Positions 1 to 64,000 of a stretch of 64,000 nt of DNA are shown in pieces (positions within the stretch are counted from its first letter, which is position 1; each line of letters starts with the position of its first letter). The DNA comes from Mobula hypostoma (Eukaryota). The notes under the pieces were generated by a model, which had not been told where the DNA came from, searched no databases, and saw nothing but the letters and a program-made list of their open reading frames with translations. The stretch spans positions 123,382,001-123,446,000 of the forward strand of contig NC_086097.1 of NCBI RefSeq assembly GCF_963921235.1, given 5' to 3'. The position numbers were made by a program, and so were the translations under genes.

Positions 1-718
1 TCATTGAAAGTGGGCATGCAGGTACAGCAGGCGGTGAAAAAGGCGAATGGTATGCTGGCATTTATAGCGAATGGTATGCTGGCATTTATAGTGAGAGGAT
101 TCGAGTACAGGAGCAGGGAGGTACTACTGCAGTTGTACAAGGCCTTGGTGAGACCACACCTGGAGTATTGTGTGCAGTTTTGGTCCCCTAATCTGAGGAA
201 AGACATCCTTGCCATAGAGGGAGTACAAAGAAGGTTCACCAAATTGATTCCTGGGATGGCAGGACTTTCATATGAAGAAAGACTGGATGAACTGGGCTTG
301 TACTCGTTGGAATTTAGAAGATTGAGGGGGATCTAATTGAAACGTATAAAATCCTAAAGGGATTGGACAGGCTAGATGCAGGAAGATTGTTCCCGAAGTT
401 GGGGAAGTCCAGAACAAGGGGTCACAGTTTGAGGATAAAGGGGAAGCCTTTTAGGACCGAGATTAGGAAAAACTTCTTCACACAGAGAGTGGTGAATCTG
501 TGGAATTCTCTGCCACAGGAAACAGTTGAGGCCAGTTCATTGGCTATATTTAAGAGGGAGTTAGATATGGCCCTTGTGGCTACGGGGATCAGGGGGTATG
601 GAGGGAAGGCTGGGGCGGGGTTCTGAGTTGGATGATCAGCCATGATCATAATAAATGGCGGTGCAGGCTCGAAGGGCCGAATGGCCTACTCCTGCACCTA
701 TTTTCTATGTTTCTACGT
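1..718 (+). mobile_element. CR1/HER1-type LINE, 3' part (young subfamily)
   Basis: ORF2 C-terminus (LYKALVRPHLEYCVQFWSP...RVVNLWNSLP), a frameshift near 330, 3' UTR ending in a TTTCTATG-type tail. Confidence 0.95.
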
Positions 719-719
719 T

Positions 720-890
720 TTCTCTTCGCTTGTTTTCTGTGTGTCCTGCGCGTGCCCAGTAGGAGGAGATTCGCCCAAATATCCATCTAATGTGGACAGA
801 GATATTTTGAAAAACGCTTAGTGTGGACACCTGTCGTTTTTACTCGAAACCGGCGTTTTCAAAATTATCCTGCGTAGTGTAGACGTAGCC
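720..890. mobile_element. One end of a Harbinger-like MITE
   Basis: Ends in TAGTGTAGACGTAGCC with internal GTGGAC subrepeats. The other end is probably outside the window, beyond the CR1. Confidence 0.55.
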
Positions 891-1544
891 TCTGTATTGC
901 CGCCATTCACCGATCAGTATCACGTTATTACCAGTATGTGAAACGTAGCAGAATTAATTGTGGTTCGGTGCCAAGCATAAAACACAGGACAATATCATAA
1001 CAGACAACACAATAGCAACCAACAATTTACAAGACAGTAGTGCAAACAGCCAAGAGCAATTGACAATTAGCAGAATGATGACATGTACAAACGTTAATAA
1101 TCAAACTTAAATAAATATGAACAGACACAATAATTACCAACAGAACAACAAGAACAGGAAAGGCCACTTAACAGATGTTGTGCCGGGAGTCGGATATTAC
1201 AGCTGAGTGAGTTTTGCTGGGATGCTGGATCGCTACAGGGAACAAGCTTCGGAGATGAGGTGTAATCCTGGTGTTGATAGGTCTGTAGCGTCTCCCTGAT
1301 GGCAATTTGGTGAATAGGTGATGCTGGTGTGGGTGGAGTCAGCAGTAACCTTTTCAGCTCTTTTCTTCGCTCTGGCAATAAACAGGTCTTTTAATGTCAG
1401 TAATTGAAAGCCAATGACCTTCTCCGGTGAGTGGACAACTCCCAGCAGTCTGGAGGGGTCAGCGGGAAACCAAATGGTACATTTTCCCTGTCAGCTTCCT
1501 CCAGGTGCTCCAGTTTCCTTCCACATTCCAAGGATATACGGCTA

Positions 1545-1895
1545 ACAGAGAAACACAGAAAACCTACAGCATAACACAGGCCCTTCAGCCCACAATGCTG
1601 GGCCGAACATGTCCTTACTTTAGAAATTACCGGTGGTGTCCCATAGCCCTCTATTTTTCTAAGCTCCATGTACTTATCCAGGAGTCTCTTAAAAGACCCT
1701 ATTGTATCCGCCTCCACCACCGTTGCCGGCAGCCCATTCCACGCACTCACCACTCTGCATAAAAACTTACCCCTGACATCTCCTCTGTACCTACTTCCAA
1801 GCACCTTAAAACTGCGCCCTCTCGTTAGCTATTTCAACCCTGGGAAAAAGCCTCTGACTATCCACGCGATCAATGCCTCTTATCATCTTGTATAC
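1545..1895 (-). mobile_element. CR1 LINE 3' fragment inserted in a V-SINE (about 1385-2060)
   Basis: RVVSAWNGLPATVVEADTIGSFKRLLDKYM motif; SINE halves on both sides. Confidence 0.8.
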
Positions 1896-2383
1896 CTAAA
1901 GGCTAGGTTTAGGGTTAGTGAGCTGTGAGCATGCTGTGTTGGCACCAAGAGTGGGGTAGCACTGCGACTTGGCAACACAATCCTCACAGATTTGATTTGA
2001 TGCGAACGGCACATTACACTGTATGTTTTGATGTGCATGACAAATAAAGCTAATCCTTCTTTCTTTTGTATGTCAGTCTTTATGCAGAAGTACATGAAAA
2101 ATGCATCGCCAGATACCTGTACAAAGCACACAGGTTCTAGGTTAGAAAACAGGTAAAGTTACACAATTGTAGCAAATGATGCACTGGCTTTAACGTATAA
2201 AACATGGCTCAGTCCTACAGCACAATTACACTACAGTGTTGTTATCACAATCTACGTACAGGTCCTGCAGTGATGGTAGACTGCAGCCGATGATCTTTAC
2301 AGCTGACCTGACAGCTCACTGTAATTTTTATAAATTACAATTTATATCTCAGAGTTCACACAAAGTGTTCGTAAGACAATATA

Positions 2384-2438
2384 CAGTCAGTGGCCATTTA
2401 ATTAAGGCCAGAAGGTACCTAAACGTGATCACTGAGTG
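2384..2438. mobile_element. 55-bp TIR-only Tc1 mini element
   Basis: TA|CAGTCAGTGGCCATTTAATTAAG...CCTAAACGTGATCACTGAGTG|TA; the same TIR as the longer Tc1 MITEs. Confidence 0.65.
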
Positions 2439-2466
2439 TATTTTTAAACAGAGCAGAACAAAACCT

Positions 2467-2734
2467 CTCATATCCCTTTTGCCAATCAATTGTCCAGCTC
2501 TTGGCTCCATCCCTCCCCCTCCTGTCTTCTCCTATCATTTTGGATCTCCCCCTCCCCCTCCCACTTTCAAATCTCTTACTAACTCTTCCTTCAGTTAGTC
2601 CTGACGAAGGGTCTCGGCCTGAAACGTCGACTGTACCTCTTCCTATAGATGCTGCCCAGCCTGCTGCGTTCACCAGCAACTTTGATGTGTGATTGCTTGA
2701 AATTCCAGCATCTGCAGATTTCCTTGTGTTTGCA
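2467..2734 (+). mobile_element. Penelope-like element terminal repeat (pLTR) fragment
   Basis: Pyrimidine-rich body, hammerhead motif, ...CCAGCATCTGCAG tail; flanked by AGAACAAAACCT/AGAATAAAACCT (candidate 12-bp TSD, one mismatch). Confidence 0.75.
2596..2633 (+). ncRNA. Minimal type I hammerhead ribozyme motif (Penelope-associated)
   Basis: TAGTC-CTGACGA-AGGgtctcggCCT-GAAA-CG-TC-GACTG: stem I, CUGANGA core, stem II, GAAA, palindromic ACGU stem III, GUC cleavage triplet. Confidence 0.75.
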
Positions 2735-2913
2735 AGAATAAAACCTTACTTTTATTCCCAACTATCAGTCAGAAATTAAATAGCTTATTACCTCATTTCT
2801 ATTTCTTTAGGGATGCAGTGTGGAACAGGCCCTTCTTGCTCTATGAACAGCACCACCCACCAGCATAGCTGTTTAATCACCAGCCTAATCACAGGACAAT
2901 TAACTTACTAATC

Positions 2914-3858
2914 ATAGAAACATAGAAAATAGGTGCAGGAGTAGGCCATTCGGCCTTCGAGCCTGCACTGCCATTTATTATGATCATGGCTGATCATCCA
3001 ACTCAGAACCCCGCCCCAGCCTTCCCTCCATACCCCCTGACCCCCGTAGCCACAAGGGCCATATCTAACTCCCTCTTAAATATAGCCAATGAACTGGCCT
3101 CAACTGTTTCCTGTGGCAGAGAATTCCACAGATTCACCACTCTCTGTGTGAAGAAGTTTTTCCTAATCTCGGTCCTAAAAGGCTTCCCCTCTATCCTCAA
3201 ACTGTGACCCCTCGTTCTGGACTTCCCCAACATCGGGAACAATCTTCCTGCATCTAGCCTGTCCAATCCCTTTAGGATCTTATACGTTTCAATCAGATCC
3301 CCCCTCAATCTTCTAAATTCCAACGAGTACAAGCCCAGTTCATCCAGTCTTTCTTCATATGAAAGTCCTGCCATCCCAGGAATCAATCTGGTGAACCTTC
3401 TTTGTACTCCCTCTATGGCAAAGGTGTCTTTCCTCAGATTAGGGGACCAAAACTGCACACAATACTCCAGGTGTGGTCTCACCAAGGCCTTGTACAACTG
3501 CTGTAGTACCTCCCTGCTCCTGTACTCGAATCCTCTCGCTATAAATGCCAGCATACCATTCGCCTTTTTCACCGCCTGCTGTACCTGCATGCCCACTTTC
3601 AATGACTGGTGTATAATGACACCCAGGTCTCGTTGCACCTCCCCTTTTCCTAATCGGCCACCATTCAGATAATAATCTGTTTTCCTATTTTTGCCACCAA
3701 AGTGGATAACTTCACATTTATCCACATTAAATTGCATCTGCCATGAATTTGCCCACTCACCCAACCTATCCAAGTCACTCTGCATCCTCTTAGCATCCTC
3801 CTCACTGCTAACACTGCCACCCAGCTTCGTGTCATCCGCCAACTTGGAGATGCTGCAT
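2914..3858 (-). mobile_element. 5'-truncated young CR1/HER1-type LINE with uninterrupted ORF2 C-terminus, inserted in a V-SINE (2808-4012)
   Basis: ORF 3003-3893 includes SKLADDTKL (FADD-like) through the ORF2 stop; (TTTCTATG)n tail; SINE halves on both sides. Confidence 0.95.
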
Positions 3859-4145
3859 TTACGTCTTTGGGCTGTGAAATGAAACCGGAGCACCGGTGGA
3901 AACCCATGTAGTCACGGGGAGAGCAAACAAACTCCTCTCTGGCAGAATTGAATTCTGAACTCCAACACCCCGAGCTGCAACAGCTTCGCACGGACCGCTA
4001 TGCCACCGTGATGACCCAGTTTTGCCCCATAATTTCTTGACACAAGAATGACTTGCCAGACTCCCAGGCAGTTAAAGAGAACAACAGAATCCCCAATATC
4101 CAGTAAATGGTCTAAGTGAGCATCCGCTGCCCTCTTATAGTATCA

Positions 4146-4322
<177 letters not shown>

Positions 4323-4544
4323 TTATGTAATATGAACACTTATGTCTGTACATGCCCAAATTTTATATTAGCTGTTTATATTTTATATAAACAACTAATA
4401 AATTATTACCTATATTTTATTTTGAATGCGCAACTTTGACGCTACACATGCTGGAACTGGAATAAAAAACAGAATGCTGGAAGAACTGTGGATTAAGCAG
4501 CATCTAAGATCCAAAACGTCAACTTAAATCTTCTTCTATGGAGA

Positions 4545-5195
4545 ACACAAAATGCTGGAGGAACTCAGCAGGTCGAGCAAAATCTATGGAGGGGAATGAA
4601 CAGTTAACATTTTGGGCCCAGACCCTGAATCAGGACTGGAAAGGAAGGATTGAAAGGCCAGAATAAGGAGGTGGGGGGGGGGGGAGGAAGGAGGACAAGC
4701 TGGAAAGTGATAGGCGAAACCAGGTGGGGGTGGGGGGCAGAAGTAAGAAGCTGGGAGGTGATAGGTGGAAAATGTAAAGGATTGAAGAAGGAATCCTAAA
4801 GGTGAAGAGAGTGGACCATGGGAGAAAAGGATGGAGGTGGGACACTAGAGAATTGGTGGGTGGCTCAGGGGAAGGGAGGTAATAAGAGGAGATCAGAATG
4901 GGAATAAAAGGGGGGGGGGGGAACAGAGAAACTACCAGAAGTCAGAGAAACCAATGTTCATGCCATCAGTTTGGAGGCTACCCAGACAGAATATGAGGTG
5001 TTGCTCCTCCAACTTGAGAGTGGCCTCATCGTGGCAGTAGAGAAGAACATAAACTGACATGTTGGAGTGGGAATGGGAAGTAGAATTAAAATGGGTGGCC
5101 ACCAGGAAATGCCACCTGTTGCGGCAGATGGTGCAAAGGTGCTCGGATATGTGCATTGCTCAGGATTTCCAGCATCTGCAGAACCTCTCGTGCTC
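4545..5195 (-). mobile_element. Penelope-like element fragment (GIY-YIG C-terminus plus pLTR)
   Basis: EHL...VATHFNSTSHS...KLEEQHLIFCLGSLQTDGMNI motif; degenerate hammerhead at 4601-4638. Confidence 0.85.
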
Positions 5196-5797
5196 CTTCC
5201 ACAGACACTGCTCGAAACAATGAGCTCTTCTACCATCCAGATTTTGTTATCATTTAGAGATATTCCTTTATCAATCAGTATCTGCCAAGGTATCAAATAA
5301 TGAATATGCCTGTAACAGTCCATTCTGAAGAGCTGAATAAAATAATTGTCTTTATGTGCTGCTCTTTCATAGTTTCAGGATGCCCCAAAGCACTTCACCT
5401 AAATTAAATCACCTGAAACAGGACCTGCCCGGGAAACCGATCACACAGTTCTTTCTAAGAGATTACATGGGTACAATGTTCCTCTGAGGTATTCGATCTT
5501 TCACACAAAAAAGCTCAAATCAATTATTATCTAAGGATTGCAAATGAGTAGAGTATAGAGGGGTCCAGGTATTGCAGATGAAACTTGAACAGGTACAGGT
5601 ACAGGTACAGGTACAGGTACAAGCAGTCAGAAAAGCAAGTGGGCACGATGGGGTTCGGGATACAGAAATAAGGAAATACCAGAATTGTACAGAGTTTTGG
5701 TGAGGTCACACCTAGAGTACTGTGTACAGTTCTGGAACTCCTATTTATAAAAGGATAACCTAGCCTTGGTGTAAGTCCATAAGAAATTCACAAAGCT

Positions 5798-6195
5798 GTT
5801 GGTGGCAGTCTATTACAAGTTGGTGTCTATCCATTACAGGTTCATGAAGCTGTTTGTGACAGCCCATTATAAATTCAGTTCATTACAGATTGGTGTCTGT
5901 CTATTACAGATTCACGAAGCTGCTTGTGACAGCCCATTACAAATTCAGTTCATTACAGATTGGTGGTGGTCCATTACAGATTCATGAAGCTTTTTTACAG
6001 ATTCAGTCCATTACAAGTTGGTGGTAGTCCATTACAGATTCAGTACATTACAGATTGATGGCAGTCCATAACTGATTCACGAAGCTGTCGATGGTGGTTC
6101 ATTACAGAATCAGTCCATTACAAGTTGGTGGTAGTCCATGATAGATTCAGTCCATTACAGATTGATGGCAGTCCATTACAGATTCACAAAGTTGT
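5798..6195. repeat. Complex minisatellite with core CAGTCCATTACAGATT
   Basis: About 18 copies of a CCATTACA-like core, with higher-order periods of 70 bp (5820/5890/5960) and about 107 bp (6004/6111). A (GGTACA)n microsatellite lies nearby at 5590-5620. Confidence 0.9.
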
Positions 6196-7574
6196 CTACA
6201 ATCCTTCCATAGAGATGAAGGTGTTTCCAATCACAAATGGTTGTCGACAGGATTTCTCAATTCTTTGAAGTGCCACCACAAATTCTGGCGCCATGACCAC
6301 AATGTTCAGCAAAACAACAAAACAAAACATACCAAATAACAAAGCAACGAAGCAAACCAAGATCCATTCATCCCTCCCACACACATACACATTCCCTTAA
6401 CTGCAGGAGAAGTCATCTTCTTCGGCGACCAGCCTCCAGCAGGCTCATACATTTGCAGATATTGAACTTCGACTTCCCTAGCAGACTTGAAGAGATTTGC
6501 AGATTTGGGGATCCAGACATCAGGCCTCGATTTCTGGACCTCCAATCGAAGACCAGGCCTCTAACTGGACTTCCATTCTTGACCTGCATGCTACTGTGGC
6601 AGGAAACTGGTGCAAACCCCTGGACTGTACTGGTGTTCCCTGAGCAAAGAATCATCTAAGTTGCCTGTGGGGTGGCCAGTGAGGGACAAGCCAGGATGAG
6701 TGATGGAGACAGTCAGCATGAAAACATGAGGCTCAGGGCTGCACCCAAACCAGCATGCTGACTACAAACCATGACCAGGAACTGGCAGCATCCACTGTGG
6801 CTTGGTCTGATTGCCTTTCTCCTCACCAGCAACTGAGTATGATGAAAATTCCTCTCTCCCGCTCCCTTCGACTGCACAGCTCTCCAGACCTCAGAATTAT
6901 CTCTATGGTGATGACCCGCCACTGAACTCATGCAGACAGATACAAGGACAGGGGGCGAATCACAAACAAGAGAAAATCTGCAGAAGCTGGAAATCCAAGC
7001 AACACACAAAGATGCTGGGGGAACTCAGCAGGCCAGGCAGCATCTATGGAACAGAGTAAACCGTCCACTCTTTGGGCCGAGACCCTTCATCAGGACTGAT
7101 GAAGGAGAGGGGGCGTATACTGCTTCTGTCACAGCCCATCACATTGCATGATATTGAGGAGATTTGTTATGTCAACAAAGAGTCCACCAAATTCCTACAG
7201 ATGTATCACAGAGAGCATTCTAACTGGTTGCATCACCACCTGGTATGGAGGGGTCACTTAAGCGAATCAGAAAAATGTGCAAACTCAGCCAGCTTTCTCA
7301 CAGAAACTAGGTTCCCCACCATCGAGGACCTCTTCAAAAGATGATGCCTCAAAAAGGTCACATCTATCATAAAGGACCCCCCCCCCACGACCCTCTTCTC
7401 ATTACTACTGTCAGAGAGGAGGTACAGTACAGGTGCCTAAAGGTACATACTTTTTAGGAACAGCTTCTTCCCCTCTGCCGTCAGATTTCTGAAGGGACAA
7501 TGAACCTATTAACACAACCTCACCATTTTCGCTCTTTTTTGCACTAATTATTGAATTTAAGCTTTTAATATACA

Positions 7575-8455
7575 CACTTAGTGGCCACTTTATTAGGTAC
7601 ACCTGTACTCCTGCTTGTTAATGCAAATATCTAATCAGCCTATCACGTGGCAGCAACTCAATTCATAAAAGCATGCAGATGTGACCAACAGGTTTAGTTG
7701 TTGCTCAGACCAAACATCGGAACGGGAAAGAACTGTGATCCAAGTGATTTTGACCGGGAATGATTGTTGGTGCTGGTAGGGATGGTTTGAGTATCTCAAA
7801 AACTGCTGATCTGGTGTTTTTTTTGCATACAACAATTTCTGGAGTTTACAGAGAATGGTGCGAAAAATATCCAGTGAGCAGCAGTTCTGGGGGTATATAT
7901 ATTTATAGGCATCCTTTAGTCTTGTGAGACCATCAATTTGCACCTTGGAAGATTTCCGGGCGCAGGCCTGGGCAAGGTTGTATGGAAGACCAGCAGTTGC
8001 CCATGCTGCAAGTCTCCCTCTCCACGCCACTGATGTTGTCCAAGGGAAGGGCACTAGGGCCAATACAGCTTGGCACCGGTGTCGTTGCAGAGCAATGTGT
8101 GGTTAAGTGCCTTGCTCAAGGACACAACACGCTGCTTCAGCTGAGGCTCGAACTAGCGACCTTCAGATCACTAGACCAACGCCTTAACCACTTGGCCACG
8201 CGCCAACACTGGGGGTATAAAACACCTTATTAATAAGAGAGCTCTGAGGAAAACGGCCAGACTGGTTCAAGCTGACAGGAAGGTGACAGTAACTCAAATA
8301 ACCACACGTTACAACAGTGGTGTGCAGAAGAGAATCTTTGAACGCACAACACGTGGAACCTTGAAGTGGATGGGTTACAGCAACAGAAGACCACAAATGT
8401 ACACTCAGTGGCCACTTTATTAGGTTATGGAGGTACTGGGTGTGGACACTGAGTG
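7575..8455 (+). mobile_element. Non-autonomous Tc1 element with nested CORE-SINE
   Basis: TIR CACTCAGTGGCCACTTTATTAGGTAC; remnant of the transposase N-terminal HTH; extra internal TIR at 8402. Confidence 0.85.
7898..8208 (-). mobile_element. tRNA-derived CORE-type SINE
   Basis: A box TGGCCAAGTGG, B box GTTCGAGCC, CORE-like GTGTCCTTGAGCAAGGCACTTAACC, TA-rich tail; perfect 11-bp TSD CTGGGGGTATA (7887-7897 and 8209-8219). Confidence 0.88.
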
Positions 8456-8559
8456 TATATTTCTTTGTCTGATTTACGGTGTTTTTATGTAATGCACTGT
8501 AGTGCTGCTGCAAAGCAAATTTCACAACAGGTCAGTGACATTAAACCTGATTCCAATCC

Positions 8560-9110
8560 AACATCAAAAAGAGTAAGACGAGGGAGCACACACCAATCCT
8601 CAGAGGGAGCAGAAGTGGAAAGAGTGAGCAGCTTAAATTTCCTGGGGATCTAACCTGGACCCAACATATCCATGCAACTATAAAGAAGGAATGACAGCAG
8701 CTATATTTCATGAGGAATTTGAGGAAATTTGGTTTGTCACCAAAAGCACTCGCAAATTTCTACAGATGTACTGTGGAGAACATTCTAACTGGCTGCATCA
8801 CCTTCTGGTATTGGGGTGGGGGAGGGGCTACTGCACAGGATCGTAGTAAGCTGCAGAGAGTTGTAAACTTAGTCAGCTCCATCACGCGCACTGGCCTCTG
8901 TAGTACCCACATCATCTTCAATGAGCAATGCCTCAAATTAGGACTTGTGCACATTAGGATTTGTGAACATTAGGATTAGGATTTGTCAGTCTTGTGTACT
9001 TTTTAGATTCTGGTGTACTTTTTTGTTTTACTGTGATTGTCTGCACGAAAATGAATTTCAAGGTATAATGACCTATATACATACTTTCATAACAAATTTA
9101 CTGTGAGATT
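8560..9110 (+). mobile_element. Rex1/Babar-like LINE 3' fragment
   Basis: LYFMRNLRKFGLSPKALANFYRCTVENILTGCITFWY motif. Confidence 0.7.
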
Positions 9111-9136
9111 TTTACTTCTGAAATTTGAGATGGATA

Positions 9137-9376
9137 TTGGTAGCGTAGTAGTTAACGTGACACCATTACAGCTCAGGGCATTCCAAAGTTCGAAGTTCGA
9201 TTGTGGCAGCGTTTCTAATGGAGCTTATACATTCTCCTGTGAGTGTGTGTGATTCCTCCATGTGCTCTGGTTTCCTCCCACAGTCCAAAGGTGTACTGGT
9301 TAGGTTAATTAATCATTGTAAATTGGCCTGTGATTAGGCTAGGGTTAAATAGGTGAGTTGCAGATCATTGGGCCAG
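9137..9376 (+). mobile_element. HE1-type V-SINE
   Basis: tRNA-like head plus the V domain GCTCTGGTTTCCTCCCACAGTCCAAAG. Confidence 0.8.
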
Positions 9377-9619
9377 AAAATAAAACATAAATAACCTGAA
9401 ACTCTAATCTGTTCCCTTCTCCACAGATGCTGTTGGATTGGAGCATTTTCAGTATTTCCTTCACTAGCTGAGAACTATAGAGTTTGTACAAATCCAGTCC
9501 TCTGGAGATCAAGTTATTGAGCTCAATGGTCCAGCCCAATATCCGGCTGTCATCCAGCATATATTTTCAGCAACAATATGCACAACTTGACAATTTTTCA
9601 AGATAAAGAATTGCTCTAT

Positions 9620-9926
9620 TTGTCACATGTACATCAAAACATACAGTGAAATGTATTGCTTTGTGTCATTGACCAACACAGTCCGAGGTTGTGCTGGGGG
9701 CAGCCTGCAAATGTTTCCGGCACCCACATTGCATGCCCCCAACTCACTAACCCTAACCCTTCCCGAATCTCTTTGAAATGTGGGTGGAAACAGAAGAACC
9801 GAAAGGAAACCCACGTGGTCATGGGGAGAAGGTACAGACTCCTTACAGACAGCAAGAATCGAACCCCAATCGGTGATCGCTGTCTCTGTAACAGGTTTCC
9901 GCTAACCGCTACACCACTGTGCCACC
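9620..9926 (-). mobile_element. HE1-type V-SINE
   Basis: tRNA head and V domain on the minus strand. Confidence 0.8.
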
Positions 9927-10883
9927 CATAAATTCTCATAAAGCCTGCCAAGTACCCAGGCAAGTTCCACAAGCTGGCCCTGTAAGTGCATTTTGCATGG
10001 CTCATATTCCTGTTAAGGGAAGACAGGATACCAGACGCTTCACGAGCTGATGTCAGCAGTAAAGCCCCACTAACCTACTGGGTGAACTGCTACATTGAAG
10101 AGGTTGACAGACCACTACCCCATGAAGGACATGAGCAATAAACGCTGGCCATGATAGCAACATCCATATCCCAAAAATGAATTTAAAATATGTAAGATTC
10201 ATGATTGCAAAGGGGAAGGAGGGTGCAAGGAAACTCTGCAAGGTTTCCTCCCTCCTACAGTCCAATGACCTCCCAGGTGGGTTAAATGGTTATTGCTAAC
10301 TGTCCAGTGATTAGGGTCAAATCGAGGTTGTTGGTGGGCAGTGTGGCTCAAATAATCAGCTAATTAATTAATTCAAAGATTGTTAGGTTCTCGATGAGTA
10401 AGGATATCAAAAGTTACGGGGAGAAGGCAGGAGAATAGGGTTAATAAATCAGCTGTGAAGGAATGGGGAGAAGACTTGATGGGCCAAATGGCCTAATTCT
10501 GCTGCTATAGTATGGTCTTAAGGTCTTATGATCTAACGTATTGCCTTCTTCAGCATAAACAGGGGTTTATATTACTAGGCTAATTAATCCAGTGATGAAG
10601 ACCAGTAACCTTAAAAGGCCATTGAGTTCCTCCAGCAGTTTGTGTGCAGAAAGCAAATGTCTAATGGCAATTCTGGAACCACGCAAAAATATCTTTTTCA
10701 AACTGTCCTTCCTGAGGGAAGTAAAAGTGTAATACTATGCAGCTGGATTTTTGTGACTCCCACTCTGATTGTAGGCATTCCTGGTATTTCCTATCTGAAA
10801 TACATTATAGCAACAGTGCACAGTAGAAATGATTTCCTACAGAAAATGCTTATAAGCTGAAGATCAGCTTAACAACGATAACT

Positions 10884-11176
10884 GGGCACTGCGGTAGCAT
10901 AGCGGTTAGTGCGACGCTATTACAGGTCGGGGCGTTCCAGAGTTCAGAGTTCAATTCCAGCACCATTCTGTCAGGAGCCTCTCCATTCTCCCTGTGGAAT
11001 GAGTAGGTTTTCCTGGGATTCTCCAGTTTCCTCCCTCAGTCCAAAGACAAAACGAGTAGGTTAACTGGTATTTGTAAATCGACGTGATTAGGTTAGGGTT
11101 AATCGGGGTTGTGGGGTTACTCAGGCGGCGTGGCTCGAAGGAGTAAAAGGACCAATTCCACATTGTATTACTAAAT
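10884..11176 (+). mobile_element. HE1-type V-SINE
   Basis: GGTAGCATAGCGGTTAG A box, GTTCAATTCC B box, V domain. Confidence 0.85.
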
Positions 11177-11664
11177 TTAAGATATTGGAAATAATTAACC
11201 AGTGACCTAAAGGCAACCCTTAGATCCCTTATTGTTTATTTCTCCACATCACAGGAAAAAAAAAGGTCACAGAATGAAGGAATAAAGAATGAATCTTTAC
11301 TTTTATCGATAGATGCTGCCTGACCTGAGCTCCTCCAGCATTCAGTGTGTGTCACAGGAATAAGTGTACTTTCATTGATATGGGTCAGCGATATTTTCTT
11401 TAAGAGGAACTGTCTACATTAATTTATTGCAAGTTATTTGCAGGCTTGTGTGAGTATGTATTAAAATTTTATTTTATAAAAAATAAATTACAAAAAAAAA
11501 GAAAATTTATTTTACTTACAGATACTGCACGGACCAGGCCGTTCTGGTCCAACATTGTTTTAGCCAGTAATAACAACAATAAAAGGGTTCATGACCTTTA
11601 TTAATAACCGAATAAAGTATCTACACCAATACTTTAATTATGAGAAGCATTAAGGGCAATTATT

Positions 11665-12135
11665 GACTGAGAACGAGTCTTCTCCAAGGATCGCCATGGG
11701 GGAGAAAGAGGCTTGTGAGTTCCTGAGATCCGAGACCAATGCTGTCTGCAGTTTAGCCTAGGTTCTGGTAGGGTCACCCATGGCGGTAAGGTCAAGGCAG
11801 AGGTTCCAGATAAAGATCGACCCAACCAAGGCCTCAGTGGTGGAGCTTTTGGAAGCTGACGGCACATCACAACAGCAGTGAAGGGTCTCCAGTCGTCTCA
11901 CACTCCATACCACTGGACCCTGACACCGCTCTGTCAAGGACTGTGTGACGGCTGGCTATGATTCAGCCTCCCCACATTAAACAAAGTCATGCACAGGCAT
12001 TCTCCATTAAGGAAATCCGCCCTAACATCGCAGAGTTTTATGGATAGCAGATCGTCCGTTTCAGTCACCTGAGGACCCATCAATAGACGACCCCTTAAGG
12101 CAATACCATCATCGACTCGAGTATCGCACTATTAC
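11665..12135 (+). mobile_element. RTE-related non-autonomous element (second copy at about 38500-38990)
   Basis: The two regions share GGTCACCCATGG...GTCAAGG and CAGTCACCTGA(G/A)GACCCA blocks; the RTE assignment is from motif resemblance. Confidence 0.55.
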
Positions 12136-12479
12136 TGTTCAATGGGAGAGTACAGCAAGTATACGTAAAGTGATATGATATGAGCAACTATAGAAAACAA
12201 ACATCCCTGGCTACAAAGAAATTGGTTTACAGGCAGTTTTCAGAAACAGAACCCTTATGTAACCCAGGATCTGCCTACATTTCTTTAGTAGTACATTCTT
12301 CCTAGTTTCCCCTTTTTCCCTGGACCATTGATTCTGGGAGCTTTTTATTTGAGTCATCTGAGCAAAAGCAGTAATCAAATTAAAGCAGTTATAATTAATC
12401 ATACACACTGCCAGCATGAGCCACAAACATTGTGGTCCATGACCTCGTTACAGAAGTTTAGCATTCCCCAGATTAAAGG

Positions 12480-14070
12480 CTTTAAGGATGAGGTTCATTT
12501 GTCACAAATACATCGAAACATACGGTGAAATGCATCGTTTGCACCAAATCAAATCAGCTTTGACTGTGGACTGTGCTGGGCAGCCACTCTTCCAGTGTCA
12601 GCATAACATGCCCACAACACACTAACTCTAACCATATGTCTTGGAAATGTGGGAGGAAACCAGAGCACCCAGAGGAAAGCCACGCAGTAATGGGGAGAAT
12701 GTACAAAATCTTTACAGACAGCGGCGGAAATTGAGCCCGAACGGTCATCTCTGGCGCTGTATTAGCTTTAAGCTAACTGCTACACTACCACGCTCCCATA
12801 TTCCAACAGTCCGATAACGTGGTTTTACCATGCCTTCCAGAAGACTAAAATACAGGTCTAATAACTTGTATTTTCTCGGGACCATTCCTATTTATTTACT
12901 GAGATACAGAATGGAGTGGGCCCCTCCGGCCCCTCGAGCCACGTCACCCAGCAATCCCCCAATTTAATCCCAGCCTAATCACAATTTACAATGACCAACT
13001 GACCTATCAACTGGTACGTCTTTGGACTGTGGGAGGAAGCCCACACGGTCACAGGCAGAATGTTACAAACTCCTTACAGGCAGTGGCGGGAATCGAAACC
13101 AGGTCACTTGTGCTGTAAAGTGTCATGCTAACCACTAGGCTACCGTGCCACCTTAACGTTAAGCATGGACCAAAGAGCTCAATTCCTGAGATGAGGCGTG
13201 GGTAACTCCTCTCAGCATCAAGGCAGCATTTGAAGACGTGGAGTCCAGGAGCTCTGATAAAATGAAAGACAATGATCATCAAGGTGTAAGCACTCGAATT
13301 GTGGATTCATACTTCACAACTGCCGGGCAGCATGGTACCATAGCGGTTAGCATAATGCTATTACAGCACCAGAGACCTGGGTTCAATCCCCGTCGCTGAC
13401 TATAAAGGGTTTGTATGTTCTCCCGTGACCGCTTGGGTTTCCTCCAGAGGCTCAGGTTTCCTCTCACATTCCAAAGACAGACAGGTGAGTAGGTTCATTG
13501 GTGACATGGTATAATTAAGCAGGGTGGGCTCGTTGGGCCTTAAGAGCCTGTTACTGTGCTGTATCTCTAAATAAAATTTTTTTAAAAAAGAAAGGTGGTT
13601 TTGCTAGTAGGAAATTATTCATCCAGGCCCCATTGGGTAACTCTGCATTAAGTGGGCCCAAACATCTCCAGCTGCTTCAGCAACAGCATTTCTTCTATCA
13701 TAAGGTGAACATAGCACTGTTTGCTAATGATTACACAATGGTCAGTTCTATTCACAACTCAACAAATAAAGCATTGCCTGCAAGGCTCCGACACGACAGC
13801 GTAACGGTTAGCACGATGCTATTACGGCTTAGGGAGTCAGATCGGAGATCAATCCCAGCATCCTTTGTAAGGAGACTGTATGTCCTCCACATGGAATGTG
13901 TGGACTTTCTCCGGGTGCTCCAGATTCCTCCCAAACACATACTGGTTAGTAGATTAATTGATCGTTGCAAACTGTCCCATGATTAACTCATGGTTAATCG
14001 GGGGCTATCAAGGGTTGCTGGGCAGTACAGCTCAAAGGGGCAGAAGGGCCTATTCTGTGCTGTATCTCCA
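12480..14070. mobile_element. Cluster of four HE1-type V-SINEs (12480-12795 minus, 12890-13151 minus, 13326-13575 plus, 13788-14070 plus)
   Basis: Each has a tRNA-like head and V-domain sequence. Confidence 0.85.
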
Positions 14071-15114
14071 AATCAACAATCAGGCATGGGTTGATTAAGT
14101 GACAAATAACAACCATGTCACCAAAGTACCAGGAAATAGATTACAGAATCAAACTACTACCCTTGATGTTCCTTAACATTACCAATACCCAGTCTTTCAG
14201 CATCAATAACGCCGGAGATCCTGCGGAATGCTGGAATTCCAGAGTAATACACACAAAATGCTGAAGGAACTCAGCAGGTCAGGCAGCATCTAGGGAGAGG
14301 AATAAACAGTCGACAAGACTCTTCTACCATCAATATTCCGGGGCTGAAGAGCCACACATAACCGTGGCTGTAACAGGACAACAGATAGTGTTCCAGCTCG
14401 AGGGACCTGGATTTCAAAGTTCAGGGTAAATTTATTATCATACTGTACATCACCATATACAACTCTGTGAAACATTTTCTTGCTGGTATTCACAGGAAAA
14501 TAAAAAATCATGCATAACAAAGACAAACAACGTGCAAAAGACTAATTGTGCAAATAATAATAAAATGTATATTAAATAAATAATTAAGGCTTAATGTTGG
14601 CCTTGGTGCAGTACATGTGCAACTTGCACATTCTCTCTGTCACTATGTGAGTGTTCACTTTGTCTCCCACATCCCAAAGATATGACAGAGGGTTAAACGG
14701 TTACTGTAATCACCCCTTAGTGAGAAATAAAATCACAGGGAATTTGATGGGTTTGTGAGAGAGAATATGCTGATTTGACAGTTGACAGAGGACAGTAGAT
14801 AACAACTGGCATCTTGATTTCATGCCCATGGGTAAACTGCTACTATGAGTGTGGGGTCAACACTCAAGACCCGCAGATGTCCCTTCCTCTCCCAAAGGTA
14901 AGCCCTGCCAGTGGGGTTGGACATCCCCAGGGACTGTGACGGAGGAAGCTGTCATGCCATCTATAATGTATGATTCTATCAGTACTACCATGTTGACTGC
15001 TACATGACCAATGTGTGGGAAATCTCTTCAAAGTTCAACACCAGTGGCTGATTTTTGTGAGGAGATCATTGTAAAGTCAGTTGTTCTGGGAATGATTCTT
15101 CTGTGTCCAGTTTA

Positions 15115-15510
15115 ACCATAAGACCGTAGGACACAGGAACAGAGTTCGGGTATTTGGCCTATCAAGTTTGCACAGGAACACAATTAGACCATTTGGTGCA
15201 TCAAGTCTGCATAGGAACACTATTTTGCCATTTGGCCCATCAAGTCCGCTCCAACATTCCATCACGGTTGATTCATTATCATTTTCAACCCCTTTCTCCT
15301 GCCTTCTCCCCGTAACCTTTGACACCGTTACTAATCAAGAACCTATCAACCTCCACTTTAAATATACCCAATGACTTGGCCTCCACAGTCACCTGTGGCA
15401 ATGAATTCCACAGATGCACCACCCTCTGGCTAAAAAATATCTTCCTCATCTCTGTTCTAAAGGGACATCTTTGTATTTAGAGGCTATGCCCTCTGGTCCT
15501 AGACTCTCCC
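15115..15510 (-). mobile_element. CR1 3' fragment with a triplicated 39-bp terminal segment
   Basis: CR1 3' UTR; repeat units at 15132-15170, 15171-15209 and 15210-15248. Confidence 0.8.
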
Positions 15511-15535
15511 ACAGCCACCTTAATAAATTTTATTC

Positions 15536-15973
15536 TTTATTTGAGAAATGGCATGAAAGATGAGCGGCCAATCGGTGAAATTGTATTTTCAAAGACCAGC
15601 TGTCTGCCTGGATGAAGAATCCCAGGCTCTGAGTCTGGTCCCTGGTCAATGCTGGACAATATTCTCATTCTTCATTTACCAAGGCTGCCGCATCAGGTGC
15701 TTCAGAGTCAACCACATTCCTGCCAATCTGGAGTTGCACACTGGTCAGCCCAGGGAGATATGACAGACTTCCTCCCCTACAGAACATTAGCAAGCCAAAT
15801 GTGTGAGCATGATAATCCATTCGTACTGTGGACATTAAAAATAAAATTAAAATTCCACAACTGTCACAGTGGTGAACACATGGCCCTAGATTGTTCATTC
15901 AGGCGAACAGCTGGTCATTGAAAATACAATTTCACAGGTCGGCAACCCATTTTCCATGACATTTCTCAAATAA
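15536..15973. repeat. Imperfect long inverted repeat (arms about 15536-15625 and 15885-15973)
   Basis: TATTTGAGAAATG...GTGAAATTGTATTTTCAA.GACCAGCTG in the left arm is reverse-complemented in the right arm. Confidence 0.85.
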
Positions 15974-16634
15974 GAAACATCAGTTATTGATGCCACAACT
16001 GAAAATTGTACAAAATTACATGCAGAAATAATACAAAAACAGTAATTTCTGAACTAAATGGGTTTAACAGCATTTAGCTCTATAAAAGCTGTGAAGAGAT
16101 CGCTCAAAAATGTGGACCAACAGCACAAAGAACAACATTGGAAAAGCAATAAACCAATTCTAACATGAACAGCTTGTGCATTGATACAACCCAGTCCATC
16201 ACCGGCAGAGTCCTCCCCACCACTGGGCACATCTACAAGGAGTGCTGCCACAAGAAAGCAGCATCCATCAGCAAGGACCCCACCATCCAGACATGCCCTC
16301 TTCTTGCTACTGCCATTGGGCAGGAGGTACAGGAGCCTTAGGTCCCACATCACCAGGTTCAGGGACAGTTATTACCCTTCAACCATCAAGCTCCTGAACC
16401 AACTAACTTCTCTCACCTCAACATTGAATTGATTCCACAATCTGTTGAATCACTCTTAAAGGACTCTACAACTCATGTTCTCAGGATTATTTATTTACTT
16501 ATTTATTTATAATTTTTGTATTTGCAGTTTCTCTTCTTTTACACATTGGTTATTTCTCCATCTTTGTTTATGTGTAGTTTGTCACTAATTATATTGTATC
16601 TCTTTGTGCTACAGTGAATGACTTCAAGATACAT

Positions 16635-17156
16635 GACCATGACTGCTTTATTTGGTATTATTGGAGGAAAGGATATTATTTTGGAGCCATCTGATTTGCA
16701 TATTTTGGCTTTTACGTCTCTTATAGCCAGAAGGCTGCTTTTGCTTAAATGGAAAGATATGGCCCCTCCTATTCATGCCCAATGGTTACGTGATGTGATG
16801 TCATGTTTAAACTTAGAGAAGATTCGATGTTCAATCTTTGAATCTAATCAAGACTTTCAAACATTGTGGGGACTCGTTCTGAATTATTTTCAAAATCTTT
16901 GAATTTGCTGTCAAAGCACAGATGATGACTAACAATCTTTTTTCTTTTTTCTCTATTAATCAGCTTCGGTCTTGGCAGTGGGTTAAATTTTTTTTTAATA
17001 TAAAAAAATTATTATTTTTCAATGTTACGAACTAATTGATTTGTACAAATATAGGGTAATTTATATGCGATTTAGTTTAATATATTGACATATATATTTT
17101 TTCCTGTACTCTGTATTCTTATATATAAATTAATAAAAATATTGAAGAAGAAAAAA
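16635..17156 (+). mobile_element. L1-clade LINE 3' fragment
   Basis: TALFG...LIARRLLLLKWK...PP...W...LNLEKIR...F...W motif of fish-type L1 ORF2; T-rich UTR, AATAAA and A-rich tail. Confidence 0.85.
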
Positions 17157-18774
17157 TTTAAATGACCATAAGATCATTAGACATAGGAGCAGAATTAGAC
17201 CATTTGGCCCACCGAGTCTGCTCCGCCATTCCATCATGGCTGATCCCACTCCACCCCATACCCTTGCCTTCTCGCCATATCCTTTGATGCCCTGACCGAT
17301 CAGGTAATGATCAACTTCCGCCTTAAATATACACACAGACTTGGTCTTCACTGCAGTCTGTGGCAAAACATTCCACAGATTCACTACTCTCTGGTCAAAA
17401 TAAAACTTCTCCTTACCTCTGCTCTAAGGTGTTGCCCCTCAATTATGAGACTGTGCCCTCTAGTTCTGGATACCCCCGCCATAGGAAACATCCTCTCCAC
17501 ATCCACCCTGCTGAGTCCTTTCAACATTCGGTAGGTTTCAATGAGATCCGCACACGTTCTCGTATGAATCTCAAGGTAGTATATGGTGACATATACTGTA
17601 CATACCTTGATAAAAAATGTTGATTATCATATACTTTGATAATAAATAAATTTGCTGTACTTTTGAAAAGTAAAGAAACCCAATCTACGGAGTGAAAATT
17701 CTTTCTTAATGCATGCATTACTAAACGACAATTAAAGAGGACTGCGTGTCCTCATAACCTAACCTAATCTAAAAATTACACTGATCAACAACTATGAAAA
17801 AGAACAGCCATGTTATAGCTATGCTTCTGTTAGTTCCCACCATTCCCAGACATGAAGATGATTCCATGGATCCTGAACTAGCTGTGCACCTCTCAGTTGG
17901 CTCCCTTATATCTTGTCTACAACAGAATTTCAAATCGATTCTATCTTCACCGATGCTTTGAATCACCACGGCTATTACTGTACTGATCACATTGATAAAC
18001 CCCCTGAATATCCCAGGACACAATACTTCTTGAAGCTAATTGCTAAATGTACATGATCACTAACACTGCCAGTTCATTGTGTACAGCGGCTGGGATTGCA
18101 TCGTAATATGTTGACTTCAACATGTCTGCGCCGTGTGCACTCTTCAGCAGGTTCACTGTGGTTCTCAGTAATGGATTTGAATCTTCCTACCTGTACCTGT
18201 GGGGTGTAACTAGAAACAGCACAGTAGAATAACCACTGGCACAGCACCAGCAATCACCGATCCACCGTGAGTTTTTACATTCTCCCGGTGACCAGGTGGG
18301 ATTTCCGCACACATTCCAAGTGTGTACGGTTAGGGTTAGGGAGTTGTGAGCATACTATGCTGGAGCCAGAAGTGTGGTAACGCTGCACTGCTCAGCACCA
18401 TCCTCACTGCTTCAATGCAAACAACACACTTCGCTGTATGTTTCGATGTTTCAATGTACATGTGACACATGTGACAAATAAAGATCATCTTTAGCTTGAT
18501 CACCTTTTTCATAGGGCTACCATAATCACTCAAAGTATGATATAAAACGATTCACTAAAACTGATGAAATCTTCACTGACTGCATCGCCCAGCTTCATAT
18601 AAAGATTACATATCTATAGTATATTTAAATATCCTTTTTTGTAAAAATATTGTCAAGCAATGAATAAACACTCTTATCACACTCTGCCCTTTCACACTCC
18701 TTTGTGCGTGGAGGTTTTTTTTAACCGTCAGAGATTTGCTTATAAAACTCGTGCCAGATTTACTCTGTAGCTCA

Positions 18775-20215
18775 TCCTATCAGGGCGTGTAACGACAGAT
18801 GCAATCTGGGGTATGTTGAATTGTTACTTTTCTGGTAGTTTAACGTTCCTAAGCTTGCTACCACCCAGTGGCCCTGACCTCCACCATTATGAAGTGCTTG
18901 AAGAGGCTGGTCATGGCACACATTAACTCCAGCCTCCCAGACAAGCGCAACCCAATATAATTCAATGTTCCAAAATGGTGGTGCGCCCAGTCGCAGCAGC
19001 CACTCTGGCTCCAACTAATGATGTAACAGTTCATCCTTTATGAACACAAGACACCACTGGACATCAAGAACAACGGGTACTGCAGGTCTACCTCACTGGC
19101 GAGTGCCTGGATAGCAGAGGAGCAGAGCAGCATGGGTTTATTGAGAACCGTTTCGTCTCACCCAGGGAGACGGCGTCAGAAGCAGTATTCGAGGAAACGA
19201 GCTGGTATTCATGCAAGACTGAAGGTGAAACCCTGCAGATCAGCTCACCCGTCGACTCTGCTTTCAAACTTTCGACCACTGGAAAATTAACTAGATCACC
19301 TGCATCTGAGACTCAGACAAGCGGCCTCTGCGTCCTCATCCTGAATGAAACGTGCTCCAGGGTACCACCCCTGAAGCGGCCATTCAGCGAGCGGGTTTTA
19401 TCTCTTTTTGGGTGTATAGAAATTCTGTGAGCTCCGGAAAAACCCACGGAGGAGGGCTGTGTATCTACTTTTACAAGAACTGGTGAGGGATCACTTCGGT
19501 AGTAATGACCCACTGTTCATCTCTGGCGGTGTTCTCTGTCCACTTATCTGTTATGCTAAATTCCTGCTCATCAAACAAATTCAAAGGGAGATAAAGACCT
19601 GGCGAGAAGGAGCAACCTCACCATTACAGGACTGTTCTGAAAACGCAGACTGAAACACGTTCAGGGAGGTGACTACCTACAACCATCACATTAACATTGA
19701 TGAATATGCGGGATCTGTGACTGGCTATAGAGAGAAATGCATAGAGGATGCCGCTGTAATTAAACACATCTACGTGAGGGCAAATCAGAAGTCAAAGTTG
19801 ACAGCAGAGGTGCGGGCAAGGCTGAGAAATTGGGATGCTGACTTCAGACCGGGGAGATAAGATGGCTCTCAGGTCAGCAAGAGCTGCGCCTTCCCACGCC
19901 AGCAGGAAGGCAGAAGGTGATAAGTCACAGACAATATACAGCCATTTCTGTGACACTAGAGGTACGAGGCACATGTGGCAGGGCTTTCAAACCACAACAG
20001 ACTACAAGTCCGCCCTGCAGATAAATGACAGTGACACCTCGCTTCCTGATAAGCTGAATGTCTTTTACACACAGCTTGATGCATGGAACAATGCGCCAGC
20101 GAGCAAGACCTCCATTTCACCTGAGGAGCAGGCACTGTGTGGCCACAGCTGATGTGAGGAAGACCCTATACAAGGTCATCCCACGTAAAGCTGCGGGGCA
20201 CAGTAACATACCCGG
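18775..20215. mobile_element. Decayed Rex1/Babar-like LINE (5' UTR/endonuclease/linker on plus; inverted RT piece at about 18780-18950)
   Basis: LTET-W-like, GGG.C.Y, LQDC...DW, MWQG.....DYK, LPDKLN.FY and KAAG motifs in broken frames. Confidence 0.7.
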
Positions 20216-20219
20216 AAGA

Positions 20220-21510
20220 AACTAGCAGCATGCCAGAAGTTCAATAGCATTAGTGGGCAGAAGTGATTGTAATTTTCAATACCAGGGAGAAGGTGCTTGG
20301 GAAACTGAAATGTCTGAAGGTACACAAGTCATCTGGACCAGATGGTGTACACCCCAGGGTTCTGAAGGAGATAGCTGAGGAGATTGTGGAGGCATTAGTA
20401 GTGATCCTTCAAGAATCACTGGACTCTAGCAACACACATAAAAATTGCCGGTGAACGCAGAAGGTCAAACAGCAATGGACTCTAGCATGGTTCCAGAGGA
20501 GTGGAAAAGTGCAACTGTCACTCCACTCTTCAAGAAGGGAGAAAATTACAGGCCAGTTAGTCTGACCTCAGCAGTTGGGAAGATACTAGGGTCGTTAAGA
20601 ATGTGGTTTTGGGGTACTTGAGGCACATAATAAAATAGGCCATAGTCAGCATAAGGAAAGATATTGCTTGACAAATCTGTTAGAATTCTTTGAAGAAATA
20701 ACAAGCAGGATAGCCAGAGGAGAATCAACGGATTTTGCGTACTTGGATTTTGAGAAGGCCTTTGACAAGGTGCCACACATAAGGTTGCTTAACAAGTTAA
20801 CAGCCAATGGTATTTCAGGAAAGATACTAACATGGATAGAGCATTGGCTGATTGGCAGGAGTCAAAGAGTGGGAATTTCTGGTTAGCTGCCGGTGACTAG
20901 TGGTATTCCGCAGGGATCCGTACTGGGACAGCTTCTTCTCAGCTTACATGTCAATGATTTGGATGACGGAATTGATGGGTTTGTGGCCAAGTCTGCAGAC
21001 GATACGAAGATAGGTGGAGGGGCAGGTAGTGCTGAGGAAGCAGAGAGTTTGCACAAGGATCTAACGGATTAGGAAAACAGCCAAAGGAGTGGTAGATGGA
21101 ATATAGTGTAGGAAGCATATGGTCATGCACTTTGGTAAAAGGATTAAAGGCACAGACTATTTTCTAAACGGGGAGAAAATTCAAAAATCGGAGGAGGAAA
21201 GGAACTTGGGAGTCCTTATGCAGGATTCCTTACGAGTTAATTTGCAGGCTAAGTCGGTGGTAAGGAATGCAAATGCAATGTTAGCATTCATTTTGAGAGG
21301 ACGAGAATATAAGAGCAATGCCAAAGCTTTAAAAGGCATTGGTCAGACCATACGGAGTACTGTGAGCAGTTTTGTGCTCCTCATCTAAGAAAGGAGGTGC
21401 TGGCAATGGCGAGGGTCCAGAGGAGGTACAGGAGAACTATTCCGGGTGTGAGAAACGTCTGATGATTCGGGGGCAGTGATCACTGATTTTATGAAGAATG
21501 AGTGGTGATC
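20220..21510 (+). mobile_element. Decayed CR1 LINE RT region
   Basis: GPDGVHPRVLKE, TNLLEFFEE, YLDFEKAFDKVPH, PQGS, ADDT motifs with stops and frameshifts. Confidence 0.9.
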
Positions 21511-22437
21511 AACTAGTCGGCAGGCCTCAAACCCCAATGAAATAGAGAAGTGTCTGTCCCAGCATGTGAAGTCAACTCCAGCGCACTAGGCAGATGAGAT
21601 CAACAGCGAGATCCAACGGCCAAGAAAGCAATTCTGTAACGCTTCAAGGAGAGCGACGTGCATGATAAGGCACAGATGAACACATGGTTATCCACAGCAA
21701 CCAAGGAAGACCCCAGTTTGTGACAACTTCTCGAACCACTGGACCCAAACTTCCAAGGTCGAGAGAGTCAAATTGTTCCAGTTTGGTTTTTGATAGGCTG
21801 CAAATGAACAAAATTAACACAGACACCTAGTGCCTTCATAGAATGCTTTCGATTATAATTGCATCTCCAAATCTTCATTTTCATTGTGACATTCAAAATG
21901 ATTGTCAATACCTTCAAATTCTTCATAGTTCCTAACTTGTTGAAGTTGTTCTTTATAGTAAATTTTTTGATATATACATTTCTTCTATAATACATGGTAT
22001 ATTTAGGTATTGCACTGTACTGATGCTGTAGAACAACAAATCTCACAATATCTGTCATTGACGACAAACCTAATTGTGACTCTAACCTACGTTATCATGC
22101 CGCTGACTTTTTTTTACTTTTCTTACTGTTCTTCAACAAGTTAGCACTTAACTCACATAATTCTCAAAACTTCCGCCATCTCCAACAGGATCCCATCACC
22201 AAGCACATCCTTTCCTCTCCCCCGCCCACTTTCCGCTTTCCACAGAGATCGCTCCCGCCGTGACTCCCTTGTCCATCCATCCCTCGCCACTGATCTCCCT
22301 CCTGGCACTCATCCTTGCAAGTGGAACAAGTGCTACACCTGCCCCCACACCTCCTCCCTCACTACCATTGAGGGTGCCAAACTGTCCTTCCAGCTGAGGC
22401 AACACTTCACCTGTGAGACCGTTGGAGTCATCTACTG

Positions 22438-23224
22438 CAGCGGACCCCAACTACCAGGCCGCAGAGCACGTGCTACCAGGCCGCGAGGAAACGATACGAG
22501 TCAGCTGCACCTTTCCTCATTCCCTGTCACGCACTGTTGAACTTGAACATAGGGTTGCCAACTGTCTTGTATTTGCCGGGACATCCCGTATATTGGGCTA
22601 AATTGGTTTGCCCCATACAGGACCCCCCTTGTCCCGTATTTCCCCCGCTAAGGTAGAGCATTCCTATGAAACTTTTTGTGCCAAAATGGCGTAAAGCGAA
22701 GAACCAATTACCATTAATTTATATAGGAAAATATTTTGAGCATTCCCAGACCTCAAAAAAACCTACCAAATCATACCAAATAACACATAAAACCAAAAAT
22801 AAATAACACTAATATTTAGTAAAAGCTGGAATGATATGATAAATACACAGCCTATATAAAGTAGAAATAATGTATGTACAGGATAGTCCGGAAGGTGAAG
22901 GTAAAACCGATTTGTGGGGGAAAAAAAAATCGGCACGTACGCGCATTGCGCACATCACATGCACATGTCACGTATGCACACACAGGTGCCCGCGCAAGGC
23001 TTCATGGTCATGGTAGTCTTTCCAGGGGTAAAGTGTCCCGGAATTTGACTGCTACTTTTGTCCCTTATTTGGGAGTGAGAAAGTTAGCAACCCTAACTGT
23101 AAAAGACATGTTGAGGTGAGTTTAACCCTACTTGAACACCCCCCCCCGCCCCCGGTTGGCCGGTCCGCAAGAATATTGTTAATATTAAACCGGTTCATGG
23201 TGTAAAAGAGGTTGGGGTCCCCTG
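22438..23224. mobile_element. hAT-superfamily MITE (outer)
   Basis: TIRs CAGCGGACCCCAAC and GTTGGGGTCCCCTG; perfect 8-bp TSD ATCTACTG (22430-22437 and 23225-23232). Confidence 0.92.
22550..23130. mobile_element. hAT-superfamily MITE (inner, TAGGGTTGCCA-type TIR)
   Basis: Starts TAGGGTTGCCAAC, ends AACCCTA; perfect 8-bp TSD CTTGAACA (22542-22549 and 23131-23138). Confidence 0.9.
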
Positions 23225-24664
23225 ATCTACTGTATCCAGAGCTCCCGGTGTGGCCTCCTGTATATCGCTGAGACCCAACATAGATTGGAAGACCACTTCA
23301 CCGAACACCTACGCTCCATCCGCCGAAAAAAGCAGGATCACCTGGTAGCCACCCATTTCAATTCTACTTCCCATTCCCATTCCAACACATCAGTCCATGG
23401 TCTCCTCTACTGCCACAATGAGGCCACACACTTTTTTTCCAGTCCTGAAGAAGGGTCTCAGCCCAAAACGTTGACTGTTTATTCCTTTCCATTGATGCTA
23501 TCTGACCTGCTGAGTTCCTCCAGCATTTTGTGTGTGTATTGCTCGGATTTCCAGCATCTGCAAAATCTCTCATGTTTGTTGAAGTAGTAATATCATTTCA
23601 TTTTCACTCCTGGCCATTTCTGGCATCTCCAAGCCTGAAGGCTTGAAACACAGTCAGCAAAACAACTCTGAATCGTCATACTGCTTATTTCTCACCAACT
23701 ATCAGTGACAAAAATCACTGCATTTTTGAACACAACTGACATTCCAAGCACAGAGTAGTGTCTAACAGCCACACAAATTCACACGACTGAACCTCCTCAG
23801 AAACTGTTTGGCAACAGTGTCCGGTTCCAATTAAGCCACAAAGAGTCTGAAATAAATAAAGGGAATCCCGGCTATTTTCTCAATTAGATTTTGTTCTTTA
23901 AAAGTTGCCCTAAATAAGCAACTACCCTAATGAACCGATGGAACAATTAACCACACCAAATATTGATTTGATTTAGTTTTTTTACTGTTTATAGCTCTTT
24001 ATGGTAACTTCTTAAATATATACATGTATACTTCTTATTATAGCTTATGATATATTTTATGTCTTGCACTGCACTGATACTGTAGAACAGGTTTCACAAC
24101 ATTTGTTAGTGATAATAAACCAGATTTTGATTCTGACCCACATTGCTGTGCTGCCTGACTTATTTTCACTTATTTTCTTATTTTTCTTCAAAAAACAATA
24201 TGCTCGCCTGAATCACAGAAACAAGTCTACAGGGATCAGCTTAAAGAGCAATGTATGTCAACGCATACAATGGTCTCTCAGAATTACAATGGAAATCAGC
24301 CCAGCAAACATCTCCCCATCTTCCAGTGGGCTCAAACTCACATCGTTCTATGTTGACATGGATGTGGAAGAAGAACGAGCAGTGAAGTCAACATTACTGA
24401 GAAGCAGATTGGACATTACTCTTCAAACACCCGCAAACTCAAAGCTAACTACAGAAATCCAATTTAAAGATTCAGATTTACTTATCACACATAAAATCAA
24501 AACGTACAGCACGATGTGTCACTTGCACTAACAGCTAACACACCCGAGGGTGCGCTGGGAGCAGCCTGCAGGGGTTACCACACATTCTGGCACCAGCACA
24601 CCATGTCCGCAGTGCAACACAGGACACAACAAAAACAGAAAAAGATAAGTGACAAAATAACAGC

Positions 24665-25260
24665 AGAATCAGAATCAGGTTTATTATCACCGGCATGTGA
24701 CGTGAAATTTGTTAGCAGCAGCAATTCAATGCAATACATAACATAGAAGAGAAAAAAATAAATAAAAATAATAATAAATAAGTAAATCAATTATACATAT
24801 ATTGAATAGATTAAAAAAACGTGCAGAAAACAGAAATATTGTATATTAAAACAAGTGAGGTGGTGCCCAAGGGTTCAATGTCCATTTAGGAATTGGATGG
24901 CAGAGGGGAAGAAGCTGTTCCTGAATCACTGAGTGTGTGCCTTCAGGCTTCTGTACCTCCTACACAGTGAAAGGATATGCCCTGGGTGCTGGATGTCCTT
25001 AACAATGGACGCTACCTTTCTGAGACACGGCTCCCTGAAGATGTCCTGGGTACTCTGTAGGTCAGTACCCAAGATGGAGCTGACTAGATTTACAACCCTC
25101 TGCAGCTTCTTACAGTCCTGTGTAGTAGCGCACAACCACCTCCCCAATACCAAACAGTGATGCAGCCTGTCGGAATGCTCCCCACAGTACATCTATACAG
25201 GTTTTTGAATGTATTTGTTGTCATGCCAAATCTCTTCTAACTCCTAATGAAGTATAGCAG
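24665..25260 (-). mobile_element. Rex1/Babar-like LINE 3' fragment
   Basis: KKLQRVVNLVSSILG...KVASIVKD..HPGH...RRYRSLKAHT; (GATTCT)n tail. Confidence 0.75.
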
Positions 25261-26009
25261 CAAAACAGGCCCCCTTTCCTACCTCCCAAACACCTACCTA
25301 CCCACCCACCCACGCACGCACACCCATAGTCCTCCAACCCAGGGCAGGCCTCTTTTGTCGCCAGCAGACTTAGGCTTGCAGATGTTGGACCTTCGACTTC
25401 CCCAGCAGCCTCACAAAGACACCCTGCAAATATAGAAGTTTCTGATCCAGCAGCTTCTGATCGCTAGGCATTGAGTGCACAAAAGTTACGAAGATGGTTG
25501 GACTACTTCTCCATCAGGTATCTCTGAATATCATGAAAAACACCCATTTAAGTCAACATGATTTTAATGCTACCATTCTCTTAACATCTATCAAACAAAT
25601 CCATGAGTTCTGAAAATTTACATTTGCAAATATGCAGTCACACTTATTCAGATCTGAATTATGGTTTAAGATTGAAAAGAAATAAGATATAAGTTTTATT
25701 AATTCTCTTGTCCATCTCTCTTAATTCTTTCCCCCTTAATCCCGTCATTCTTCCTTTCCTATATTTAATTTTCCATCCCAGATTTTAGAACATTGAACAG
25801 TGCTGCTCAGGCCATTCATCCAAAAATGTTGTGCCGACCTTTTAACCAACTCACAGATCAATCTAACACGTCTCTCCTACATCTCGCCGCTGCGAGATGG
25901 AGTTTGTACATTAACCCCATGACCGCGTGGGTTTCCTCCGGGTGCTCCAGTTACTTCCCACAGTCCAAAGACGTACCGGTTGGTAGGTTAATTGGTCTTT
26001 GTAAACTGA

Positions 26010-26760
26010 CATAATATATATGTATAGACATCCGTCCATTTTACTTTCATCTATGTGCCTAGCTAGGAGTCTTTTAAACCTTCCTAATGTACCTGCATCT
26101 ACCACCACTCCCAGCAGTGCATTCTACACACCTACTAACTCTCTGTGGGAAAAGAAACTCAGGTTTAACATCTTCCCCTACACTTTGCTCCAATCACCTT
26201 AAAATTATGCCCTCTTGTATGAGCCATTTCCGCCTTGGGAATAAGTCTCCGGCTGTCTTTGTCTCCTATAATCTTATACAACTCTAACAAGACACCTCTC
26301 ATCCTCTTCTGATCCAAAGAAAAAAGCCCTAGTTTACTCAAACTATCCTCATAAGTCATGTTATCTTATCCAGGCAGTATGCTGAGAAATGTTCTCTGCC
26401 CCTCTCTAAAGCTTCCATATTCTTCCTATAATGGACACAGTATTCTAAGTGCGATCTAACCAGAGTCTTATAGAACTGCAACATCGCCTGTTTGCTCTTG
26501 AACTCAATTCCCTAATAATTCAGGCCAACACATCATCAACTATCTTAACCACCCTATCAACTTGTGTAGCAACCTTGGAGGGTTTGGGGACATGGACCAC
26601 AAGCTCCCTCTGTTCCTCCGTAATGCTATGAATCCTGCCATTAACCCTACACTCTGCTTTAAAGTCTGATTTTCTAAAGTGATCATTTCACACTTCTTCA
26701 GATTTACTGCACCTGCCACAATTCAGCTCAGCTCTGCACCCTATCAGTATCCCATTGTGA
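26010..26760 (-). mobile_element. Old CR1 LINE fragment
   Basis: YED.L.KLGLFSL..KRMRG...YKI...TRGH motifs. Confidence 0.8.
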
Positions 26761-26769
26761 TAGTAATAC

Positions 26770-27662
26770 TGTGACGAAAGTACACATAGACTAAGATGTT
26801 GACTGTCCTGTGCTATCACCAGTGGGATCAACAGTTGATCTGCCACCTGTCTTCAGGAGAGAGATAAGTAAGACAATGGAGCAGCATTTGGAAATGTTAA
26901 TGAAGAGACAAGAGAGATTAACGGAAGGAGACACCGGTCTGGGTATTGTCAAGACTGGTTTGCTTTGAACCTGAACTGTTTGAAGTGATGGACAGGCGCT
27001 ACCCCACCAGGGGGATAAAAAGGGACGGGTTTGCTAAGGCAACAGACACCACACGAGACACCACTCACGACACCACGAGGTATCGAGACCCTGGAAGCGG
27101 TGCGCCCCCACAAGTCGGTGGGAGTTTTGGAGGGCTGGTCACTGGACCAGCCATAGACGCACATGGTGGAAAGATTTGGTCGGCGGGAACCTGGTGTGTG
27201 TGTCCACCCTTGCCTGGGTGCCGGATTCACCGCAGAGGAACGATCGTATCTGAAAACGGAGGGGTCACAGTCGGTGACCTCAGAAGACATTACAAAGGGC
27301 TCGCCCGAAAGCTAACTGTGAGAAATATCAAAGGTCTGTTGAATCCGACTTTGAATATCAGCACTCGCTCTCTCTCTCTTCGACGGCACAACAACGATTG
27401 CTGCGAACTGAACTAAACTGAACTCTGTCACTTGTGATTGAACATTTTACCCCAGACTGCGATAGAGCTTGATTGATCCTATTATCCTAGTTCTGTGTAC
27501 ATGTGTGTTTATTCAGTGCTAACCTGTTGCATTTATATCCTTACTATTAGAGTACTGTGTTGCTTATTTCTTTAATAAAACTTTCTTAGTTCCAGTAATC
27601 CAGACTCCAACTGAGTGATCCATTTCTGCTGGTTTGGCAACCCAGTTACGGGGTACGTAACA
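26770..27662 (+). mobile_element. Solo LTR related to the 39677-44602 element
   Basis: TGTGAC...GTAACA termini, perfect 4-bp TSD ATAC, GATAAAA box near 27015, AATAAA near 27575; reverse-complement similarity to both LTRs of the provirus. Confidence 0.95.
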
Positions 27663-29607
27663 ATACAATCACTCAACTCGAGCATGATGTTCTCCCGCAC
27701 TGAGATCTAATCCAGGATGTTAGGACGGATTCCCTTAATGACGAAAGCCTGTACATGATATTGTTTAACGTGAGGAGAATGATGAGTGGGCAGCCACCAC
27801 ACAGTCCTTGGCAGATCGGGGTCAGAGTCCAGGGGCACAGAGCATAAAATGTCTGCAGACTCTTCACAGCCGCAGCCTTCCTCTGCCTTCTCTACCGTTG
27901 TGATGCGCCATCATCTTCCTCCAGCTACCCCGATGAGCTTTGGTTACAGAGCGTGATGGATGCTTCGAATGACCTGCCAGGGATGGTGGTAGAGGCAGAT
28001 ACATGAGGGGCATCTGAGAGACTCTTCGATGCTAGAAAAGTGGATCAAAGGGGCTGTACTGTGCTGTAATGTTCTATTAATACAACGTTTATCTGTATTC
28101 CAATTCCTCACTTTCACACTAGATTTCCTTGTATTCGCATTGGAAAACTTGCAGATGACCTGCTGTGTAACCTTTTAAAAGTAATGTATTCAAGCTAAAT
28201 ATAAGGAGCCTAATTTTCAGGTGACTGGAGAAAAGTACTGTATCAGGAACGTCAGAGTTAAGTTTTTTTTACAGAAAGAGCGATGGGCATGGGGAATGCA
28301 ACACCTACCCCCTTGGCAGTGGTAGAGGCAGAAACATCGGGGACATTTAAGTAACTTTTAGACAAGCGCATGACTGACAGAGAAATGGAGGGCTACATAG
28401 GAAGGAAGGGTTAGATTGATCTTAAAATAGGTTATAAGGTTGGCACAACATGGTGAGCCGAAGGGTTTGTACTGCACTGTAATGTCCTATTTAAGTTGTT
28501 TAAAGACTTAAGAAGGGAAGGAAGGAAGGAAGCACTAGGAGTACTGTGGTCAAAGGAAGTGCTGGAAATCATTCCAAATGTCAGTCTGAATGGGAAGCAG
28601 ACAACTGAAACGGGAATGGAATGGCTCTGAAGTTTTTGGGTATGACAGTAAGTGCCTTGGTCGAGGAGGCAGCAAGCAGGCTCGGTTTATCCTCATCACT
28701 TCCACAATAACCCCTGCAATTATGAATAACATCAAATATTGACATGGTCTACTGCATCATATCACGTTTGGCAGAGCAAAAGCCATCTTCAAACACAAGA
28801 AACTACCCAAGATCAAAGACATACCAGAATTTTAAGGTAAGATATTAATCCAATATTGACTGACAATAAATAATGTATAACAGAGACATACAGTATATTT
28901 TTTATGAGTCTTATCTGTTTAAGTGGTTAATCTGACTGAAATGGGAATGTTATATAAGATTATAAAACACTTAGCAGTAAATAACCAAGAAAAGCCGTAC
29001 AGCTGGCTATCATTATAGACCTGACTTTCTCAATGGGTGGTAAAGAGCTGTTACCATGAAATTTAGTTCTGCACTTCTCAGCTGCAGTCTCAAACAAGAA
29101 TCCTCAATGTCCCCACAAGAGGCTTCAAAATGCCTATATCCTCCTGACTCATTGAAAGGGCCAACATAGTATTCTGACAATGAAATGACTAGATACAGTG
29201 CCTACTGTACAGTGTAACAGACAGCTTCAGGGATACCCAATAACAAAAGCTCTTTTTCAGGGATTTAGATAATGCAATAGACCTTCAGAATTGAGCCTTA
29301 GCGGTTTATAAATCATTTTCAAACACTCAAACAGTTTTAGTTCATTCCCTTATATCCTTATTTTCAAATTCAAGTCCTATTTCATTAAGCTCTTAGAAAT
29401 ATTATTCTATGTACGACAGATATCAATAACATCCTTGATCTGACCCTTCTCAGGGCAGTGTCTATGGCTTTATACTCATAACAGGACATGGTAACAGCTG
29501 ATTTAATCGCACAGAATTGACGGTATGCAGCTCATAACTTTCTACTCGTTATCTGGTCGAGGGAGCACTCCTTTTACAAATTTCTTCTCATGAGAAAATA
29601 GAGTGAG

Positions 29608-29855
29608 TGGCAGCACAATAGCATAGAGTTAGCATAACAGTGCCAGCGACTCAGGTTCAATTTCCATCGTTGTCTATAAGGAGTTTGTGCCATGCTTGTC
29701 TCCCCATGACCACGTGGGTTTCTTCCAGGTGCTCCGGTTTCCTCCCACATTGCAAAGGCGTAGGGGTTAGTGGATCAATTGGTCACATTGGCCAATTTGG
29801 ACGCGCAGGCTCATTGGGCCAGAAGAGCCTGGTATCGCGCTGTATCTTTAAAAAA
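29608..29855 (+). mobile_element. HE1-type V-SINE (further copies at about 18222-18492, 33990-34245, 34660-34830)
   Basis: tRNA head plus V domain. Confidence 0.8.
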
Positions 29856-30160
29856 AATTAAAATAAGAATTCAGAAAAGGATGCTGATATCTTGTGATCT
29901 AGAAATAAAAACACTGATGCCATTTCATTTGACTATTTCCTGTCCGATATTTCACTCCTTCGAATTAGTTAGTGACATGGGCTATAACATTAGTATACAC
30001 ACATGCTTCTGTGATATGCATTTGTGAATGTGCAGCGTAGGCGACAGAACAGAAGTTAATGGGGAATCAGAATCAGGTTTACTATGACTGACATATGTTG
30101 TGAAATCTGTTTTGTGGCAGCAGTACAGTGCAATACATAAAATATACAGACACATACACA

Positions 30161-30430
30161 CACTCAATGGTCACTTTATTAGGTATATCTGCTTGTTAAT
30201 GCAAATATCTAATCAGTCAATCATGTGTAGCAACTCAATTCATAATAGCATGCAAACATAGTCGGTTGTTGTTCAGACCAAACATCAGAATGGGAAAGAA
30301 ATGTGATCTAAGTGACTTTAACCATGGAATCAATCTTAGTGTCGGACAGGGTGGTTCCAGTATCTCAGAAACTGCTGATCTGCAATTTTCATGCACGACA
30401 GTCTCTAGAGTTTACAGAGAATGGTGCAAC
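30161..30430 (+). mobile_element. Truncated Tc1 MITE
   Basis: Left TIR plus MGKKCDLSDF...SISETADL..FS.TTVSRVYREW. Confidence 0.8.
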
Positions 30431-32210
30431 AAAATGGGCTGTTCAGAAATTTCATGGCAAAGGGGTAAAACCTGTTTTTAAAATGTTGAGTATATGTCAT
30501 CAGACTTCTGTACCTCCTCCCTGATGGTCATGAGAAGAGGGCATGGCCCGGTTCTTAATGATGGATGCTGCCTTTTTGAGGCATTACCTTTTGGAGATTT
30601 CCTCGATGGTGGAGAGGCTGGGGTGGGAATCGTGTCCCATTTTACCCTTTCCATGGCTCAGAGATGCTGATGCTAACGTTATCTTCCCTTGTCCACTCCT
30701 GACTGAAATGAGCAAAATTCAATGCATTGTAATGCCAAGTGAAAATGGCAGCCTTTCTGATCAATGTTTTGTTACTCAACCATTCAAAAAACACTTTGGT
30801 CCTTTTTTTATTTTCATCTCTCTTTTCCCCTTAAAGTTCAAAGTAAATTTATTATCAAAGTTCATATATGTCACCATATACTACTGAGATTCATTTTCCT
30901 GCAGACATTCAGAGTAGAACAAAGAAATACAAGAGAACTACACACAAAGACTTGACAAGCAACCAATGTGCAAAAGAGAAAAAACTATACAAATATGAAA
31001 CAAAAATAGATAATTAGTTAATTAATATTATTGATAAAATGGTTTGTATATTCCTTGAAAGCGAGTCCATTGGTTGTGGAATCGGTTCAGTGTTGAGGTG
31101 AGTGAAGTTATCCAATCTGGTTCAGGAGCCTGATGATTGAAGGGTAATAACTGTTCCTGCACCTGTTGGTGTGGGACCCAAGGCCCCTGTATCTCCTTCG
31201 TGATGGCATCAGTGAGAAGAGATGGCCTGGATGGTGGGGGTCTTTGATAACAGATGCTGCTTTCTTGTGGCAGTGCTCTCTGTAGATGTGCTCAACGCTG
31301 GAGATGGCTTTTCCTGTGATGGACTGGGCTATATCCACTACTTAAAGCTGTTCTACTGAACATCCCCTGACATCATGAACAATTCGGTACACACTTCCAG
31401 TGCACTAATCAACCAAGCGATGTACCTGCTCAATTCCAGGTGATTCCACATAGTGATTCACCCTGTGGTAAACGGCTTGATTTATAACTTGGCACCACCT
31501 CTAAAGAAACAGCAAAACGCAAGATATTGCTTTGTGTGATATGACTGGGGTGAAGCTTCACGCTGATTTATTGGAAGCAGCACAGTATTTTGAAATCCAC
31601 AATCTGTCATTGTCAATGTTCATTCTAAAGTGTTAATCCAACGCAGTGTAAATCTGGCAAAAAAAACCTTTGAAAGAAATGTAGTAAAGATACATCATTC
31701 ACTATAGAAGCCACTCAAAATAATTGTTTTTATTTTGAAGAAAACGTGATCCAATTGATGGATGCTGAAGGCTCAACTTTATGAACTTTGATCTTGGCAG
31801 GAAATGTCTCGATCATTAGGCTTTTCTGACTCTCGGTAGCCCAATTATACAAAAATTAAACAAAATGTTATTAGCAGGCTGAAAGCTGCTTCTTTCAAGT
31901 GACGAGATATTCAGGAAGTCATCAGTATCTTTTACTGAAATGAATTCCTATTAAAATTTTGGAACCATGCCATTGTTGGCAACTCCTTAGCATTCCATGT
32001 CCTGAATAATAGTCCATTGATTTCCAATGTACCGTACATTCAGTATTGCCAATGGTAACAATACCAGAATCTCAAATAAATACAGTTAAAGAAAAAAATA
32101 CATTATCCTCAATTCTAGCCTACAACAATGGATAGTTCAAGAAGTCGTCTGATTTCCTGGTAGTTTTGCCCAAACAGGACAGAATCTATCGTCTTGAATT
32201 ATTTCACCTA

Positions 32211-33283
32211 CACTCAGTAACCACTTTACTAGGTACACCTGTACACCTGCTCGTTAATGCAAGTATCTAATCAGCCAATCGTGTGGCAGCAACTCAATGC
32301 ATAAAAGCATGCAGACATGGTCAAGAGGTTCCATTATTGTTCAGACCAGACATCAGAATAGGGAAGAAATGTAATCAAAGTGAATTTGATGGTGGAATGA
32401 TTGTTGGTGTCAGACAGAGTGATTTTTCGTCTTTTCACAAACAACAGTCTCTCAAGTTTACAGAGAATGGTGCGAAAAATTAAAAACATCTGGTGAGCGG
32501 CAGTTCTGTGGACAAAAATGCCTTGATAACGAGAGAGGTCAAATGAGAAAAGCCAGACTGATTCAAGCTGACAGGAAGGAGACAGTAACTCAAATAACTA
32601 CACGCTACAACAGTGGTGTGCAGAAGAGCAACTCCCAATGTACAACCAGTTGATCCTTAACATCTGCCAGATGATGCTGAGGATGTTCTACAAGTCTGTG
32701 GTGGCCAGTGCTATCATGTTTGCTGTTGTGTGCTGGGGCAGCAGGCTGAGAGTAGCAGACACCAACGGAATCAACAAACTCATTCGTAAGGCCAGTGATG
32801 TTGTGGGGATGGAACTGGACTCTCTGACGGTGGTGTCTGAAAAGCGGATGCTGTCCAAGTTGCATGCCATCTTGGACAATGTCTCCTATCCACTACATAA
32901 TGTACTGGTTGGGCACAGGAGTACATTCAGCGAGAGACTCATTCCACCGAGATGCAACACAGAGCGTCATAGGAAGTCATTCCTGCCTGCGGCCATCAAA
33001 CTTTACAACTCCTCCCTTGGAGGGTCAGACACCCTGAGCCAATAGACTGGTCCTGGACTTATTTCCTGGCATACTTTACATATTACTATTTAACTATTTA
33101 TCGTTTTATTACTATTTATTATTTATGGTGCAACTGTAATGAAAACCAATTTCCCCCAGGATCAATAAACAAAGTATCACTATGACTATGACTATGACTA
33201 TGACCTTGAAATGGTTGGGCTACAGCAACAGCATACACTCAGTGTCCGCTTCATTATATACCTAATAAAGTAGCCACTGAGTG
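32211..33283 (+). mobile_element. Tc1 MITE with nested Rex1/Babar-like LINE
   Basis: TIRs at both ends and a degenerate internal TIR at 33236; transposase N-terminal remnant. Confidence 0.85.
32653..33203 (+). mobile_element. Young 5'-truncated Rex1/Babar-like LINE
   Basis: Open ORF MLRMFYKSVVASAIMFAVVCWG...KSFLPAAIKLYNS; AATAAA and (CTATGA)n tail. Confidence 0.85.
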
Positions 33284-34944
33284 AATTAATAAGTTATTAC
33301 AGTCCTGTCCTTTAGTAAAGTGTTTCAAAACAAAAGCATTCTGGGGGCTTCACATACTGCTCATCAAACACTTCAGAAAGAGCAAGGAACTTTGAATGAT
33401 TTTTCAGAACAAACACTGAGATAACCTTTCCACATCTCCCTGATCCCGACACAAAAGGGACACAAAGAGGCAGATTTTCTGGGCAGCCATCTGGAATAGT
33501 TATGCGATTAAGGTTCACATCAGTCACGACCTAATCAAATGGTAGAACAGGCCAGAGCAGTGAAATAGTTTATTCCTGTACCTATGCACGAATAGTAAAT
33601 CTGGATATCTTTGTCACAGACAAAGACATTGTCCAGATAATGGAATCATACCCACTGATGAACGATAGCTCGATCCATTCCTCAGCCACAGTACTTTGAG
33701 GCAGCCGCAGTAACATAGCAGTTAGCTCAGCGCTCAATGGGTGTTTGACCTGAAACATTGTCTCTGTTTCTCTTCCCACAGATGCAGGCCGACCTGCTGA
33801 ATATTTCCAGCTTAATCTGGTCCAATTAAGTTCCTGGTCAGTGGCAATATCCAGGTGGTTGATGGTGGGATCTCGATAATGGTGACACCAATGAATGCCA
33901 AACTCTCCCTAGATGGAGAAGATTAGTGTGTGACATTCCAGTGACATGAATGTTATTTGCCAACTATCAGCGCATGCATGAATACTGTCAGGTAGCATAG
34001 TAGTTCGCGCAATCGCTTTACAGCACCGCCGATCACTCAATTCCCGCCACTGCCCGTACGTCCTCTCTGTGATCGCGTGGGTTCCTCCCACACTCCAAAG
34101 ATGGACAGGTTACCGTTAGTAATGTTACGTAGGCGCTGGAGGTGTGCCATCTCTTGCGGGCTGCCTCCAGCACATCCTCAGACCGTGTTGCTTGTTGATG
34201 CACAATGGCGCATTTCACTGCATGACCAATAAAGCCGATCTTTAAACCTCTTATTCATCCTGGTCTTCTGCGTTGCCAATCTGAATACTGGGGTCTGGAA
34301 GCCTGACTATAACCCTGGCCACTGAGCACACTTAGAACAGACACGTTGTTGAAGACAAAACCATTTTATTTTCTGTTGTCATTCAACCTCTGGAGAGAGT
34401 TGATAATAACAGATTTTCAGCATCTTTTAAAAAAAACCCTCTCCCAATTAGGATTACAAGTGCTAACAAAATAAATACAGTTTTTACGCTAAATAACTGC
34501 TCACCACAACCGAGCAATCAGTGTAAATGTATAATGAGATGTCCGTTGTCAGAATTGTTGGACCAGTCATGTGTGAATGTGCTGTACGCATAATGTAAGC
34601 AGGTGAAAAGAAAGTCGAGGAGCACAATAGATATGAAACCCGTAAAGAATCAGAGTGACTCGCGCTCTCCCCTTGACCGCATGGGTTTCATCCGGGTGCT
34701 TTGGTTTCCTCCCACAATCCAAAGACGTATCAGTTAATAGGCTGATTGGTCACTGTAAGTTGTTCTGTGATTAAGTTAGCATTAAATAGGTGGGTCGCTG
34801 GGCAGCATAGCACGTTGGGCCAGAAGGGCCTGTAGGTTGTTGGGTGGATGGATAGATGGATAGATAGATAGATAGATAGGTGAATAAGGCCCCTCAAGAT
34901 TAGCCTGCTGTTAAAAAGAGACTATGGCTAATAAACAACATTCA

Positions 34945-36280
34945 AGATTGTCTAATGTCATTTCCAGTACACAAGTGTAAAGGAGAATGAAATAATTGTT
35001 AGTCTGGATCAGATGCAGGACAAAAAAATAAACCCACTAAGATAAAGAATGCAGTATTAATAAAAACACAATAAATGTAAATACTAAATCTAGCTCAAAT
35101 ACATAGGTTGACTGCATGTCCATTAAGGGATGCTAGGTACGGGAGTGTCCGTATAGAAGGTGACTCTGACAGGAAATGATAAAGTAGTGTTGATAGGACT
35201 GTGGGTCAGTGGGGAAGGTGTTGATCAGCCCTACTGCCTCAGGGAAATAACTGTTTTTGAGTCTGGTGGTCCAAGCATGGATGCAGCACAGCCTCCTCCC
35301 TGCTAAGAGTGGGACAAACAGTCCATAAGCAGGGTGAGTGGGATCTTTCATGATGTTCCTGGCCCTTTCTCGGCACCCTTCTGTATACATGCCCTTGTAA
35401 GCTGGTGCCGGTGATGCTTTGGGCAGTTTTCACTACTCATTGTACAGCCTTCCTGTCTGCCATTTTCCATTTTCCCAACCATTCTGAAATTTCTTGAAGC
35501 AATTACTGGACAAGAACATAGAACAGTACAGCACAGTACAGGCCCCTCGGTCCATGATGTTCTGCCGACAGTTGAAGATCATCCTAATTCTTCCCTCCCA
35601 CGTAGTCCTTCATTTTTCATTCATTCATCCCTGTAGCAAGTCTCCTCAGCACCTTTCTGTGTAAAAAAAATCCTACCTCTGACATCCCCCCTATACATTT
35701 TTCCAATCACTTTAAAATTATACCCTCATGTATTAGTCATATCTACCCTGGGAGAAAATCACTGACTGCTCCATCTAACTATTCCACTTAGCATTATACA
35801 CACCTCATCAAGTCACCTCATCCTCTTTCGCTCCAAAGAGGGAAGTCCTACCGTGCTCAACCTGTCCTCATAAAACATGATTTTGATTCCAGGCAGTAAC
35901 ATAGTAAATTTCCTCTGCATCCTCTCTAAAGCTTTCACATCCCTTCACAGACAACCATAACTGAAAAGAATACTCCAAGTGTGGTCTAACCAGCGTTTCA
36001 TAGAATTGCAGCATTAACTCTTTGCTCTTGATCTCAATCTCCTGACTGATGAAGGCCAACACACCATACACCTCCTTAACAACTCTATCAACTTGGGCTA
36101 CAACTTCAAAGGATACGGATCCCAGGATCGCTCTGTTCCTTCATATTGTTAAGAATCCTGCCATTAACCCTGTTCAAGTTCGACCTTCCAGAGTGAATCA
36201 CTTCACACTTGTCGAAATTAAACTCCATCTGCTGCTTCTCAGCCCAGCTCTGCATCCTGTCAGTGTCCAGTTGCAATGCA
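34945..36280 (-). mobile_element. Adjacent Rex1-like (about 34945-35460) and CR1 (about 35515-36280) fragments
   Basis: IMKDPTHPAYGLF...TTRLKNSYFP; YETLVRPHLEY and FNFDKCEVIH. Confidence 0.8.
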
Positions 36281-37545
36281 CGGCAACGCCTCCCAAAGTC
36301 CAACCCATCATCCCCATCATGTGAGGTGGAAAGCAGCAACCAAACTTCAGATTTGAGCCGTACATAAACTCAATGATTCTTCTTCTAGGCGAAGTGAGAA
36401 TTAAGTATCTGCAACATCTGATGTACAAAATTCACTATAACTGATGACAAAGAAGCTTTTCGACATTCCATGATCTGAAAGTACCTTTAAAATCAACAAT
36501 CTGTGATCATATAGAACAAAATCAAAGAGAGATAAATATCAAAAACACTTGTATCCTCCAGTCACGTCTTTGAAATCCTACCCCAAGAATAACAAAATAA
36601 ATTTGCTTGGAGACACAAACGGAAACTACTACTAGCTTATCTACTCCTCAAATTGGAGAGCAGAAAGCATGATGCAACACAAGCTACCTTTGAAAAGCAG
36701 TGGTGCAGTTCTTACAGAAAAGGACAAAAGAGACTGACACACACACACACACACAAAATGCTGGAGGAACTCAGTTGGTCAGGCAACATCACCGATGGGA
36801 ATCAGCAGTCGATGTTTCAGATCAGGCTGAGATTCTTCATCAGTACCGGAAAGGAAGGGGGAAGAAACCAGAATAAGAAGGTGAGGGGAGGGGAAGGAGG
36901 ACAAGCTGGCAGGTGACTGGTGAAGCCCGGGGAGGGGTGGATGAAGTGAAAAACTGGGGTGATGGGTAGTCTAGTCATGTCTCATGGCAATATTCAGAAT
37001 CAGAATCAGATTTAATATCACCGACATACATCATGAAATTTGTTACCTTAGTGGCGGCAGTACAATGCAATTAAATAGTTAAATTAAAAATAGTAGTCCA
37101 AAAACAAAAATGATTTTGTAAAGAGTGAGGTAGTTCAATGTCCATTTAGAAATCGGATGGCAGAGGGGAAGAAGTTGTTTCTGAATCACTGAGTGTGTGC
37201 CTTCAGGCTTCCGTACCTCTGTCCCGGTGGTAATCCTGGGTGATGAGACATAATAAGCTACAAGTACGAGTGAATAATCCTGTGTCACAGGTACAGAGAT
37301 TCTCTGAAATGCCCTCAAACTGCCAGTTATTTGGTATCTTTAACCGCCAGTTATTTAGTATCAATGTCACCTTATGAAATCGAAAATGAGATAAAGACTC
37401 CTGATCTGGAAGTAAGATAATATGAGCAAAAACCAAAAGCAAAGAATTTTAAAGAGGTTGTGTATGGTCTAGGCAATTGAAGTCTCTGACACCAGGAGCA
37501 GGAAGCAAGGAACTGAATGTACAAATGTCCCAAGATAATGAAATA

Positions 37546-38107
37546 CACTCAATTTATTAGGTACACCTGTACACCTGCTCGTTAATGCAAATACCTAATC
37601 AGCTAATCATGTGGCAGCGACTCAATAGATAAAAGCATGTAGACATGGTCAAGAGGTTCAGTTGTTGTTCAGACCAAACATCAGAATGGGGAAGAAATGT
37701 GATCAGAATGCTTTAGCTGCAGTATGTTCTTTTTTGTGCCTAACAGGGTGGTTTGGGCATCTCAGAAACTGCTGATCTCCAGTGGTTTTCACACACAAGT
37801 CTCTAGATTTAACAGAGAATGGTGCAAGAAACAAAAAAAAAATCCAGTAAGCAGCAGTTCTGAGAGCAAAAACATCTTGTTAATGAGAGAGGTAAGTGGA
37901 GAATGGACAGACTGGTTCAAGCTGACAGGAAGGAGACAGTAACTCAAATAACCATGTATTACAACAGTGATGTGCAGAAGAGCATCTCTGAACACACACC
38001 ACATCAAGACTTGAAGCATATGGGCCGCAACAGCAGAAGGCCGTGAATGTCCACTCAGTAGCCACTTTATTAAGTATAGGAGGTACCTAACAAAGTAGCC
38101 TCAGACT
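37546..38107 (+). mobile_element. Tc1 MITE
   Basis: TIRs, transposase N-terminal remnant, internal TIR at 38052. Confidence 0.85.
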
Positions 38108-39676
38108 ATAGTGTACATAGTACTGTAGGAGATAGCTAATTCACCAGTGTAATATTACCCCTCTTTCAGCTTTCTAATCCTTCAAGTTTCCCATGATGCT
38201 CACGACTATTATTCTAATAAAATTGATGAGAATAATTTAAACAGAATTGCCCTGAGGTCTAGAGTCTTCATGAAAGCAGAATGTTGTATGGTCCTTTCTG
38301 AGGGCTGCTAAGCATTCCACATATGAGTTACAGACACTGGTTATCAGATACATTTGTTGCTTTAGGCATTATGAAAGTTTAATACCTGCTAATTGAAAAC
38401 ACAGCTGCATTCCCAACACTGACGCTCTGCGTATCTAAAACAAATAACATCAACTCTTATTAATCACTTGTCTTCTGATCGCATCACTTTATAACACTTC
38501 ATCTTCTCCGAGGATGTTCGCCTTGATGTGGTGGAGAGGCACGTGAGATCCTGAGATCCCGAGAGTGATGCCGTCTGGAATTTAGCTATCTAGTGCTTAA
38601 TTCCTAGTGAGGTCACCCATGGTGTTAAAGTCAAGGAGAAGGTTCCAAATAAAACCTCAGTGATGGAACGGGAGGAAGATGATGACACATCAGAACGGCA
38701 GTGAAAGCGGAGGAAGGGTCTACAGTGGTCTTGCACTCCATGACACAAGACCCTGACTCCGCTCTGTCAAGGACAATGTGTTGGCTGCCCGTGCATCAGT
38801 CTCCACACGTTAAACAAAGTCACACGCAGGCGTTCTGCACTAAGGGAATCCACCCCCAGACTAAGTCCTGCGGAGACCAACACATGTCAAAGGGGGCGGA
38901 TCGGCACCTACAGTCACCTGAAGACCCACCAATAAACAACTCCTCAGGAAAACATCAGACTCAACTCCAGTGATCCAACTACGACTACAATACTTTTAAT
39001 TAATCACTTATAGTCTGTCTGATTGAGTAATTTTACATTGCTCTGTGGTGTGTGTTTTACATAGCTCTGGAGGGCACACAACGCTTCAATACAATTCATA
39101 TTACTAAGCACAATGTTCATGTATAAATCTGAAGTGAGTCTCAATTTGAGGTACATACTGGTCACCATTCCCACAATCCAAAAGAGTATGTAACTGAACC
39201 AATGACTGAAAAAATTCCAGTGCATCGAAGACCGCAGGTGGAACTAAACAGGGAAAGTTGCACGCTACTCAGGAACAAGGTGGGAGACATGGCTGGGAAC
39301 TCTAGACCTGATTATATCCATGGCTTTGTTCAGATATGGGTCAGTGCAAGAGGGAGTGAAGTTTATGCTGTGGATCACTCAGGACGGTGGGGGTGAACTG
39401 CAGTTGGAGCTTCTACCAGAGATCGACATGGGGAGAGCTGGGATATGGTCCTTTCCAGTGGTCAGTGACCCTAATCATTCCCTATAATAACAACTTCTCA
39501 TCTGCCGAAGTTTTGACCATTTACAAAGTGTATATATACATTTTGGTTACCATCAACTATGCATCTTTCATGATGAATACCTAAACTTGCATTTTTCTGC
39601 TTTGGATATTTGACCCAGCACACCTTGGACATCTGCTGAATTGTTAATGTGGTCCGTTTGCAAGCTTGGAACCAAA

Positions 39677-40509
39677 TGTTACGTACCCCATAACTGGGTT
39701 GCCAAACCAGCAGAAATGGACCACTTAGTTGGAGTCTGAATTACTGGAACTAAGAAAGTTTTATTAAAGAAATAAGTAACACAGTACTCCAATAGTAAGG
39801 ATATAAATGCAACAGGTTAGCAATGATAAAACACACATGTACACAGAACTAGGATAATAGGATCAATCAAGCTCTATCGCAGTCTAGGGGTAAAATGATC
39901 AGTCTCAAGTGACACAGAGTTCAGTTCAGTTTAGTTCAGTTCGCAGTAATCGCTGTCGTGCCGTTGGGGAGAGAGAGAGAATGAATATGCAAATTCTCGA
40001 TTCAAACAGACCTTGATGTTCCTCGCAGTTAGCTTTCGGGCGAGCCCTTTGTAATGTCTTCTGAGGTCACCGACTGTGACCCCTCTGTTCCAGATACGAT
40101 CGTTTTTCTGCGGTGAACTCGGCACCCAGGCAAAGGCGGACACACACACCAGGTTCCCGCCGACCCATACCTTTCTACCCTGTGCATCTATGGCTGGTCC
40201 CGCAACCAGACCTCAAAACTCCCACCAACTTGTGGGGGGGGGGGCACACCGCTTTCAGGGTCTCGTTACCTCGTGGAGTCGTGTGTCTGTTGCCTTAGCG
40301 AACCTGTCCCTTTTTATCCCCCTGCTGGGGTATCGCCTGTCCATCAAACTTCAAACAGTTCAGGGTTCAAAGTCACCGGTCTCTGACAATACTCAGAACC
40401 GTGTCTCCTTTCGGTAATCTCCCTTGTCTCTCTCTTATTAGCACCTTGCATGTACCCCCATTGTCCTCTTATCAGCATCAATCTTCTGATAACTGGTTCT
40501 TTTGTCACA
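39677..40509 (-). repeat. 3' LTR
   Basis: TGTGACA...GTAACA on the minus strand, immediately preceded by the polypurine tract (40510-40521). Confidence 0.93.
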
Positions 40510-40679
40510 TCCCTACCCTTCAAAGGATTTTTACCGGGGTAAAAATAATAGGCTGGAATACATTCTTAGATACACACAAGTATACATGTTCATCAGCTAT
40601 TTGGCTAATACAGAGAATTTTAAGTTGTCAACACCTGACAGACAGTCAGCAATCACATTTTCCGTTCCTTTTATATGTG

Positions 40680-41670
40680 TTATTTTAATAATCCTCTAAA
40701 ACCAGGCTCCAACTTAGCAAACTTCATAGTGGCCGAAAACACTAATGAGTTGTGATCAGTGTAACTTCTCAGTGATTTTCGCCCCGGACACAGATAACAA
40801 GGGTCGTCCCATACCAACTTAGCATTCTTTGGAAAGGGTTTAGTAAGAGGGTGGGTACTATCCGCAAGGGTGTTTTTTTTTCTGCAAAACTTCCGATAGT
40901 ACCCCACCATCTCCAAGAACCTTCTCAGGGCTCTCTTGTCTGACGGGGTGGGGACTTCAGAGATAGCCCGCACCTTAGCTTGCATCGGAGCCAGCTGCCC
41001 CTGTCCTACCACAAATCCCAGATCAGTGACCTTTGCGCGGCCGAACTCACTCTTTACGAGGATCACTGTCAGGCTGGCTTCAGACAGCCATTTAAACAGC
41101 TCCTCCCACGTGTTACTCCAGACCACTACATCGCCAATATACAATTCTGTGTTCTTTAGCTCGTTTGTCACTGAATTAATCATTCTATAGGGGTGTTGCT
41201 CACTAGGCTGACCTAATGTGGCAACAGCTCCATGTCCCAGCTCTTTGCATCATCTCGGGACATCCGGACCTATGTGGGCGTGCCGTTTAATTAGCTCTCT
41301 TAGCGGTTCGCTTTGTTCGGGGATTAAGGGAGAGAACTCAACAGCAAAGTTGGTCAACACAATAGAGTTCTCCCATCTGGTCAGCACTACACTTATCTTT
41401 TCAAAATGGGCTTTCCCCTTATCAGGTGGCACCCTAGCATCATTAATTTTCATGATATCACCAGCTAGATCTGTTTCCTGATCGTGGCGAGCTTTTAACA
41501 TGTTAATATCCTCCAACTGTGTTAACTCACGTCTGCAATAGTCAATAACATCCTTCCTCCTGTGCAGCCAGTAAAACTCTTTCATGATTCCACCAACTGT
41601 TTTCTCCCCCCAACATGTCCACCGAAGGGTATCTTGTGGGGCAGGTTAAGAATCTCATCCCCATAAATTT
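40680..41670 (-). pseudogene. Vestigial integrase, then RT/RNaseH fragments
   Basis: H..PFGGH.G...FYW...DVIDYCR (IN zinc-binding region), INMLK (IN C-terminus), LYIGDVVV (YIDD mutated), LRRFLEMVGYYRKF, YTDHN.L. Confidence 0.85.
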
Positions 41671-41676
41671 TTGGCA

Positions 41677-43664
41677 TCATCCCCCATTCCTCATCTGCGG
41701 GCACGGTACTTGTCTCCCTTTCTTCCTTAGCACTCCCTCCTCCACACAATAGCCTACTGGCTCCCTTTTTAAATCTGCTTCAGAAAGAGCTGTCCCCGCC
41801 AAAACCATCAGCTCCTCGTCTCGCTCCTGTGCCTGCACAAATTCCCTCCTTTCTAATGATAAATCTACCTTAATTTCCTCACTTCCTCCTGTTTCACTTT
41901 CTACCCCCTCCTGGTACAAGGCTGGTAGAAACGTCTCAGCTAGAGCTATTTCGGCAGTCTTCCTGGACATACGCCGAGTCACTGCGCAAACGGGATAACC
42001 CTGTGAGTCCATGGGCGGGAACTCAATGCGGGCAGGCGGGCCTGTCAATCTCACTGCTGGGTACACTTCCCCGCCGGCGAGGTCATTACCGAGCAAGATC
42101 TCCACGCCTCTCATTGGTAGTTCGAGCCTCACCCCTATCGTGACCGGTCCAGAGACCAAGTCGCTTTGTAGGTGTATCTGGTGCAAAGGCACTGCTTCAG
42201 TCCCTTGCCCAATGCCTTTGACCCTGACCTCCCCAGTCTGGGTCTCTGAACTAAACTCTAACACACTCTTTAATATCAATGACTGACACGCTCCAGTGTC
42301 TCTCCAGATCCGTACTGGAACTGGGTTTAACCCCTCCTTCACCGACACCAATCCGGTCGAGATAAACCTCTCACGCCCTTCCTGAACTTTGTTAGCCCTC
42401 TCCTCTCCTAGCGGTTTGCTTACCAGCTCAATACAGCCAGTCAGAAACACCGCCTTTCCCTTTCCCGTCTCCTTCTTTGGGGCAAAGCACCTGGACGCAA
42501 AGTGTCCGACTTTCCCACAATTGTAACATACGACCCCAGGAGACTTCCTACCAGACTGCTCCCAGTCTTCCTTATCCTTCTCACTAGTCCCCGGCTTACT
42601 TTCTGACTTTTCTGGCGGACTCTCCCCGCCGTCCCAAATACCCTTCTGGTAGCCTTTACTCGGGGCAAACTTCGTTTTATGTGTCAACGCGTACTCATCT
42701 GCTAACTTAGCAGTTCTGGCTAAAATGTCTGCCTCTTTCTCATCTAGGTAGGGTCTCATACCCTCAGGGACACAACCTTTAAACTGCTCAATCAGGATCA
42801 GCTGTAGCAGTCTGTCATAATCCCCATCTACCCCCTTCGAGGCGCACCAACGCTCACAATATGTCTGCATCTCACGGGCAAACTCTAAATACGTGCGGTT
42901 CCACTGCTTCCTCGCATTCCGGAACCTCTGCCGGTATGCCTCCAGGACCAACTCATAAATCCTGAGGATGGCCTCTTTCACCACTTCATACCTCTGGGCA
43001 TCTTCCGCGGACAAAGCCGAGTAAGCTTGTTGGACTTTTCCTTTAAGTACGCTCTGAAGCAAAACAGCCCACTTATCCCTCGGCCAGTCCTGACTTGCAG
43101 CAACTTTTTCGAAATGGAGAAAGTACCGATCCACGTCGGTATCGTCAAATGGGGGAACCAGCCTAACCTCCTGGGTTGCCCTGAACCCTCCACCTTGGTT
43201 CGGCATGGGCCCCTGCTCTGCCCTTATCTTTAACCTCTCCAGCTCGAATTCCCTTTCCCTCTGTTTCCATCTCGCTCCAACTGTTTGTCCCTCTCTTCCC
43301 GCTCCAACTGCCTCTCTCTCTTGCTGTTCTAACTGTCTCTCTCTCTCTTCTCGTTGTCATTCTAACTGTTTCTCTTCGTATTCTAGCTGTCATACCCGGA
43401 ACTCGTGCTCGAGTCTCAATTTTTCAAGCTGCACCTGTACTGCGTCTCCACCAGGTTTTCCAATAGATATCACCTCCAGCTCCCCTTGGGGAAACACACC
43501 TTTAGATACATAGTGCTCTACGATAGCTCTGTGTATCTCCTGTCTCCTCATTGTCGATTTCCCCTTAACAAGATTCAACCGTTTGGCCACACTGCCAATT
43601 CCACTTTCCTGGCATCCTCTAATGCCTCCAAGGTCGGCGCCTTTAGAAATTCCTCAATCTCCAT
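41677..43664 (-). pseudogene. gag-protease of the LTR element (frameshifted N-terminus; 509-aa open segment 43206-41677)
   Basis: SCAN/capsid-like region (YFLHFEKVA...WP...W...EAYRQRFR...LILIEQF), zinc knuckle CYNCGKVGHFASRC, protease RDTGA...ILLGNDL; likely original ATG at 43664. Confidence 0.88.
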
Positions 43665-43740
43665 TTCTGCTGTTTGCCTTTTCCTTCTTTCGGGAATTTT
43701 AACCCAATCAATTTATCCCGTCCCAAATTTAGGATTCAAA

Positions 43741-43759
43741 ATCGCAGACGAATACCCCA
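43741..43759 (-). other. Primer-binding site, degenerate tRNA-Pro type
   Basis: TGGGGTATTCGTCTGCGAT, 4 nt after the 5' LTR, compared with the canonical tRNA-Pro PBS TGGGGGCTCGTCCGGGAT. Confidence 0.6.
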
Positions 43760-43763
43760 CTTA

Positions 43764-44046
43764 GGTTATGTACCCCGTAACTGGGTTGCCAAACCAGCAG
43801 AAATGGACCACTTAGTTGGAGTCTGGATTACTGGAACTAAAGAAGTTTTATTAAAGAAATAAGCAACACAGTAATCAAAAGGATATAAATGCAACAGTTT
43901 AGCAATGATAAAACACACATGTACACAGAACTAGGATAATAGGATCAATCAAGCTCTATCGTAGTCTAGGGGTAAAATGATCAGTCATCAAGTGACACAG
44001 AGTTCAGTTCAATTCAGTTCGCAGTAATCGCCGTCGTGCCATTGGG

Positions 44047-44077
<31 letters not shown>

Positions 44078-44602
44078 TGAATATGCAAATCGGATTCCAC
44101 ACAGACCTTCGATATTCCTCGCAGTTAGCTTTCGGGCGAGCCCTTTGTAATGTCTTCTGAGGTCACCGACTGTGACCCCTCCGTTCCAGATACGATCGTT
44201 CTTCTGCGGTGAACCCGGCACCCAGGCAAGGGCGGACACACACACCAGGTTCCCGCCGACCCGCACCTTTCTACCCTATGCGTCTATGGCTGTTCCCGCG
44301 ACCAGACCTCAAAAACTCCCACCAACTTGTGGGGGGGCACACCGCTTTCAGGGTCTCGTTACCTCCTGGAGTCGTGTGTCTGTTGCCTTAGTGAACCTGT
44401 TCCTTTTTATCCCCCTGCTGGGGTATCGCCTGTCCATCAAACTTCAAACAGTTCAGGGTTCAAAGCCACCAGTCTCTGACAATACTCGGAACCGTGTCTC
44501 CTTTCGGTAATCTCCCTCGTCTCTCTCTTATTAGCACCTTGCATGTTCCCCCATTGTCCTCCTATTGGCATCAATCTTCTGATAACTGGTTCTTTTGTCA
44601 CA
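43764..44602 (-). repeat. 5' LTR
   Basis: Begins TGTGACA on the minus strand; terminal CA mutated to CC; followed by the PBS. Confidence 0.93.
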
Positions 44603-44659
44603 GAAAACACTGACAAAGTTGTACAAGTGATCACATAATTATCACACCCATGTTCAGAA

Positions 44660-45230
44660 TAAACATGTTGAAGTTGTCCAAGACGTTGGTGGCACCTAAT
44701 TTAGAGCATTGTGCCCAATTCTGATCATCTACCTACGGAAAGGAGATCAACGAGATTGAAAGAGTGCAGAGAAAATTTACAAGGATGTTGCCAGGACTTG
44801 AGGACCTGAGTTATAGGGAAAGGTTGAACAGGTTAGGACTTTATTCGCCAGAATCTAAAGAGAATGAGGGGAGATTTGACAGAGGTATACAAAATTATGA
44901 GAGGTATAGATAGGGTAAAGTGAAACAGTCCTTTTCCACTGAGGTTGGGTGAGAATAGAGCACGTCATGGGTTAAGGGTGAAAGGTGAAATGTTTAAGGG
45001 GTACATAAGTGGGAACTTCCTCACTCAGAAGGTGGTGAGAGTGTGGAACAAACTGCCAGCAGAAGTGGTGTATGCCAGTTCATTTTCAATATTTAAGAGA
45101 AATTTGGATAGGTACATGGATGGGAAGGGTATAGAGGCAAATAACCTGGGTGCAGGGCAACAGGGCAGGGCAGGTTAGTAATTCAGCATCGACTAGATGG
45201 GCCGAACAGCCTGTTTCTGATCTATGACTC
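44660..45230 (+). mobile_element. CR1 LINE 3' fragment
   Basis: VVRVWNKLPAEVV...FKRNLDRYM. Confidence 0.85.
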
Positions 45231-46519
45231 TGTACTGGAGTACGTACAATCACAATCATTTCAGAGGATCATTTCAGTCCTAGGTCCAGCATGCAAGTGC
45301 CACTACAAAGAAAGCAAGGCAGCACCCCTACTTTCTCAGAAGTTTACAAAAATTTGGCAAGTCATCTAAAACTCTGACAAACTTCTATAGATGTGCAGTG
45401 GAGAGGATATTTACTATTTGCATCATGGCCTAGAATTGAAAAGCCTACAAAAAATAGCAGGTACAGCCCAGTCCACCACAAGTAAAGCCGTCCCCACCAT
45501 TCAGCACATCTACACAGACCCCTATTACAGGAAAGCAGCATCAATCATCAAGGACCAACACTATCCCATGACATGCTTTCTTCTCAACCAACACCACAAG
45601 ATTTAGGAACGGTTATTACCCCTCAACCATCAGGCTCCTGAACCAGAGGGCATAACTTCACTCGCCCCATCACTGAACTGTTCCCACAACCAATGGACTG
45701 GACTCACTTTCTGGGACTCTTCATCTCATGTTCTTGATACTTACTGCTTATTTATTTATTATCATCAATTTTTTAAATTTTACTTGTTTCCTTATATTTT
45801 CTATGACTGCCCACAAGAAAAAGAATCTCAGGGTTGTAAATGGTGACATATGTACTTTGATGATAAATTTGTTCTGAGCTTTAAACTTTAATTCTTACAA
45901 TTCCGTCATGTATTTACATTTTTTTAAACTCAATTTGAAATCAACAAGCTATTGATCATATCTTTATGATTTTTAAATGTCTAATGAAGTGCAGTTGTGG
46001 GAGCTCTTTTCTCTATGTTACAGATTTTGATGTCATAGTAATGGACACAAAGATGAATGTATATAAAATACAATAATCAACCCAGATGAAAGTTCTAAGA
46101 AAATCACTATTTAAACTTCAGAATTACCACACACAGTTGAATTTCCTCAGTTAAACGGATTTTGTTTGGATGAAGACAAGCTGTTACTACATTTTGGGAT
46201 TACACTTCTATATTTCATCTGGCATCAGTGCAGGAAATGTGATCTCTCTGCTCTGTATGCACATAGAATTATGTCAGTACGCTAACAGAGGCTCTTGACA
46301 GTGACTCAGACAAGAGTGGAAATTTGCATAATCGTAGAGCAAGGTCTGGTATAGTTCAGTCACAGAGAGACAATCTTGACAACACTTTATTGCCATGTGA
46401 TTGCTGGCTTTTGCAAAGTGATTCAGCTCTTGTGGCCTGACTTTGGGTATTGTGCAATAATGAGGAATGTGGAAGTATCAGTATTGATATAAGATATAAA
46501 GTATTGAGATAAAATATAA

Positions 46520-48015
46520 GACCATAAGACAAAGCAGCAAAATTAGGCCATTCAGTCCATTAAGTCTGCTCTGTCATTCCATCATGGCTGGTTTTCTTTA
46601 TCCCTATCAACCCCATTCACCTGCCTTCTTTCCATAACCTTTGACACTATTACTAATGAAGAAACTACAAATCTCCAGTTTAAAAATACCCAATGACTTG
46701 GCCTCCACTGCTATCTGTGGCAACAAGTTCTACAGATTTACCACCCACTAACTAAAGAAATTCTTCTTCATCACTGTTCTAAAGGAATGGCTCTCTGTTA
46801 CAGGGGTTCCGAAACTTTTTTATGCCATGCACCCCTACCATTAACCAAGAGGTCTGTGGACCCTAGATTGGAAACCCCTGCTCTATTATGAGGCTGTGCA
46901 CTCTTGTCCTAGACTCCCCCACTATAAGAAACATCCTCTCCATATCCACTCTATCTAGGCATTCCAATATTCAATAGGTTTTAATGAGATCTCCCCTCAT
47001 TCTTCTAAACTCCAGCAAGTACAGGCCCAGAGTCACCAAACACTCCTCATGCATTAATCCAATCATTCCCAGACTCATTCTTATGAACCTCTTCTGAACT
47101 CTCTCCAATGCTGGCACATCTTTTCTAAGATAAAGGGGCCCAAAACTCCTCATAATATTCTAAGTGCAGTCTAATCATCAGTGCCTTATAAACCTCAGTG
47201 TTAAATCCTTGCTTTTATATTCTAGTCCTCTTAAACAAACGTTAAACATTGCATTCTTTACCATTGACTATTGAGAATCCTATACGAGGACTCCGGAGTC
47301 CCTTTGCACCTTTGATTTCTGAATTTGCTCCCTATTTAGAAAATAGTGTACACCTTTATTCCTTCTACCATAATGTATATTGATATGCCATCTGCCACTT
47401 ATTTGCCATTCTCCTCATCTGTCTAAATCACTCTTCAGACTCCCTGCTTCCTCAACACTATCTGCTTCTCAAACGATCTTTGTATCATCTGCAGACTTGG
47501 CCACAAAGCCATCAATTCTATCATCCAAATCACTGATCAATAATGTGAAAATACATAGTCCCAACACCGACCCATGCAGAATACCTTGATTCCCACTCTC
47601 TGCCTCCTGTCAGTCAGCCACTGTTTCATCCATGCTAGCATCTTTCCTATAATACCATGGGCTCTTATCTTGTTAAGTAGCCTCGTGTGCTGCACCTTGT
47701 CTAAAGCCTTCTAAAAATCCCAGTAAACAACATCCACTGATTCCCCTTTGTCTATCCTATCTGTCATTCCCTCAGATAATGCCAAAAGGTTTGTCAGGCG
47801 ACATTTCCCCTCAAGGAAACCATACTGACTTTGGCCTGTTTTAGCATGTGCCTCCAAGTACGCTGAAACTTCATCCTAAATAATGGACTGCAACATGTTC
47901 CCAACCACTGAATTCAAGATAACTGGTCTATAATATCCTTTCTTCTGCCTCCCTCCCTTCTTAAAGAATGGAGTGACATTTGCAATTTTCCAGTCCTCCT
48001 GAACCATTCCAGAAT
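46520..48015 (-). mobile_element. Decayed CR1 LINE
   Basis: LRKDV.ALERVQKRF...RRMRGDLIKTY plus upstream RT remnants. Confidence 0.88.
46801..46880. mobile_element. 80-bp hAT MITE nested in CR1 (one related end at about 48990-49030)
   Basis: CAGGGGTTCC...GGAAACCCCTG; 8-bp TSD CTCTGTTA/CTCTATTA. Confidence 0.85.
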
Positions 48016-48417
48016 CAGAGCTAATATTAATACAGGTATGTCCCTGTTATTTATTCACCTCCTCTTCAAAATTCAAAGGTCAAAGTAAATTTATTATCTA
48101 TGTATGTATGTGTCACTATATACCACCCTGAGCTTCACTTTCTTGCAGGTATTCACAGTAGAACAAAGAAATGCACTGGAATCAATGAAAACTACAAAGA
48201 CTTTCAAACAACCAATGTGTAAAAGACAAACTGTGCAAATACAAAAATTAATTAACTGGTTAACTGATGAATAGATAGATAAATAAATATATAAGTAATA
48301 CCGAGAACATGAGTTGTCGAGTCTTCCTTAGAGATGCAGTCCTATAACAGTAACAGGTCCTACAAGCATACACTGCCTAATCACACCCATGTGACCTTGA
48401 AAGCGAGTCCACAGATT

Positions 48418-48728
48418 TGTTGGCGCGTGGCCAAATGGTTAAGGCGTTCATCTAATGATCTGAAGGTTGCTAGTTCGAGCCTTGGCTGAGGCAGCGTGTT
48501 GTGTTCTAGAGTAAGGCACTTAACCACACATTGCTCTGCAACGACACCAATGCCAAGCTGTATGGGTCCTAATGCCCTTCCCTTGGACAACATCGGTGGC
48601 ATGGAGAGAGGAGACTTGCAGCATGGGCAACTGCTAGTCTTCCATACAACCTTGCCCTGGTCTGTGCCCTAGAAATCTTCCAAGGCGCAAATCCATGGTC
48701 TCACGAAACTAACGGATGCCTATATATA
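48418..48728 (+). mobile_element. CORE-type tRNA SINE (same family as 7898-8208; partial copy at 60224-60334)
   Basis: A/B boxes, CORE-like block, (TA)n tail. Confidence 0.88.
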
Positions 48729-49870
48729 AGGTGAGTTAAGTTATTCTTGTCAGACACCTTCTCCCTGAACTTATGTTTCTCAGATGAATCAAACCCCCAG
48801 CCCTTGCCCTCAGTCACCCTGGGCCCCTAGCCTCTATGCCAAATCCGCCCTGTGACCTCAGTGCTCTAACACACAAACATAAATAATTCATTCTTGTTAT
48901 GTTCCCTGCCCGAGAAAGCTGCGATTGATAAAAGAAAACCTATCCACGCTTGCAACCCCCTCCCTCAATGAGTAGCCTTCCTCTTGCTTAATAGTATTGG
49001 TCTATGGTATGAAAAAGGTTGGGAACCCCTGCCCTACAACCCCCAACACTGAGATCTTGGACTTCCTGCCCCCCCCCCATCCCATCAGCACTGGACACTG
49101 GTGCAGTGTGCAACAAGAACTGGGTGACCTGTTCAGTGGTACCTGACACACTGGGTCTATGATGCCCATGAAAGTCCCAACTCCACAACAGAAGACAGGC
49201 ACTGTCACGATGGTTTCTTGCCTCACCCCTTCCCCTCTTGCCACCGAGTGTTCAGATCAGGGTTTTGAGTAATCTGTCAATGTTTTGGGTCGAGACCCTT
49301 CACCAGTAATGGAGAGGAAGGGGAAGCCTTCATCTAGTTTCACATATCATTTCTCAGCTTGTAGTCCTTCCCCTCCCTCCACCTTTGAATTTCGGCTTCT
49401 TCCCCCTTTCTTTCCCGTCCCAATGAAGGAATATTGGCCCAAACTGTCAATTGCTTATATTCCTCTCCATGTTACTACCTGGACTGCTGAGTTCCTCCAG
49501 CATTGTGTGTGCGTTTGTCTGTGTGTGTCTGTTGCTCTGGATTTCCAACATCTACAGAATCTCTTGTGTTGATAAATAACTTATTAACTAAACAAACTAT
49601 ACAGTTATCCAACACATAATAGACATATTAGACCATTCCATCTGCATATTGGACCAAGGATTTAGGTACATCTCTTTCCACGACTGTATTCTGTGGTTGA
49701 CACCACTGTTATTTTGACAAGCTATCAACAAATATCACTCATAAAACTTCCTGAATATGACTCACATATCTGAACCATTCTTCAAGTAGTCCAGCTGTAT
49801 GCTGGACTGTGTAATGTGCAGGTCTAAAGCACAAAAGAGTATCAATAATATTATTATAGCTTTCACCTAC

Positions 49871-50070
49871 TCTCTTTCTTTCTGTAGGATTTTCTGTGAC
49901 TCATCCAGACGAAACTGCAGAGCCATTGTTTTAATGGAGTCATCCTCAAAAGGTTGCATTGTATCTTCCAGCAGATGCTTGGGTCTTTCAGAGCAGATGG
50001 TTGAAGTCTCCAGACTTTGTCCTCCTCCATCTTGTTTCTCTCTTAGTATATTGTCAATTATATCAATATC
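49871..50070 (-). CDS. ccdc102a: CCDC102-family coding exon 2 (200 nt)
   Basis: ttattttcag acceptor, then DIDIIDNIL...ALQFRLDESQKILQKER-GA, donor GTAGGT at 49870 (phase 2). Matches the CCDC102A motif LRLDESQKVLLKERE. Confidence 0.92.
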
Positions 50071-50172
50071 CTGAAAATAAGCCACATGGAAACTTTACAG
50101 CATTAACCATGGTTATAATAGAAATAACAGAGATAGCATTATTTTTTTAAAACTTCTCGTTTTACCGGAATA

Positions 50173-50709
50173 CACTCAGTGGCCACTTTATTAGGTACAG
50201 GGGTGGAACCAGGTATGGCCTTCTCAGCTGTAGTCCATCCACTTCAAGGTTCAATGTGTCACCCATTCAGAGATGCTCTTCTGCACACCACTATTGTAAC
50301 AAGTGGTTATTTAAGTTACTGTCACCTTCCCACAGGCTTGAACCCCAGTTTGGCCATTCACTTCTAACCTCTCTCATTAACAAGGCAATTTCACCCACAG
50401 ACAGCTAATGACTGGATTTTTTGTTTGTTTGCTTTTTGCACCATTCTCTGTAAACTTTAGAGACTTGTGCGTGAAAATCCCAAGAGGTCAGCAATTTCTG
50501 GAATACTCACACCAACAATCATTCCACAGTCAAAGTCAGCTAGATCACATTTCTTCCCCCATTCTGATGTTTGGTCTGAACAACAATTGAACCTCTTGAC
50601 CATGTCTGCAGGCTGTTATGCATTGAGTACCTGCCACACAATTGGCTGATTAGGTATTTACATTAACAAGCAGATGTACAGGTGTACCCAATAAAGTGGC
50701 CACTGAGTG
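50173..50709 (-). mobile_element. Tc1 MITE variant without the internal TIR
   Basis: TA|CACTCAGTGGCCACTTTATTAGGTACA ... TGTACCCAATAAAGTGGCCACTGAGTG|TA. Confidence 0.92.
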
Positions 50710-52229
50710 TATTTTCCAATTGTTAAAAATGGACTTCTCCAAAAATGTGTTACATCTTATTCCATTTGGAATCAAGAAAAACTATAGAAAGGGTACTAGC
50801 TGTGTCATACGTTGTCACATCTTTGAGAGATACTGCCAGTATTCCAGCCCCAGAAACGTGACTTTCAAAGGGCCATCGGGTTACGTAATAGCCCTTTGCC
50901 AATTAAGGTGTCAGTAAGGGAAACTGCTGAAAAGTATCTCACTGTTGCCTAATGTCCTTTGTGTTACAAACAGAAAACCTTACCCAAGTGAGCTTGTTCC
51001 CAAAGGGCCACCTATCTTGTCGGCTTTGGTAATTTGCACATAACTCAAAAAAAAACCTGTAGTATTTCTGGACACAAGAAATTCTGCAGATGCTGGAACC
51101 CCGAGTAACGCACAAAATGCTGGAGAAACTCAGCAGGTCAGGTAGCATCTACGGAGAGGAAAAAGTAGTCAACGTTTCCAAATGAAACACTGTACCTGGT
51201 ACGTCTGAACGTGGTATACGGTACCTCTGGGAAGCTCTCTTCAACATGACTACTTTGTTCACAGTAAACTCAGCCTTTGTCAGTTTAGTGATTTTATTGT
51301 TAGTCATCCAAGAATACCAATGAACAGATAGTATTACTCTATTAAATTAATTTTTTAAAATCAATTTTAAGGAATAATAGGATAAGTAGCCTTTTACTAA
51401 CAGGAAATCCAATTTATTTTTAAACACATGATATGTCGTTCTGATTAATTCTGACCAATGCCTCACTGTATGATACAGCTGCTAAAGAAAACAGTGCTTA
51501 ATATTTCTAATGACATTACATGGTCAAGCCTTTAGACTTATGCTCAGATCTTCTGGGATGTAGAACTGTCATTTTTCATGTAGTTTAACTTTTTTATGCT
51601 TGCTGCTAATTTTATACAATCACCTGTGCACAGCTAATTGTTCAGTGATTTTTCTAGTAATTACAAGCAGATGCTTCGGTATTTTTATAGAAACTTCTTA
51701 GCCATCAGTAGCAGGTGTCACACCACTGAAATCTGGCTGTTTTGTGGGTTAATTACTATCGCTGGAATTATTGTTATCTCCAGTCATAGTATGAGACAAC
51801 ACGACTACGTTTTCTTTTGCCTTTCTTTGGTCATTCTTTGCTTGTGTAAGACTTGATAAAATTGCTAGCAATAAGTTTTATGCCTCATTCTTGACTTCTG
51901 AAGAACCTCTGGATCACAAAGGCATCAGGATCCTACAGATCCGATGACAGAAAGAAACATTTTTTGAATCTAAATTCTAATTCTATGAAGATGCTACGAC
52001 TGCAACTACGGTGAGTAGTCGATGAAGTAACTTGATGTAGCAATACTAATATTTTTCTCTACACGTCCTCCATCAGAGAAACTGGATAGAAAGCATTCTC
52101 GTGCAGTAATAGTAATATTATTCTCCCCACATTAAATTACTCCATTAACGACTCACAATACTACTTCATTAAAAATGAAATCAGGTGAAGTGAAAAACCG
52201 CTGTTAAATTCAATGCAACACACACATTC

Positions 52230-52775
52230 TAGCATGTTGGTCCATGGACTCCTCTACTGCCACGATCAGGTCACCCTCAGGTTGGAAGAGCAACACCTTA
52301 TATTCTGTCTGGGTAGCCTCCAACCTGACAGCATGAACACTGATTTCTCTAACTTCCAGTAATTTTCCCCCTTCCCCTTCTCCGTTTTTTCATTCCCCCC
52401 TTTGGCTCCCCTCTTACCCTATCTTTTCTCCTCACCAGCCCGTCACTTCCCTTTGCTTCCCCTCCTCCTTCCCTTTCTCAAAGAGTCCACTCTCCTCTCC
52501 TATCAGATTCTTCAGCCCTTCCACTTCTCACCTCCCACCCCCCAGTTTCTCATGACACACCCCCTCCATCACCCACCCACCTTCCCCCTCACCCGGTTTC
52601 ACCTAATACCTTCCAGCTTGCACTCCTTCCCCTCCCCCCACATTCTTATTCTAGCTTCTGCCCCCTTCCGGTCCAGTCCTGATGAAGAGTCTTGGCCCAA
52701 AATGTCAACTGTTTATTCCCCTCCATGGATCGGATCTGACCTGCTGAGTTCCTCCAGCATTTTCTGTGCATAACA
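52230..52775 (+). mobile_element. Penelope-like fragment
   Basis: RLEEQHLIFCLGSLQPDSMN remnant; degenerate hammerhead at 52674-52711. Confidence 0.85.
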
Positions 52776-53952
52776 CACGGAATATTTGGGATCGACAGCA
52801 CAGAAACAGGTTATTCAGCCCAACTATTCCATGTTGGACCTTCTGTGCCAACTCACTCCTCCTCCCAACTTTCTTGGTCTAAATCTATCAGATTGACTCT
52901 CTCCCCCTCTTGTTCATAAGCTTTCTGAAATACATCTATATTATTCACTTCAACCAAATTCTTCACTATGGCTGGGAATTTTCAAGGAAATACTCTGGCC
53001 CTACCAGTACAATTCTGATAGAAGTTTTTAAATATGAAATTTTAACATTGTTTATCTTTCCACAGTTGCCACCTGGCATGCCGAGTGTTTCAAGCACCTT
53101 ATGTTTTTAGTTCAGGTTTCTAACACCTGCAGCATTTTAGTTATTTTCTAGCTCTATAATTGTCAGGTAATTTTTCTTTGGATTTTTACAATGTTCTTGA
53201 GGTAATTTAATACTTATCACTACTCCCTTCACTCAGATTTGTATACTCACAGCAGAATGGGGGCGGGGGGAGGGAAAAAAAGTGGTCCCTTGAAATTAGT
53301 AACTTATTGTTCTAATTTCAACACATACTCTACTGTCTGTATTACTGTATTGTATTCTTGGAATTACTGTTTATGCATTTTTCACACAATAAACAAAGCT
53401 TGTAGCACAGGGCGAGAAACAAAGATTATGAGCTGGATAAACATCTAAAACTGCAGCTTCGGTTAGAAGTGGGGCCTATGATTCAAGGATCAACTTTATT
53501 CTTCAATACATTTACAAGTATTGGGAATTTGCTGTGGTGTATCAGTCAGGCTGCGACATGCAAAAACAAAACAACAATATTCAACAATTATAATGAATGA
53601 AGAAGTACATACAGTCTAAATCTTAAACAAATAAAGTTAGAGGTTAAAGAATATGGAATAAAGTATGCATAGATCAATAAATACCAGCATGTATTTACAA
53701 TGTACGCAGTATTATGAAAAGTGGTTTCAAGTGTTTACAGAGCTGTGTGGTGCAGCGATGAGGCAATAGATACAGGGAGTGGGGGATCAGGGCTAACTAG
53801 AATGGTTGATCAAATTACCTGCCTAGGGAAGAAACTTTTAAGATGGCATTAAGTTTTTATTTTAATAGTGCTTTCCAGAAGGGAGCTTTTGGAAAAGGCA
53901 GTTTGCAGGGCGAGTAGTGTCCACAACGATTTTTCCCACCCGCTGCTTTGTG

Positions 53953-54907
53953 GTGTGTAAGCAAAAGCTGTGTAGGAGTGTGTTAACAGAACCAGTTCCC
54001 TTTAAAGCAGAATACTGTCAAGAGCCAGGTCCATTGCAGTTGCTCAGAGGACAGAAACTGGTCACTCCGGAACCCCTGAGGTTGCTCTCAGGGGCAGATG
54101 GATTTGAAAACGAGGCTGCGTTATTTGCATGTACTTCAGTACAAACTGGGGAGCAAATCAGTCAGTGAGTTGAAGCAGGTTATTACCAAAAGCATTCTTG
54201 CATGAATCATCGGCAGTGAGCTCGTGGACGAACAACCTTTGTCGTGAAGGTAACCACCACACTAAAAGCAGAGAGTGAAATCTGTAATCTGACAAGTAGG
54301 GGACCGTGCACAATTCTGATTTGATGGAGACAGACGTGAGAGTACAGAGGAACATCTGGAAAACTTCTGAAATGCCCGCTTCGCTGCCACTGCTACTGTG
54401 TGGTAACTGGAATCTCTGGAGCAGAAAGCCCCGAATCCCCGGCTTTGCTTGTTTCAGCGGCCAAGGCTAGGTCGAAGGCACTCAGCAGAGGATGGTGCTC
54501 GGGAGGCTGTATCGGAGGAGCTGGTTGGAGGCCCGAAGTTTCGGACGGACGAACTCCGTGTCAGCTGTGGTCGGCTGCTTCCAAGGCATCGGCAAGTTGA
54601 CGGTGCCTGGAGGTTTATGGCAGGGAGTTTCTCCCTTTTGCCGCCTGCTATCGGGGACTCGGGAGTCGATCGACTCGGGGACTTAAGACTTTTTTTTTAC
54701 CGTGCCCGTTTTTTGTTCTTCATCAAATTATGGTATTGCTTTGCACTGCTGTAACTATATGTTATAATTATGTGGTTCTGTCAGTGTTAGTCTTTGGTTT
54801 GTCCTGTTTTCTGTGATATCACTCTGGAGAAACATTGTATCATTTCTTATTGCAAATGTGCATTTCTAAATGACAATAAACAAGGACTGAGTGTTCTCAT
54901 AATCTAA
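53953..54907 (+). mobile_element. Unclassified CpG-rich non-coding repeat
   Basis: Sharp compositional shift; the 3' end is shared with 17700-17772. Confidence 0.55.
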
Positions 54908-55779
54908 ATTGGTGGAGAGTGAAATTCACAACAGAAAGCCCTTGCACTTTAAATTACTGACCCAGCAAAGCCAACTGTGTTCAGAAATTTCCAACATCAC
55001 TTTCACTGGAGGAATAAAGAGTCAGTGACACCCAAATTCTCTTCAGATGCTTTTGGGTGTGAGCCCATGCAAAAAGACCAGATTTAATAAAGGAACAAAT
55101 AAAAATACAAATAGAAAAGGTAATGACTCAAAGAAAAGTAGCCTCCAGCATGAAAGACTCCCACCACCCATGATGCCCTCTTCACATTACCACCATCAGG
55201 GAGGAGGTACAGGAGCCTGAAGACACACATTCAACATCTTAGGAACAGCTTCTTCCCCTCTGCCATCAGATTTCTGAACGGTCACTCTCTCTACTGCCTG
55301 TTATGCCGCTGGTCTTTAGGGCAGCAATGAAGGTCCTCCATCTCTGGAGGGGTTCAGGGCTTCTCTCGTCGTGTCAGTAGCTCAGTTTTCACTACCCTCT
55401 GTCACGTAAGCTCCAGGTGGAGACTCAGGAATACTGTCACACTCAGAGGTATAAGGATTCTTCACTGCTGTTTCCCAGGTCACTGAGACATGCCCCTCGC
55501 CCACAGGCCCCAACACTCCCAACCTTTTCAATCTGGCTTGGCACTCAAATTCACTAACCAGCTGGTCATTCCTTGATCTTGGACTAGCGCCCTGCAGCTT
55601 TGATATGTTCTCAGGCCCGGGACCCACGTCTCGATTCGGCCCGTGCCCGCCCTTTCCAATCTGGCCTGGCACTTAAATCGGTCAAATGTCAGCTTGTTCC
55701 TCACTCTCAAGCCCGGACCCTATCGCATCGACTCTGCCTCGCCTCATCTCCAGCAATGGTCATATATTGGCTTGCTCCC

Positions 55780-58020
55780 CACCCTCTAGCAAAACGAATT
55801 CCTACTCATCTCCATTCTAAAGGGTTGTCCTTCTATTCTTAGGCTGTACGCTCTGATCCTAGACTACCCCACTATTGGAAACATCCTCTCGACATCTACT
55901 CTATCAAGGCTTTTTAATATTCGAGAGGTTCAATGAAATCCACCTCCCCCCCCCCCACCGACTCTTCTAAACTCCAGTGAGTCTAGGCCCAGTGCCATTA
56001 ACAGCTCCTCATACATTAATCCTTTTATCCCCAGAATCATTCTCATGAAATTCCTCTGGACCCTTTCCAATGCTAGTACATCCTTTCTTAGAAAAGGGGC
56101 CTAAAACTGCTCACAATACTCCAAATGCGGTCTGACCAATGCATTATAAAGCTTTAACATTATATCTTTGCTTTTATATTCTAGTCCTCTTAAAATGAAA
56201 GCTAATACTGCATTTACCTTCCTTATAACTGGCTGAACCTGCAAGATAACCCTTCAGGAATTATGCACTAGGACTCCCAGATCCCTTTGCACCTCTGATT
56301 TTAGAATTTGTTCCCCATTTAGAAACAACATTCAGGTATGGGCTAACAAGTAGTATCATTAATCGAACAAAAATGCCAAATAATGATCACCTCCACCAAG
56401 TGAAACTATAACCATCCACTCTTGATATTCAGAGGCATTACCTGTGCCAAGATTTCCCATTAGCAATATTCTGAAGGTTGCCACTGACTAGAAACTCAGC
56501 TGCATAATCCACATATGCACTGTGGCTGTATGTGAAGCTCGGAGCATGGGGATACTCTGGAAAGTAACTCATCTCCTGGCAGCACAAGATTCAGATTCAG
56601 ATTTATATGTACATGGAAACATACAGTGAAATGCGTCATTTGCGTTCAGGATGTGCTGGGGGCAGTCTGCAAGTGTTGCCACACATTCCGGCCACCAATG
56701 AGTATATCTACAAAACACACTGAATCTTTCTGATCCATGCACCTGTAGCCATGCTTCATACATGTTGTATTGTGCCTGCCTCAGCCACTTCCTCTGGCAG
56801 CTCATTCCATATATACACCACCCTCTGCATGAACAAGTTGCCCCTCAATTCCATTTTGAGACTTTCCCCTCTCACATTAAGCCTGTCCCTCTATTTTTTG
56901 ATTCTCTTTCCCTTGGTAACAGACTGTGCGCATTCACTCTAATTATGCCTTTCAGGCCTTTGCACACCTCTATAACGTAACCCCTCAACCTTCTATGCAC
57001 CAATTAACAAAGTCTTAGCCTGCTGTGCCGTTCCCTATAAATCAGGCCCTCAGGTCCTGGCACTGTTTTCACAAATCATCTTCGCGCTTTTTCTGACAGC
57101 GACATCTTCCCTATAGCAAGATTACTAAAACTGTTCACAATACCCCAGGTGTGGCCTCACCAATGTCTTGTCCAACTGAAAAATAATATCTCAGCTCCTA
57201 TACTTACTGTTGAAGGCCAGCATAAATGCCAAATGCTTTCTTCACCATCCTCTCTACCATCAGGGAACTATGTACTTCTACTCCTTGGTCCCCCTTTTCC
57301 AGAGGTCCACATGGACAACACCCACTGCCTTCCCCCATCACTCTTCTTGGTTACCTCTTCAAAAACCTTTAACGGATTTGTGAGACATGATTTAACATGC
57401 TCAAAGCCATTCTGGTTATCCCTGAACAGCCTTGTATCATCCAAGTGCTTATCTGTCGGAGTTCCCTCCAACAACTTGCCCACTAATCATGCCTGACTCA
57501 CTGTCTTGTAGTTCCCTGGACTGTGTTTGCTGCCCTTCTTAGTGAACAAGGGTCCAATTTTTAAGAACTTTATCCTTGGCTGAAGATTATTCAAATATCT
57601 CTGCAAGGGCCTCTGCAATTTCTTCTCCAGCTTCCTACAAGGTCCAGAATGCACTTGGTCAGATCCCAAGAACTTATCCTCTTTAAAGTGCCTTAGACCC
57701 ACCAACACCTCATCTTTAGCAATTTATAAATGGTCCAAGACATCACATTTTATTTGCCACCAAACTTCAGCTTCCATAACCTTCTCCACAGTAAAAAACT
57801 GATGAGGAAAATTCATTGCAAATCTCACCTGTCTTCTCTGGCCCTACATACAGATGGCTTTGCTAGTCTTTCAGGGGACTTAATATTTCCCTAGTCACCT
57901 TTTTATTCTTATTATGCCTGTAGAATCTCTTGGGATTTTCCTCAACCTAGCCTGCCAGATTCATCTCATGCCCTCTTTTTTTTTGCCCTCCTGATTTCCC
58001 TCTTAAGTGAGCTTCTTATG
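55780..58020 (-). mobile_element. CR1 LINE fragments
   Basis: CR1 ORF2 remnants (PGNY..VS, NQNGF...KSCLTN) in several pieces. Confidence 0.8.
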
Positions 58021-58139
58021 TTTAGTTGAAGTACCTTTGATAACAATTGATTATTGTGCATTATAAGGAAGTGTAAGGCTCTGCTTCCCTCCACTAGCCT
58101 GCAGGTCACCCTTGGGCGAGGTGTAGCACTGGCTTAGGA

Positions 58140-59202
<1,063 letters not shown>

Positions 59203-61755
59203 CTAAAGCCTTTCATCTTTAATTTTCTGCAGAAAGAAAGGAAGAAAGTTTTAACTAGGAGAAGAATTAGGCTGTTCGGCCCATCATCCCCTCTGCCATT
59301 ACATCATGCTGATTTATTATCTCTCTCAACCCCATTCACCTGCCTTCTCCCCGTAACCTTTAATTTCCCCTACTAATCAAGAAACCTGCCAACCTTCGCC
59401 CAATGGCTCTGACGTGCCCATCATGAACTGCTTCAAGAAGCTGGTCCATAAAACCATAAGACATAGGAGCAGATTTACACCTTCAAACATGGCTGATTTA
59501 TTTTCCCTCTTAACCCCACTCTCCGGCCTTCTCCCTGTAATCTTTGACATCCTTACTAATACATAAAACTTTACAGAACAAATGTCATCTAAACTTACTG
59601 CAGATTAACATGCTACCATTTCTTATCAGCATTAGACAGCACACTGATTTTAATAAAGCCTGTCAAGCAGTAATTCAAAACCTGTTGACCACTCCCTTTG
59701 CAGTCCCTTCCTTCACAGTCAAGAGCAGTGTACAGTCACTGTATTTTCTGAATTCGTTCTTTGTATTGTGCACATCTTGAAATTGCAAGTACAAAATGAA
59801 TTTAAAATGAATAGTTATGATTTTCATAATTGTTGCCAGACCTTAAGCAAGAGAGATTCTTTATAAATTCACCTCAAATCCAAGGATTCACAACCACTAT
59901 TTAAATTAACGTTTTGCATTATATTCTCCTACTAGCATGATTTAATGTCTGCTGCCTTCCACCCTGTCACAGATTGCCCTTTTATTTTGCTCATCCTCCC
60001 ATCTTCCCTGCTCAGTACATTGTTACTTCGCTAACATCTGTCATTTCTGCGTGGTGAAAGATCAGTAGCCTGGAACATTAAGTTTACTTTCTACAAGTCA
60101 GCAGAGTTGTACTCCAGCTGAAGCTAAAACATTATTATTTTCCAGTGGGGCATTAATCCTACAAAGTCTTGTCTTGTTCCTACTGCACCAACCGCTGCCA
60201 GGCTATAAACGTGCAGGAGCAATCTGTGGTTAAGTGCCCTGCTCGAGGACACAACACGCTGCCTCAGCTGAAGCTCGAACTTGCAACCTTCAGATCACTA
60301 ATCCAACACCTTAACCACTTGGCCACACGCCAACAAGTAATTATGCTGCAACAAACATCTGCTTCAGAATGGAAAAGAAATGGCAAGGAAGTAAAGGAGT
60401 CTTTGGACCCAGACCACCAGGTTCAGGAATAGTTACAAGCTCTACAAACATCAGGATCCTACATTAGCGTGAATAACTTCACTCACCTCTGAGCTGATTC
60501 CACAACTATGGACTCACTTTCAAGGATTCGACAACTCACAGTCTCAGTAATATTTATTACTTACAGTATTTACTACTATTCCTCCAAGAGGAGCACAACC
60601 TTGTTGTAGGGCTTGGAGGCTTGCATGCCTCAATAACCAGGAGAGCTATGTCGGCTGGAGTCAGGGCATTATGCTTTGGCTCTTCGTAGGGTCACTCATG
60701 CCAAATAGGTCAAAGGCTAGAGGCCAGAATAAGAGTGGTCTGCCGGTCCTCCAGGTTCAGGGGGTTCAGCTCAAGGCTAACAACCCTGACTGGTGAATCA
60801 AAATTGTTACAGGACAGCTATGAAGAATCCTTCTACATATGGTATTCCTGAGTCTCAACCAGGGACTTGCATGACTGACAGTAGTGAAAAACGAGAGGAA
60901 GCTACTGACATGATGAAGGAAACCCTGAACACCGCCAGAGATAGAGGACCTTTATTGTTGCCCTAAACGCTAGCACATGTAGCAGGCAGTAAGTGGTTAT
61001 TATTATTATTATCATTATTGGGTTTTTTGTGCATTCACAGTTTGTCTTCTTTTGAACATTTGAACATTTGTCCATCTTTGTGCATAGTTTTTCAATGCTT
61101 TTATTGTATTTCCTTGTATCTACCTTGAATGCCTGCAAGAAAATGAATATCAAGGAAATATATGGTGACATATACGTACTTTGACAATAAATTTGCTTTG
61201 AACTTTGAAGAACAGGAGCATGCTGCTGCAGGATAGGGGTAGGATTTAGGGCTCAATGTAGTTGGAGCTGGGCACCTATCCAGGATACTATATGTGCTGA
61301 ATAGTTCTTTATTAAATTACAGACCTATGGTGTAAGTAGAAGTTTAGCAAGTTCTGCAAGAAGCCAAGGCATAAACACAAGAGATTCTGCAGGTGCTGGA
61401 AATGACACACAAAATGCTGCAGGAACTCAGCAGGTCCTCAGCAGGTCAGGCAGCATCTAAACAAAGGAATAAACCCTCAATGCTTCAGGCCGAGACCCTT
61501 CTTTCATCAGGACTGGAAAGGAAGGGGGAGAAAGCCAGGAGAGGGAGGGTGAAGTGAGAAGCTGGGAGGGATAAATTGCCATAATTCAGAGAAACTGATG
61601 CTCATACCAGTAGGTTACCTTTTCTCTGCTTAATTGCAGAGGTGTTTGCATGAATGGTTGCTGTGAGGTTAAAGTGTGTTACTGGGCCCTCAAATACCTA
61701 TCCTGACACGTTGCTTCATTCCAAGTTCCCATGAATGCTAAAGGGCTGGAACCTA

Positions 61756-62281
61756 CACTCGGTGGCAACTTCATTAGTACCTCCAGTACCGAATAAAGTA
61801 GCTACTGACTGTATGTCTGTGATCTTCTGCTGCTGTACCCTGTCCACTTCAATGATCGACTTCTGTCCATTCAGAGACGCTCTTCTGCACACCACTGTTG
61901 CAAGATGTGGTTATTGGAGTTACTGTCACCTTCTTGTCAGCTTGAAACAGTCTGGCCGTTCTCCTGCGACCTCTCTCATTCACAAGGCACTTTTGCCCAT
62001 GGAAATGCCACTCACTGGATTTTTATTAAATGTTCGCAAAATTCTCTGTCAACCCTAGAGACTGTTGTACCTAAAAATCTCAGGAGATCGGTAGTTTGCC
62101 TGGCATCAACAATCTCTCTACGCTCAGAATCACTTAGATCACATTTCTTTCCCATTCTGATGTTTGGTCTGAACAACGACGGACCCCCTTGGCCAGGACT
62201 GCATGAGTTGCTGCCACATGATTGGCTGATTAAATACTTGCCCTGAAGAGCAGGTGCACCTAACAAAGTGGCCACTGCATG
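61756..62281 (-). mobile_element. Tc1 MITE
   Basis: TA-flanked TIRs; MGKKCDLSDSER...TTVSRV.RE remnant; internal TIR at about 61790-61812. Confidence 0.85.
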
Positions 62282-62599
62282 TATATTATCACACTATTGT
62301 TATAGTTGTCTTTCCTCTGTTTGCTTGCAGAGGTGTTCGTATGAATTTTTTCTGTGAGGAAAAAGTGTATCATTGGGCATCAAACAGCCATCTTAACACA
62401 GCTTCATTCCAAATTTGCTTGAATGGCTGGAATATAAACACCACAAAATGCCAGAATATTACAACTGATCACGTGCTTGGAAGAAATGAATGCCAAATAT
62501 TTCATTATTTGTGCACTGATAGAGTGAAAATGCTTCCTGTCACTAAAATTACTAGGTCAGACATGAATGCTACTTAAATGTAGCCTAATTTATAATTAG

Positions 62600-63195
62600 A
62601 CCATAAGATATAAGAGTAGGATTAGGCCATTTGGCCCATTGAGTCTGCTCCACCATTTCATTATGGCTGATCCATTTTGCCTCTCAGCCACAATCTCCCG
62701 CATTCTCCCTGTATCGCTTTATGCTCTGATTAATCAAGAATCTCTCAATCTGTGCCTTATATATACCCAATGACTTGGCCTCCAAAGCTGCCGGTGGCAA
62801 CAAATTCTACAGATTCACCACTCTCTGGCTGAAGAAATTCTTCCTCGTCTCCTTTCTAAAAGGACATTCCTCTAGTATGAAGCAGTATCCTCTCGTCTTA
62901 GACACCCCGACCATAGGAAACATCTCCTCCACATCCACTCTATTGAGGCCTTTCAACATGCAATAGGTTTCAATGAGGTCACCTCTCATTCTTCTGAATT
63001 CCTCTGGGTAGATGCCCAGAGCCAGCAAACACTCCTTTTAATCTCAGGATAGTTTTCATGAACCTCCTTTGAACCCTCGCTAATGTTCGCGCACCCTTTT
63101 TGGGATAAGGGGCCCAAAACTGCTCACAATACTCCAAGTGAGGCCTCACCAGTGCTTGATAAAGCCTCAACATTACGTCCTTTCTTTTACATTCT
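62600..63195 (-). mobile_element. CR1 LINE 3' fragment
   Basis: LYQALVRPHLEYCEQFWAP; RRMRGDLIETY; NFFSQRVVNL. Confidence 0.9.
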
Positions 63196-64000
63196 AAGAA
63201 TTCTGAGAATCCTGATCTTTGAGAATCGACTTACCTTTGAGCAGGATCACACATTGCATTCTCTACTGCCCCAAATGTGATATGTGGACCCATGTAATAA
63301 GTCTTACAATCCTCCATCAACAACTGCTCCCCCTCACCCCTTTCTCCATCTCACAAAGAGTTTGGTGCCCCCGTGCTCAAGTTCTGTGACTAGTAAGACC
63401 ATGAGTTATTAAGAGCAGAATTAGATCCATCTTTGTTCTAAAGGGACGCCCTTCCATTCTGAGGCTGTACGCTCTGGTCCTAGGCTCCTCCACGATGGGA
63501 AACATTCTCTCCACATCGACTCCAGCCTTTCAATATTTGATAGGTTTCAATGAGATTCCCCCCCCCCCATCATTCTTCTAAATTTCAGTAAGTACAGCCT
63601 AAATTCCAGTCATCTGTGTGTATTAGTCATAAATGAAATATTGCTTGACATATAGTAAATAATGTGCTGTGGGAGGCACACATGTCACCACATATTCCTG
63701 CACCAACATAGCATGCTCACCACCAAAGTTCAAAGTAAATTTATTATCAAAGTTATGTACATGTCACTATATACTATCTTGAGATTCATTTTCTTGCAGG
63801 CATTCACAGTAGGCCAATGAAATACAATAGAATCATTGAAAACCTACACACAAAGACTGCCAAACAACCAATGTGCAAAAGTAGACAAACAGTGCAAATA
63901 AAAAAAGCAAGTAAATAATACTGAGAACTTGAGTTGTAGAGTCCTTGGAAGTGAGTCCATAAGTCCACCATGTTCGCAGAACACACAAACAATAACAACA

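Follow-up and report, generated by a model that had tools for sequence, protein, structure and literature searches.

The closest described relatives of the motif analysed here are the minimal hammerhead ribozymes (min-HHRs) of Penelope-like elements (PLEs), whose published consensus consists of a U-rich leader, NNN, CUGANGAH, G...C, GAAAN, a palindrome, NUH and NNN (Cervera & De la Pena 2014, PMC4209133). As described there, a min-HHR monomer was inactive and dimers weak, copy numbers amount to ~4,000 in coelacanth and ~9,000 in Xenopus, and none of the 56 published rows comes from a cartilaginous fish. Among Xenopus tandem dimers, one of nine cut and eight did not (bioRxiv 10.64898/2026.07.22.740005). 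The PLE hammerhead of Anolis is reported to cut only with the element's protein, cleavage being dispensable for insertion in vitro, and the RNA-seq data described for this species include no reads ending at the cut site (PMC11167929). Type I hammerheads are also carried by non-LTR retrozymes: up to 120,000 hammerheads are given for axolotl in the retrozyme papers (PMC7229834; bioRxiv 10.64898/2026.07.22.740005), the second of which describes both PLEs and retrozymes from its single sampled chondrichthyan, the retrozymes having an average consensus of 363 bp and often occurring as monomers. Within the PLEs, a CX2-5CxxC linker is described as a mark of Neptune and Nematis, not of Penelope or Poseidon (bioRxiv 10.1101/2021.04.23.441226). 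Our literature search listed no paper specifically on the Penelope hammerheads of rays or sharks; the supplements of the 2026 preprint may list the family.

Here we analyse a 64-kb stretch of the Mobula hypostoma genome, referred to as the window, which contains such a motif. It is very probably a young passenger copy in the pLTR of a Penelope-like element, lying antisense in a ray intron and likely not cutting. The analysis adds a batoid Neptune-type family to the hammerhead class described in 2014.

A minimal type I hammerhead motif in a ray intron

We searched both strands of the window with a strict type I descriptor, consisting of a helix I of 4 bp, CUGANGA, a helix II of 3 bp (one extra base optional), GAAA and UH. 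It has a single match, compared with a mean of 0.02 matches in 100 dinucleotide shuffles:

2596..2633, plus strand: minimal type I hammerhead motif (descriptor match, fold and published consensus)

The letters are those given in a preliminary description of this DNA, with stem I, CTGACGA, GAAA, the palindrome and the GUC triplet all present. Helix I (2596-2600/2629-2633, TAGTC/GACTG) comprises four Watson-Crick pairs and one U.G. C3 is position 2601 and opens the core CTGACGA (2601-2607, CUGACGA in RNA), which is followed by A2608, an extra base after A9 located between A9 and position 10.1. Helix II (2609-2612/2617-2620) is made of G2609.U2620, two G-C pairs and a U.G pair that closes a CUCG loop, with pair probabilities of 0.87-0.97 in the fold of the 38-mer. 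GAAA occupies 2621-2624 and the GUC triplet 2626-2628, which places C17 at C2628 and the predicted scissile bond 3′ of it. The palindrome ACGT lies at 2624-2627, without a helix III. All 11 invariant core letters are present, and H17 is C. The minimal type I architecture proposed earlier is thus borne out by the core, the extra A, the short helix I and the palindrome without helix III. The AGG/CCT register drawn for stem II, which pairs A2608 with U2620, was rejected: the fold gives it a probability of 0.02, against 0.96 for G2609.U2620.

Compared with the PLE min-HHRs described in PMC4209133, the motif has the same U-rich leader, short helix I and CUGANGA with an extra H, the same helix II beginning with G, the same GAAA-CG-UC without helix III, and the same placement within the 3′ repeat of PLE copies that are truncated, with solitary copies numbering in the thousands. 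It differs in that helix II closes with G.U where the consensus has G-C; by our hand count, eight of the 56 published rows also close with G.U, among them the Schistosoma family that was assayed in vitro (PMC4209133). Every testable feature places the motif among the PLE minimal hammerheads. Classification as a canonical type I hammerhead was considered and rejected, as the motif has no intramolecular helix III and no Rfam hammerhead match: none of the eight Rfam matches in the whole window up to E=5 is a hammerhead. Rfam misses the batoid Penelope hammerhead family entirely.

The minus strand of the window carries a host gene, with a frame at 58570-59100 that is 100% identical to a CCDC102A-like protein of Mobula hypostoma (P0005):

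59157-58543, 50073-49870 and 4257-4149, minus strand: host coding exons (protein mapping)
4149..4257, minus strand: third of the coding exons located for the CCDC102A-like host gene (AG/GT edges)

Host residues 308-547 were not found in the window (best E 0.67). The motif lies ~1.5 kb into the intron that follows exon 4257-4149 and, as the preliminary description held, it is antisense to the host, the exons being on the minus strand and the motif on the plus strand; the reverse complement, which is the strand present in the host pre-mRNA, has no descriptor match. The host protein (58543-59157(-)) is ~54% identical to a CCDC102A-labelled protein of another Mobula (P0050). Because this identity is only ~54%, we regard the host protein as a CCDC102A paralogue, possibly the CCDC102B orthologue.

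The motif resides in the terminal repeat of a truncated Penelope-like element

The contigs of four sequencing runs (X1, X4, X6 and X12) were aligned to the window at 85% likeness. Their depth begins to climb at bins 2448-2491 and drops beyond 2733, and the loose ends of family contigs are located at 2464 and 2732-2733, delimiting the following element:

2467..2734, plus strand: 5′-truncated pLTR fragment of a Neptune-type Penelope-like element, ~270 bp, with a pyrimidine-rich tract, the hammerhead and a 3′ tail
2455..2466, plus strand: left copy of the target-site duplication (TSD), 12 bp, one mismatch with the right copy; its last 2-3 bases also fit the element
2735..2746, plus strand: right TSD copy, 12 bp, pairing with 2455-2466

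Among 2,000 random segment pairs, eight reach 11 matching bases. The focal copy itself has no coding sequence. The consensus of the loose ends upstream of 2464, translated by hand, reads FLPGPPVP-stop, the last eight residues of the ray protein P0002; since the upstream contigs encode the end of this protein, the focal copy is a 5′-truncated terminal-repeat piece of a Penelope element.

Relatives of the focal copy within the window point to the same source. A frame at 23189-23470, directly upstream of the sibling motif at 23440, matches four of 20 candidate proteins, all from rays (P0001-P0004). P0001-P0003 match Pfam GIY-YIG with E values of 0.0005-0.002 and scores of 18.8-20.9 bits, under the curated cut-off of 22.6, and P0004 has no GIY-YIG match in Pfam. 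The linker CX4CX2C (CKWNKCYTC) is found in the window frame 22145-22540 and in all four proteins, which also have a YIDD motif upstream. Pfam matched neither of the two Penelope fragments of the window itself, and their identity is assigned via these longer relatives. Mapping with the ray proteins places coding remnants at 5147-4938(-), 22136-22438 and 23222-23428(+), and 52204-52359(+); GIY-YIG remnants thereby lie upstream, on the same strand, of three of the seven siblings named in the preliminary description. GIY-YIG remnants beside siblings, the protein end upstream and the Neptune-type linker support the Penelope origin proposed there, and 2596-2633 is a min-HHR in the terminal repeat of a 5′-truncated Penelope-like copy.

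The family shares with Neptune EN+ PLEs (Craig et al., bioRxiv 10.1101/2021.04.23.441226) a reverse transcriptase followed by a C-terminal GIY-YIG domain, a CX2-5CxxC linker, a pLTR with a hammerhead, and inverted 5′-truncated partner copies as described for that group; it differs in that the focal copy has no coding part. The clade is assigned by the linker. The Poseidon element PAc of Anolis carolinensis likewise has a vertebrate PLE minimal hammerhead in its pLTR, but it belongs to another clade and its cleavage is reported as protein-dependent (PMC11167929).

Sibling copies and CpG decay of the core

An iterated profile search detects 19 family fragments in the window. All seven siblings named earlier are present at their positions:

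4532..5147, minus strand: older sibling in which a GIY-YIG coding remnant (5147-4938) precedes a decayed hammerhead (4638-4601)
6957..7110, minus strand: short sibling, decayed hammerhead 7098-7060 (G12A, A15.1G, H17G)
22136..23584, plus strand: interrupted Penelope remnant, CX4CX2C linker 22136-22438, GIY-YIG piece 23222-23428, hammerhead 23440-23477 (G12A)
36727..36935, minus strand: sibling with all invariant core letters kept, 5-base insertion in the helix II region, helix I broken
49252..49578, both strands: back-to-back pair, short minus copy (motif 49305-49275) and plus copy (motif near 49415), both decayed
52204..52805, plus strand: older sibling with the C-terminal remnant of a GIY-YIG domain (52204-52359), a pyrimidine tract and the hammerhead 52674-52711 (G12A)
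61366..61567, minus strand: sibling, hammerhead 61515-61475 with a 4-base insertion in the core and A15.1G

At least five hammerhead-bearing copies lie outside the named siblings, near 14300(-), 33727(+), 49415(+), 51200(-) and 53010(+). In local alignments, the siblings are 78-89% alike to the focal copy over the aligned parts. Their description as decayed holds in general, except that the copy at 36805(-) keeps all invariant core letters although its stems are broken. Thirteen copies could be placed, six on the plus and seven on the minus strand, which shows no strand bias in a number too small for power. As for the 5′ starts of these 13, only one is at the helix I edge, two are within 15 bases upstream of it, three fall inside the motif and one is unresolved. 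None of the 19 fragments is a same-strand copy adjoining the focal motif. The tail 3′ of the hammerhead (2645-2735) is the best-conserved part among copies, with nested hairpins predicted by folding; it may act as a protein-binding or priming structure.

G12, the general base of the hammerhead (PMC6155905), is changed to A in five of the seven named siblings. Of the 12 aligned copies, six have CA at positions 11.1-12, five TG, one GG and none CG, a CA/TG pattern that is the loss of one CpG on either strand. The two outcomes are not equivalent: CA kills G12, whereas TG leaves a G.U pair and an intact core. Over the seven named siblings, CpG positions are changed in 23 of 70 cells versus 18 of 196 elsewhere (P=1e-5), and this excess, together with G12>A in five siblings, upholds the earlier reading of GAAA to AAAA as CpG decay. 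The same siblings keep their core no better than their stems (4/63 versus 14/112 changes, P=0.30). When all 11 other copies are taken, the core appears better kept (12/99 versus 42/176, P=0.018), a comparison inflated because the core served both to find and to align the copies and because two subfamilies are mixed. Covariation over the 12 decayed copies of the window is no higher than in shuffles (0.205 versus 0.200; 202 of 500 shuffles as high), a set too small and too degraded to reveal selection on source elements.

A recent insertion of an abundant family

One contig of organism D, a related genome, spans the orthologous site, which is empty. In this contig of 1,048 bases, 14 letters separate the part aligning to 2264-2450 from that aligning to 2759-2900; the flanks are ~91% alike (28 differences in 329 bases). 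The empty site rests on this single contig, and a deletion is conceivable given 14 letters where about 16-28 are expected. A contig of organism B begins 26 letters inside the 3′ end of the element, under the 31-letter rule, and only suggests that the insertion is common to this organism; the match in X1 may be the window's own source.

The focal copy differs little from its subfamily. Only positions 2657 and 2658 differ in ~98% of the element depth, and the other differences listed are subfamily splits. The divergence is about 1-2%, a figure biased by the pre-selection at 85% likeness, and at this divergence an intact 12-letter core is expected. At position 2620 (11.1), C makes up 36%, 37%, 26% and 67% of the depth in X1, X4, X6 and X12, respectively, and G2621>A is absent among the rows listed at 15% or more (three further rows exist). 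T at 2620 prevails in organisms A and B (~64%) and C in organism D (67%). This shift may reflect the replacement of one subfamily by another, with loss of the CpG at G12. T11.1 probably stems, in organisms A and B, from a source element and not from private decay; the likeness filter favours the window's letter. The intactness of the focal copy would follow from its young age and from T11.1, which lacks the CpG whose decay turns G12 to A.

Given these observations, domestication of the focal copy to regulate the CCDC102A-like gene from within its intron, after the manner of the RECK-type amniote hammerheads, appears extremely improbable. The copy is intronic and is the sole strict motif of the window, and domesticated intronic hammerheads, also type I motifs, are described (PMC6155905). 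Those hammerheads are conserved at one site across species, whereas the focal motif is absent in organism D, antisense to its host and without helix III, and its intactness is what ~1-2% divergence predicts. A conserved intronic ribozyme was accordingly rejected on the empty orthologous site in the organism D contig.

Family contigs aligned number 35,854-62,978 in each of the three large runs, whereas the run guessed to be RNA has 7,577; X1 alone has 56,325, of which 8,115 are at 99% likeness or more. The depth summed over the motif is 6.6 million compared with ~9 on the unique flank, depth not being a copy number. Allowing for overlap among short contigs, we infer from these values, roughly, a family of the order of 10^4-10^5 copies. 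The very large genome-wide family claimed earlier is supported by tens of thousands of near-identical contigs per genome run, and the copy number appears to be above the range of 4,000-9,000 given for coelacanth and Xenopus (PMC4209133).

A few contigs in all four runs jump from 2631-2633 back to 2597, so that the motif stands head to tail with 0-2 letters between. These joints have a depth of 10-66, and the contigs would represent cis-dimers of the motif that occur naturally at a few loci elsewhere in these genomes. They also fit a descent of the focal copy, as a monomer, from a non-LTR retrozyme instead of from a truncated autonomous element. Like the focal copy, such retrozymes have a type I hammerhead, are pLTR-related and occur in a chondrichthyan, their short consensus and frequent monomers adding to the likeness (PMC7229834; bioRxiv 10.64898/2026.07.22.740005). 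However, retrozymes are described as tandem arrays, and the focal copy is a single TSD-flanked unit with no adjoining same-strand copy; family contigs continue upstream of 2464 into the end of a protein-coding frame, and the starting points of the siblings vary, some falling within the coding region. We consider a retrozyme origin very improbable and retain the truncated Penelope-like copy.

The best-supported rows listed for loose ends include those at 2597 and 2598 in X1, X4 and X12, and only that at 2597 in X6; an end at 2629, the cut site, is not among the 24 rows listed (1,632 further rows exist). Departures at 2597/2598 involve hundreds of contigs per DNA run, those at 2598 (176-259 contigs) having long unrelated flanks with an agreement of ~0.33. 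They look as if many short insertions begin at the outer edge of helix I and not at the cut site, although the 2597 ends are confounded by the different upstream sequence of the older subfamily.

Predicted folding and the question of cleavage

Helix I forms all five pairs in the isolated 38-mer (probabilities 0.55-0.98) but falls below 0.01 with the flanks 2580-2650. More generally, helices I and II do not exceed 0.02 with native flanks, whether 2580-2650 or the whole element, and persist in 2590-2640. In the monomer fold, 2603-2606 pair with 2625-2628 with a probability of 0.98, leaving an open-core share of 0.0006. The modelled active dimer (-11.5 kcal/mol) lies far above two closed monomers (-22.0 kcal/mol) and an inactive duplex (-30.3 kcal/mol), energies from a nearest-neighbour model that takes no account of tertiary contacts in the core or of assistance by protein and was run with no cleaving hammerhead folded as control. 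The focal core is thus softly predicted to be sequestered and not to self-cut alone. Together with its status as a young, solitary, lineage-specific insertion and with covariation no higher than that of shuffles, this predicted sequestration lends no support to any special standing of the intact copy.

Published work suggests how the parent element would operate. The ACGU palindromes of two motifs would base-pair with each other, thereby building helix III, and a cut after C17, probably protein-aided, would process the element RNA. The focal copy has no tandem partner, is antisense to its host and has a core-sequestering predicted fold, for which reasons it will likely decay like its siblings.

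Young solitary copies could instead be cut in vivo in trans, together with another transcript of the family and with or without the element protein, the family then forming a pool of latent sites. Any copy could pair with any other by way of the ACGU palindrome, all invariant core letters are present, near-identical contigs number tens of thousands per genome run, the family is found in the run guessed to be RNA, and the Anolis PLE cleaves when its protein is supplied (PMC11167929). Against this stand the unfavourable energy of the active dimer, the failure of most Xenopus tandem dimers to cut (bioRxiv 10.64898/2026.07.22.740005), the reported lack of Anolis reads ending at the cut site (PMC11167929) and, for the focal copy, the antisense transcription that would be required. 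We judge trans cutting quite improbable. A broader conjecture, which we rate as very unlikely, is that U11.1 of the youngest ray subfamily, by removing the CpG whose decay kills G12, lets tens of thousands of young solitary copies retain their core for longer and serve as latent transcriptome-wide cut sites in trans or with protein; sense intronic copies would in that case be purged and antisense ones left, as here. A passenger copy that likely does not cut is the reading we prefer for the focal motif. This very abundant and recently active family offers a test bed in this respect, as the strand bias of intronic copies with an intact core and the C-to-T change at 11.1 could reveal whether or not Penelope hammerheads cut in vivo.

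Other features of the window

The window also contains an LTR-retrotransposon-like element at 40055-44510, delimited by near-identical repeats (40055-40417 and 44151-44510) and including, besides broken pol-like pieces, a frame on the minus strand (41677-43356) that encodes SCAN and zinc-knuckle domains. An open frame of 302 codons at 3003-3911(-) has a weak Pfam RVT_1 match (E 0.007) and resembles the end of a CR1/L2-type LINE. Finally, a short inverted-repeat element is present in three copies (2379-2443, 8397-8460 and 33231-33288), which score 26-32 bits with Rfam mir-9256 for a cut-off of 80 and are probably not a microRNA but a miniature DNA transposon.
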